64,000 nt of DNA from Tubulanus polymorphus (lineage: Eukaryota; Animalia; Nemertea). The notes under the pieces were generated by a model that saw only the letters and a list, made by a program, of their open reading frames with translations, made no database searches and had not been told where the DNA came from. Positions 1 through 64,000 of the stretch are shown here, piece after piece (the first letter of the stretch is position 1; each line of letters opens with the position of its first letter). The stretch covers positions 14,763,653-14,827,652 of the forward strand of contig NC_134028.1 of NCBI RefSeq assembly GCF_964204645.1, given 5' to 3'. The translations under genes were made by a program, and so were the position numbers.

Positions 1-3000
1 GTAGTGAACTCTGTTGCAGAGTGCATGCTGAGCCAGTTTAGTGGCTTGTTGCTATGGTTTTGTACACAAATTCAGCAAGAGTGAATAACTAGCAAGATTT
101 CACAAGACATGCAGTCTTAGGAATGTAGAAGAATTTAAGTTCATCTTGTTGTTTTATACACTCTTATTGAATGATGACGTAGAGTTGATGGATGGCAAAG
201 CCTGGCAGTGATCCAGATAAAATAGTTACAGTTGTTAGAAAGGAGAGAATTTTCGAGGATTTTGCTCATTTCACAGAATATTCAACGAAAGAAGATATAT
301 CTGAGTTTAACAGATGTCATGTCACATATTTTTGTAATATATTTTCACAAAGCTCTAGGCATTTACACAACTGATATTTTTGTGGTTTTCACTCATAGAG
401 TAGTGGCATTATATTATATCTAGATAATAAGATAGCACACATTGAACTCCAATCTTCTACCCAGTCACTCTCTTTTGCGGATGCATCTATAATATATAGT
501 TTGAATCTAATTCAGACAAAGAATCATTGCTGATATTTATAATGAATTCGTCAACCAAATCATTTGCATTTTAAACTGACATGTGTAATAGGCCCTATTA
601 AAGAACTGAGTTGGTGGAGATGCAAGTTGTGTGTGTGTATGTGTAGTTATTCCCTCTTGGTGGACGCTGGACTACAGTGGGTCAGCACATCTGTGTTGGA
701 TCATTTGTGTAGCAGCTATCTGACAGCTCACAGCAGAAGCTGCTCTTTGATGTGGAGAAAAAGCCGCACGTCAACTCGTGAATAGACTTTATGCTTTGAA
801 TACAGTTCTGTGAATAGAAAATCCAAGTTTTTTAGTTGCTAAGAATCCACCGCTCAACAAAATGGCAACATCCAATAGGAAAACTATTGATTTATATAAC
901 ATCATTATGGAGCTATAAAACATGCCTGTTTTCAAAAGATTGCTTGGAACTGCGCAATTGCGCTGCCTGGTATACAGCGCGGGCATTCTGTTCGGTTTTA
1001 TTGTATAACGCTGCGCAAAACTAGCTGCTCTGTAATCATTGCGCGGAAATTTGCTCGGTTTCAATCGTTAGTAGCCCCGCGCAAATGCGAGCTGCTCCGA
1101 ACTCTGCTCAGCATTGTAAATATACAAGAGGACTTCAAAGTCCTTGAGTTCGAAGAAGTCTGATGTACGAATTATAAATCACATAGGCCTAAAACAAAGG
1201 CAAATTATGAAAAGAAATTGATATTCCATTAGAGAAGTTTGTTTAAAAAAATTCAATTTGTTTTCCGTTTCATCTATCATGATAATTATAATATTCTTAA
1301 GGCAAGCGAATTACATATGTGGACCTATTTCATTGAGGCGTATCACTCAATCTGAAAAGAAAAATCTTCCGATCCTGTCATGTGACTTAATGACTGCAAC
1401 TTGACGATAGCTTAGGTTCTCATTCTTCGAACCAAAAATACCAAGCGAAGGCATGATACTCGGCGACTTGCTCGGACCATCTGACACTGCTGACACACCT
1501 CTATGTGAACGCACCAACCTCTGAATGATTTGACCGTATCTGTCATTGGGTTTTTATATGCTACCCGAACAATAGATAATTATCTGGCCGAGTAATTACG
1601 CCGATCAGATTGACTTACTCGGCCGAGCACGATTTTTCTGCCGAGTAGTAACGCAACTTTGCTCGGATTACGTCTAGTAATAAGTAATTAACGCCGATGT
1701 TGACATTCGCTTAGAGATGATATTATACCACTGGAGCAAATAAAAAATATACAAATGTTCATTAGTCCTAGAACTACGTATCATTAAGTTTTTCTATGTT
1801 TGAACCAACTATTGGTGCACATTTTTCCCATGAAGAGTCTGGTGACGACAGCCGGGTGTTGTCAACAACATTTTTTTCTGGCTGATGTTTATTCTGAACA
1901 TTCTTCCGTTTGTTTATTCTTTAAGCTTATATTTGTAGCGCGACATGAATTATCTGTTACACTCAACAATTGACAGGCGATGACGGCTTCACGCGATACG
2001 ATCTTCGTCGAAGATGAATCTGTTATTTAATAAGCCAAGGCAATTATAGCCGTGGCTATCAATATAAAGGGTTTATTTTTTTTCATTTCAGTTATTGAAA
2101 ATATCAAGGAGCAGGCCGCATCCATGGGGCCCGATTATTTGATATTCATTGATTAACATAATTCATTAATTTAATAAGGGATATGGCAATCTTGAAATTT
2201 TGAAAATTACAATGATATTTGTTCCGATTACAATAAAAATGCACAGGACATCCATTTAGTTAGACAGCAGGAAAAGTCGTCACGCAGCGTACACGTGGTG
2301 AGCTTTTCACCAGTGCGCGTTGGTACTTAGCAGGACCATTTTCGTTTAGACATAAGCACCGGAAGTTTTGTTACACTCCGAGAGCATGGGATCTGCGTAA
2401 ATTGTTTTCAGAGATTTATGTAAAACTATCATGTCAACTTGACCAATTACGTTATCAGCAGGAAAAAAACAGGATTGCGATGATTCTGAGGAAAGGCCTC
2501 GTAAGCGGTCTAGAATATCCAGGTAAGGTCATCGAGAGCACGACGGCAACAACCTCATCAGCATCGGCACCATTACAAATCAAAAAAGAACACATGAAGA
2601 AAAACCAGAACCCAGTGTAGTAGGGTAAGCTATAAGCTATTAATGAAATACATTTGGAATAAAATAAACGGACCCTAAATCTCACCCCAACCTAACCCCC
2701 TGGACCCTTCCTAATCCTATTGAAACCCTAATCATAAACCCAATGATTTTGTTGTTAGGCCTATTTCATTCATTAATATTAAGTATATCTTATTATGTAA
2801 AGCTATTGGTAAACTAGGATTTCTAAAATAATGCCGCATTATTGGCAAAGTATCCACTTCCTATTTAACTTATTCCGCAAACCCCCAAACCCCCCTCATG
2901 GGCCTTCGCACCTTCGGTGCTCGCTCATCGGTTAAGAGGCATTGTTTCTGATGAAGTTATTTTTTCATGGCCTCGGCACCTACTAATTGCTTCCGTCGCC

Positions 3001-3003
3001 TCT

Positions 3004-4415
3004 GTTTTAGGAAGGGTTACTTCACAGAACATGCCCTTCTTGACTTCACTGACCAAATTTCCAAATTAACTGAAGATGGTTACGTTACTGTGGGAATATT
3101 CATCGACCTTTCAAAAGAATTCGACACAATCAACCAGGGCATACTCCTGAGTAAATTACAGAAACTTGGTGTACATGGTGTTCCCCAATCTTGGTTCACT
3201 AGCTATCTAAAAGATAGATCACAGTATGTTTTCTACAACGGTGGGTTTTCTTCAAAAAAATCTATTAATTGTGGAGAACCTCAAGGATCAATTCTCGGAC
3301 CTCTTCTATTCTTACTTTACATCAACGATATTACTAAAACCTCTCAACTCTTGACCTTCATCCTGTCCACATATGACACTACTATATTTTACAGGAATAA
3401 AGACCCAATAGGTCTCATTAATACAATTAACAATGAACTAAAGCGACTCTCTTCCTGATTTAGATTTAAAAAACTATATAATCTTTGGTAATGCTCGTCT
3501 CCCCCAGGGTTTCAATATAGTTTGAGACGATGTGATTATTGTACGAGCTGATACCTCGAAATTCTTAGGTGTATTAATTGACAGCAAGGTACATTGGTCA
3601 TATAAACTATATTTCTTCTAATGTTTCACGAGCAATCGTTTTGATGTAAAGAGCCCGTAGAGTTCTACCAAGATGCTTTCTAAATACCCTATTTAACTCC
3701 CTTGTACTCCCTTATTTTCTTAATTGCAACCTAGTGTGGGCACGGACCTACCCTATTCGACACCATCGATTAATCATTCTCCAAAAGAGAGCAATTCGCG
3801 TAGTATTCAATGCTCCATTTCTTGCATATATGGCCCCTCTGTTTAAACTTGGCAGATTTCTTACCCTAACTGATATCAATAATTTTCTTACAGCGGTCTT
3901 TATGTATAAACTAGTGCCATCATCTAGTGCCCGATAAATTCACGTATCTATTGTCTTTTACAAACGAGAGACAGGTAAGAATTCTACGCAATGCACAGGA
4001 TGTCGTTATACTGTATTTTCGCACAACCCATAAGTCATTCTCCATAAGTATCTCTGGTCCCAAAATCTGGAATAGCATCCCACATCAAATTTGTAATAGG
4101 TTGTCTTTTTCATCCTTTGGTTGTCTGTTTCTTCCTTTAAATATCATTTTAAGTGTCACCTCCTTTCCTGTAATTGGTGTATAATTCTATTCAAAAATAA
4201 CATAAAATCTTTATTTTATCCTAAACATTCTGCACTTATATTCAATTATATCCTCATCGCTGGTTTTCATCAATGTACTGCTCTATAGTTTTGCCAAAAT
4301 ACAGTTTTCTTTGTTTGGTCCCTGGCAATCTCATTATTATCTTTGCTCACATGTGTTACTACATGTTGTGACTAGTCTTCTTTTTGAGATTGCAAATGAA
4401 AATACAAAATACAAA
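3004..4415 (+). mobile_element. 5'-truncated, decayed CR1/L2-group non-LTR retrotransposon (RT and C-terminal region)
   Basis: ORF 2967-3458 has LINE RT motifs (FRKGxxTEHAL, GIFIDLSKxFDT, GxPQGSILGPLLFLLYINDI). Downstream frames continue with LQKRAIR and SGPKIWNSIP. It ends in a short AAATAC tandem tail near 4400-4415. Stops and frameshifts are present. Confidence 0.85.
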
Positions 4416-4484
4416 TGCGTTTTCCAGCGTCTTATAGGTGTACTGGAGAACTATATGAGAGAACCTCATGAGCTACATACTTAA

Positions 4485-5837
4485 AGGGTAACTGACACTT
4501 TTTTTTATTTCAAAATATGATGTATTCTATTGATCTATACACTCATCTTCAACCATTGTTCCAAAATGTTTAGTTCACGCGCCATTTGTGATTTTGTAAC
4601 ACAATTTTTGACCTCATTTCGTTGTTTACATCGCTTACTGTTCAGCATCGACTAAATCAGCAGGTGCGCGCTGCAATGTCATTAAAGGCAGAGCTGAGAA
4701 ATAGCATCTATAGAAATGCGTTGAATTTTAAGGAAACTGCGTGTATTTTCTGTTATATCCCAATGCCAGATTGTTGTACAGCTTTCAAAGTGGCCAGTGA
4801 GGTAAAAGGATCTATTGTCTATTACATAAACCTATTTCAAAGAATCAATGAGTAATTTGAATAGGCTAAATCGATCAAATTGAAGATGCAGATTTCAATC
4901 CGCTGCTATGAAGCTATTAAAGTACACTATGCTAAACTCTCAGCACTGTTACTGCTGCTCCATAGTTCACCTATAGTTCAGCACCACAAGCATACCAAAC
5001 AGTGTCTTATAAGCGATCACAGATTTCGATCTCGCTAAAGAATAAATAGATTCATATTCTTTACTATTTACTATTTTTCATAGTCATTTAAGACTTAAGT
5101 AGTTTGAAAACTAACACTTCAAAACTCTACAAAAACTTTCAATAAATTTCTACAGCGTTTACAACAAATATTCAAAGGAATAATGTTTTTCGATTAAAGT
5201 TTCACGCTGAAGATGAGTTTTGAAAGATTACATCACAAATCTTTCACAAACATTATTTCTAAGTTTTAAAATAGGATGGATGAGGAAATATTCTAATTTT
5301 GTGACCAAAGCCGCTACCAATATTTCAAGAAAAGAATTGAAATTGTTCTTGCGGCTAATTCTAAGTTTCATCAGTACATAAGTCAAAATATTCTTAGATC
5401 TAACCATGATCTTACTTACTATCACTAAATGGTAATACAAAACGATGATTTAAACATCCGTGTTCCTTGCTGTCTACTAGACAGTAGGTCCGTTCAACAG
5501 CTAATTATAATCATTGATATGTAGACTTTCAAAATCAAGAGGCATTTTGTCTCAATTCGAATGCCAAATAAGTATAAAATTAAGTTGAATTGCTCTTGTA
5601 GCTTATTTCCTATTCATTTCTATAGACATCATTTCCGAGCCGTCACTTTATGGACGTAGTTCTATTAATAGACACAGTACCACGCGTTCAGCAGAAGCAA
5701 TGTATACACTGAACAGGTGCGCGAACATCAAAATCATCAATTCTGACTAGACTGAAAAGATTTTTCCAATTATGAAATCTATGATATATCGTTTAGCGTA
5801 AAAAGTAGAAAATCTTTAAAAAAGAGTCAGTTACCCT
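4485..5837. mobile_element. Non-autonomous Kolobok DNA transposon
   Basis: TTAA|AGGGTAACTGACAC ... GAGTCAGTTACCCT|TTAA, with TTAA duplicated at 4481-84 and 5838-41. The subterminal sequence matches the element at 33873-40212. A THAP-like start (MPDCCTAF) and the KolX start (MMSIEMNRK, minus strand near 5630) survive as remnants. Confidence 0.85.
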
Positions 5838-7198
5838 TTAAACAATACATCGATACAAGCGTCTTGTAAAGGGCTACTGACCATTCAGTGCACAGTGTTG
5901 TCATATCGCGGAATCACGGAATCGCAGAATTTTCCAAAAACACAGAATTTTTAAATTTTCACTATACATAATAACCTTGTTTTTCCACAGGATACCCCTC
6001 GTTGGACAAGGCACCGGACGCATGTTTCCATTACCGGTACCTGGTAGGCTTATGTGATAATCTATTACTATCGTCACTCAACAAATTGACGATACTTCCA
6101 AATGAGAAAATGGAGAACCTACGTGGGCAATTAATCTATCAACAACGACTGCTGACCCCATCGCATTAACTTGTGCATCGGGCCTGCACGCCAGGCAGTG
6201 CGTCAGTTGAGACCGCATCTACGATTTCTGCGAATGTTACCATTAATAAACCTTCAACTAATTTAACAAATGCTGCATTGTAAAATGGATATTTGAAAAG
6301 AAGGTTTATTTAGACTGCACTGTTTCACTGGTTGTATTAAGACCAAACTGAGGTATGTTTATACTCAGTCAAGAGAATTATTCCAAAATGAACGATGTCA
6401 GACGAAAACAGATACACATTATCCATATTCTGGCTTTGGATTTCTAACGCACCACGTGCATGTAAATTCTGATTAATGCGAGTGGTGTATCTAGAAGAGC
6501 GAATAAAAGTTGAATGATATTTAAGATTATTAAAAAAAGGTATCTTTTTTAACTCTGTTATTTGTGAAGAGAAAGCTGATACTTAGTTGCTTCTACGTGT
6601 TGATTCATTGGGTCTAAAAACGTATTATCGGTACTAGACGGTGATTTCTATCAAAATAATTTTTAAGGAATCGCGGTACATGTTTGGTAGTAGCACAGTG
6701 ACCGACGAATAAAATCACCTCCTACTCAGTAACATTTTGACAACACTGTTTACACAATTGTCAAAGATAAGTTTTCTGTCGCATTGTCAAACTGATTCGA
6801 CTCAAGACTTATCAAAATGCTAATTGTTAGCCATAACATAAACCCGGATTTGATATCTAAAATCTTATATCTACAGCTATCCTGATAAGACCTGATCTCT
6901 GATTGGCTTCATGAAATTCTTTTTATTCTGTGAAGACTTAATTTCTGTTAAATGTACCGAGTGAATATTTTTTCCTGCGATTCAATAAAATAAATCTTAT
7001 TTTTGATAAAAACAGCTGACTGACAGACCCACTATGATGATGAACTATGTATGTTTGATGGCAAGTGTGCATCGCGTGAAAACAAGCCTGACGTGTGGCC
7101 TAGTTTAAGTTTTCCAAGAAACTGGCAGTGTTCCAATAAGCTACCTAACATTCTTAGTGACTATATTAAAGCTGGTAACATAAAAGCGCGCATATATA

Positions 7199-8241
7199 CA
7201 GTGCTTCATCTTGCCAAAATTAGAGGGGCGGTCCGCTCCGCCCCCGAAAATAGCCACCCTTGTGCCCTTCAGATGTGTCCCAAACTCGCCCTTATGCCCT
7301 CACCACTTGCCGTAGGTCTGCCCTCCTGCCCTCTTCAGTCACGAGTAATGAGTCAGGCTTTCTAAATAAGCCGTCGGCCATCGGATCCGACTGTTAGTAG
7401 AACTCCTGTTAGTAGAACGGCTATATCTCGTCTGATATCAATGATAGTATAAAAGCTGTGATCATTGGTTATATTTAAATGTACTGCAGTCAGTGTGCAT
7501 CGTGTGAAAACGTGCCTTAGACCCGTGGCCTAGTTTAAGTTTTTCCAGGAAATTAGCTGCCTTCCAAACTACTGCCAATTATTCTAGCGACTGTCGTTGT
7601 AAAGCCGGTAGTGTATTCGATGGATTGTTTCATTTTGAACACATCGTTGATGCTCTGGATCTTGTTTTCGAGACTATTAGACAAATTTTATATGCACAAG
7701 GTGAACTCACAGAGACACTTGCAAAGAGTTTGGGCAGCCTAATAGCATTAATGTGTTCCTAAGCTGGCTGCTTTCGAATTATCAACAGTTACTTGCCAAT
7801 CACTAGTTAGTGATTTATTAATTTGTTAGTGTTAAAACTATCAAATCAATTAATTTGATTTAAGAATCTGATTTAAGCATGTACATGAAATTTTCAATAA
7901 ATAAGCTTTTGTAACATCAAAATAACTAAATACACCGTTAAAGCAAGCAAGGTGTCAGTGAGCGGGGAAAGTTTTGCAACTGCTATTTCTTTGTCTGCAA
8001 CAGGTATTTCAAATCATTTTGAATGCCCTGTCTATCATATTATGGCAAAATCAGAGTTAAACATAGTTTTAGTCCTCAATCATAGTAGGGGGTACCTCTA
8101 TTCACTAGGGAACATTGCAGGTTGCCACAAAAACAGATGTGAGTGCGTCATTATGTGCCCCTGCTCCGATGGAATCATGCGCAAAAATGCCCTCATTTGA
8201 AATCAGCACCCCGCCCTTTTTTAATGCTAGACGAAGCACTG
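7199..8241. mobile_element. Non-autonomous TIR element (CAG termini, hAT-like MITE)
   Basis: TIRs CAGTGCTTCATCTTGC / GCTAGACGAAGCACTG, subterminal GCCC(C) repeats, and flanking ATATA on both sides. Confidence 0.65.
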
Positions 8242-8595
8242 ATATACAATGTACTGTTTCATTTTGCACACAGACATGACCCTCTAGCAGCAGTTTAGGC
8301 CTACAGTAGAATTATATCAAACTTCAATTACGTCATTGTAGAGAACATGTTTGCAACATCGTACCAAAGAGAAATAAGTTTTTTAAACAAGAGTTCATTA
8401 GAAATTAGGACATAAATACGGCCCAGTGTGATGCCTGCACTATGAAATCGATATTTATAAATTGAAAATCACCAGATAACGTATCATCAGCGCCAAGTGC
8501 ATCATATGGTTACTGTGATGTCAGCTGTCATGACGTCAGCAGCTGCAAGCTCTTAACACTTTAGCTACTGAGGCCTATTTTTGCCCTGTGCTGAG

Positions 8596-8890
8596 TGTTA
8601 CGTGCTTGTAATATATAATACTGTATAAATATTTGTTATTCACACATTCAATATTGTATTGCTTGAATGGTTCTGGGCAGTATTGGTCGTTCCTATTTTC
8701 ATGGTTATCCGAACATAACATTGAATTGCAATATAACCAGGAGGACCAGTACTGTCAGGAGTTCATTCTGCGACAACTTGTTGTACTGATAAGTACCTGG
8801 AAATATATTACGTGTATATACCGTGAAATGCCATGAGTTGTGTTTGTTGTCTGGCTGCTGGTTTCGTCATGGTTCTTTCTGACCGTAACA
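8596..8890 (+). repeat. 5' LTR
   Basis: TG...CA direct repeat, highly similar to 14028-14319. Confidence 0.95.
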
Positions 8891-8895
8891 GAAAT

Positions 8896-8912
8896 TGGGG
8901 GCTCGTCCGGGA
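8896..8912 (+). promoter_or_regulatory. Primer-binding site (tRNA-Pro)
   Basis: TGGGGGCTCGTCCGGGA just 3' of the 5' LTR, complementary to the tRNA-Pro 3' end. Confidence 0.9.
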
Positions 8913-9010
8913 AAGTGAAGCAGTTTTGTATTGGTTTGAATGAACTCCGGAGCCAAAGGTACTGTGCTATTTATTACCTTGGTCCCCGTCAGACTTTTTG
9001 TATTACAACC

Positions 9011-12000
9011 ATGGCTAATTCGTCGGCTGATATAGTAGATTCCTTTTTCATTTGCCCGTCGTGGGATTTGTTTGGGCGTATGCTCAAAACTGATCTTTTA
9101 AAACTTGCCAACTGATTCGAACTTCCGAATATTAAGTCAAACTTAAAAAAGCAAGAGATTAAGACTATGTTGTCTGAATACATTGACGCTAAGGAAATTA
9201 ATTCTACCGTGAAATCTTCGGAACAAGCTGAAGACACATCTCTCAAGCTGGACACATCTCTAGAAATTAGACGACTAGAACTACAATTTGAGACAAGCGA
9301 GAAGGAACGCGAATGGCAATTTCAACTAAAAATTCCTGAGATGGAGCTACAACAGATGACCTTAAAACGATTGGAATTCGAGCATTTTCAACACGCCGTT
9401 CCTCAACCGGAATTTGATGTCTCCAGACAGATACGAATGGTTCCGAAGTTCGCCGAAAAAGATGCGGATAAGTATTTTCTACATTTCGAGAAAGTGGCTG
9501 TTAGTTTGAATTGGCCAAAACACTGTTGGTCATTATTAGTACAAAGTGTGTTAACCGGTAAAGCACAAGAGGTGTATTCAGCTCTGTCACCCGAACAAAG
9601 TGCTGATTATGATACTGTAAAATCAATGATACTTAAAGCTTACGAATTAGTGCCAGAGGCATACAGACAAAACTTTAGAAATAGAAAGAAAAATGATTTC
9701 AAAACTTTCGTGGAATTCGCACATGAAAAACAATCATTGTTTAACCGTTGGTGTGATTCTAGACAAATTCAAAATGATTATGAGAAATTAAAACAATTAA
9801 TTTTGATTGAAGAGTTTAAACGTTGTGTTAGTCCGGAAATTCGTAATCATTTGGATAAACAAAAGGTCGTTGATATACAATCGCTGCCGTATCAGCTGAA
9901 GATTATGCATTAACACATTGATTTTCCAGTAAAAAAGATCACAGACTGAACCCAGTAAATTAAGCTGGTAAATCGACTCAAGATAAATCGAATGTTACGT
10001 GTCATTATTGTAAGCAACCGGGTCATATAATGTCTTCTTGTTTCAAATTGCAGAAAAAAAAAAGAAATGACCAGATTGAATCTATAAGCCTTTCGACTGA
10101 AAAGTCATCGACTGAAAAGTCTTTACACGACGTTCATGGTCGAATGACGTCTAAATACAAAGCATCGTTTCCACCATTTGTGATTGATGGTTCTGTTGCT
10201 GTGGATTCTGCATCTAACCGGGTAAGTATCAAAGTTTTAAGGGATACTGGGGCCTCCCAGTCTTTGTTACTGGAAGGTTTGATTCCTTTGTCGAATGATA
10301 CTTACACCGGGCAGAATGTTTTGTTAACAGGGGTGACCTCCGATTCTGATACTGTGTCGGGTTATGTTACTGTTGGAATACGCCAATTTTTGCCAGTTCC
10401 TGGTGTATCATTTATTCTCGGAAATGATTTAGCGGGTGGATTAGTCAAAATAAATCCTGTTGTTTCCAACATTCCAGATTTTGATTCTGAAACTGAACAA
10501 TTGGCTTCGGATATACCTGAGTTATTCCCCGATTGTGTTGTCACACGTTCGATGAAGCAACGATCTATAGATCTGTGTGACTCAGATAATGATTCCGTTA
10601 AAAAGGATTCGAAGCATGTTAATGAAGATGATTTAGAGGATACATTTTTAGCAAAGTTGCTGAATAATGTTAGTAGTAAAGTTCCTGATTTTAATAAAAT
10701 TAGTAAACTTAACTTGATAAGGTCTCAAGAAGAAGACCCTAGTTTGAAAATCTCGTTTAGTAGAGCTGTAAATACTGTTGATGAATTGAAAGACAGTCCT
10801 TCTGGTTATTTTTTACAATCTGGTGTTTTGATGAGGAAATGGCGTCCACCTGAAGTTTCCGCAAATAAGACTTGGAACATTTATTATCAGATTGTCTTGC
10901 CAGAGGTTTATCGAAAGGATATCCTTTATTTTGCTCACGAATTTGCTCTCGCTGGCCACTTTGGTGTGACTAAGACTTATTTGAAGGTTTGAGAACATTT
11001 TTTCTGGCCAGGAATCAAGGGGGATGTTAAGGTACATTGTAAGGCTTGTGATAGTTGTCAAGTTAACGGTAAACCGAATCAAATTATTCCTCCTGCCCCT
11101 TTGATACCTGTGTTAGCGTTTAATGAACCTTTTACACCGCTGCCTAAAACGAAATCAGGTCATGAGTATATATTGACTATAATGTGTAAGTCTTCTCGTT
11201 TCCCTGAGGCTGTTCCTTTGAAGCGAATAACAGCGCCCGTTGTATTAAAAGAATTGATAACTTTTTGTACAAAATATGCTTTACCGCGTTCAATACAATC
11301 TGATCGTGGCTCTAATTTTGTTTCTGGAATTATTCAGCAAGTGATGTATAAATTAGGAATAAAACAATTTACGTCATCTGCTTACCATCCTCAAAGTCAG
11401 GGGGCGTTAGAACGTTTTCATCAAACGCTAAAAACTATGCTACGTACATATTGCAATGAAAACAAGAAAGATTGGAATGATGGCATTCCCCTTCTGTTAT
11501 TTGCAGCGCACGATTCAATACAAGAATCCTTAGGCTATAGTCCGTTTGAGCTTGTTTTTGGACATAAAGTTAGAGGTCCGTAGAAAATGCTTAAGGAAAA
11601 ATGGTTAGCAGATGATGCAAACAAGGTTCCTTTACTAGAGTACGAACGAAATCAGGTCATGAGTATATATTGACTATAATGTGTAAGTCTTCTCGTTTCC
11701 CTGAGGCTGTTCCTTTGAAGTGAAAAACAGCGCCCGTTGTATTAAAAGAATTGATAACTTTTTGTACAAAATATGTTTTACCGCGTTCGATACAATCTGA
11801 TCGTGGCTCTAATTTTGTTTCTGGAATTATTCAGCAAGTGATGTATAAATTAGGAATAAAACAATTTACGTCATCTGCTTACCATCCTCAAAGTCAGGGG
11901 GCGTAAGAACATTTTCATCAAATGCTAAAAACTATGCTACGTACATATTGCAATGAAAACAAGAAAGATTGGAATGAGGGCATTCCCTTTCTGTTATTTA

Positions 12001-13963
12001 CGGCGCACGATTCAATACAAGAATCCTTAGGCTATAGTCCATTTGAGCTTGTTTTTGGACATAAAGTTAGAGGTCCGTTGAAAATGCTTAAGAAAAAATG
12101 GTTAGCAGATGATGCAAACAAGGTTCCTTTACTAGAGTACGTTTCAAACTTTAAAGAAAGACTCCATAACGCTTGGGAATGTGCCCGTAAACATTTGGAA
12201 AATGCTCAGAAGAAAATGAAAACTAAATTTGATTGCAAATCAAAAAACCGAACATTTAGTCCAGGAGACAAAGTATTAGTATTGTTTCCCGTTAAAGGCA
12301 ATGGGTTGAAGGATAAATTTCATGGGTCATATGTAATTGAAGAAAAAATCAATGATGTAAATTATATCATTTCTACTCCAGATAGGAGAAAGGATAAACA
12401 GTTATGCCATGTAAATATGTTTAAACGCTATTTTGAAAGGGAATCGCAAGACGGTAGTGTTTTGCTGGTTTCTGAATTATCAAATGATGAGAATTGTCCT
12501 TATAGGAAGTCTTCTTAAATGGCGTGACTGATAGTGAACCGTTTGAAAATAATGGTTTCTGTGAAGAAAAGGAATGTTCATTTCCAGATGTTATAACTGA
12601 GAACAAGTCTGTTTTAGAAAATATAGATTCAAAACTAGAACATTTACCTGTCGATCAACAATTAGATCTAAAAAGTCTTATTCACGAATATAAACATTTA
12701 TTTGTGGATGAACCAGGATTAACCAAAGTGATTAATCATGATGTCGATGTTGGTGATGCTGTATCAATAAAACAGCGTCAATATAGACCAAATCCTGAAA
12801 AAGCCGAAGCTATGAAGCAGGAAGTTTTGTCGATGTTAAAAATGGGTACTGCAAAACCCAGTGACAGTGAGTGGAGTTCGCCCTGTATTCTAGTGCCAAA
12901 ACCTGATGGTAAATGGAGATTCGTTTCAGACTATAGAAAAGTCAATTCAGTTACTAGAAGCGATTCATATCCAATGCCGAGAATTGATGATCTAATTGAC
13001 AAAATTGGTAAAGCTCGGTATATCTCTAAATTTGATCTAACGAAGGGATACTGGCAGGTTCCACTCACTGATGGCGCGAAGCATATTTCCGCTTTTGTCA
13101 CTCCAGAGGGTCTTTTCCAATACAAAGTCATGCCTTTTGGAATGAAAAACTCTGCCGCAACTTTTCAACGTTTAATGAATAGAGTAGTTCGTGGTTTAGT
13201 TTGCGTCGTCGTCTATTTAGATGACATTATAGTTTTTTCAAACACTTGGCAGGAACATGTATGTCAAATACTTACTTATTGCAGAATCTCACCGACGCAA
13301 ATCTTACAGTAAATCAGGAAAAACTGATTTTGGTCATGCCAGGGTGAAGTACTTAGGCCATATTGTAGGTCAAGGTCTTGTATCACCATTAGATTCAAAA
13401 ATTAAGACTATTTTGGACTTTCCGGAACCAGACAATAAACGTAGTTTAATGCGGTTTTTAGGCATGGCTGGGTATTACCGTAAGTTTTGTAGAAATTTCT
13501 CTACTATCACTTCTGTTCTAACCGAATTGCTAAAGAAGGATAAGAAATATATTTGGTTGGATAAATGTGTTCAGGCTTTTGCTAATGTTAAAAGGGTGTT
13601 TACAAGTAAGCCAGTACTCAAAGCTCCTGATTTTTCTGAACAGTTTAAACTGTATATTGATGCTAGTGACGTAGGCGCTGGGGCCGTACTTGTACATGAC
13701 GATGATAACCAGTTAGAACACCCCATATGCTATTATTCAAAAAAATGTTGGCTGTAGAAAATTTTGATGTATATCTAAGCATGCAAATTCATCCAGCTCT
13801 TGTATTTACAGACCATAGTCCATTAAAGTTTTTAGCTAATATGAAGAACAAAAACAAAAGGGTTATGAGATGGCTGCTGTTTCTACAGGAGTATGATCTA
13901 CAGATACAACATTTACCTGGCAAACGAAATGTAGTTGCTGATGCACTGTCACGTGGAATTTAA
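9011..13963 (+). pseudogene. gag-pol polyprotein pseudogene of the Gmr1-type element
   Basis: Gag with a SCAN-like capsid region (YFLHFEKVA...LKAYELVPEAYRQ) and zinc knuckle CHYCKQPGHIMSSC near 10000. Protease LRDTGA. Integrase HHCC plus IQSDRGSNF and YHPQSQGALER. RT with DLTKGYWQ and YLDD. RNase H with DASDVG and ADALSR. Multiple stops and frameshifts. Confidence 0.92.
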
Positions 13964-14027
13964 TTTGTGATTAGAACAAAAAATGTTAAGATAAAATCAA
14001 ATCAACATTTCTTTTTAAGGAGGGGTG

Positions 14028-14319
14028 TGTTACGTGCTTGTTATATATAATACTGTATAAATATTTGTTATTTACACATTCAATATCGTATTGCTTGAAT
14101 GGTTCTGGGTAGTATTGGTCGTTCCTATTTTCATGGTTATCCGAACATTGAATTGCGATATAACCAAGAGGACCAGTACTGTCAGGAGTTCATTCTGCGA
14201 CAACTTGTTGTACTGATAAGTACCTGGAAATATATTACGTGTATATACCATGAAATGCCATGAGTTGTGTGTTTGTTGTCTGGCTGCTGGTTTCGTTGTG
14301 GTTCTTTCTGACCGTAACA
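14028..14319 (+). repeat. 3' LTR
   Basis: Preceded by polypurine AAGGAGGGG and followed by TSD CTGAG. Confidence 0.95.
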
Positions 14320-15659
14320 CTGAGCCTTTTGTCAAAATTTGACTTTTTTTTAAATAACTGCAATTAATATATTTTCCACATACGAAACACATAAAACTAA
14401 TTGTGAATATATACTCATAATTTTGACATTTGGCATCCCATAGCCATTTTGATACATATGGCTGAACATACTAAAAACCACCATTTTCCCCAAAAAAACC
14501 AGCTAAAAATCGAAGAATAAAAACCAGTAAAATTATTATGGAGAAATGGCAGCACTGTATGGTAATGGGGATGATGTTATGGAACGAACGCCAGAATAAA
14601 AAAGAATTTCAAATTTTGAGTAATTATTTCGATTTTCTCACTGATACCCATGAGCAATCTACAAGATTTTGACGATTTGCGAAACAATTTTTGAAAGATT
14701 TTTTGACAATTCAAAACAATACGATCGCCATTGTGCTGCAGTCATTTTGAAAAGAATAGCTAATATGCGTGCTCTGCACATCAGCCGCACACTAAGCGAC
14801 GCCTAAGAAGCGTGCATAGCACATCCATAGCACTGAAAGATATGCATATACCAGTGCTCTCGGATCAGCTTAGGACCAAATAAAATCCATGGGTAAGTCA
14901 TTCTCTGTTTACCTAAAATGTGGCCTGGTTATTAACATCAGGATGACTACCATGCCATATTACTTACATCATCGCGTAGTAGTTTATCTAACACATATTT
15001 TGTGTCATTATATTCTGTTTTTATACAACTCTGTCTTGAAGAAGAGGACGAATTAGAGACACCATCACCTCTAGTTGACCGTTCAACCAAACTACCTGAA
15101 AATATGATGAGTATACGTAGTATGAATTCTGTTATTATCTATTATACGTAGTATGAATTCTGTTATTATCTATTATTATCATTATACCAATCAAAGGGTA
15201 TGGTGATATATTGATAAGTGTACAGAACACTTGTAGGCACCCAAATTTTGTAGGCGGATGAGTATGTTAGAATCGTATGATCCCAAGACCAAACATCAAA
15301 AACGCTTTTATGACAATTTGTCTCTTTTGTTTTTGATTGACATCAAGACATTTTAAACTACAATATTTCTAGAAGAAAAAACCATCTCTCTAAAGGTGCC
15401 ATCTACAGTACTTAACGAATAAGGCGTCCATGGGCAAAGCGGTTTACTTTCATAGTGGATCTGGTTTGGCCTTTCTTATTTTTGAGTTCAAAGTTCTATT
15501 TTCTATCGTATTTTATCTTTTTCAAAGAATTATTTTGTAGCCAAATAAGGCAAAAAATATACGTTTCAAAATTTGGTAGGGTACAGGTAGGTATTAGGGA
15601 AGCTATATCATATTTTGAAAAAAAGAGGCCGCCAGTTGCTGCTCTATCTGTACGACATA

Positions 15660-16339
15660 AGCCGGCTTCTGACGTCATCCCGAATCCTACTGACTCGTCG
15701 CAAACCGTATCCAGCTAGTTGCCCATGTTCTACTCCGCCTACGGTAGGCGGACAGCTGCTTTCGATTGCAGCCAACATTAGCTAATCTGCGAGGCGACAG
15801 AACTGAGCGCAGGGGTTCCAGCCAATAAGAGACCGCATATACATAGCACAAATTATGACCGCTAGTTAGTGTCATTCGTAATTATTCACTTTGGAATTCA
15901 AGTAGTTCAAAACGTAAACCAAATCTTCAGCACAGCAGGTGACTGGACCGAAGATCTAGAAACGAAGTTGGTAGAATTATGGTGTGAGTGGCCATCTTTG
16001 TACGATTTCGCTAGCACATTGTATTCAAAACAGAATCAGAAAGATAAAAATCTTAAAGGAATAGCTGTTCTTATAGAAATATATTTCCCAATAATTCAAA
16101 CTAATTCAAATTTATTCTCAAAATGCTTATTACGTGACCATCTGAGCCATTGCAGTTGCCAGTAATTTCAATCAACAAAAGCAGGGAAGCAACTGGGCGG
16201 ATCTCGTATCCCGCTAGTCGGCCTCAGTTGCTGCGAATCAGAGCGCAGTCGACCTAAGCGGGGCTGCGATCACGGTTGCTCTCAGTTGTATCTGTAGGAG
16301 TCAGTAGGCCGCAGTGTTGCTTGTCGACATAAACCAGCT
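15660..16339 (+). mobile_element. Non-autonomous PIF/Harbinger derivative with MADF/Myb remnant
   Basis: Imperfect TIRs (AGCCGGCTTCTGACG / CGACATAAACCAGCT). Internal WTEDLETKLVELWCEWPSLYD...YSKQNQKDK resembles a MADF domain. A second copy lies at about 47670-48110. Confidence 0.6.
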
Positions 16340-16827
16340 TTAAGTTATATCATCTATTGAAATGGGGGCTGAAAATGCATGAATGGGCATATTTTCTGCA
16401 ATATACCCCTCTGCACTGCTTATTGCTACATATTGCATCACTCTTAGAAAAAATGCTGCAGCAAGACGAGATGACCAAAATAAACAAATTTGATGAAAAT
16501 AACTCTTCCAGTATTTGTTTTATAAATCTCTGAACAACAGAGAAATCCTAGCAAAGCGCAGAATTTCCTTAAAAAAAAGCTGCGGCAGGCAAAGAGTTAA
16601 CAGAGTCATGAAGAGGTTTTTGAGATATGGTTAAGTCATTCCTATCACCAGTCATAACCTATTTATTGGTTTATTGGATCAAATATTAATTTTGCATTCA
16701 TTAACTTTTTTGATAACGTCGGTTCGCCGAGAATTGACGTCAAATTGGTTATCTCAGGCCGGTGTTGGCGAAAATATTTGCCGATGTCAATCAGGTGCCT
16801 TCGTCGCTGATTGGCTAGGGCTTAGTG

Positions 16828-16828
16828 C

Positions 16829-16869
<41 letters not shown>

Positions 16870-16871
16870 TA
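16828..16871. repeat. (TA)n microsatellite
   Basis: Run of TA dinucleotides. Confidence 0.9.
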
Positions 16872-17295
16872 TGAATGTATACGCGGCTACAGCATTATAG
16901 ACTTGCATACATTCGTAAGCGTCTGCAGTCATTTGAAGCAATCATGGCAAACAAACGTTTTACGAGCAAGTCAGAGATCTCATTTATGATAGCAGCAATG
17001 ATAATGATAATGTAGATAAAAGTGATAATGAAAGTGATAACAAAAGTGATAATGAAAGTGAAAACACCAGTCAGACCGAATTTGAAAGCTTTGAAGCTAG
17101 TCAAAGTGACAAGGAACCACCACCATCAGCGCTTCCTTCAGACAGCTCTGGAAGCATCACCAATGAGGAACCCCCAGAACTCAGCCACAACGCGGCGCTG
17201 CGAGCGGTTAGACCGAGCTGAACCCAGAAGTAAACCGGAAATATACGCGCTTGGCTGCAGCCGATACTCGCGTGATTTTCAGCTGTTCAGTAGGA

Positions 17296-18976
17296 ATGGA
17301 TTCAGGTTCGAAGTACAAAAATTTATCCTTAAACGAATTAAAAAGATGCTGAACAAGATGTATAAAAACCAGTGGTCGGAAGAATAAACTCATCGAACGG
17401 TAACCGCAAAAAGCTGATATGATAGGCAAACAATGAAACAAAGAATTAATAAACCTCTTCATAATGTAATTTCAGACTTGCAGCGCTTGACAGAATGAGT
17501 CTGCCCACACCTACAGAAGAAATGGAAATTGAATACGAGATGATTCTGCCTGATGCAACATCATTTGAAGACATCCATGGTGGAAGGGCATTGCCACCTT
17601 TTCAGAAATGCCGAATTGAGCAGTATTTCAATGAAAACGAGCGAAAAATGGAGAAGAAATTTGAAGATCTTTACAAACAAAGGTATAGTTTTGTGTATAC
17701 CAAGAAGTTTCAGCTAGCTGATTTTGGGCAATTTAATTTTTGTTTGGTAATACGTTTCAGCTTTATTAGGTATCTACGCTTAGCAATGGCTGGTGACCTG
17801 ACATATTTGACTGGAAATATATGGGCAGAAATGAGAAAGTCAACATCATATCTTGTTGATTTTATTTTGGATGATAACGGTGTCGTACAGGAAGCTCAGT
17901 GTGAATGCGCTGTTGGGCAAGGCCCCACAGCACATTGCGAACATGTTGGGTGTACTATGTTTGGTGCACATATTTTCAGTACAACTGGCGCATTACTTAC
18001 AGTACAAACATGTACTCAGGTAAGAGTAATTCATTAACATATCATAGGCCTATATGAAGATACTCCATCGTAAATACATACTCCCTTCAAGCGTGTGTCA
18101 TGCCCGAGTCTATATTAAGGCTTAACTGTATGATTGTTTCAAACATTTATTTCAGGTTCTACTACAGTTTCACAAAACCAAACCATATAAAGGTTCTCCT
18201 ATGAAATCAACTGACTTGTTGAAGATGAGACAACAAACACTTGTGTACGACCCTCGACCAGAGTTCAGAAGAAATAACCCTGGATATCAATCACACTTTA
18301 GAAATACTATGCTCAATTACCAGGTACAGGACATATCACTATATTCTCAGATGATTGGACTCCTCTTTTCACATCAAATCTACTGCTTGTCTCAAAATAT
18401 AGATACAACCTTTTTAATTTTAGGCCCAAAAAAACAATGATGAAGTGATGCCGGTTTTACAACTGTTCAAACCTGCAAACCCTTATGCAATAAATGTTGA
18501 TTATGGCAGATCATCTGAAGAAGCCTTTCTCATCAGGTCCAAGGTAATTGTCAAGGAAATAAACAGATCCAATTTAATTGATTTAATTTAATCTATTACG
18601 GATATTGTGATTGTTATATTGCGAAGGTACATTGTTCATGCTTCTCAGTATATTTAGCATTGAATAACTGCACTGCAATTTTATAACAGTTACATACAAT
18701 ATATGAGAGTGAAAGGATCGAAATGGAAGAGAAAACTCGTGGACAAGCATCTTGCCGAGATTGGAGGGAAACAAGGGCATGTCGTTAAAAATAGGTTACT
18801 TTTGTGTATTTACTCTGAAGGACTTTGTGGTTATTGAGAGATTGAGAAAGACCAAGTGTTTATTGACCAGATGATATCGAGCTTGAATCAATTTCATGAG
18901 TTTCATTTCTATCCTGCGCTACTGGAAAAATATGTATTCTTCGATTATTCAAAATACTTCTCACAGTCTCAGTAAA
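17296..18976 (+). pseudogene. ISL2EU accessory gene (SAP-like N-terminus, SWIM zinc finger; YqaJ nuclease part largely deleted)
   Basis: LNELK...IKTSGRKNKLIER (SAP-like); AEMRKS...AQCECAVGQGPTAHCEHV (SWIM); TCTQ-L-FHKTK. Spliced, with frameshifts. Confidence 0.7.
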
Positions 18977-19271
18977 TTGATGGAAATAATACTGTATACA
19001 AATTGATTTTAATGATTTTCCATAATTTTTTGAGTCAGTTTTCTGCTAATTTTACACCCGATTTTACAACTCCTTTGATTTAGAATTCGCAACTACTAGT
19101 TCAAATGGTCTGGGTTAATCCACTGCAAAGATGAGTTTGATGATGTAAGACCAGGAATAAGATTTAACAAATTCATGTTTATTACAAATGTTTTATGTTT
19201 ATTAAAAATCTTTCATAAAAAACACATTCTTCAATGTCTTGAACATGGCGCATTTGATCTACCCTGAAATT

Positions 19272-20851
19272 TTAGGCATCGCGAGGAACGATGCACTACC
19301 TAAAATTACACAACGTAAAAACCACTCTTATTATCTGAGTAGCAAGTGATGACTCTATGTGATTCATTGGCTCTGTAAGAATTTTATAGGTTTTCCCAAG
19401 TCCAATCAATCGTTCAATATGGACACACTTACTTGCAATTTTTCTGTCCTTTGCAACAGTTGTGACAGACATACGGTCCTTCTTTTTGAAAAAAGTGGGG
19501 ATGTTTATTGAAACCTTGAACGGAATGAAAACATCATCTACACTGAAACCCTTGTCTACCATTATTTCATCACCACGATCACATTTTTCAGCTAAGTAAG
19601 ACCTTTCCATAACTTGTCGGTCACTTGTGGATCCACCAAAAGCTGTCGATACAAATGATACTAATCCACCAAGTGTCCCCCCAACTACTGTTTTGACAGT
19701 GTTACGATTTTTGTATGTAGAGAAAGTGGCTTGTTGGGCAACTGCTTGATTTGGTTTCTAAATCGGACATTCAGCTCCATCAAGTATTACTCTTGTTTTT
19801 GGAAATTTCTTTTTGAAATCCGATGGGCAGAAAAACCCAACAAGTTCTCTACAAGGCCACCATTCAATTTCTTCCCACTGACATGCCATAAAATTTACCC
19901 AAGTGGCAAATATGTTTGTCACTTGTTTTTCATTAATGCCAAACCAGTAGCTTAGTTCACGATGGGGGTTATGTCTCCTCAGTTTTATTAACGTTAAAAA
20001 TAGCTGATCCTCAACAGGCAAAGATGAGGGCCTTCCATAATAATAAGTCAATTCAAATGCAGCAGGACCAAGTGACTGCAATACCATGAAGAATTTATTG
20101 TGTGTCTCCAGTCCAGTATAATAATGCAGCATTTCCTGGGATATACCTCACACAGAATATAATTTGATTGATGTTTGGCATCCAATGTCTACAAGCCGAG
20201 AAGAATCGCATTCATTTTCAGCAGGCACTGAAAATTAAAATATGATTCTCATATTCAGAAATTTACTGGTTACATAAAATTTAGATATAGAGGTTTTCAT
20301 GACGTTGTTGGATAGAATGACAATATACCTTCAGTTAAATTATCTGCGGTGATCTCGACTTCCATAGCAACATTCCTGTGAGCCTCAAGATCACTTCTCT
20401 CACTTTTTTCCTTGATAGTTTTCCATTTCAAAGCACAGTTTTCCCTTTCACAACTAATTTTCCGGATTCTTTTTTCCAGCATTCAAACACATGGGGCACA
20501 GCAGATTCAAGTAAATCTCTCTTGGATGGAGTTAAACCTGTCATAAAAAAACAAATGTCAAATCCTTAATTGCAGAAAACCAATGAGATCGAATAATTAC
20601 ATGACGATATTTCATTGATAATGCTTCATAGTCAAAGAATTTTTACCGTAATAGTTCTTTGATGGGTAATCACGTTGATCGAAGTGATCCCGACAGACAC
20701 AAGCGTTTTTAGTAGGCTGCCACAATTTTTCACGTATTTTTGGATCTTCCCGCTTAATCGCAACGGTCCACTGCTTTAAACGAGCCTTGTTACCGAAAGG
20801 AAACTTGTGTCCACCTTGATTAGTGCACCCTGGCACAGAACACTGCGGCAT
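19272..20851 (-). pseudogene. THAP + HTH + DDE_Tnp_4 (Harbinger-like) transposase
   Basis: THAP: MPQCSVPGC...HKFP...W...VCRDHF...AVP. HYYTGL, QLFLTLIKLRR, RVILDGAECPI, GGSTSDRQ, MVDKGF, IASKCVHIERLIG. Frameshift near 19750 and a late stop. Confidence 0.9.
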
Positions 20852-22329
20852 TATACCGAATATAACAAATAAAAGCGCCTTTTGTCTGCCGATCCTTTGT
20901 CGTTTACAATGAATGAGGCCCACTTCCAGATTAGTCGGCGGTTCTACCGCTCGTAGCGCCGCCCTGGTGGGGAAAATTTTCTGCGGGTTCCTCATACAGC
21001 CGTACCTGCACCAGCTATCACTGCTCCAGCTAGGGGTCGAGGGCGTAGTCATTCAATTTTGGGGAATTTGACCCTATAACATATCAAAACACAACCCCAA
21101 ACAATGGATTTTTCTCCTCAATGTCTTTTTGAATATATATCTCTAACTTTTTTTAGAAGTATTACATAGTAAATATGTACTGCAAAATTTTACTGTTTTG
21201 AGGGTTCTACTCGACTTTCCCATAGACCCCAAGACCCTAAATTGAAATTTTGAAAATAACATTCTGGTAGCTGAGGTCATAAGCTCCAAGAAAATTATAA
21301 CTTTTATTATGCTATTTCCATTAGAACGACTGCGATAAGGCTTTGAAAAAAATATTACAAAACAAAAATTTCATAACTAATTCATAACAGCTGAATACCA
21401 TTAATCAATAACATATTCAACACGGAAAGAGTTAATAAGAGTCAAAGTGAGACTTTTGATCAGCTGTGTTGACTCATACCCAACACGGGTAGTGTGACGT
21501 TTTCACAAACCATAAGTCAAAATCTGACAACCTCAAGATGTATGCGTAGCTCTATCCAGAATTTTGGCGATGCTGCTTTTTCCTATTTGACAGGCATTTT
21601 CTCCAAGGTAAAAGTCCTATCTTCCCAACTCTTTGAGTTTATGCGAAATAAAATTCATCATTCGTTCTCTTAAGATGTTATTGTGTTATTGTTTTTGTTT
21701 ATTCCAATGCAACGTTCTATTTTTATAATAGTTTGCGCGCTGACGATGTAGAAATAGAAGTACTCAGGCCTACCTTCCTCCCTTACAAAGCCAGCCACAA
21801 TATTATCACCCAAGGTCAGGGAAGAAAGACATAAATTTTTTCCACCAACACAACGAATGCGCATGAAGCATATAGGGGAGCAAAGATGATTACTACATAA
21901 AATAAATTTCCCACAGGCAACAATAGCATGTTTGCCAAGGGGAGAACATTGCCCATGAGAAATCTTTTTCCATTATAGAGTCTAGTCAAATTGCCCATGA
22001 GAAATCTTTTTCCATTATAGTCTAGTCAAATAAGTAGTCAAATAAGGTCAAATACCTTTCTTTGTTAACGGTTTTGTCCAAAATTTGGTAGGGTGAGTAT
22101 GCAGGGAAAGTCTATTTTCATAAAATATTTTTTACAATATCAAAAATATCATTTCAAAATAAAATCGATATGCTATCACTTATCAGAGGGTGTCTGAATA
22201 TTGATAGTCTTGGCAACATCTTCCAATGTAGCTGTGGAAGCTAACGAACCGTAAAACTGGGAGTCCAGGGACACTAATGCCAACTTGGAATGTGGATTCA
22301 AATGCTCAACAATCTAATAATTCAATATT

Positions 22330-22662
22330 CAACACCCCCTGTTACTATATACTGAAATCAATGACCTTGAAACTTACCACAATCATAGAAATACAAAGTT
22401 ATTGTACTGTTCAATGCCCCCTGGTGATCATATTCCTAGAAACTCATCACGATCAAGGAACATCACATGAGCTACGATTTTGCAATTCATTGTTGAAAAA
22501 GAATGGTAGGTAACAATATAATATGGAAATAGAAAGTTATCCAACTATTCAATGCCCCTGGTGACTACCTACAAAAACAATGACCTTGAAACTCACCACC
22601 ATCATAAGACATGTCATGAGCTACAACTTTGCAATTGATTATGGTTACAAAGTATACATAGG
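22330..22662. repeat. Dispersed TGACCTTGAAACTCACC repeat family (tandem diverged units)
   Basis: Related units recur at about 30040-30300, and inverted at about 47450-47600 and 48900-49030. TGACCTT(T)GACC-rich units also occur at 25020-25440. Confidence 0.6.
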
Positions 22663-24800
22663 CAGTGACGCCAACCTTATCATTTTCAAATTCAGGACGC
22701 CTTTAACTTTTTTCATATTTCCAGTGGTTCAAGGAGCAACATTAAAGTAACACTTTTACGAGATCATGTGGAATTAAGCAGTAAGCAAAAAGTAAAATTT
22801 TAAGTAGAAAACCTTTTTTATTCCGAAATAACAATCAGTTTTGATGGAATTTTTCAATGAAAATGAAATGTTTATTGCATCTATAGCTGGTTAACCCTTT
22901 TAAATACTGTTTATATCATTAAAGAAAATAAAGATGAGTGTTGTTTTAGTCCTTCCAGAAGCATAGTTAACCGCATTTTAGCAACCAGGGAACATCTCAC
23001 AAAATAGAGGGCCAGCATGTTCAGCAGTAGCAATGGGTAATTATGTTTTACAAGAAACATGGTAAATAGGAATCCGCTTTGGTCGTACCATCAACACTCT
23101 GAGGTTTTTTGAAAAATGTAGAAATGTGTTTATTCTTCAGTGTTTTCATTTATCATTTTAGCCGTCAGGTCACTTAGTAAAACAGCAGGGTCTCGACCAA
23201 CTTTGACTGAAGGCCAAAACGGGTTTATAGTTGTAAGGCTATAGAAAAAATAAAGTATGAGCACTGTAAGCACTTAAACGCACTTATATCACACTTAAGT
23301 AAGCACAAGAAAATCAGGCGAGAAAAGTGAATTTCACCACCATTGACTGCTTATCTTATGTAAAATTCACTGCCAACTGCAGCAACTTTTTAAGAAATTT
23401 GCAATTTTTCAAGCCTTTAAATTGGTTGGAGTAGGCCTACTGATTTTACCAGCATAAATGAAAGGTTGAAGCAGAAAATAAAATTTACAATCTTATATTA
23501 AATTGATTTCTAAGATCACGGATCTATCAAAATGGAAGGGATCATAGCTTCCTTCTTTGAGTATTTTCCAAGTAAAACCTTTGATGGACTGCAGAAAAAT
23601 AAAGAATGAAAACTGGACTGGATTGAATTCCAATGAGAAGAAATCTGACTTTTTTCAAATAATCATATAATAGATCATAACTTATGTCAAGATGGAAATA
23701 TTAGGGAAAAATTTGTTTTAATGTTAGATATGATGGACTGGATTGAATTCCAATGAGAAGAAATCTGACTTTTTTCAAATAATCATATAATAGATCATAA
23801 CTTATGTCAAGATGGAAATATTAGGGAAAAGTTTGTTTTAAAGTTAGATATGATGAATTTAAAGGGGATCCGTGCTCCAAGTTATTAGAAAAGCCTAACA
23901 AGTGTCCCCTTGAACCAAGAAATTTGTATGAAAATAAGTCAATGGACACGATCTCCGCGATATCACACACAACTGCATGATGATTTATCAAGGTTATTTG
24001 TGGTTGTGGGTTTTCCCTGATAATTCAAATAGACATTCTGTATAGCAGTGAAAAGAAATCAATACAATTTATATATCTCGCATTAAACATCGTCACACTG
24101 TTGCCAAGATTTCTATTATTACAAAAACAATCTAAAGATTTGCAACATTTCTAAACTTGAAGGCCCTAAATCGATTTTGAAGACCATTGCTGAATTCAAT
24201 GCCTCGAATTTCCCTTTTACTAATTCAAAGCCGCAAGGTTTTTCCTTGGAAAAATTTAACTAGGCCACGCACTTTTTTATCATAGCTAGCATGAGTGAGC
24301 AGTCAAACCACGCAGCGGTAGTTGTGAGTGATGCGTGTGTGAAGCATATATTCACAAATACTTCTGACTAGAAAATATACAGTCGTGCTGAGAGCCGACA
24401 AAATCCATTCGGGAACGAGGTTGGGTTGAAAAAATCAGCTGGGTCTAAGAGGACTGACAGACCGGTCCGTGACCCGACACCCGGCTATTAATGAAAACAC
24501 TGTTCTTACTTGTATCGATGTGTTTGGTAGAAGAATAGTGTTTCTTCAAATGCAAATCCCTCCCTGGCGGACACACAACTCACAGCGGCAAACAGTGCAG
24601 AAGGCGAAGTTGATTCCTTTTTTGCTGCAACTAACACAAGGGAAGGCTGATGAATATGAGAGTTTAACCTGTTGCATTTGTTTCTTTTTACTTGGTGGTC
24701 CTGAGTCATCTTTGGCATCTTCAGGCAAGTCACTTACAACTGTGGTGGCCTCCATTTTGTAACGTTCTCATTTACTCACTTGCCATAGTCATGGCAGCAT
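22663..24800 (-). mobile_element. Deleted hAT-like DNA transposon with N-terminal BED-like zinc finger remnant
   Basis: CAGTGACGCCAACC terminus interrupts the flanking repeat. Minus ORF 24546-24755 reads PPSKKK...FAFCTVCRCELCVRQGG, followed by TKH. The second TIR was not found. Confidence 0.5.
23614..23855. repeat. Direct tandem duplication, 2 x 120 bp
   Basis: TGGACTGGATTGAATTCC... at 23614 and 23734, nearly identical. Confidence 0.9.
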
Positions 24801-26035
24801 ATAATGCCAGCGGTGGCACTGCCTCGCGGAGTAAGTTGACACTTTTGTTCGTGGATCGGCTCGCAATATTTTTTAACATAGATTTTTGTGAGAGAGATAT
24901 GAGCAAGAAAAGGCTAGAATGACTAAAGACCACTGATGCCCCCACATCAGATGAAACGTCTGAGTGTAAAATACACCCCGAGTGTGTGTTGACCAATTCA
25001 TGAAGGCAGGTAATGAAAAATACAAAATGGACTCGAAATCTAATCAGTCACATACAATATCTTGGGTAACCCATCCATAAAATTTCACAAAATTATCTTA
25101 GGAGCCAAGAACTAAAAAATACAAAACAGCTCCTGGTGACCATGACCTTTCACCTACAGGACCCGAAATGTTATTAGTTACTGATGGTCTCTTGATAACT
25201 CATCCAAAAAATCTCACAAAATTATTACAAATTGAGATAGAGCCCAGCAATTAAAAATACATAACAGCTACTAGTAACCTTGACCTTTGACCAACAAGTC
25301 CTGAAATCTAATTAGTTACCCATGGAATCTAGGATAACCCATCCATAGAATTTCATCAAGTTATCTTTAACTGTTAATGAGTTAGAGGAAATGAAATTCA
25401 CAAAATGGCTTCCTGCGACCTTGACCTTAGACCTACAGGACAGCGCTAGCGAGTAGCATTTTACATAAGGCATGTGCTCTATCACTGTACGATAATATGT
25501 GTGGGCATGTGAAACAGCCTATCGATTAGCACACCCATGCATGAAGGCAAAGGCATATCATGAAAAATTATCCCGTAGATGATAATAAATCAGTTAGGCC
25601 CAAACAGGCCTCAAATACCGTAAAGAGGCCCCTCTATCATCCCCTGATGAACAGCCAAAAATCTCGCCAAATGCTGTAATCGATCCAAAAACTATCACTG
25701 ATAAACCGCCAAAAAATACCTCAGTTAACATATCGGATGCGTCAACTATTCTAGAAACTCTTTTGATTATGCAAAAGACTATGGTTACAAATGAAAGCTA
25801 TGAAAAATTTAAACTCTAACTATGTCATGGATGTCATGGATAGAAAACTTGACGCGCACTATCAACTAGTGGAAAAAACACTAGAATAATACGAATGTCA
25901 TCTGTATGCCTGAGAACGCAGAAATCAAAATGAAGATTTAAAAAAAGAAATTGAAAATCTCAAATTGAAAGATGCCAACTCCACTATTGCTAACAAAGGT
26001 AAACCATAAATATTGCCAAGATCGTAAACACTTAC

Positions 26036-26202
26036 TAGCTTTAGGTCTTCGTCCATCAGCTGGACCTTGCTCGAATATTGAATGAGATTGGATAACTTCT
26101 CCACGTCCTCGTCCCCGACCTCTGCCACCTCGTTCTCTGGTCCCATCTCTTGGACGTCCACCACTAGTAGATTGTGTTTTTTGTTTATCTTCTTGTTTGG
26201 TA
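26036..26202 (-). CDS. POLR3D: RNA polymerase III subunit RPC4, second coding exon
   Basis: TTTCAG acceptor and GTAAGT donor; phase 2 matches the upstream exon. Encodes RGRGRGRGEVIQSHSIFEQGPA, the conserved RPC4 motif. Confidence 0.9.
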
Positions 26203-26409
26203 CTGAAAGAGAAGTTAGGAAACATATTGATATTATCAATATCATTAGGGTATTCTGACATAGAAAACAATTTTGTATTCGCCGTGATTATCATTTATTT
26301 ATTCTTGTTTAGAAGAAAAAAATGTATCCCTTCTCACAATCGACTACTAATCAGTAATAAACATGGTGAGCATTATAGCATTCTGAAAGCATAGGTTAGG
26401 TTTCTTTAA

Positions 26410-26686
26410 CCCTTTCAGTGCGTCTACACCGCAGTGCGGTGTATGAATTGGTGATGGATTTTGCTTGTACACCGCACTGCGCGATTAGTAATTAGTTATT
26501 ATCTCTATTGAACGATGGTAGCATCTGTCAAACATAGTGAAATATTAGTAACTAACGATACACCGCTCTGCGGTGTAGACGCATTATAGTGGTACGCCCG
26601 TTATTCAACACACTAGGGTGGAATTTTTCAAAATTTTCAAATTATCTCCAGCACTATAGGTTATTGATTAGTCAGCACTGAAAGGG
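26410..26686. mobile_element. piggyBac-type MITE in the POLR3D intron
   Basis: TTAA|CCCTTTCAGTGC ... GCACTGAAAGGG|TTAA, with internal palindromes TACACCGCAGTGCGGTGTA. Confidence 0.85.
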
Positions 26687-26811
26687 TTAAAGTGCATTAC
26701 CAATAAATCTCGATATCATCATTTGCATGCATTAAAAAATAATTTCAATTGGTTAACAAGTTGACATCATAAACATTGGTATAGGCTTATTCTTCCAACC
26801 CTATCAATATA

Positions 26812-26878
26812 CATACGTACGTGCGTGCGTGCGTGCGTACGTACGTACGTACGTACATACATACATACATACATACAT
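26812..26878. repeat. Compound tetranucleotide microsatellite (TGCG/TACG/TACA)
   Basis: Directly visible tandem tetramers, adjacent to a small GCGTTCACACTAG...CTAGTGTGAACGC inverted-repeat element (26879-27012). Confidence 0.85.
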
Positions 26879-27650
26879 GCGTTCACACTAGGAAATTATT
26901 CAAATCGCGACTCGTAGTGTGAACGTAAATGGCTTTATAAGCGCCATATTTTGGTGAATTCGGCACCAGCGAAGTACGATACTACGTAAGCACCGAATCT
27001 AGTGTGAACGCGGCTTATTACACTAAAGTCATTAATTTCGTCACTGTATCATTGTATCACTGTATCATTTGCATCGATTTAATTGGTAGATTCAATGCCA
27101 AGGAACCCATTGATAATGCAGGAATGGACCAAAATGTTTGAGCAGATTAAGTTAAAATATGGATAATTTCATACGGATTAACTGAACAATTTATCAAGGA
27201 TTTGAACAGGAAAAAAACGGGAAAAACATAGATAAAGATGAGTTGACTGTATAAACCAAATATTAACCCCTCATTCATACATACTTTAACGAAGACCCCC
27301 CTTATAAAACTGAATTTGTCAGGATCTAAGGTTTAACGAAAATTCACCAGCATTGATCAGAGCTCCGACGACCATGTACAGTGATCATCGAAGTGAAAGA
27401 CCAAGGGTGAGGAATTTCCAGGAAATCATAACAGATATAGCACCTATTTGTCAAAATCAAATTGTTTTGTCCACAAAGTATGTACTGTAAACATAAACCC
27501 TTAGAAAAGTATGTACGCTTTGAGTTTACCCCTCCGCTTAGCTCCCACTGTACATTTTGTATGGATTTTCAAATCCACCCTCCCCAGCAGGCGAACGGGC
27601 TTCATATATGGCCCCAAATGCATATGCTCTAAGAAAATGATCATACTCAC

Positions 27651-27868
27651 TCTAATTTTCTTTCTCGTCTCACTGGAATGTTTGGTATGAATGTTTTCTT
27701 TGGCACACCACCAAGAGTCAGATCTCGTGATCCACGTAAGGAAGGTAGTCTTGCAGATTTTCCACTTGGCGTTCCAGACCGTCCCAACAATCCTCGTGGT
27801 AAAGTTGAAGTACTTCCAGCAGCGGGCAAGATTTCAGGCATTGGCTCTTGTTTGCTTTTGTCAGACAT
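27651..27868 (-). CDS. POLR3D: RNA polymerase III subunit RPC4, first coding exon
   Basis: MSDK...RGLLGR...RLPSLRGSRDLTLGGVPKKTFIPNI matches the RPC4 N-terminus. GTGAGT donor at 27650. An acceptor just upstream of the ATG (27883-82) implies a non-coding first exon. Confidence 0.92.
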
Positions 27869-28180
27869 AGTTTTAGTAAAGCTGTAAAGATTGTTAAAAT
27901 CACGGAATAATAACTAATGGGTGACATGGCCGAAAGACCTCTGAACACACTGCAGCAATAGGCCATAGTCAGTTTTACAGCAAGAAATCATCATAGATGC
28001 AATACAATATGATACAATCCTATATATCTATTTCCAATATTTGATTACAAGCAAGTGGAAGAACAGCTTAATTAAGTAGCTGTTTCGAATGTGAAATCAC
28101 ATATTGGTTTCTGAAATCATAAGGATGACATAAATTCCAAAAAAGAGAATTTGGATTGCGCCAAAAGCAACTAGGGAAAT

Positions 28181-29671
28181 GAAATATAAGTCCCGCAATC
28201 ACAACTTTCGAAAGCGATTTTAAAACATCAAAACTATAAAAATTATTTAAAACCTCAAATTTTCAGTTTTATCCTAAAAACCTTTTTCAAGAGTGACTAA
28301 AATTATGACATTTCACATCATATACAAGAAAGAATGGCACACACTATTGCACATGAAACTAGGTGATATTGACCAGAGAGGAAATGTATAGGGACAAAAA
28401 TTTATCATGGGGGGAGAAACCAAGGCATTGACACAGGAATTTGAATGGGAATTTATTAAAGGCGACGAAACTATGTGGCGTCGGGTAATACTGTGAGACG
28501 GAAAAATTATACGAGAATTATCAAAATCAAATTGATGACCGTTAGTACTCCAACCATGGGTAGCTACAGCACTTTGGGGCTTTTGATTAATCATATCTTT
28601 CTTATGCTCTTTAATACGAATGCTGAGGGAGCGACCAGTTTCACCTATATAAAATTTATCACAATCTAGGCAAGGGATTTTATAAACACCGGCATGAGTA
28701 TGTGGACAGAGTATTATTTTTGGATAAATGACTAGAGATTTTGTTATTATACTTGAATATGATATCAGTGTTAAGCGCTTTGAGAGTGGGTTTCAATTTG
28801 TGTAAACATGGGACATAAGGGACAACAATGCGAGACTTACGTTGAACAGAGTTAGTCAACACGGATAAAATTAGGTTTAAGGGATCTTTAGCTTTACGAA
28901 GCGCAAGGTCTAAGACATAATCTGGATAAGCCAATTCGTTAAGACAATTGCATACCGGTACATATAAAATTTCAGTAAATTCAGGGTCACAAATTCCGAA
29001 GAAGTCACAGAGCCCGAAGAAACAATCCTGGGGCTACAGACAACTTGATATTAAAACTGGTGAAGGAAAAGAAATGCAAATATGAATTAGTGGGTGGGTT
29101 TCCGAGGCGATAAACTGAAAAATGGAGAAGATTGAAACAATTGTGTATAAGAACATCCAGGAAAGGAATCACATTATTGGATTCCCATTCAAATGTGAAC
29201 TTAAGGCTAGGGTAACGTGAATTTAAGAACTCTGAAAATAAGGGAAGGTTAAAATTATCAGAAACCAAGCAAAGAACATTGTCAACATAACGAAACTAAG
29301 CTTGGGAGGGATATCTATATATAAAGGCAAAATTTCAGTTTCAACATGTTCCAAAAATAAGTTAGCTAAGTTAGGAGAGAGGGGATACCCCATAGCAAAT
29401 CCAAAAATCTGTTGAAAGAAATTCCCTTTAAAATGAAAATACATACTTTTGGAACACAGTTCAAGTAAATCAATGAGACATTCAACAGAAATGGGAAAAT
29501 CGAGGTGGAGGCCCGGAAGTTTGCGTTGAATGAAATCATAAGTAGCCTCTAAAGGGATATTCGTAAACAATGAAACAACATCAAATGAGATAAAAATTGC
29601 TTTTGAAGTTGTGATTGTGGGACTTATATTTCATTCGTCTCTCGCGATTTATTGCGTAGTTTTATCACGTT
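28181..29671 (-). mobile_element. 5'-truncated Penelope-like element (RT and GIY-YIG remnants)
   Basis: SFDVVSLFTNIP, GFAMGYPLSPNLANLFLE, IPFLDVLI, SVYR, VVPYV, and a GIY-YIG-type YIGET...H...H.FDF region. An inverted ~45-bp end copy (28179-28222 vs 29591-29635). Flanking 12-bp repeat AACTAGGGAAAT at 28169-80 and 29672-83. Confidence 0.85.
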
Positions 29672-31664
29672 AACTAGGGAAATATTTCGACCTTTCTCGG
29701 AAAAATTTGTTACAGAATTACACACCTACAAACCTATCAATTTCCACATCAAGGACGCTAAATGACACGTAGTGCATATGTACATCCAATAATGTGTTCA
29801 TGATATATATTTCTAAATTCATACTAGATTACTGCATTCCATGCATTAGGCCTACTGGGCAAATTCAGCAATACTGGTAACAAAAGGTGAAGTGCCACCT
29901 GTTCGAGTTTGACTTGGGTCCATGGACACCATGCCTAATTTAGGTTTTAGTTTGAAATGCTCAACAACCTGACAATTTTATAATTGAATACACATTATTA
30001 TCCAACATTTATGTATTGAACATACACTGAACCCAATAAACTTGAAACTCACCACAATGATAAAACATGTCATGGGCTATAATTTTGCAATTGATTGTGG
30101 TAACAAAAAAGCCTAGGTACCGATATAATATGGAAATTCTAAGTAATTCAACTATTCACCGCCCCCTGGTGATCATATGCAAAACCCAAATGACCTTGAA
30201 ACTCACCAGAATCATAGAGCATGTCATGAGCTACAACTTTGCAATTGATGGTTGTAACAAAATGTACATAGGTACCAATATAATATAGAAATATAGATGC
30301 AATGCAGCGATAACACGCTTCTGCCTTGCTGGATTTAATTTTGTACTGGGAAGCGTTAATTTTGATTGAAATCATAGGGTAAATCCATCTTTTATATTAC
30401 GAGTGACTGTTTCCACAAACTTGATATAAGCATTGCAACTTAGTATACTCACAACAAAATGTTTGACCACCTTTTTGGGAATACTTCTACTTCAAATTAT
30501 ATCAAATTGAATAAAAATCAATTATATTTATTTATTCCTTATCAATTTTTACACTTGAAATAGTGTTATATCAGAAATAAATACCTTCTAGTCATATTTT
30601 ACATATTTTTCCAGATATTTTGTGAAAAAAAATTTTGACTTCAAATCAGCATCTTGGTAGGCAATAAAATTTCATTGAATTTGATTGATCGACGATCTCA
30701 TCTTGGAAGAGTTAAATTTTTTTTTCTAGAAAAATATCCAACAAAATACGTGAAATATGACTCTAGCAGGCATTTATTACTGATATAATATGATTTCAAG
30801 TGTTAAAATCCATAAGGAATAAACAGGTCGACTCGCATATGTATTTCTACAGGTATCCTGTAAATTAACGTGACTCACGTAAATATAGGTGACTTCCTGT
30901 AGATTAATGCTGCTTTCTGCCACAAAGTTTACTTGTGCATAATATCGATAATTTTTTATTCTATAATTCGTCATTTCAGGTAGAATATTCTCTTATCAAT
31001 CTGTAGAAACTGCCTTATTTCATTAAGCGCAGTTTCATTAAATAAAACACCGTCTAAGAATTGATCTTGAATGAATCAGTGTTGACTAGCCATGTGGTGG
31101 CATCACCAAGACGGATTCAAATATATGCGGGCTATTTCTAGCTAAAACAACTAGTAATGCCAATGTATCATTTTGGGTGTTTTTTAAGAATATTTAGGGC
31201 CCGCTAGTAGATTAGAAGATAAAAATTAATTTAAAAAAAAAACGGTAATTAAAACAAAACAATCTCAATCAAAAGATCATCAATTATTCATTTTTTAAAA
31301 ATTTCAGTGTTATTTTTGCATTTCATTTAACTGTTCATACTAACAGCATGTAGTTAGTTATACATACAGTTAAAAAGTTCGTTTCAGCTTTCACAATCTA
31401 TGTTTATGGGAAATGGTTCTTAAGGAAAAGGTACTAATTTATTAATTTCAATTATATTCAAAATGTGCAAATTATTAATATAAGGCTGATGAAAATATAA
31501 TTATAAAAGCATATAATTTATTTTCTAATATTTCTTGAGATGATAATTAGCATTATCTTTTTATTTTAAAGCGCAGTACCAGGAAAAGGAAAGAGGCATT
31601 CAGGCCCTGTTAATGTAGAATTTATAGAAAATAGTAAAATACGCTCAAGCACAAAATGTGATCG

Positions 31665-32354
31665 ATGAAAGGGCTCCACGAGCTGCATACCATGGTTGGC
31701 GGAAATATTTTCTTCTTGTTTGAAGATGCGTCGAGTTTGACTGTGTACACGAACAACGAAAAGTGGTGGGCAGACCTAATAAAAGATGAGAAAGTCAACC
31801 TGGTGGCTAAATCGTCGAGAAAGCGAGTAGACAAGGGTTGTGACACTATAGAAAAGCGGGAGATGTCAGGCAAAACATGGGTGCTGAGGAAAACCGAAGA
31901 AAATGTAGAGCAAACTCAAGATACTTCAATCATATGTATTCCTTCCAAAATAGTATACTCAACTCCATCAAAGAATTCACCCGGTGATATAAATTTCTCA
32001 AGCTGTTCCCTATCATCGATTTCAAATAATACTGTTTCTGATCCCGTACCATCTGTCTCGACATTCAAGGGGAAAAGCATCAGTACCAAAGGCAAAGGCA
32101 AAATATGTTCAAAGAGAAAACTAGATATCATGGGAGAAAATTATCAAGCCAGCAAAACAGAAACCCAAACAACTGGCCATCACGAGTTACAGATGTTTAA
32201 TTTGCTGCGGCTCATACATTGAAGAAGAGAATGAGCAATGGATTTGATGCTATGGAGATGGTTGTGATATTTGGGTACATTACCCATGTTTCAACTTTTC
32301 ACCAGAAAACGTGGCCGTTAAAGATTATTTTTGCGACCATTGCAAATATATGTA
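31665..32354 (+). pseudogene. Accessory ORF ending in a PHD finger
   Basis: After a frameshift near 32190 it reads CLICCGSY...WI*CYGDGCDIWVHYPC...YFCDHCKYM*, a C4HC3 pattern. Confidence 0.7.
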
Positions 32355-34898
32355 ACGTAAAATAGAATGAAGTGAAAAGATTGATATTGAGAAAACTTAT
32401 CATCATTTGATATTTTACGGAAATAAATGTATATTCTACGTAATTCAGAACTAAGTAATTAATGATAAATTTTTTTACTTTTACAGGGTGCATTTATTAG
32501 TTCGTATCAGTTTGTACCATCAACATCGTTGTCCAATGTGAAACCTCGAATTTCACTTTGTTCTGTGTCCAAGTATTCATAGACTTCCTCACAAAAACTT
32601 ATATATAGTGATTTAGGTGCCTTTTTATCAAACTCTTTTCGGTAATATTCGTTAAGGGCTTCTTTAACATCATTGTCAAAAATGGCTTCTAGTTTTTCTT
32701 TTATAATTGTCTTGAGTTGTTCTGTCGTTTTGTTTGTAAATTTTTTCATATTCTTCTCTTTCCTCGCAAAAAATGAAAATGGGAGCTTTGAGAAATGGGA
32801 CTGTGGATCTCGCTGATCTCCGTGTATCCTCACAGTTCATGTAGGAGTCAAAGTATTTGGCTCTCCAAAAGGTACAGCTAACTCTCTAACCAGTGCATTA
32901 TAGGCTTTCAAAAGAAGTGACCAGCTCTTGTGGTGATCACTGCATTTACGAGCACACATGAGTGCTTTCTCACTTTTAAAATTCATGTCCATAACCAGTT
33001 CCTTAACAAAAGATATCCCATGTATCGAATAGTCCTTTCACCATGTTCATTTCAATATGTCCGGGACCCGGTAAAAGATTTACCCATTCGTACTGTACAC
33101 GGAAATAATTCGAATCGGTTAGTCCGTGGTACTCCGATAAGTGATTTCTAATTTTTTCAATTCCAGCAAATTCATCCTCATTACATAGTATGCATGAGTA
33201 TGTGCTCATTATCAAACGCAATGCAAGGTTATATGGCGAACCATCGCAGTAAATAGTTATCCATTCTCGGGTATCAATTTGGTCAAACTCGGGAGTATTT
33301 TGCGATCTTTGCCTTTGACTAATTTCCTTTAAGACTTTTCGAATTGCCTCGTAACTACACGGGTTAACAAATACCGGTTCAGAAACACTGGTTTCATTGA
33401 CATGAACATGCATGTTCGATTCATGGGAACTTTCCTTTTGAGATTTTTCAATTATGTAACTTCCATCCGCTTTCCTTTTGGCTGAGAGCCTGGCAAGTTT
33501 CATTGATTTCTGTTTCTGTTCCAATTTTGATTCAGTAAATGTTGTTTCCTCTATTCCAAAATGCTCCAATTTCGACCTTTTTAGGTTTTTATGACAGTTT
33601 GGACAAACGATCATTTTAATATCTATGTTCTCTTTCTGACAAGAATAGCATGTTTTGTATTACTCGTCCTTCATCTTAGATTCAAACAACTTGTCAATTG
33701 AATCTTTAAACTCCCCAGATTCGAGATAACTTTGTTCGCTTGCAACATTTAATAAAATATCTGTCCACTGTTCATATAGAAAAAGATTCTCAAGATTCCA
33801 TGTCCAATGGTTTCAACATCCAGAATCCATGTTTTGCTGCAGCGGTGTACTGAACTTTACCGGCATTGTTAAAGGGTAACTGACACTTTTTATTTTATTT
33901 CAAAATTCGATAAGTTCAAATGAACTAAAGAAGATTTTGAAATAGTTCTGTTTAAAGATGTGTAGTTTCCGCAAAAATCATGATTTTGTAAGACAATTTT
34001 TGACCTCATTTCGTTGTATACATCGCATAACCATATTGGCATATAATCATTGGCAATTTCCGTCGATCTCCGGCGCTGTGACGTCAATAAAGGCAGCACT
34101 GAAAATTCTCTTCTATGAGATAACGTTGCGTTTATACTACTCGGCGTGTTTTCACTGCTTTTTCTAAATGTCAAATCGTTGTGTTTGCTTTGGGTGCGAT
34201 TATTCGGGTGTCGGAATATTTCTTTTTCCGAAGAATCCTGTTTTTCGAGGAAAATGGGCTTCTTTTGTAGGTTTAAAGCGATTGAATTGGAGCGGCCCAA
34301 CGTCGAACAGTGTCCTGTGTTACCGGCATTTTACCAACGATGATTCCGTTAATAAAATGCAGTATGATGCACAATTTGCAAAGAGGTAAGTTCCATTCAG
34401 TCATCTTAACATTTATTAGACACATGGTTTGAGAATTATTGTTGTAAGGGCTTGAAAATCACTGTTAAAAGGGTCGCATTTTTCAAGTCAAATTCAAATC
34501 AAAACAATTTATTATTCCCACGCGCGGTATCCAATTCATAATTTTTTATGTCAAAATGCCGTTTAACTTTTGTTTACTAAGCGTGATTGTAAAACCATGC
34601 CTTCTAGGTCAGCTTACATTGTCTGACAATAGAAAAATCTTTTCATTGAACTACTACTAGACCACAGCGCACTGTAGAATAGACTTTTATTGTCATTATT
34701 GTGAGTGCCTTACTTCACTAACAACAATTACAAAATGAATATTTCACAAGTCTTGTGAATTAACGGTTGCCTTTTGCTTGAAATAGATTGTAGCTGATAC
34801 AAAGAGCCATGCCATCGATTCACACTGTGATAGAAACCACTGAATCTACATCTCAACCAGAGGATTTCTTCCCGCCACCACAAAAGCCTGGATGAAAA

Positions 34899-37420
34899 GT
34901 GTTTGAGAAGAGGGAGAGACGGCGAGTCATTGCTGAGACTGAGAGCCAGGTTTTGCATAATCTTCAACAACATTTGGTTGAAGATTATGCAAAACCTGGT
35001 GAAGATGAAGGCAGGGAAGTGTATGCGGAACCCTGTATCAAACCAGAGTTCGATTTGTCTGATTCTGGGTCGGAGGACTATGTGTCCTTCTTCTCCCTAG
35101 TCTCCTTCAGACTTTGACAGCTTGGATTTGGACCTCAGCTCTTCAAAGAAGCAGAAGAAGGCCCAGAGAAAGGGCTCTTCAAAGAGGCAGAAATCGGTCA
35201 ATTTGTCGCCATCAGATATCGCGGAAGGTTCAGCTTACAAATCTTTTTCCTTGGAGGAAGATGAAGCCTCAGCTGTTCTGAGAGAACTGGCCTCATTTGT
35301 GGAGGCTCCCTTCCAGGATTTTGTAAGTGAAAAAATAATAAAGGAAAAGATCTTGCAGGAGAACCCTGTACCAAAGCATTAGGCCCTGAGAGTAAAAGAG
35401 GCGGACGAAGACATCACTGAGATCCTGGACAGCGCTAAGAAGTTCGTCAACCCTGTCGACAAAGGTCTGAAGAGGATCGCAAAGAGAATCATCTCCAGCA
35501 TGGGACCGCTGTCGAGGGCCTTGAGCCTCTTAGCTGATGAGCCTCTTAACCGATGTCAGGCAGAACCAGGAAGGAGAACTGGATATCTCGTTACTAACGA
35601 CCCTCCTAGAGCAGACCATGATCATGATGGGTCAGGCTCATGTTACAACTACATTTATCCGTCCAAAGAATATATTATCCAAAGTGACGAGAAACCAGAA
35701 GAAGGCGGAATCCCTTCTGAGGAAGTATCGAAAACTCCTGAATAGGGAGAAGAAATTCCTTTTCGGATCGAAATTCATCGAGAAGTTAGCCAAATCCGGC
35801 AAACTAAAGAAATCCATGAGAGACTTGAAGAGGCTGGGATCGGTCACGAAACAGCGGTTTCATGGAGAGCCATCTTCCTGTGGCCAAGGAGGAGGGCGTG
35901 TCAATTCAGGGGACCAGCGAAACAAGCAAACGCTCCCTAGAGGCCAGACCAATTTCCCGAGGAGAGGAAGAGGTGGACAGAATTTTAAGGCAAGGCCTAG
36001 AGGTAAATCCTCCAATTTCTCTATTAAGCTTACAGGAAATAAGTACAAACATTTGGACAGACGCAAGGAACTTGGTTCTGGTTTCACCAGACCTGTCAAA
36101 CTTACTACAAGCAGGACGGATCCAACATTGCCTGGAGAACTGGACAAAGCTTACCAGGGACCCGGACGGTAAAGGGGTACCCTTTGGACTTGTTGGAAAC
36201 CCAAACTCAATGGAGGGCCCCTACAGCCCCGATTTTCTCGGAAACCGAAAATGCGACTCTGGAAAAGGAAATTGAAGCCATGATCTGGAAAGAGGCAGTG
36301 GTGGAAGTGAAGCCTACCCCAGGGACAATTCTTGAGTCATCTGTTTCTGAGACCAAAGAATGATGGTGGCTTTCGCCCAATCTTCAACATGAAGCCCCTC
36401 AACAGATATATAAGGTATCGTCACTTCAAAATGGAAGGCATTCATTGTCTTCAGAGTCTACTGAAACAGGGGGACTTCATGATGAAGATCGATTTTAAAG
36501 ATGCGTATTTTTCTATGCCTATCGCCAGAGATCACGGGAAATTCCTAAGGTTCCTTTGGAAGGGAAAGCTATGGGAATTTACGTGCCTCCCATTCGGGCT
36601 AAGCTCAGGACCTCGTGCCTTCGCCAAACTATTGAAACCGATTGCAGGGTTCTTACAACGGCTAGGGGTGAGATTAATAATATATCTCGACGACATCCTC
36701 ATTCTAAATTCGGACCCGAAACAGTTGATCAAGGACAGGGACACAGTCCTGTGGTTGTTGCAAAAACTAGGGTTCACGATCAATTGGGGGAAGTCGATTC
36801 TCGACCCGTCCCAGACCATGGTCTTTCTGGGTTTTCTGATAAACTCATTGGATATGAGTCTGGCAATCCCGGCGGGAAAGGTGATGGCCATAAGGAGCAG
36901 CTGCAAAGCTCTCCTAGTTTCAGAATCGGTGACGATAAGGGATCTCTGTCGAGTGATAGGAATCCTTCTCTCCACCAGTCGTCGGGCGGTGTTTCCGGCG
37001 CCGTTACAGTGAGGCACCTTCAATTATTGCAAGGGCAGTCACTGAAGGTGACCCTCTCTTTCGAATCGATGGTATCCTTAACTCCGCAGTGTCGGACAGA
37101 GCTGAACTGGTGGATAGACCACTTAGCCCTGGACTTAAAAATAACGACGGATGCATCCCACTTTGGTTGGGGAGCGGTGAGCAAGGGAGTGAGGACAGGA
37201 GGCCCTTGGACGATCGAGGAACAATCCAGGCAATCAATGTGCTCGAATTAAAGGCGGCGGAACTGGCTCTCAGGTCATTCACGAAGGGCAAACATGTCAC
37301 AAACATGTCAATTTTTGTATGGACAACATAACCGCCGTGTCACAAGTGAACAAAATGGGGAATCCCAGGTCAGATGCACTGATTCGGGGGGCAAAGGACC
37401 TGTGGGGGTTCTGCCTAGAC
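34899..37420 (+). mobile_element. DIRS-type retrotransposon fragment (gag-like ORF1, RT, RNase H; tyrosine recombinase missing)
   Basis: Overlapping ORFs. AGRIQHCLENW, RPIFNMKPLN, KIDFKDAYF, LPFGLSSGP, YLDD, TDASHFGWGA, INVLELKAA. Local GC is higher than the flanks. Confidence 0.88.
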
Positions 37421-37545
37421 AATCAACTGATGTTAGATTGATTGGACAAAAAAATATAGCATTCTCTATACAAAATACAAGGACACCCACACATTACGGA
37501 AACTACTGGCTGATGCCACTTATGGTGAACATTCAAGTCATTAAC

Positions 37546-38332
37546 CAGTGTTCTCCATTAGGGGTTTTTAAGGGGCAGCCCGCCCCTTAAATTTTCATGT
37601 CCGCCCCTGTAAAGATCGTCCGCCCCTATGAAAAGATTAGCCGCCTCTGTAGCCGACATAGTTTGAAAATCCATCAGTGATGATCTTTGGTCTTATATCA
37701 CCATAGATAAACGATCATATAGCATTAAACATTATCAGTATGTCAATAATTGTATAAATAATGAGCCAGACAAACGCTTCATGCCATAAAAACTTATTAC
37801 ATACGTCAATAATTGTAGAAACGGCTCACACGCGGCGCCGCTCAGGTCAGGCCTATAAATATCCTGGGATTTCCCGGCATGTTAAAAATAAAAAAAGATT
37901 TGCTGATTTTTAATGAAACAGTGGCCTCAATTTTTCAAGTCTCAATGCCCGTAGAAAAACTTTTATTATGATTACCAAATTTTTTTTCAAACATTAGGTT
38001 ACCAAATGGAAATAAATAAAGGCTTGCTGAGCTTTATTGACAAATCTAGTTATATGAATGGAAGAACATCGTACTATTTTATGCAAGTAGGACTACCAAT
38101 CTCCTTCAGAAAAGTGCTTCAAGCAAACTGCCGATGATCGCTTTCTAGCCAAAGGCTATTAAAATTACCGAATTTAAACTATTTGATTATGACCCCAAAT
38201 GCTGGGAAAACGCATCTGAGCACCTACAAATAGAAAATTTTCCTGGGGGAGAGCCCCCGGGACCCCGTTCCCGATAAGTGCTCGCGCTCGTATGTACCGC
38301 CCCTATGAATTTTTTTACAATGGAGAACACTG
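37546..38332. mobile_element. hAT-like MITE with 6-bp flanking duplication
   Basis: TIR CAGTGTTCTCCATT / AATGGAGAACACTG, flanks ATTAAC on both sides, CGCCCC subterminal repeats. Confidence 0.8.
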
Positions 38333-39271
38333 ATTAACTGAACTTATGTAAATAATTCATTTTACCAAACACATTGTTGGCCAACAGTGCTTTTTATTTC
38401 AGAATATGGCGACATTTGCTGGAACAAGATACTCGAGGACGTAGAAGCAGATAGGCCAAGGAAAATAATCATAGTACCACCGACTCTCACATCAAACAAA
38501 CAAAGAATCACCTAAGAAGAAGGCATCGCAATGCACAGGACAAGATTCAAAAACACTAAGAGATGATTGGATGGTCTCTTGACATTTGTATTGAAGGTAT
38601 TAAAGGTATAATTTCAAATAATCTTGTAATACATGCACATGAAAACATGACAATCATATTGATTTTCTTAACAAAAATACATTCTTTTCAGACTTGCTGA
38701 AAAAATGATGACCCAAACGGATGATTTAATTTGAGGAATAATGTACGAAGAAATATATTTGAAATGTGGCAGTTCAAAGATACCGAGTATGTTTTTCAAC
38801 ATCCGGAATCATGATACAACATGTATATCTTTTATTCGATTTATAATTCAACCTAAATTATTTTTCATGTCTTTTTCAGGTAATGAAGACATAATATCTA
38901 CATTTGCATGGAAAGATTAATGGTGAAACTAAGCTAACATGTCTTAAGTGAAAGTTGTAGACACCAGTTCACTCAATAAATGATCTGTAGAAAATTGATG
39001 GGAAACTGAAAATAAAATCATTGATCTACTTTATCTACATTAACAACAACTGCTCCTTACTTGAACAATTAATTGTGATCAGCTGTTTAAATTAGAACTC
39101 AATGGATTGATAGCAAAAAGTTTGATAGATTATAAATATGCAATAATAATTTATATTTCATATCTAAGCGATGTCATTGTTTTATAAAAATATCTTTAAG
39201 AAAAGCATAAGTTAAGAAGAATATATGAACGTTGTTTGAATTTTTAAGTTGAATTCTTTCATTTTAATTCA

Positions 39272-39986
39272 TTAAGGTCCATTAATCGACACATTACGAA
39301 ATCCTTTAAATACATGGTCCTCCTCATAACCGTCCTCAGGGAAATGTGCACCGATGCACGAAACGACAAAAGCAGGCAAAATTCTCCTATTCTCCTTGCC
39401 CAAATATCCCCAACACCACCGAACAAATGATCTGTACGCTATATGTCTTAATTTCGCATTTGCTGGCCCTTCAAAACTTTTCTGTCCGTACTGCCGTTTA
39501 AATTCGGTCCACATCAGCGGCAGGACCCAAGGGTTCAAACAGATTGAAGCGAAAGCACAGTGTTGTGCCAGCACAACAACATTGAATCGCACTGAGCTTT
39601 TGAAACGAACATGATAAGATTCTCCTATTTCGCCAACAATGCTCAAAAACCTGTAGTGAAATCTACGACTTAATGAATCTTAAAATACATATTTTTAAGT
39701 TAATTGTTATATAAACATACCACTGATTCAGATTATCCAGTTCCAAACGGTTTATTTGGCCTTCGTCGTCGTCTCCCACTACCTCTGGTCTGGGTCCATT
39801 GCCGTTTCACATCGGTTCTGCCTCCGGTTCATATAAATACGGCCCGATCATTAATTCCTCTTCGTCACTTGTTTCCTGCCATTCAAATTCACTAAGCGAT
39901 TCATCTGAATTTGATGCCAAAGTGGCATTAAATTCAGATGAATCGCTCCCATTGTCCGATTTTCTATTCATTTCTATAGACGCCAT
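39272..39986 (-). pseudogene. KolX (P2X7 C-terminal/ballast-like) accessory gene of Kolobok
   Basis: Exon 1: MASIEMNRK...PYLYEPE. Exon 2: FASICLNPWVL...LRHIAYRSFVRWCWGYLGKENRRILPAFVVSCIGAHFP. Confidence 0.85.
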
Positions 39987-41798
39987 TATTGAGCTGCTCC
40001 CTTTAATGATGTAGGTTCTATAAATAGCCTGCAGTACACGTGTTTTTCCGCAACGATGTAAACAAAACAAGGCGCGCGAAAATCAAAATCATCAAATATC
40101 ACTATAAATTGAAATTTTTTCTGACCTTTCAAATTGTCAATCTAAATAGTATACTATAATGAATCATTTTATTGCAATAGTAGAAAATTCTTGAAAAAGT
40201 GTCAGTTACCCTATAATTTGAAAAAAGTGACAATTGGAACCACATTGCAGAAGATCTTATTTTCCAATATAACTTTCCATCGTCGCTGCAACACTTGGTT
40301 ATTATCAAATGCGCATACTATGTCTCCTTGAATTTTCATTTCATCCCGAAACTGACCAAGTTCAGAAACCATTTTTTTACTGTGTCGTAAGATGCATGAG
40401 AACCGGCTGAAAGTACTTTCATGGAGAGAAAACCAGCGCCAAATGAATAAGAAAGTATGCTTTCTCTTAAATGAAGGGGCATCACATAAACAGGATAACT
40501 CAGGTTTGTTACCGATTCAACAGTTTTGCTCAATATATACTGCTTTCTCGTGTCCTCCATCGATGGTTGCGGCATAATAGGCCTACCACATAAAAATGTA
40601 ACTAGAGTACCATTGCAGTTTCTCAAGTAACTATTATTGTCTAATTCACTCAATTTTTGAAAATCTTTGAGTTCTCCTAACTTAACCACATCATTTTGAA
40701 GATAGGGCTTCAAGGATCAACCTAATGCTACAGCAATTTTATCTAGTTTCTTCTGCCAAATTTGTGATGTCTAACTCCGGACACTCTCCTAACATTGGAA
40801 TGACAATCACCGGATCTGATTGCGTACTGGTGCAGGAATCTTTATCGTAGTTTTGATTTATACGTTCATCTCGACTCCGGTCTCCTTTTGGTTCAGAAAT
40901 AGATCTTGCCGTGCCGATTTGAAATGTTCGATACACCCTTTGTGAAAACGCAACTCCCTCTTAGGATTAGGGGTAGTTAGCTAAACTCCAGAAATGGCTT
41001 TCTTTGATTGATATTGAAAACTTTCGATATTAATGTGCGATTTGCTCCTTCATCTAGGCCTATGCCCCACTCCTGGTGTCTGTCATTCGCTGAACACTTA
41101 GCCTTGAAGCTCAACCCTTGAAGCTCATCTTACTGGAAGACAAAGAAATGATAAAAACATTTCGTTGGCGTTCACTGAAAACAAGAAAATTTGAAACTGA
41201 GATGGGCTTGCTGTAAGAATTTTTTTTAAAGTCAATAATCTTTTTATACATCGTCACGATGATGATTTAATTCGCTCTTAGATATTCAACAGTGATATCT
41301 TGACTGAAAAGAATGTTTTTATAAGTTTACATACCTGCTGTAAGTATAATTTACAACGCTCTGAATGAGACTATCTAGCGTACACGGGGCATCATCTTTG
41401 AAAAAAATTACTCCCAAATGCCATGCAGGAATCTTGTAGTACATGGTGAAATCGTTTGTATACAAGTTTACTTTAACCTAGAAAAGATTCAGCTTCCCAC
41501 GTGCTATGATAAAATACCACGGCTCTATTTACTGAAGGAAGGCAAGGCAAAATAATTGTGCGAGTCACTTCAAACAGTTGTAGCGATCGCCACTAACACA
41601 TCAATATTGAGAAACAAAGAATAAATAGTTTCTAGCCTTTTTAAACCTAATCCAATCACGAACAACGTAACATAAATGTTTGAGAGGCTAAATATAATTG
41701 GCCAGTCTGAGTCAGATGGTAGTCACGTATATTTACGGGATTTTCCGGATGTCAGGTAAATTTACAGGATACCCGTAGAAATACATATGCAAGTCGAA

Positions 41799-42502
41799 TA
41801 GTCTGAATACCAGTCATTGTGACCGGTTCTCTACAACGTCTGACGCTAAAGGATCATATAGAGGTTAACCCCTGTTAATTTAAATGCAACAACTGATTCT
41901 AGTGTCAAATCTAACCATTTGTACTCAAATAAATTAATTAGTTACCCTTGAAAAGGTGTTTTATAATAATATTTTTGATGATTTAAATCGCGAACTGGAG
42001 AATTTATTGATTTGATTTGAATTGATTGTCACAATCGGGATTTCCAATACGGACTAAATTGATAAAATGTGAAAATACGATAGGCCTATGTCTCTCTAAA
42101 ATTACCCTAAATGTTATTTTTTGTTGATAAAACGCATAAATTTTGGTCAATTTTAACCTTTAGAATTTGAAACACGAATAATAGGCCTATCTGCTTGGCA
42201 TCAATGTCATTTCAAGTTTAAGTCCGAATCCATAATTTACACTCCAATCATGCACCACGAAAAGCCGCAATATTTGTTATGATGCTTCACTTCAGCTATT
42301 TTTTGAGGGACTAGTCAAAAGTTTTGAGCTACTACGATCGTCAAAAGCTACTTAGGATTACAAATTTATGCACAAACAATAGTTAACTTCCATTTGATTA
42401 CAGAACAGTCAGTTGCATTGCAATTAACAGGAGGTAACCTCTATATGATACTTTAGCGTCAGACGTTGTACGGAATCATAACAACGACTGGTATTCAGAC
42501 TA
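41799..42502. mobile_element. MITE with TAG...CTA termini inserted in the right TIR of the large element
   Basis: TIRs TAGTCTGAATACCAGTC / GACTGGTATTCAGACTA, extended by ACAACGTCTGACGCTAAAG...CATATAGAGGTT and its reverse complement. Confidence 0.75.
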
Positions 42503-44138
42503 ATTGAAATAGACATTACAAGTCGACCTGATAAATAAATATGTTATATTTCATGTCATCTCAGTTCATCTCGGTAAATTACGTCATCTCGGTAATAAAA
42601 TGAGGCAAACTGCCCAAACAATAGTTAACTTCAATATGATTACAGAACAGTCAGTTTGAGGTAAGTTGATAGTGTTTTAAAGTGTTACGAACCCTTAGTT
42701 AGTTACCTAATCGTTGGTGGTAAGCTTTTTATAATCGGATGGGCTTATACCAACGTTAGGGATGACAAGGACCAAAACACGGTTGAAAAAAGTAACACTT
42801 CAAAAGTATACTTTCTATTCACTTCAGTCCACAATTAATGGCTTAATTCACAAACTAACACTGGTACCTTTCGAAATAATCCAATTTTATGTATGTTTCG
42901 AGTGGTTAATCAACATTATTTTGAGAAATTAATTAATTTCTCCACCAATTTCGCCATTGGCCGCCATTTCTCTGTATTGCACATGTGGCATGATAAGACA
43001 AGGGGACCTACAAGGATTTATATAAAACTTTTAAGACGAAACGACAATTTTTATTTTTGATGGTTTTCCAACTTATATTTCAAATCTTCATGTTTTCCAT
43101 AATAAATAATGAAGTAATAAATTCTGGTAAAAGAAAAATGTGAATAAGTGTTGATTTCTTAATTTTTTTCAATTTCGTCGTTTCGCTTCGTTAGTTTGTG
43201 CTGTTGTCCTGGCCTTAGTCCACAGGTGCCAGCACCTCCAGTAATTTTCAAAATGGCAGCTGTTGACCCGACGGAAATTTACCCTCACTTTACGGCCGAT
43301 TTGCACATGGATTAAGATCGTCAGGTGAGGTGTTATAGGTATCAGACAAACTACGAATCTGTTGTGCGTCGATTACAACAAAAAATAGACGGATATCTTA
43401 GTCTTAAGAGACAATGAAATGCCAGGCAAATTACTCGTCAGTCAAATTGGCTGACGAAGATTTCATACAAAAATGACCTTCCCATTCCTGACTGTGGTTT
43501 GTGAAAATATCCGATTGTGAAACTAAACCACAGACAGGTTACTGACTAACGAACCCTGTGGCTGTGCTGTACGACTCGACTGTACTGACTGTGTACCACT
43601 ACTAACTACTAATATACAAGACTATCGTCCTCCAGGCCTAATTAGCAGCGGTTAACTCAAAGGTACCATGCATGCAGCAGTTGCTTGTTCATATTCGAAA
43701 ATAATGTATCAAATAAACTTAAATGACTACCTTATTGACTTTGAAAATGTCTTCTATATGTTAAATTCTGATGATTTTGCGGCATATCGAGAATTACTTC
43801 AATTGATTTAAATTTAATTTATTGAGCGGTTCCGATACTTAGATAGACTGGTCGCCTGTCCAATTCAATTCAATATAATAAAATATGTGACACAGATCTG
43901 GATCTTAAAAGGTTTACAAGGTATATTCGTTATGCGCCAAGTGGGAATATCGTGCCAAGTAAGAATTATCGGCGGAAGTGCATGCCAGAGTAAGAATCAA
44001 AATGCAAACAACATCCTATACTGAAACGTTGGCAATAGTAGGAGGCGCCACGGATACTTGCGCCAAGTTGGAATAACTTTTTCGACAAGTTTCGACTCAG
44101 CGATTTAACAGTTTTTTTTTCAGTTTTCAACATACAAT

Positions 44139-47100
44139 ATGATGTTCTTAGGTTCTACTGCTTGGGCATTTTCTAAGAGGCCTTCAAAATACACTCGTGG
44201 TCTTGCTAATTATGGGCAGTCTTGTTATATGAACAGCGTTATTCAATCGGTTAAGTGTGTAGCAGAACATTTCAAACTGTTCTCTAAAAAGTCCGCAGAA
44301 AGCCAGAATTCAATGGAGCTTTTCAATAGATGTCGTAAGTATATATAAACAGTCAGGAACACTTTCCAAAAACGGCTTATTCTGCCAATTTCGGCGTTTT
44401 CCGCCAATTACGGCAGAATCAGCCGTTTATGGATCACTCAGTTTTGAAACTTTCACAGTCGTTTATGGCTTAATCAGCCAGTTTCAGCTCACTAAGTTTC
44501 GAGTTTTGCTTTAAAGTTTTTTGCGCACTTCCGGTTCAATTAGCGCATGTTGCCGATGACGTCATAATCTCGAGCAGACGATAAGCTTTCATATGACGCT
44601 AGGATGGAAATTTTTGAGCTAGGTAAAGTGGTCAAATTTACGTTTTTCTAAATGATTACGTCATATGAAGCCCAAAAACTCCGGGAAAACTCTCAAAACT
44701 ACTACAGCATGAAACAAGTTTATTAATCATGATTTTTGTTAAAAATAAATTTGGGAACTAGTTTTAAAAACTATTATAAAGTTTTCAAGTAAACGTTGCC
44801 ATGGGTACACATAAAAACATTCGCCATTTCTGGCGTATTCCGCCGTTTTTGGCGTAGTTAGTTTTATAATCATAAACTATTAAGCCATTATTGGCAGTCC
44901 CCTTGTTATATATGAGGATTCCCCCACCCACTTAGACGTTTCCCCTAGTGTCTACGCGGTACTTTTTTCGGAATAAAATAATTAATTTGCTGAGGTGAAC
45001 GGATGTGTAAATATTATATGTTAAAAATAAAAATAAAATTAGTATTATTATAATTATCATTCTCATAAGACAAATCAATCATGGATGTATAAACTAGTGT
45101 ATCAAAAATCTAGTTTTAAGTTTTGCCCACGGTCTTATCTTGCCTAATAAAGCATAGAATGGTTGAGGGATATATTGGACTGCATATGATGTTGGTTAAT
45201 TGAAGGTAATTAACATCTTCGATGCCTCCAAGCTAATTGATGGATTCTTGTGATGGATAATGATTGAATGAATTGGTGGCCGATGACGTTACAACTCAAA
45301 ATCGATACAGCTGTATCTAGACTCATTTCAAAATACAACAAACATTTTCGAAACAATTTGGGATACATGTATGTATATATTTATTTCATAGAATACAGGT
45401 ATACAGAAAGAACAGAATTCAAATACATTTGCCATCGGAAACCCATACATTTATATTTAATTCTTTCTTGAAGCCTGGAACGGATCAATGAGATTAATTT
45501 TTCGGCGCAAATATACAAATGTATGCCAGCAGAAAAGCGATGATGTCATAATAGGGACTCCCATCGAACTAAGCATTATAAATAGCACCTGTAAAACTAT
45601 CTAAGCTAAAAACGCCGTTCCTGGCGATGTAGTTTTAAAAACTGTAACAGCTGAAAACGGCGGAAATGGCGTTTTTTAAGAACAAGCCAAAAATGGCAGA
45701 AAACGCCGATTTCGGCTAAATTGGCAGAAGCAGTTTAAAACTGAGTAATCCATAAATGGCTGATTCTGCCGTTATTGGCGGAAAACGCCGAAATTGGCAG
45801 AATAAGCCGTTTTTGGAAAGTGTTCCTGACTGATAAAGCCCATTTTGAAGGCTTTAAAGAATGGAAGTGGATATTTTGCCAATAATGCAGCATTATTTTA
45901 GTAAACCAAGTGGCTATTCGTACAGACACGTACGAATAATTCCGTAGGCTATTCGTACGCGCCCGTATGAATAATTCCGTAGGCTATTCGTACGCACCCG
46001 TACGGATTACTGTGGAATTATTCGTACGGTCAGGCTAGTCAAAACATTCGGCTGACTGTCAGTGAGCTCAGTGGTCTAGTGGTATGATGCTGTGCTGTTT
46101 ATTTACTGGCCCAGGTTCGAGTCTCGCTTGATCCACTCTATTGTTCTCTAACTATATTCTCCACACTTTCCTTGAATGGCGGGCGTTTATCGGCCAATCA
46201 GCGACAGTTATTAGCGTACAGATCCTTCACCCAGCACTGGCAGTAGTTGTCTCCACCAGTGATCTCCGTCGCTCTACGATCCTAGTGTAACCAATCCTGT
46301 GGTACATCAGACACTAAGATTCTTGGTGAAACAGATCCTAGTTCCGTATGAATAGCCTCCAGAGTAATCCGTACGGGTCCGTACGAGTAGCCACAGCGAT
46401 ATGCTATTTTGCCAATGCCCAATGGCTATGAAATGTAACAATAAAATCGCGCCGGTTAGGGCAAAATATTGGCTGCGTTTCTTATTATTAGACTATGTCA
46501 TTTTTCCAATGACTTGTTTTGATTGCCTAATTGATGCTGCGCAAATGCAAAACTTTGAAAATTCAAGAAAATTTGAACAGATTTAGAGAAAATAGAGCGG
46601 GATTCGAACCCGGACCAGTGTATATATCCTCTAAATATAAATATAAAATACGTTCTTGCAATCTGGCTGTAAGTTTTCAATTCATATAGCATTCAACGTA
46701 TCGTATCTCAACCCTACCCTAACCCTTTCATCTCTCTAAGTGTAAAACGGACCCTTAAACTAACCCTAACTCCCTGGGCCCGGTTTTACATACAGGGATT
46801 AAGCCTCTAATTTGGGTTAGTTGCCCAATTCGAATAAAAATTTTTAGGTTAATTTTCGATGCCCATTTCAAAAATGCAAATTAAGATATTTATCATATAT
46901 CACCTACACATTTTTAGATTTAGGGCCTATTGAAAATCTCATTGGAGAAAGAATTGCAAAGAAAATACGGAACGATCAATTATACAATTTCATTGTACAA
47001 CCAAAAAATCCTACGATATTTATGAATGAAACCTTGTTCATGTTATAGGACTAATGCATTATGGGCAACTAATTCAGAATTATCTGAGATAATTTGAATT

Positions 47101-50100
47101 GGTTAATTTTTCGCTAATTTGTGTTAGTGAAACAGATTTAATCATCAAATGATCTATGCCTAATTCGAAGAATTTTTTATTATCACCTTCGAATTCGAAG
47201 TTAACTGGCGTTCGTGAAACGACCACCGGTATTCAGACTAACTATAGATACCATATAGCCTATGCTATTATGATATATCTAACTGAAATATTTATCATCA
47301 TCTATATATATTATTTTAAGTATCGCTACTTTTCAGCTGCACCAAAATATACGGCCCCGTGACTTGACTTGGATGTCATTTGGGGCAGAGCCCTGTGAAT
47401 ATCAATGCCTGAGGAATAGCCTAATGCATATCGGTACAATTTTAGTCAAGTTACCTAGGCATATTTTTACCACAATTGCAAAATTGTCACCACTTTGCAA
47501 AATTGTAGCTCATGATGAGTTCTATGATTGGATATATAGGCCTAATCATCATCAAATTTCGGTGAGGAGCCATAATTTGACTTTATGCTTAGCCCATATA
47601 AAGGATGGGTACCGGTATATATGTTATCCTATGTGTATGACAACCTCCCTCTCCTGACTTGACGCGATGGAACTGAGCGCAGGAATACCAGCCAATTAGA
47701 GACCGAATGATCATAGTACAAATTTTGATTGCTACATTAGTGTCATTTGTATCATGTCACAAATATTTACCGGTAATTTCAAGTAGTTTCAAACGCAAAC
47801 CAAACGTCCAGCATTGCAGTTGACTGGACTAAAGATCTAGAAACGAAATTGGTAGAATTACGTAGTGAGCGGCCATCTTTATATGATGTCGCTTACACAT
47901 TGTATTCAAAACAGAATCAGAAAGATAAAAGTCTTAACGAAACTGCTTTTCAACTGGAAATATATTTCGCAATTCAAAATAATTTAAATCTATCCTCAAA
48001 ATGCTCATGACCATGTGATCCAGTGCAGTTGCCAGTAATCGGAACCGGACAAAAGCAGGGAAGCAACTGGGAGGATCTCATATCCCGCTAATCAGCCTCA
48101 AGCCAGCCTTAAGGGTGGGATGATAGTTAATTTGTCTAATCGTCTCACAGCCAAGCATTCCTATTGTTCATAGAATTGACACATAACATCTTTGATTTAG
48201 AGGTAAAGCAGGATAATTTCACCCAGACACTGGAGGATCTGTGTCTAGTTCTGCGAAGTACATCAGCAAATATTAGTCATGTAGTGAATCCTAGTGCCAT
48301 GAAATGTCTTTTGCCTAGTAAGTATTTACTTTGATCAAAATTTCTCATTATACTGCAATTTTTAGTCATTTGAAATAAAATATCTCTAATTCATGAACTA
48401 GATTAGTTGTGTAATTTGAGAATTAAAGTGTTTTTGACCTAATGTTTATATTTCAATTTCCTTTTCCTGACAGAATAATGGCAAAATGGTTGGTATATTA
48501 TATAATCTTCCTATTTGTTTTTCATCAATTTTCTTTGCTTCACATTGTCTATGTAAATACTCTACACATATAGGCTTCATCTCAGGGTATTAAGTATTAA
48601 GTAATCCACATGATTATGTCTCATTACAATGCAAATGCTTTTTAACCCACTTGGGACTTAAATCCTAGCGGGCCTAATTTGTTCACTTTTCATTCATTGT
48701 TTGTAGACAGGCCCCAGTAATTTGTGGAAAATTGAACTGTAATTGATGCTTCAATGGTTTGTTTTGATATTAGGTTAATAGCTACTTTAGATGCATCTGG
48801 AGCCAAAAACTGGCCTGATCAAATTCCAGATGGCTGGCTGGGAAATCTTGAATATGCTTCAATGAAGTTCCTTGATATTTTGACAAAAAAAGGTCACTTG
48901 TGCCCTGAATTCTGAGACCTGTAGCTTCCTAATGGTAGTGATTATGGTTTGCCATTATAATGTGTTGAAATTCGTGCTGGGTGAGTTTCAAGGTACATAA
49001 TTCGTTTCTGAGTATGATCACCAGGCGAATAACGGAATAATGTGGTATTTGATTATTTTCAGATTGTCAAGCATTTCGCCAGTAGGCGTGGTGTCCTAGT
49101 TGTGTGGTTGCACCAAAAGTCTTTTTTCACCTTATTGCAGCGATTTAGGAAAACATTTTATGTGCCTATCTCAGGAAAAGTGATCAGATGGGCTTATACT
49201 AGGAATAGCCTGTATCAAACACTTTTGATATGATATTTAATTATAGTATGATTTCTTGCCAAACCAATGACAGTCACATAGGCGTTATTTTCTTGGAAAT
49301 TCCATAGGTATCCCCTAATTTTGAGTAGGGTCTTAAATGACTAGAGCCTCATTGCCACTTGCTTCTGTATCTGAAGACTTTGAGGTGACCACAATGACCA
49401 GTGCAAATTGAATATTTCACTCCTATTTCATCTGTTTTCTGTTTTATATATGTTGCCTCGCTTCATGACTTTTATGCTATTCATGTATGTTATACACTAC
49501 TATGATCAAAATATGTAGGTGATGTCTCGAGGAATGAGACACTTGCCTATCTGTTCTATAATGAAGAGCTGGATGGTTTGGTGTTCATACACAACCGTGG
49601 TGAACTGGAAAAAATGTGGTTTTGCTTCTTTCTCACTTCTTTCTTCAACTTTCCTTTACTGAACCAAACTGATTTTCACCCCATTTTATCTTAGATATAG
49701 GGCTCTACTCAAGACGTCAGTGTGATGCCCATGAGTTCTTCATTCGTTGGATGAGTAGAATTGAAGATGAAAATTCAAGGTAAACAAAATGAATGAAGCA
49801 ACGAGCGAATGAACGAATGCAATTATGTTTATAGTTATCAAAAAATTGAGGCTAGATAGATGATGAATATAATGTGTGTTTATTTTTTCAGTTCTGATTT
49901 TAAACAGATTGTTAAGTTTTTCCATGGTTCTCTTCAAACAAAAGGTATTTTAAGTAGCAAAGCTTTTCAAGCAATGATTCATTCATTTTTACTACACTTA
50001 ATTTTCACATCAGTAAGCCCTGTTTGAATATTTTATGACTTTCTCTTTCAGTCATCTGTAGATCCTGTTCTACTGAATCAACACAAACTGATGGATTCAC

Positions 50101-51376
50101 AAACCTCAGTCTATCACTTGGGGTGTGTAGCTGTGTTTTTGGTCCCTTAAACCGCTGAATATTTCTATATGTTTCCTATAAATAGTTCCTATATGACATT
50201 AGAGATTTTCTTTGTATTTCAGAAGGATAAAGGAAAAGGAGTCACAACCCTTGTCTCGTTACTTAATTCATATTTTTGTAGTGAGGAACTGGATGACTAT
50301 GAGTGTTCCCAGTGAGTTTGTTATGTTTATTTCATGTAGTGATCATAAGTACTGATTCCATATTTATAGGTATTATCTTTTAGCTATGATTTCATTTCCA
50401 TCGTTTTTCATTGAAGTTGCAAATTAAAGGTTGCAAGGAAATCTACTAAACCTTTGAAGGCTCCTGAATGTTTAGCTATTCAAATTAACAGGTAAATACT
50501 TAATCTGTCAATTTGCTTAAACTGCTTTTGTGTAACTGAAAACACATTTTTTGAGGCACCCTGTAGAATGGTATTTTACGCATGGCATACGGTATGAACA
50601 GTATCTCTAGAATTAATTGGTGGAGTTATAACTAATAGACTGTCTTGTCCTTTTAAGATTCAGTAAGACATTGGAAAAAAGAAATGATTTTGTGAGATTT
50701 GATGAAGTTCTTAGCTTCCACAACGAGGTATGCTCATTTACTGAAGATATTCTAGTTTTTTAGGAATACTGCACATAAATAACACTGTCACATATTTTTC
50801 AGAATTTTAAACTTTGCAGTGTTGCGGTTCATCAAGGCTCTTCTTTGGAAGGAGGACATTATATATCTTTTGTTTGCGATATTGATGGTAAATGGTTTGA
50901 AACAAATGACAGTAAGGTACTGTAAATCCATTGATCATTTGCAACCAGGAATATTTTATCATTTATTGATTATTCATCAGACACCTGGCAGCTATGTCTT
51001 GAACATGAGTCAGATAACTAAGGCGAATCACCATTCTGACGCAGCACCTAATTCTTTAATCTGGTTCATGCCCATTCTGTCACATTATATAACAAAAACC
51101 AATGCAAAATGTGCAATTACAGGCAAAAGTGACTCAAAAGTTTTATTATCATAAAATAATCGCTGCGGACAAACCCTTTGGAACCACAGGAGCTCTATAT
51201 GAAAAACAAGCATACATCCTGTATATTTTTGTCATAATATCAAATGAGGACAGAGAAGTTAGTTCCGTTCATTTGCACAATATAACGTAACTTAATCTTT
51301 ATTTTAGGTATTGAGAGCCAATAAGGATTGGGTCCTATCCCAGAATGCTTACATGCTATTTTATATAAAAGTACCA
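44139..51376 (+). CDS. Ubiquitin-specific protease (peptidase C19) domain, 10 exons
   Basis: Exons 44139/44152-44334, 48201-48317, 49695-49779, 49892-49944, 50052-50122, 50223-50311, 50417-50491, 50658-50727, 50803-50916 and 51308-51376 join in phase with no stop. Motifs: GLANYGQSCYMNSVIQ, QCDAHEFF, FHGSL..CRSC, YECSHC, PECLAIQINRF, VHQG..GGHYISF...WFETNDSKV, AYMLFY. Confidence 0.88.
44350..45832. mobile_element. Non-autonomous TIR element with ~100-bp TIRs in the first USP intron
   Basis: CAGTCAGGAACACTTTCCAAAAACGGC... and its reverse complement, with 5-bp flanking ATAAA. Confidence 0.88.
45910..46394. mobile_element. MITE with subterminal TATTCGTACG repeats containing a tRNA-like segment
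   Basis: GTGGCTATTCGTAC ... GTACGAGTAGCCAC. A-box-like TGGTCTAGTGG and B-box-like GGTTCGAGTC lie within 46064-46134. Confidence 0.55.
47670..48110 (+). mobile_element. Second, partial copy of the MADF-remnant Harbinger derivative
   Basis: Colinear similarity to 15800-16230 (AAGATCTAGAAACGAA, CAGAATCAGAAAGATAAAA, CAAAAGCAGGGAAGCAACTGGG). Confidence 0.75.
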
Positions 51377-51427
51377 GTATGTGTTCTTTCTTATTTTGTC
51401 ATATAATATTCAACTTTATGTAGTTAA

Positions 51428-51636
51428 CCCTTAACTTGCTGCAGGCTACTGAGTCGACACACTGGGCCTCTTAAGACATGGCAAGTGCCTATACTCGTGA
51501 ATCCGAACCCGGAAGTGATTTCACTTTTCGCGCTGGGCCCCCCAAAAATGACCCCACCCAGTGTACCCCCTCTTTCAAAAATCGGAAGTTTAATTTCATC
51601 AACATGCAAATGATCTTGCTGCCAGAAGGTTAAGGG
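51428..51636. mobile_element. piggyBac-type MITE
   Basis: TTAA|CCCTTAAC ... GTTAAGGG|TTAA. Confidence 0.75.
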
Positions 51637-51675
51637 TTAAACTCGCCAGTAATGCACGATACAACGGTAATTAGG

Positions 51676-52077
51676 ATTTAGGATGCAATATATATTTTTA
51701 ATGAGTCTAAATATTATTTTTCAGACAAGGACAACGGCAGATAATTCACACCAACCCGATCCTCAGGTATGTGAAACATTTTACACGTTGATTTTTCTAA
51801 AAATGTGTCATAACTTGGAATTTAGGATGCAATATATATTTGTAATGAGTCTAAATATTATTTTTCAGACAAGGACTACAGCAGATAATTCACACCAACC
51901 CGATCTTGAGGTATGCGAAACATTTTACACGTTGATTTTTCTAAAAATGTGTCATAACTTGGAATTTAGGATGCAATATATATTTGTAATGAGTCTAAAT
52001 ATTATTTTTCAGACAAGGACTACAGCAGATAATTCACACCAACCCGATCCTCAGGTATGTGAAACATTTTACACGTC
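51676..52077 (+). repeat. Tandem 144-bp intron+exon repeat (3 micro-exons TRTTADNSHQPD(P/L)(Q/E))
   Basis: 42-bp phase-0 exons at 51725-66, 51869-910 and 52013-54, each flanked by TTTCAG and GTATG. Confidence 0.85.
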
Positions 52078-54950
52078 GCCCAGCCGCCCCTGTATGTGTT
52101 TATGAGTTGTAGGTTTAGATGTTGTATTTCGGGTGTCGGAAAATGGTCGGTTTCATGTGGAGATCAGTGTGACTTGTTTGAATCTTGAATCTTGCAATGG
52201 AGTCTGATCATTTTCACACCTTTAGATTATTGTATCGCTATGAAATTGTATGTGATGGCTAAGGATTAGAATGTTATTACCGGGTACGTATATTTCTAAT
52301 TATTCCATCCATCTGGGGCCCAGTTTCACAAAAAGGATTAAAGCCAAAATCGATCAAAAAAAGATAAACTGAATTAATGAAGAAATTAAATCAATTTAAG
52401 AGTTAAAACTTTTTGTGGAACTTGGCGGCCCATTTTACTCTACTTTATTAGTGCGAGGATGTAGTGTATCATGCTAAATTTCAGAAGGCTAGGCCTACTT
52501 GTATCCAGTCATGTGCAATATGTACATAGGATTATTAAACTAAGATGAATGTATAGTTCTCTACTCATTTATGAATTGTATTCTTTTTTATTCGCATATT
52601 TTATTTGTAAAATTGTAAAATGAACAAGTTAACTATGAAATAATAATCGATATATGTTAAGTTTATAATTCTTCTCGTTTTCACTGTCAGGAGAGGAGGA
52701 AGCCAATGCCTAACGAGAGAAATCCCAGAATAGAATCAGCCCAAAATGAAAAGTTCTATAGCAAAGTGGTATATATTTTGAGCAACATATATGCTAAATA
52801 CTATTAGCCATCATCAGATTATACCGATGTATATAGAATTTTACTCAAGAACTTAACATTTTTGGCTGAATCTATTGTGAGATTTCTCTCATTATTCATA
52901 TTGTTTATCTTTCAAGACTAAGTCTCTTTTGATTTGCTTATTTTATGTGTGAGACCATAGTAAGTGAGGGCAAGTCAAAGAGGCTGGTTGCAGTAGTGAT
53001 GTGCTGGAGGCATTTGGAATGACACTACACCTCCGAGGACCAGAGAAGTAGGAGCCGGTGTTTGGATGACTGATCTCGTATCGTGTCAAGGACCCTGACT
53101 TGATTGAGTACCTGGCAGACACTCGTCCTGATTGGTCAAGTGACTTCATTTAGATAATGTAGTCACCTGGGAAAGATTTCGCACTCATCTCGGACACTAG
53201 TTTACCCCTTTTAGACCTTTTATTCCTGGAGTCGGCCATTATTCATTCATCAACCTTCAGAGGATGACATTTTCCCTTTTCACTACCACTCCCCGGGACT
53301 GTTTGACGATGGCGGACCCTTGTAGATAGCCACGCCCTGACGAAGAAGCCTTTAGATTCTGGCGCATAGGATTTCGTTGATATTTTGGACATGCTACATT
53401 GGCTTCACTGGCACCATAGGGACAATCACTATATGTGCGTACATATAGATATGTCAGTGGCTGATCCAGGGGTTTGCGCAGAGGGCACGTGCACCCCCCT
53501 AAAGACATTGCTCTTTTTTTAGAGTCTGACCTTTTCGTGAGAAAGAAGAAAGAGCATGTGAAAAATCCCTGAAAATGTGTTGGCCTAAGCATTGTTGTCA
53601 TTTACCGATGCTTTTATCTGCAGTCCTCTAGTTCATGGAGTTTCATCGATGTTCATTGCTCCATTTGGTTGAATGACTGGACTGGTTCCAGACGTACTCT
53701 GATTGCGCACCTAGTTTTTAAAGATTATAGCCCTTGATTTTTTTCCTCTTACACTCGCTCGTGTGCATCCATATTGAACTCACTTGTGTGCATCCATATT
53801 TGAATGTAGTTTATAGTTTTGTCAACCCTCTACATTTTATATTTGATAGGCCTCAAACAGTCGCACTAAAGCTTCTGTGTCACGTGATCACATGCCAGAT
53901 GATGATAAGTATGTTTTGAGAAATGACGTTTCCACTGAGACATGCTCATTAGAAAACTAGAATTTCATCCCATGTTAATGATAGATTTTCAGATTCAAAT
54001 CCTATAGATCATTCAGAGAAAGCACATGACTCTGCTAAGAAAGCATCATCTAAGTAAGTCTATCTATGAAACTTATTATATTCTAAAAGGTTTTTCAGGA
54101 AAAATTTCAACAGGTCTTGATAGTCTTAATGTTTAATAATTGACTGCATTATCGTAGGATACATCTCCTTGCTCGGAATTGTGGTCTTTTGTTCTCTCCC
54201 CACCACGGATAGTTTGATATTAAATTTAATATTTTCCCTTTATATTGGTACGTATGCATATTTTGTTAACCCAATCAATTGCACATTGGTAGCCCATGAT
54301 ATGGTATGGTTATGTTGAGTTAGAAGGCGATGGCTTCTGCTATATGTTAACCATGGAATATTATGGTATATATGCTCAATTGATTGGCACTATGGCATTT
54401 AAAAGTCAGTGTCATCTATTGCTGTATTTGTTCATCAGGGGGTGTTGAATATTGAAATTTTGGCTGTCAAATATTTTTCGAAGTTGTCAGTTTAACTAGT
54501 TTAACCAAGAAAACTTTATTGATTAAAAAAAGAGCACAATTGGTACAAAATATTATTCAATGCCCACAAATGCTGGTGGTTAAACCTAAGATTCGCTTTA
54601 TGGTTTAGTTTGTTTTAGGATACAAAATTGTTCATTTTATTACGTAAGATACTTGAGACTAAAAGCTGGCCAATTTATTCGCTACAATAAATTTTCATTC
54701 ATTTTATAACAGAATTACAGATGATGTGAAAAGATCTGATGTGAAAAAAAGAGGTAAGCTAAGATAGCATGGGTTATTCAGATACATTCTCACCTTTGTT
54801 TTATAAAATACCTTTGTTTTATAAAATCAGAAATGATTTCCTGGTGGGAATGAATCTTTTTCCTTACTGCTAGGCCACAAATTAAAATGATTGGTTTCAT
54901 AAGGCATTAGGCCTATGTATGAATGTGAATAGAGGTGTTTCATTTTTTAG

Positions 54951-57505
54951 CCAAAAATAGCTCAGTTATGGATAAAGAATATCTGGATGTTGTCAAACAG
55001 TTTCTTGAAAACCCAATGCATCCAGATGTTAAGAATTATTTTCCCAACAGCCAAAGCTTAGCCAAATTCCGACATCAGGTAAATGTTCTCGTTGTGAATG
55101 CTTGACGTCTTGTATCACTACAATTTTCTCATAATAGAACTGATTTATGAAGTGATGCTTCGTCTTATTTTGCAGGTCAAAACCAAAGGTTTTACTTTAT
55201 AAGAGGAGGAAAACGGTGATAAGAATGTAGTTGCACCATGCAAAAGTGATGTACGTATCTTACATGGAAAATATCATTTTATTGCAGTATGTACAGAAGT
55301 TATTCATTTGCTCCAAATGGGTTGTTTCAGGTTTCAAGGAAACTCAGAGTTATCCCTTTGGAAGATTTTGATCAAATCATATTATCCTGTCACGAGGCTA
55401 TTGGGCATGGTGGAGAGAATGCTACATTTAAAAAGGTAAAATTATTCCCTGAGGTTTTAGTTAATCATATCTTTAATCACTTATTCAAAAGATCAACTTT
55501 CAGGTTCAAGAAAACTACTTCGGTGTCATTCGAATTCATGTAAGGAATACCTTGAAAAAATGCAAAGTGTGCACACTGAAATCATCGCAAACTGGCAGAG
55601 CCCCAGTCATTCCGATCATTAGCCAAAATGTATTCGAAAGAATTCAGGTAAGACATAACTTTTATTTAAGGTCTGAGTACTATTATCGTTAATTCATACA
55701 TGTATATTCATTTCAGGTTGACTTGATTGATATGCAACGTCAAGAAACAGAAGGTTATCGCTTCATATTGCATGCTATTGACCATGCCTCCAAATTTCAT
55801 TTTCTGTGGCCCTTGAAGGGGAAATTTGCGACTGATGTGAAAGATGCTCTCAGGATCCTATTCAGTTTTACTGGGCTGCCCAAAATTCTTCAATGTGATA
55901 ATGGAGGTGAATTTTCTGACCAGGAACTGGGTGATCTTCTGTCTGAATGGCCCTCCAGCTGTAAAATTGTCCATGGTAGACCTCGTCATCCCCAGAGCCA
56001 GGGCTTAGTAGAACGGGGTCATCGTATCGTGGCTGATAAAATTGCCTCATTCAAAGCGTCTTTCACTGCAAAAGGAGAATTTCCATGGCATCATTATTTA
56101 CCACGAATTATGTGTAAGTAAAATTGAACACGATATCTTGATTAATTCATAATATGCTTCCCCTATATGCTCAATGTTTTTTGCTTCTTTAGATATGATC
56201 AACACTACGTATTCCACACGAATAAAATGTACCCCCTATGAATGTGTGTATGGGCAAAAACCCCCAAATATTGCACTTCAGGTAAAATTTGTAGTTACTT
56301 CAGCAAATGGTATTTATATCATTATTCAGTCCTTATAAGAAATTGTATTTGATTATAGTCAAATGAACATAATGACGAAGAGGAGGGCAATGCAGAAGTA
56401 TGTACTAATACTCACTAAAATCTATTTTAGGGCAGGGCTGTAGGAACCGGGGAGCCATGCCCCCCCCCCCCATTTTCTGACTCTTGCCTATGACTTCCTA
56501 CATGCCTAGGGTAGGTCTCCATAGTACCTACGTAGTGGCAGAAATGGTGAAACTGTGAGCTTATATCATTCCTAATTTCAACCAGGAAGTACTCAGAATG
56601 TACCTAAATGATATAATTTTTCAAAATTTTATGACCATTTAGTGCTTTGTGCCTGCTACGCCGTCATTATGGGCCACAATTCGTTCCTATGGCCCTGTAG
56701 GGTGTAGTAAGAAATTAAGTTTCAAATACAGTAGTATCACAAAGTCAAAATACCTTTCAAAATTAATCAACATCTTGTAAACAGAGCCAGGCTGTAGATA
56801 TTATCTTAATGCATGTTTTTTTTATAATACTTAACAAGTATCAGTAATCCATATTCTTTTTCATAGGCCATAACAATTCAGAGTGATGAAGATATTACGG
56901 TGTGTACATGCTTGATTGATTATCTTGTGTATATATTCGATTTAATTTTAAATACAAATATGTCTATCTCGTCTCCTGCAGAATAAGGCTCATTGAAATC
57001 TTGTCCTGAGAAAAGATAACTGCCAACTTGCATTTTATAAAGGGATACTTACAGTATTTCATTAATGTAAACTTTGTGGCATTTCTAAGAGATGTATATT
57101 TAAAAAATTAACAATTTTTCAAGTGTCAGAAAATCGACATTTATTGCAAGTGCAGTGTTTACCAATTTTCATATCTGTATATCACTCAACTTTTTTCAGA
57201 TGGAACCAAATGCCTCAACCACTTCGCAAGTAAGCCTTTTTAACAATGCACAAAACTTGTCACTTTGCTATAACCTAAACTCTACTTACTACATTTGGCC
57301 TTATTTTAAGCTGGCTAACCAATGCACCACTTCCATTCTAGGGATTTGATTTTAGTGAGCTGCCAATAAAGAGAGTTAAGGTTGCTAATGAGCTAGCAAC
57401 TAAGGAAGCTCACCAAAAAATTAGGATGGCTGCTAACCTTGCCTCCTTAAACGGCGCAAAAAGGATGTTGAAAAGGGGATACAAAGAACAACTAATATTC
57501 AAAGT
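54951..57505 (+). pseudogene. Ginger2/TDD-type (SCAND3/KRBA2-like) integrase: H2C2 zinc-binding domain plus rve core, spliced
   Basis: CHEAIGHGG...KKCKVC; FERIQVDLIDM, AIDHASKF, LPKILQCDNGGEF, IVHGRPRHPQSQGLVER, TPYECVYG. In-frame TAA at 55200-02. The expected similarity appears to stop after LIFKV (~57505). Confidence 0.85.
56433..56697. mobile_element. hAT-like MITE with 5-bp duplication
   Basis: CAGGGCTGTAGGAAC / GTTCCTATGGCCCTG, flanks TAGGG on both sides. Confidence 0.75.
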
Positions 57506-59812
57506 TCGAATTATGGTGGGAAAAGTCTACATCTTCCCCCAAAAATGACTGTCATGTGTCTTGATTTGGAATGTTCTTAATTTTTGCCATATCATTCACC
57601 TTGTGGAGGCATATTTTTGACCCAAACAAATGTGTAGATAATTATTGGTCCAGCACCTTAAACTTTCCTTTAACATTTACAAATTTAGAAAAATTGTGCT
57701 TGCCATATAAAATTCACCAAATTGATGCAGCCAATGTACTTTATGACGAGTATCGAAACGCTGTATCATTTTGATGTTTCTAATGAATGTTAGGACCAAT
57801 TGAACGCCTAAACTTGCGGTTTTTAAATACGTAATCTAATTTAGAATGCCGCAATATCTATTGATTCTTTATCAACGCGCAATGGATCCTATCTTAATCA
57901 ATCCAATTGCGCTCCTTAAAGACAGGCTTACTAGCTGGGCCTGAATATTTAAATTTCCTCTATCTAGCTTATGTAACTGTTATTGAACAATCCTTCAAAC
58001 ATGGATAAAGCCTTATGTAAAATTTTAATCATTGCAATTAGTGTAGAAAGACTGTGACACCGGGCCTAATCATTACACCGACACACACTTATACTACAGA
58101 ATATATAGCCCACATTCGATAATGACAATGGTTTTCTATGATATGGGTGCTTCTTTCAGGACCCCATAGCGATCTGACTTCAAATTTGAATTTTGTTTTA
58201 GTTGTGATTTTGTTATGGATTTATCGATCATTCAACTCTAGCCAAAGTGATGTGATATGTATTAGTTGGCATAGGCAGGGTTGGTATGTTTGCCTCAGTT
58301 TAACACATACATGTATTTTGAATTCAATAGGGAGTACACTATAGCGTAGTTAGTCCCATGAATTACTATATATGATCATTATCAATTTCAAAAATTATAA
58401 TTTTGCGTGTATCTTTATTCATAAAGGTACATATCTCCTTGTTCATTCTTGTCACAAACTGAAGATAGTGTACGTTTTATTTGAGTGAGCATCGATTTGA
58501 TAGTGTTTGTTGATGTTTTTGCAACAATTTGATTCTGAGCAGCTGAGCACTAGAGTAGGCCTATTGTCTCGGTCGTGCCAGAAAATTTGAAAAAAAAATA
58601 CAAGCGCTCAGATAATCTGCAGCAGATACGTTTTTTCGGTGATCCAACTGTTCCCCAGGCCTAGTTGCAGTAACACATGCCAGTATATAAACTTACCACA
58701 CGATTGAATATGATATAATAGGAAGTCTGAAAAATGATTGGTTCGGCGTTAAGGTTCGGCGCATATTCGCTCGAAAACGCGTAACCATAGAAGTTCAATC
58801 AAATTATTCTGTTAGTAGATAGAAAAATATGATTATCTCCTATTTTTGATTGTCATATCGTCCGCATACAAAGCCGTCACTTCAAGAAATAGAAATATTG
58901 CAACTCCGATAACGAGGAAGGCCTATATGATTTTGAAATGAAATCGCCGTTTTCCAAAAGAAATCAAAGTCAAACTGAAAGCAGTTGAATTTAGGAGCCA
59001 TCTCATTTTACATGAAGAATACCGAATCTGGGAGGATGATTGTAGGCCTACGAACCGCATTGTTAGAAATCACCTTATGATATCCAATCAATTTTTGAAA
59101 ATTGCTTTAGGTGACGAACAAAATTTCCCTAATATTAAACATTTCATGAAAAAACTTTATACAAGACCGAGACAAATCATTAGTTGGTGGCGTAGGGGAA
59201 ATTGAAACTTCCAAAAATTCAGCTCATCAAAATACCATGACAAAAAAAATCAAGTTGCGAGCGCGAATGTTTAACATTTATACGGAATTTTGAATTATGA
59301 ATGAAGCATTTGGGGATGTTAGGCCTAATTCTGTTCGTAAATCCTTGAACAGCGCATTTCTACAGCGTAACGATCTATTTTACCAGAAAGTAAGCGGTTG
59401 GCTATAAGTCACAATTTATCATCAAAACATGGAATTATAAAATATTCCTAATTTTTGATGGGTCCCGCAACTATATATATGATGTCTTGATATTTTGGGA
59501 AAAAGATGTGCATAATCGAAAAGCAGGCGGTAGCCATATCAGAACTCAAAAGACAACTTGTTAATTTTCATATTAAGATTGCTTTTTCTTTTTTAAGCAA
59601 GGAATTAGTCTTTCTCTAAAGCTTATTTTTTCAGAAAAAAAGTATATAGTTGCGGCTTGCCTAATCTGGGCAGGCAAATATTCTGATATCATCTAAAATT
59701 CTAGCAAAGAAACGGATATGATATCAGATGATATCTATGAATTCATTTTCTATACAATTCTTATAGAAGAAATGGGAAGAAGGGGGGGAGAAAAGAAAGA
59801 GGAAAGAGGAAA

Positions 59813-59859
59813 GATTTTAGCGGGCTACCGGCGCTTCGCGCCGGTAGCCCGCTAAAATC
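59813..59859. repeat. Perfect 22-bp-stem hairpin
   Basis: GATTTTAGCGGGCTACCGGCGC-TTC-GCGCCGGTAGCCCGCTAAAATC. Confidence 0.9.
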
Positions 59860-61509
59860 ATCGTTTCGCCAAAGCGATTTTAAATTTAGAGTAGTGCGCA
59901 TATATTCTCAGATGGCACGATTCCTATTCGGCACGCAACATATTTCTAAAAGGAAATATACTGCGACAGGTGGTTTTGCAAAGTCATTAAAAATCAAGAT
60001 CAAAAGCGTCTAAGGGTACAATTATTCCGATTTTGGAGAGAGAAGTCATAAAGAATGAATAAATTAATGAAGATTAAAAAATCGGAAGTGATAAACGAAC
60101 AGTTTAAAAGCGAAAGCACCCGTCGCGATAAAATGAAGATTTAAATAAATTACAAAATCATTATGAAAAACGAAACGAAAAGAAACAAATGCTACCGTTG
60201 ATAGTATTCACGTACAAATTGTAGAATGAGAATAGAAAATTTAATTGAATACAAGTCACGAGAAGAGCAAAGAGATTTAGACAATCAATCCGGGGCTTGA
60301 AATAAAGAAACTGCTTAAAATGAATAAACTCGAATGCAAGATCTTTGCTTTCGAATAATTTGTTAATTACAAGGTAGACCTAAGGTTCATATAAATCTAT
60401 ATTTTTGAATTTTGAAATCAGGGGATTTAAAAATAGTATTCATCATTAGCGGGACGTCGATTCAGCAATTAATTTTTCAGGGAAGAGCCGATCAGCCTTG
60501 AAAGGGAATGCGTGAGTGTCGCAAAAAAATTATCTCATTGCTAATCAATGTTGAATAATAAGATGTACGTTGTTTTCTGAATACTAAAAGATTCTTAATT
60601 TTATTTGTGTTCTGTCTACTTAATTGCGGAAATCCGATGTATTTGCAGTACTGGGAACAATAAAGTATTGAATAAAGTAACAATTAAGTATAGATGATGA
60701 GTATCAATAAATTATATTCGAACTTGAATTTGAGCCCACATGGGACGAACTCTTTTATCAGATCGGAGAATCCGTTTGCCTCCAATCGTACTCTTTTATT
60801 GGTCACGTGACTTTTTGGAGTCTCCGAAACCTCCTTTCTGTCGAGGTGGTGTGATTCGGATTTTGTGTGGAGCCAACCGGAGATTTCGGACGGAGACTTT
60901 GGAGGTCATAAAAGAGTATGCCCTACGTAGGTGGTGGTATTGGAAGACACCAGGTGGTTCGATCGACTTAATATGCTCCAGCGCCGTGGCGCTGTCGCAA
61001 AAACATCGAAACTATTAAAATTTATTCAAAACCTCGAATTTTTTGGTTTTAAGCGATAAACCATTTTCAAGATTGACTAAAAGTATGGCATTACCATTAT
61101 GAGAATGCCGGTTTGCTAGCGTATCTATTTAACACCCGTATTGCTCGGGTTAGTTTTACTACCAACGGGTGGCGCTGTATGTAAATTTCACATAAATCAA
61201 CGACTTTCGGCTATTAGCGGTAGGCCTACTTAAGACCACTTGAAAACATCATAGTCAATTACGTAGTGAAAGTAAAAAGTTACAGTTCCGTGTACAGCAC
61301 CATAGCACCCATATAATACCACATACATTTTATTCAGACTAAGGACTATTAGTTAACACCGATCTTCATTTCCATTAATTAATGGTCTGTTGAATTAATT
61401 AGTAATCCAGTCTTTCGGTGTTCGAGATAAAATGCCCGCAAAATAAGAACTAACGAACCAGAGCTGACCACAAATTGCCCAACAGATATTTTTCTGGAAA
61501 CGACACAAT

Positions 61510-61960
61510 CATGTTTAGTATCAAATAACTCGTGGCGTGGACCTTGGTCTATTAACTGACCAATGCATGACCAGTACTGGCTATATAGTAAATTATCTGT
61601 TTTGCAAACAATTAAGTTGTTTGGTGTCAAATAACTAGATATGATGTGGACATTAAACTAAAAATTGTTTAACTGACCAATGCTTGACCAGTACTGACCA
61701 GTTACCACCAACTAGAACCCACCATATGTAATTTATATGTTTAGTAAAGCAATAAAATCGTGTTTGGGCGTCGAGCTATTAGATACGGTGCGGGCTATGA
61801 TCTAACAACTATTTAACTGACCAATTTTTGACCAATACTGACCTTAAAGTAATTTGTCTATTCTAGAAGCAAAGTCGTGTTTGGTGTCAAATAATGAGAA
61901 ATGGTGTAGGCTTTCATCTAACAACTATTCAACTGACCAAATCTTGACCAATACTGACCC
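61510..61960. repeat. Diverged tandem repeat (~110-140 bp, 4 units)
   Basis: Recurring (G)TGTTTGGTGTCAAATAA...AACTGACCAA..TGACCA(A/G)TACTG. Confidence 0.7.
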
Positions 61961-63550
61961 ATGCCGAACTTTCTCGTGAATCCATTGTTGCGCATGACAG
62001 CCATCGTCGCATTGTTGGAGCTCGCGCGCTATTGAGTTTTGTGTTAGTGATTTGATTTAAACGGCAGTTAATCTTACATAATGTTTTATTGTAAAAAGTT
62101 GAATATTAATAAATTTACTCTAGAATAATGTGATTCTCGTGATGTAAAAATCATTTACCAACTGTAGATAAAGGTTTTTCCAAATTCACTGTAAAAATTG
62201 ATCAGTAAAGTCAATTGTTTTTCCCATTACGGGCATGCGTTGAACAGCGTCTTAGCATGTTTGACCGTTAATTAATGGAGCAAAAATGCATTTTATACAA
62301 AAGTTGACTATACAGCCGTTAAATTCAGATCTCAACGGTCACAACGATGTAAGAAGAATTCAGATAGTCGCGGGTTAGCTTTTTCCAATTTAGAGGCAAA
62401 AACCGGCATTTCTGTAAAAATCAGACAAACTTCAAGGTTTTAACTGCGCAATCAAAATCGCAGAATCAAAGAATAATATCATAGAATTTGACGAAATATT
62501 TAACGTAAACTTCCATATTCGTGAAAGACGATCACGCAATGCTGTTTGCCACAGAAATCCACCAACCCTTCCCATTTAATCATAAAAAATCCCTTCTGGA
62601 ATCAGGTCCTGTCTGTCCCTCGGAATATATTTCTCAGCTCAATTGACTTTTCAACCGTCGGTTTTCGGTCCGCATTGAAATCTCGTCAATCTTTGGTCGC
62701 TCCACTTCGCTACCGCTCCGCTCCGCGACCAATTGATTTATTTACAATACACAAATTCATATAATCAAATATATTTTAATAATTATTATTATTCTATTAT
62801 TCAACTGAAATACACACGGTTATGAAAATATATTATAGTTTTAAATTACTTTTAATATTTGTTCTTAATGAACTCGACCATTCAACCTTTAACCTGAAAG
62901 CCCATTACCCCTATTACTCTTAAAATAATCATACGTATACATGAATAACATTTAAATTGACAGATTATTCAATATAAAAGTATATATTTACAACATTATT
63001 TCAATATTCATATTTGTGCGAGTTAGATTTTTAAACATTAAAAGTGTTAGTAAAGTACCTAGCACGATTTCAGCGTTTTTCGGGAATTCCCTGAAATTTC
63101 GGCGTTTTTCGGAAATTCCCTGAAATTTCAGCGTTTTTTTTTCAGCGTTTCAGTGTTTCAGCTTTTTCAGCGAAGTTCAGGAACCGCTCAGGTGACAGGT
63201 CGATTCGCTAAAGTGAAAATCTTGCTGACTGAACCGATGAGAGATAGCCGATTCGAACAGAACGTAGCGCTTTCGGAACATTTTATTTAAAACAAAAAAA
63301 TACCTACGCTGTTTTTATGAATTTATATTTATGTTTACATAGAAATATACAGAAATTAGATCAGATGTCTTGAAATATGATAGTGACTTACTTGTTTACA
63401 ATCATTTAAGGTAAGAATTTGTGATAATTTATTTTTTACATTATTGGAAGCAAAAACAATCGGTTTGATTGTGACTTATTTCAAAAACAAAAAACAATTT
63501 AATACAAGAATTTTTGATACCGGGTGGATAATTTTTTACAATAATGAAGC

Positions 63551-63714
63551 ATGAATATATACAGGAGAATGCTTTTTACACTATTAAAACATTAAAATAT
63601 ACAGGAGAATGCTTTTTACAACATTAAAACATGAACATATACAGGAGAATGCTATGAACAATATTAAAACATGAGAATATACAGGAGAATGCTATTTACA
63701 ATATTAAAACATGA
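63551..63714. repeat. Minisatellite (~41 bp, 4 units)
   Basis: ATATACAGGAGAATGCT...ATTAAAACAT repeated. Confidence 0.85.
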
Positions 63715-64000
63715 AACTTACTTTCTAATTTGACTTACTTGTTTACTATTGAAACCGGTAAAAACCGGAGGATAATGAATTCGATTCATTAATGTAAGTT
63801 TCTTATGATAACTTTTTTATACGGTTAAAAGCATGTATTTGTGTATTTGTTACAAAAAACCATCGTTAAAGAATTTCTTCATTAGGTGTAGTACGATGGC
63901 GTACTTTTTCGTCTCAGTACGACGACCTAAATTGTCACTTTCTTGGTATGAGACATTTCGATATCTCATCACTAATGTGTTCACAATCTCCTACTTGATT

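Follow-up and report, generated by a model that had tools for sequence, protein, structure and literature searches.

Splice modelling of the window, by which we mean the whole 64,000-nt stretch of Tubulanus polymorphus DNA analysed, yields a 26-exon gene model on the forward strand, in which exons for a USP (C19) deubiquitinase are joined in frame to the front of exons for an integrase. The chain is in phase throughout and contains a single in-frame stop; of its 25 junctions, 23 also occur in one or more of ten T. polymorphus RefSeq models, whose RNA support is inferred solely from the names of their isoforms. Within exons 3-26 all junctions keep one frame and each is found in some RefSeq model, and the joins 1-2 and 2-3 are based only on phase and colinearity with USP homologues. 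The features are as follows.

43886..44067, forward strand: candidate left end (unproven), TGTGACAC and then four G(C/T)GCCA(A/C)G motifs (at 43934, 43952, 44045 and 44060)
44139..44334, forward strand: coding part of exon 1, USP Cys box, with N24 at 44208 and catalytic C29 at 44223
44350-45832, unstranded: TIR element in intron 1, 102-bp arms (96%)
45910-46394, unstranded: small inverted-repeat element in intron 1
47661-48100, unstranded: repeat in intron 1, 80% copy of 15791-16226, weak MADF match
48201..48317, forward strand: exon 2, USP thumb helices
49695..51376, forward strand: exons 3-10 as a block, with QCDAHEF, two CxxC, His box H271 (50857) and N287/D288
49695-49779, 49892-49944, 50052-50122, forward strand: exons 3-5, identical to RefSeq P0112
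50223-50311, 50417-50491, 50658-50727, forward strand: exons 6-8, identical to P0112
50803-50916, 51308-51376, forward strand: exons 9-10, identical to P0112
51725..52054, forward strand: exons 11-13, three 42-nt phase-0 exons from a 144-bp tandem triplication
52055..52105, forward strand: intron 13 read-through to a TGA, where the USP-only product stops in RefSeq models from three loci
52711..52894, unstranded: 186-bp hairpin, probably intronic
53850-53908, 53985-54053, 54713-54753, forward strand: linker exons 14-16, the in-phase link from USP to integrase
near 54157-54212, forward strand: alternative short terminal exon, the end of model P0209
54951-55078, 55176-55250, 55331-55435, forward strand: exons 17-19, part of the H2C2 finger and DDE core block
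55200..55202, forward strand: nonsense codon, an in-frame TAA before the zinc finger, in this copy only
55504-55647, 55717-56113, 56193-56281, forward strand: exons 20-22, part of the same block
56359-56397, 56867-56899, 57200-57229, 57342-57506, forward strand: exons 23-26; similarity to P0108 ends at 57506

The caveat raised in the earlier note, an out-of-phase linker junction from 52768 to 53993, disappears with the additional exon 53850-53908 and an acceptor at 53985, 8 nt further upstream, both used in exactly this way in the RefSeq copies P0001, P0107 and P0209. The segment 52691-52768, formerly taken as an exon, is probably none: it overlaps the 186-bp hairpin, is skipped by P0209 and was dropped from the model, the frame being unchanged with or without it (phase 0-0). 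Exon-like fragments within introns 1 and 2 have no Pfam match other than the weak MADF match in the 47661-48100 repeat; they are not required, since exons 1, 2 and 3 joined directly are colinear with compact USPs. A strong acceptor at 44124 suggests an additional exon upstream of exon 1.

The deubiquitinase domain

Exons 1-10 (44139-51376) join at GT-AG boundaries to form, with phase kept and no stop, the complete USP domain claimed from the first reading, a compact unit of 290 residues with its triad intact. It carries the Cys box with the oxyanion Asn N24 and catalytic C29, QCDAHEF, the two CxxC pairs, the His box GGHY with catalytic H271, the following N287 and D288, and AYMLFY. Single exons give Pfam UCH matches of 1.3e-5 (the Cys box, UCH positions 1-39, alignable to USP8) and 3.6e-8; exons 3-10, in the P0112 sequence, reach 1e-23, far above a weak Peptidase_C98 match (E 0.006). 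The predicted structure of P0112, which comprises exons 3-13 only and thus does not include the Cys box, has a mean pLDDT of 83.5 and the fingers-palm-thumb fold with zinc ribbon. Its leading Foldseek matches are all USPs, and the compact domains of USP36, USP15, Ubp8, USP2/21, USP18 and USP30 share its motifs and fold (E 6e-18 to 2e-15, rmsd of about 2-3 A over some 190 columns), with just 23-33% sequence identity.

That same range of identity holds for the 114 of 149 USP matches retained for full-domain coverage, none of them a close host orthologue. In a tree of these 114 sequences no supported host subfamily was found for the Tubulanus USP, whose long branch measures 1.69 where the median is 0.53, and no close relative outside T. 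polymorphus occurs among 1.84 billion cluster representatives. Since no USP subfamily can be assigned, the top match to Ubp8 on the nucleosome is no evidence of histone specificity.

At the window locus RefSeq annotates the USP (P0112) as a stand-alone gene of 248 residues. Three RefSeq models extend as far as exon 3, each beginning at a Met within that exon, and no protein record matches exon 1; the Cys box may therefore be absent from the expressed message.

The integrase and the state of the window copy

The downstream H2C2 and rve integrase described earlier is borne out by H500, H505, C534 and C537 of the zinc finger, by D564, D623 and E661 of the catalytic core (37 residues between the second D and the E), and by an rve match within a single exon (1.4e-8). 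Exons 17-22 are 98% identical to P0001, P0107, P0108 and P0109, and RefSeq names the integrase copies SCAND3-like or KRBA2-like. Neither a YPYY nor a GPY/F motif is present in the full-length paralogue P0108, and in a tree of 111 cores, which held no named Ginger2 reference, the integrase shares a small clade with unnamed sequences, itself placed among the KRBA2/SCAND3-like proteins. The assignment to a Ginger2/KRBA2 type made in the earlier note agrees with these features.

The USP domain had been described as free of stops, which it is; in the integrase part the TAA at 55200, codon 463 of the model and Lys in all five RefSeq integrase models, had been overlooked. Nor is 57505 a natural gene end, for P0108 runs about 155 residues further. 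No credible match to this Cys-rich tail was found anywhere in the window, which lacks the last 155 or so codons as well as any right end. With a nonsense codon and a missing 3' end the window copy cannot make the fusion, and is dead.

The candidate left end has no inverted partner in the window and no matching arm downstream. A comparison of 36-44 kb with 57-64 kb returned chance-level TIR matches only, the 3' end lying outside the window, and no TSD was found in this stretch, which holds no right end. Ginger2/Tdd elements have TIRs of 50-180 bp starting TGTNR, and a 4-bp TSD in an AT-rich RTATAY target. Of 22 related-integrase loci longer than 4 kb, four show inverted TGT...ACA ends flanking the match, and in three of these (L012, L016 and L055) the 4-base flanks are identical; a 4-bp TSD is seen only in these distant relatives. 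No reverse transcriptase or RNase H is linked to the gene: the nearest reverse transcriptase frame (36311-37009) lies 7 kb upstream in a separate element, and 57506-64000 holds no long ORF, three of 90-94 aa there lying outside the domain scan.

Copies in the genome and the link between the halves

Near-identical copies of both halves are present as protein models spread over six contigs, integrase models on five and USP-part models on four, with 95-100% identity where the alignments are free of gaps. The three USP-part loci other than the window all lie on contigs that also hold an integrase model (24.87, 13.98 and 32.06 Mb), a coincidence with a chance of about 0.02-0.03 for a genome of 313-358 Mb, which concerns a shared contig and not a shared locus. 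P0209 splices the USP-tail repeat exons directly onto the integrase leader, and P0001 and P0107 join the same leader to the integrase. P0107, P0108 and P0209 end in short exons that correspond to sequence in window introns 13, 16 and 15, respectively, so that intron DNA is common to the copies across the linker region. The in-phase linker, the P0209 splice and the multi-copy state of both halves support the in-frame linkage of a USP to a Ginger2/KRBA2-type integrase. We consider it likely that the window holds the dead copy of a young multi-copy element, probably a Ginger2/Tdd cut-and-paste transposon with a one-frame USP-linker-integrase gene.

Three other readings were weighed. Of these, an unlikely one fares best: a single mobile element with two separate products, in which the USP is only ever made free, the integrase begins at its own start, such as the exon 17 Met, and the 13-14 splice is a minor dead end. 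The earlier note had counted transcripts ending between the halves against a fusion, and such models do exist, at three loci (P0112, which is the window locus; P0110/P0111, where P0111 has a fourth copy of the 42-nt repeat exon; and P0116), all ending within the intron that follows the final repeat exon and none with the Cys-box exon. P0209 itself goes no further than a short alternative exon that follows exon 15, P0002 and P0109 begin at the exon 17 Met, and none of the ten models contains both catalytic domains. However, the junctions of exons 3-26 share one frame, each being used by some model, and phase is kept by three small linker exons (0-2, 2-2 and 2-1), as would hardly be expected unless read-through were under selection.

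It is improbable that we are looking at a host chimera of the KRBA2/SCAND3 kind, a USP gene with a captured Ginger2 integrase, multiplied passively, whether through segmental duplication or as cargo of another mobile element. Mammals do offer a precedent for a host domain joined to a Ginger2 integrase, the intron number is very high and TIR and TSD were not found; but the dispersal of at least six copies that are 98% identical, a window copy broken and riddled with insertions, and a long-branched USP that has no host orthologue speak against it. That a conventional host USP gene has an unrelated Ginger2 insertion immediately behind it, as the stand-alone RefSeq annotation might imply, is largely refuted and very improbable, because the USP part is itself multi-copy, shares contigs with integrase copies and in P0209 is spliced to the integrase leader; the single-copy syntenic host USP that the earlier note set against its own proposal is not what is found.

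Relation to known elements and proposed role

SCAND3 and KRBA2 are genes derived from Ginger2/Tdd (Llorens et al. 2012, PMC3575427). Described elements of that group measure 2.7-6.7 kb, with no protease domain reported in the available part of the account (Bao, Kapitonov and Jurka 2010, PMC2836005). The Tubulanus element resembles them in its H2C2 and DDE integrase without YPYY or GPY/F, its low copy number and the TGT...ACA ends of its integrase relatives, and differs in a gene of more than 13 kb and 26 exons with an N-terminal USP. Ginger1 elements likewise have introns and an integrase-type transposase, fused to OTU, Ulp1 or PHD domains, but their OTU or Ulp1 protease is C-terminal and their integrase has YPYY and GPY/F (PMC2836005). 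The Tubulanus gene has an N-terminal USP/C19 on a Ginger2-type core, and its 25 introns far exceed the 0-4 given for Ginger1. One DNA transposase with a USP/C19 domain is also recorded, in a single mention: Trichomonas XP_001314237.1 (transposase_11 plus peptidase C19; PMC2836005), from a protist and of another transposase family (pfam01609). Helitron VTD deubiquitinases are similarly transposon-encoded, though of another protease class and on a rolling-circle element; they lie within the transposition polyprotein, have been shown to be active and may, as Erven et al. (2022, PMC9741609) propose, keep transposition proteins from being lost to the proteasome. The principle is already known, transposon-borne deubiquitinases being in print together with the idea behind the roles suggested in the earlier note, self-stabilisation and histone deubiquitination. 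No USP in a Ginger element was found in the literature covered, outside which lie Repbase and most subscription journals.

The element is a new domain layout among protease-carrying transposons such as these. The USP on this integrase is known from T. polymorphus. None was seen in 106 related integrases, and a search of 96 related loci gave no USP either, with a best E of 0.77; most of these loci are short contigs, so that this negative is weak, and the profile included the window's own USP, which makes the positive control partly circular. Intact copies would likely make one enzyme that would both move DNA and remove host ubiquitin tags. The proposed single intron-rich gene would encode the deubiquitinase, a polar linker of about 100 residues and the H2C2-DDE integrase, with a transcript fork after the last repeat exon: read-through into intron 13 would give free USP, and the two splices 52054-53850 and 54053-54713 a fusion of about 970 residues. 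Both products are probably made. By analogy with the roles proposed for Helitron VTD and Ginger1 OTU/Ulp1, the tethered USP could strip ubiquitin from the transposase or from insertion-site proteins and so prolong the life of the transposition complex. More tentatively, and on balance doubtfully, one may envisage an active giant Ginger2 in which a splice switch after the repeat exons sets a trans-acting free USP, blunting ubiquitin-based silencing, against a transposing fusion, and in which an independent USP-before-integrase arrangement in the Gypsy retrotransposon P0187 reflects repeated recruitment of USPs by integrases, always at this very position.

For integrase-type DNA transposons the USP is a third protease class after OTU and Ulp1, and its N-terminal position is new. 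Protease carriage now extends to the Ginger2 branch, the source of mammalian SCAND3 and KRBA2. A compact USP with an intact triad, together with near-identical sister copies without the TAA, makes the older proposal that transposons act against the ubiquitin system directly testable.

Architecture and reading frame of the predicted USP-integrase gene

Splicing of ten exons between 44139 and 51376 (plus strand), each with GT-AG borders and phase kept, rebuilds from the sequence a complete, stop-free USP catalytic domain, confirming the USP half of the USP-integrase fusion gene that an earlier note described here. Exons 1 and 9 individually match Pfam UCH (1.3e-5 and 3.6e-8), and the large downstream exon matches Pfam rve at 1.4e-8, so that the integrase placed downstream also stands; an in-frame TAA at 55200-55202 had been overlooked. 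This codon, 5' of the zinc finger, is the sole stop in a chain of 26 exons and 813 codons (exons 1-10 USP, 11-13 repeats of 42 nt each, 14-16 linker, 17-26 integrase part) that holds one frame as far as 57506. A linker junction previously read as out of phase disappears once exon 53850-53908, which had been missed, is included and acceptor 53985 replaces 53993. An exon formerly placed at 52691-52768 overlaps a 186-bp hairpin and is probably intronic.

The repeat unit of 144 bp (intron plus 42-nt exon) at 51671-52102 reads through as one uninterrupted stretch of 144 codons, such that keeping these two introns would leave the frame unbroken. Within intron 2, several exon-like scraps with open frames (48474-49620), matchless in a Pfam scan, might represent alternative 5' exons, which would account for the exon-3 starts of the RefSeq models.

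The USP residues N24, C29, H271, N287 and D288 are all retained, and the predicted fold of the part represented by the USP model P0112 (mean pLDDT 83.5, 59-sequence alignment) matches solved USP structures. The top structural match, Ubp8/nucleosome, has no higher score than the matches to other USPs; it does not support histone specificity. Relatives outside the ribbon worm Tubulanus polymorphus are distant, with 23-33% identity over the full domain (114/149 full-domain matches among the best 150 of 1.84 billion representatives, T. polymorphus copies aside); in the tree of USP matches the window USP has a long terminal branch and falls in no supported subfamily.

Copies and splice models in T. 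polymorphus

The integrase exon shows 98% identity to a T. polymorphus RefSeq protein, and five integrase models occur on five contigs: P0001 (15.6 kb), P0107 (21.6 Mb), P0108 (24.87 Mb), P0109 (13.98 Mb) and P0002 (32.06 Mb). All five have Lys at the position of the window's TAA. P0108 extends about 155 residues past the end of similarity, a tail with no credible match anywhere in the window. The USP half is likewise present in multiple copies. P0112 (27.38 Mb contig), comprising window exons 3-13 and read-through into intron 13, is very likely the window's own locus, since 248/248 residues are identical; P0110/P0111 (24.87 Mb contig) are 98% identical to the window USP part, and further loci are P0116 (13.98 Mb contig) and P0209 (32.06 Mb contig). 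An integrase model is also present on the contig of each of these three non-window loci, a linkage of contig rather than position, with a chance probability of ~0.02-0.03 for a genome of 313-358 Mb (PMC8468679). No USP-part model was found on the P0107 and P0001 contigs (2/5 integrase contigs).

At least one of ten T. polymorphus models matches 23 of the 25 junctions (11-residue window, at most two mismatches; matches at repeat exons cannot distinguish the repeats). P0209 joins the three repeat exons directly to the 53850 and 53985 exons, which in P0001 and P0107 continue into the integrase; taken together, the models therefore cover the fusion piecewise from exon 3 onward to its end, no single one spanning the whole. 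The USP product terminates at the intron-13 TGA (52103-52105) in three loci, and the last exon of P0209 is a short one around 54157-54212. None of the ten models matches junction 1-2 or 2-3; the three models reaching exon 3 all start at a Met inside it, and exon 1 found no match among protein records. The direct 1-2-3 join aligns colinearly with compact USPs, with no extra gaps. The way the isoforms are named (X1/X2, and a pair of accessions in the case of P0116) suggests that the RefSeq models rest on RNA, and reads from 98% identical copies could be mis-assigned.

Integrase class, element ends and distribution

The integrase combines H2C2 with D-D(37)-E, and neither a YPYY nor a GPY/F motif is present; this is the Ginger2 pattern given by Bao et al. 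2010 (PMC2836005). SCAND3/KRBA2-type integrases are linked to Ginger2 by Llorens et al. 2012 (PMC3575427), and the class originally proposed is supported. A nimavirus 'integrase-like protein' (P0052) groups among KRBA2-like integrases in a tree of integrase cores. TGT...ACA arms flank the integrase in 4/22 related loci over 4 kb, three of these with identical 4-base flanks; an arm-pair search of the window element found none, and an unproven candidate left end lies at 43886 (TGTGACAC, then four short repeats). Other elements in the window are:

8595-14270: Gypsy-type LTR element; terminal repeats 95-98% identical; SCAN-like gag match
17465-21052, minus strand: THAP domain and DDE_Tnp_4 transposase; an ORF on the plus strand is also present
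28178-29635: decayed GIY-YIG and RT element between 30-bp inverted repeats
35100-37590: RT element, GC-richer, with overlapping frames, which we take to be DIRS-like
46900-47045: short frame whose motif resembles the C-terminus of Tc1-type transposases; no match in a Pfam scan

In the Gypsy-type element the integrase frames precede the RT frame, and several stops occur.

UCH was found on 0/106 related integrases in the precomputed Pfam column, 0/30 on rescan and in 0/96 related loci (mostly short contigs). OTU is carried by 3/106, at the N-terminus in P0100 (a 672-aa Ginger2-like integrase) and at the C-terminus in P0098 and P0106. Among 160 USP-match sequences an integrase occurs once, in P0187, a 1737-aa Pol of Gypsy type whose domains run protease, RT, RNase H, USP, H2C2, rve; its USP is complete (UCH 2e-58), with both the Cys box and the His box preserved. 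Because this USP and that of the window are not sisters in the USP tree, the shared USP-before-integrase order is apparently convergence, independent of the window element. The P0187-type layout was not found in a literature search; the USP-Ginger2 integrase layout is so far shown in a single species.

Proposed mechanism and precedents

Beyond the established domains, common frame, copies, bridging splice model and breaks in the window copy, we propose that the unit was mobilised by its own integrase, and that its transcript may fork after exon 13 to yield free USP or a USP-integrase fusion. Transposase genes with regulated splicing are known, as in the P element. The USP might shield the transposase, or the site it targets, against turnover or silencing driven by ubiquitin. 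Bao et al. (PMC2836005) proposed that transposon proteases of this kind play an active part, and they mention the one precedent found, a Trichomonas protein in which C19 accompanies transposase_11; Erven et al. 2022 (PMC9741609) showed that Helitron VTD domains are active and suggested an anti-proteasome role. Passages of a giant-transposon review mention only OTU, on Helentrons (PMC6431247), and a search outside Repbase and most subscription journals brought up no publication describing a USP within any Ginger element. The USP-integrase combination is real, its window copy is broken, and it is a variant within the already known protease-carrying transposons.
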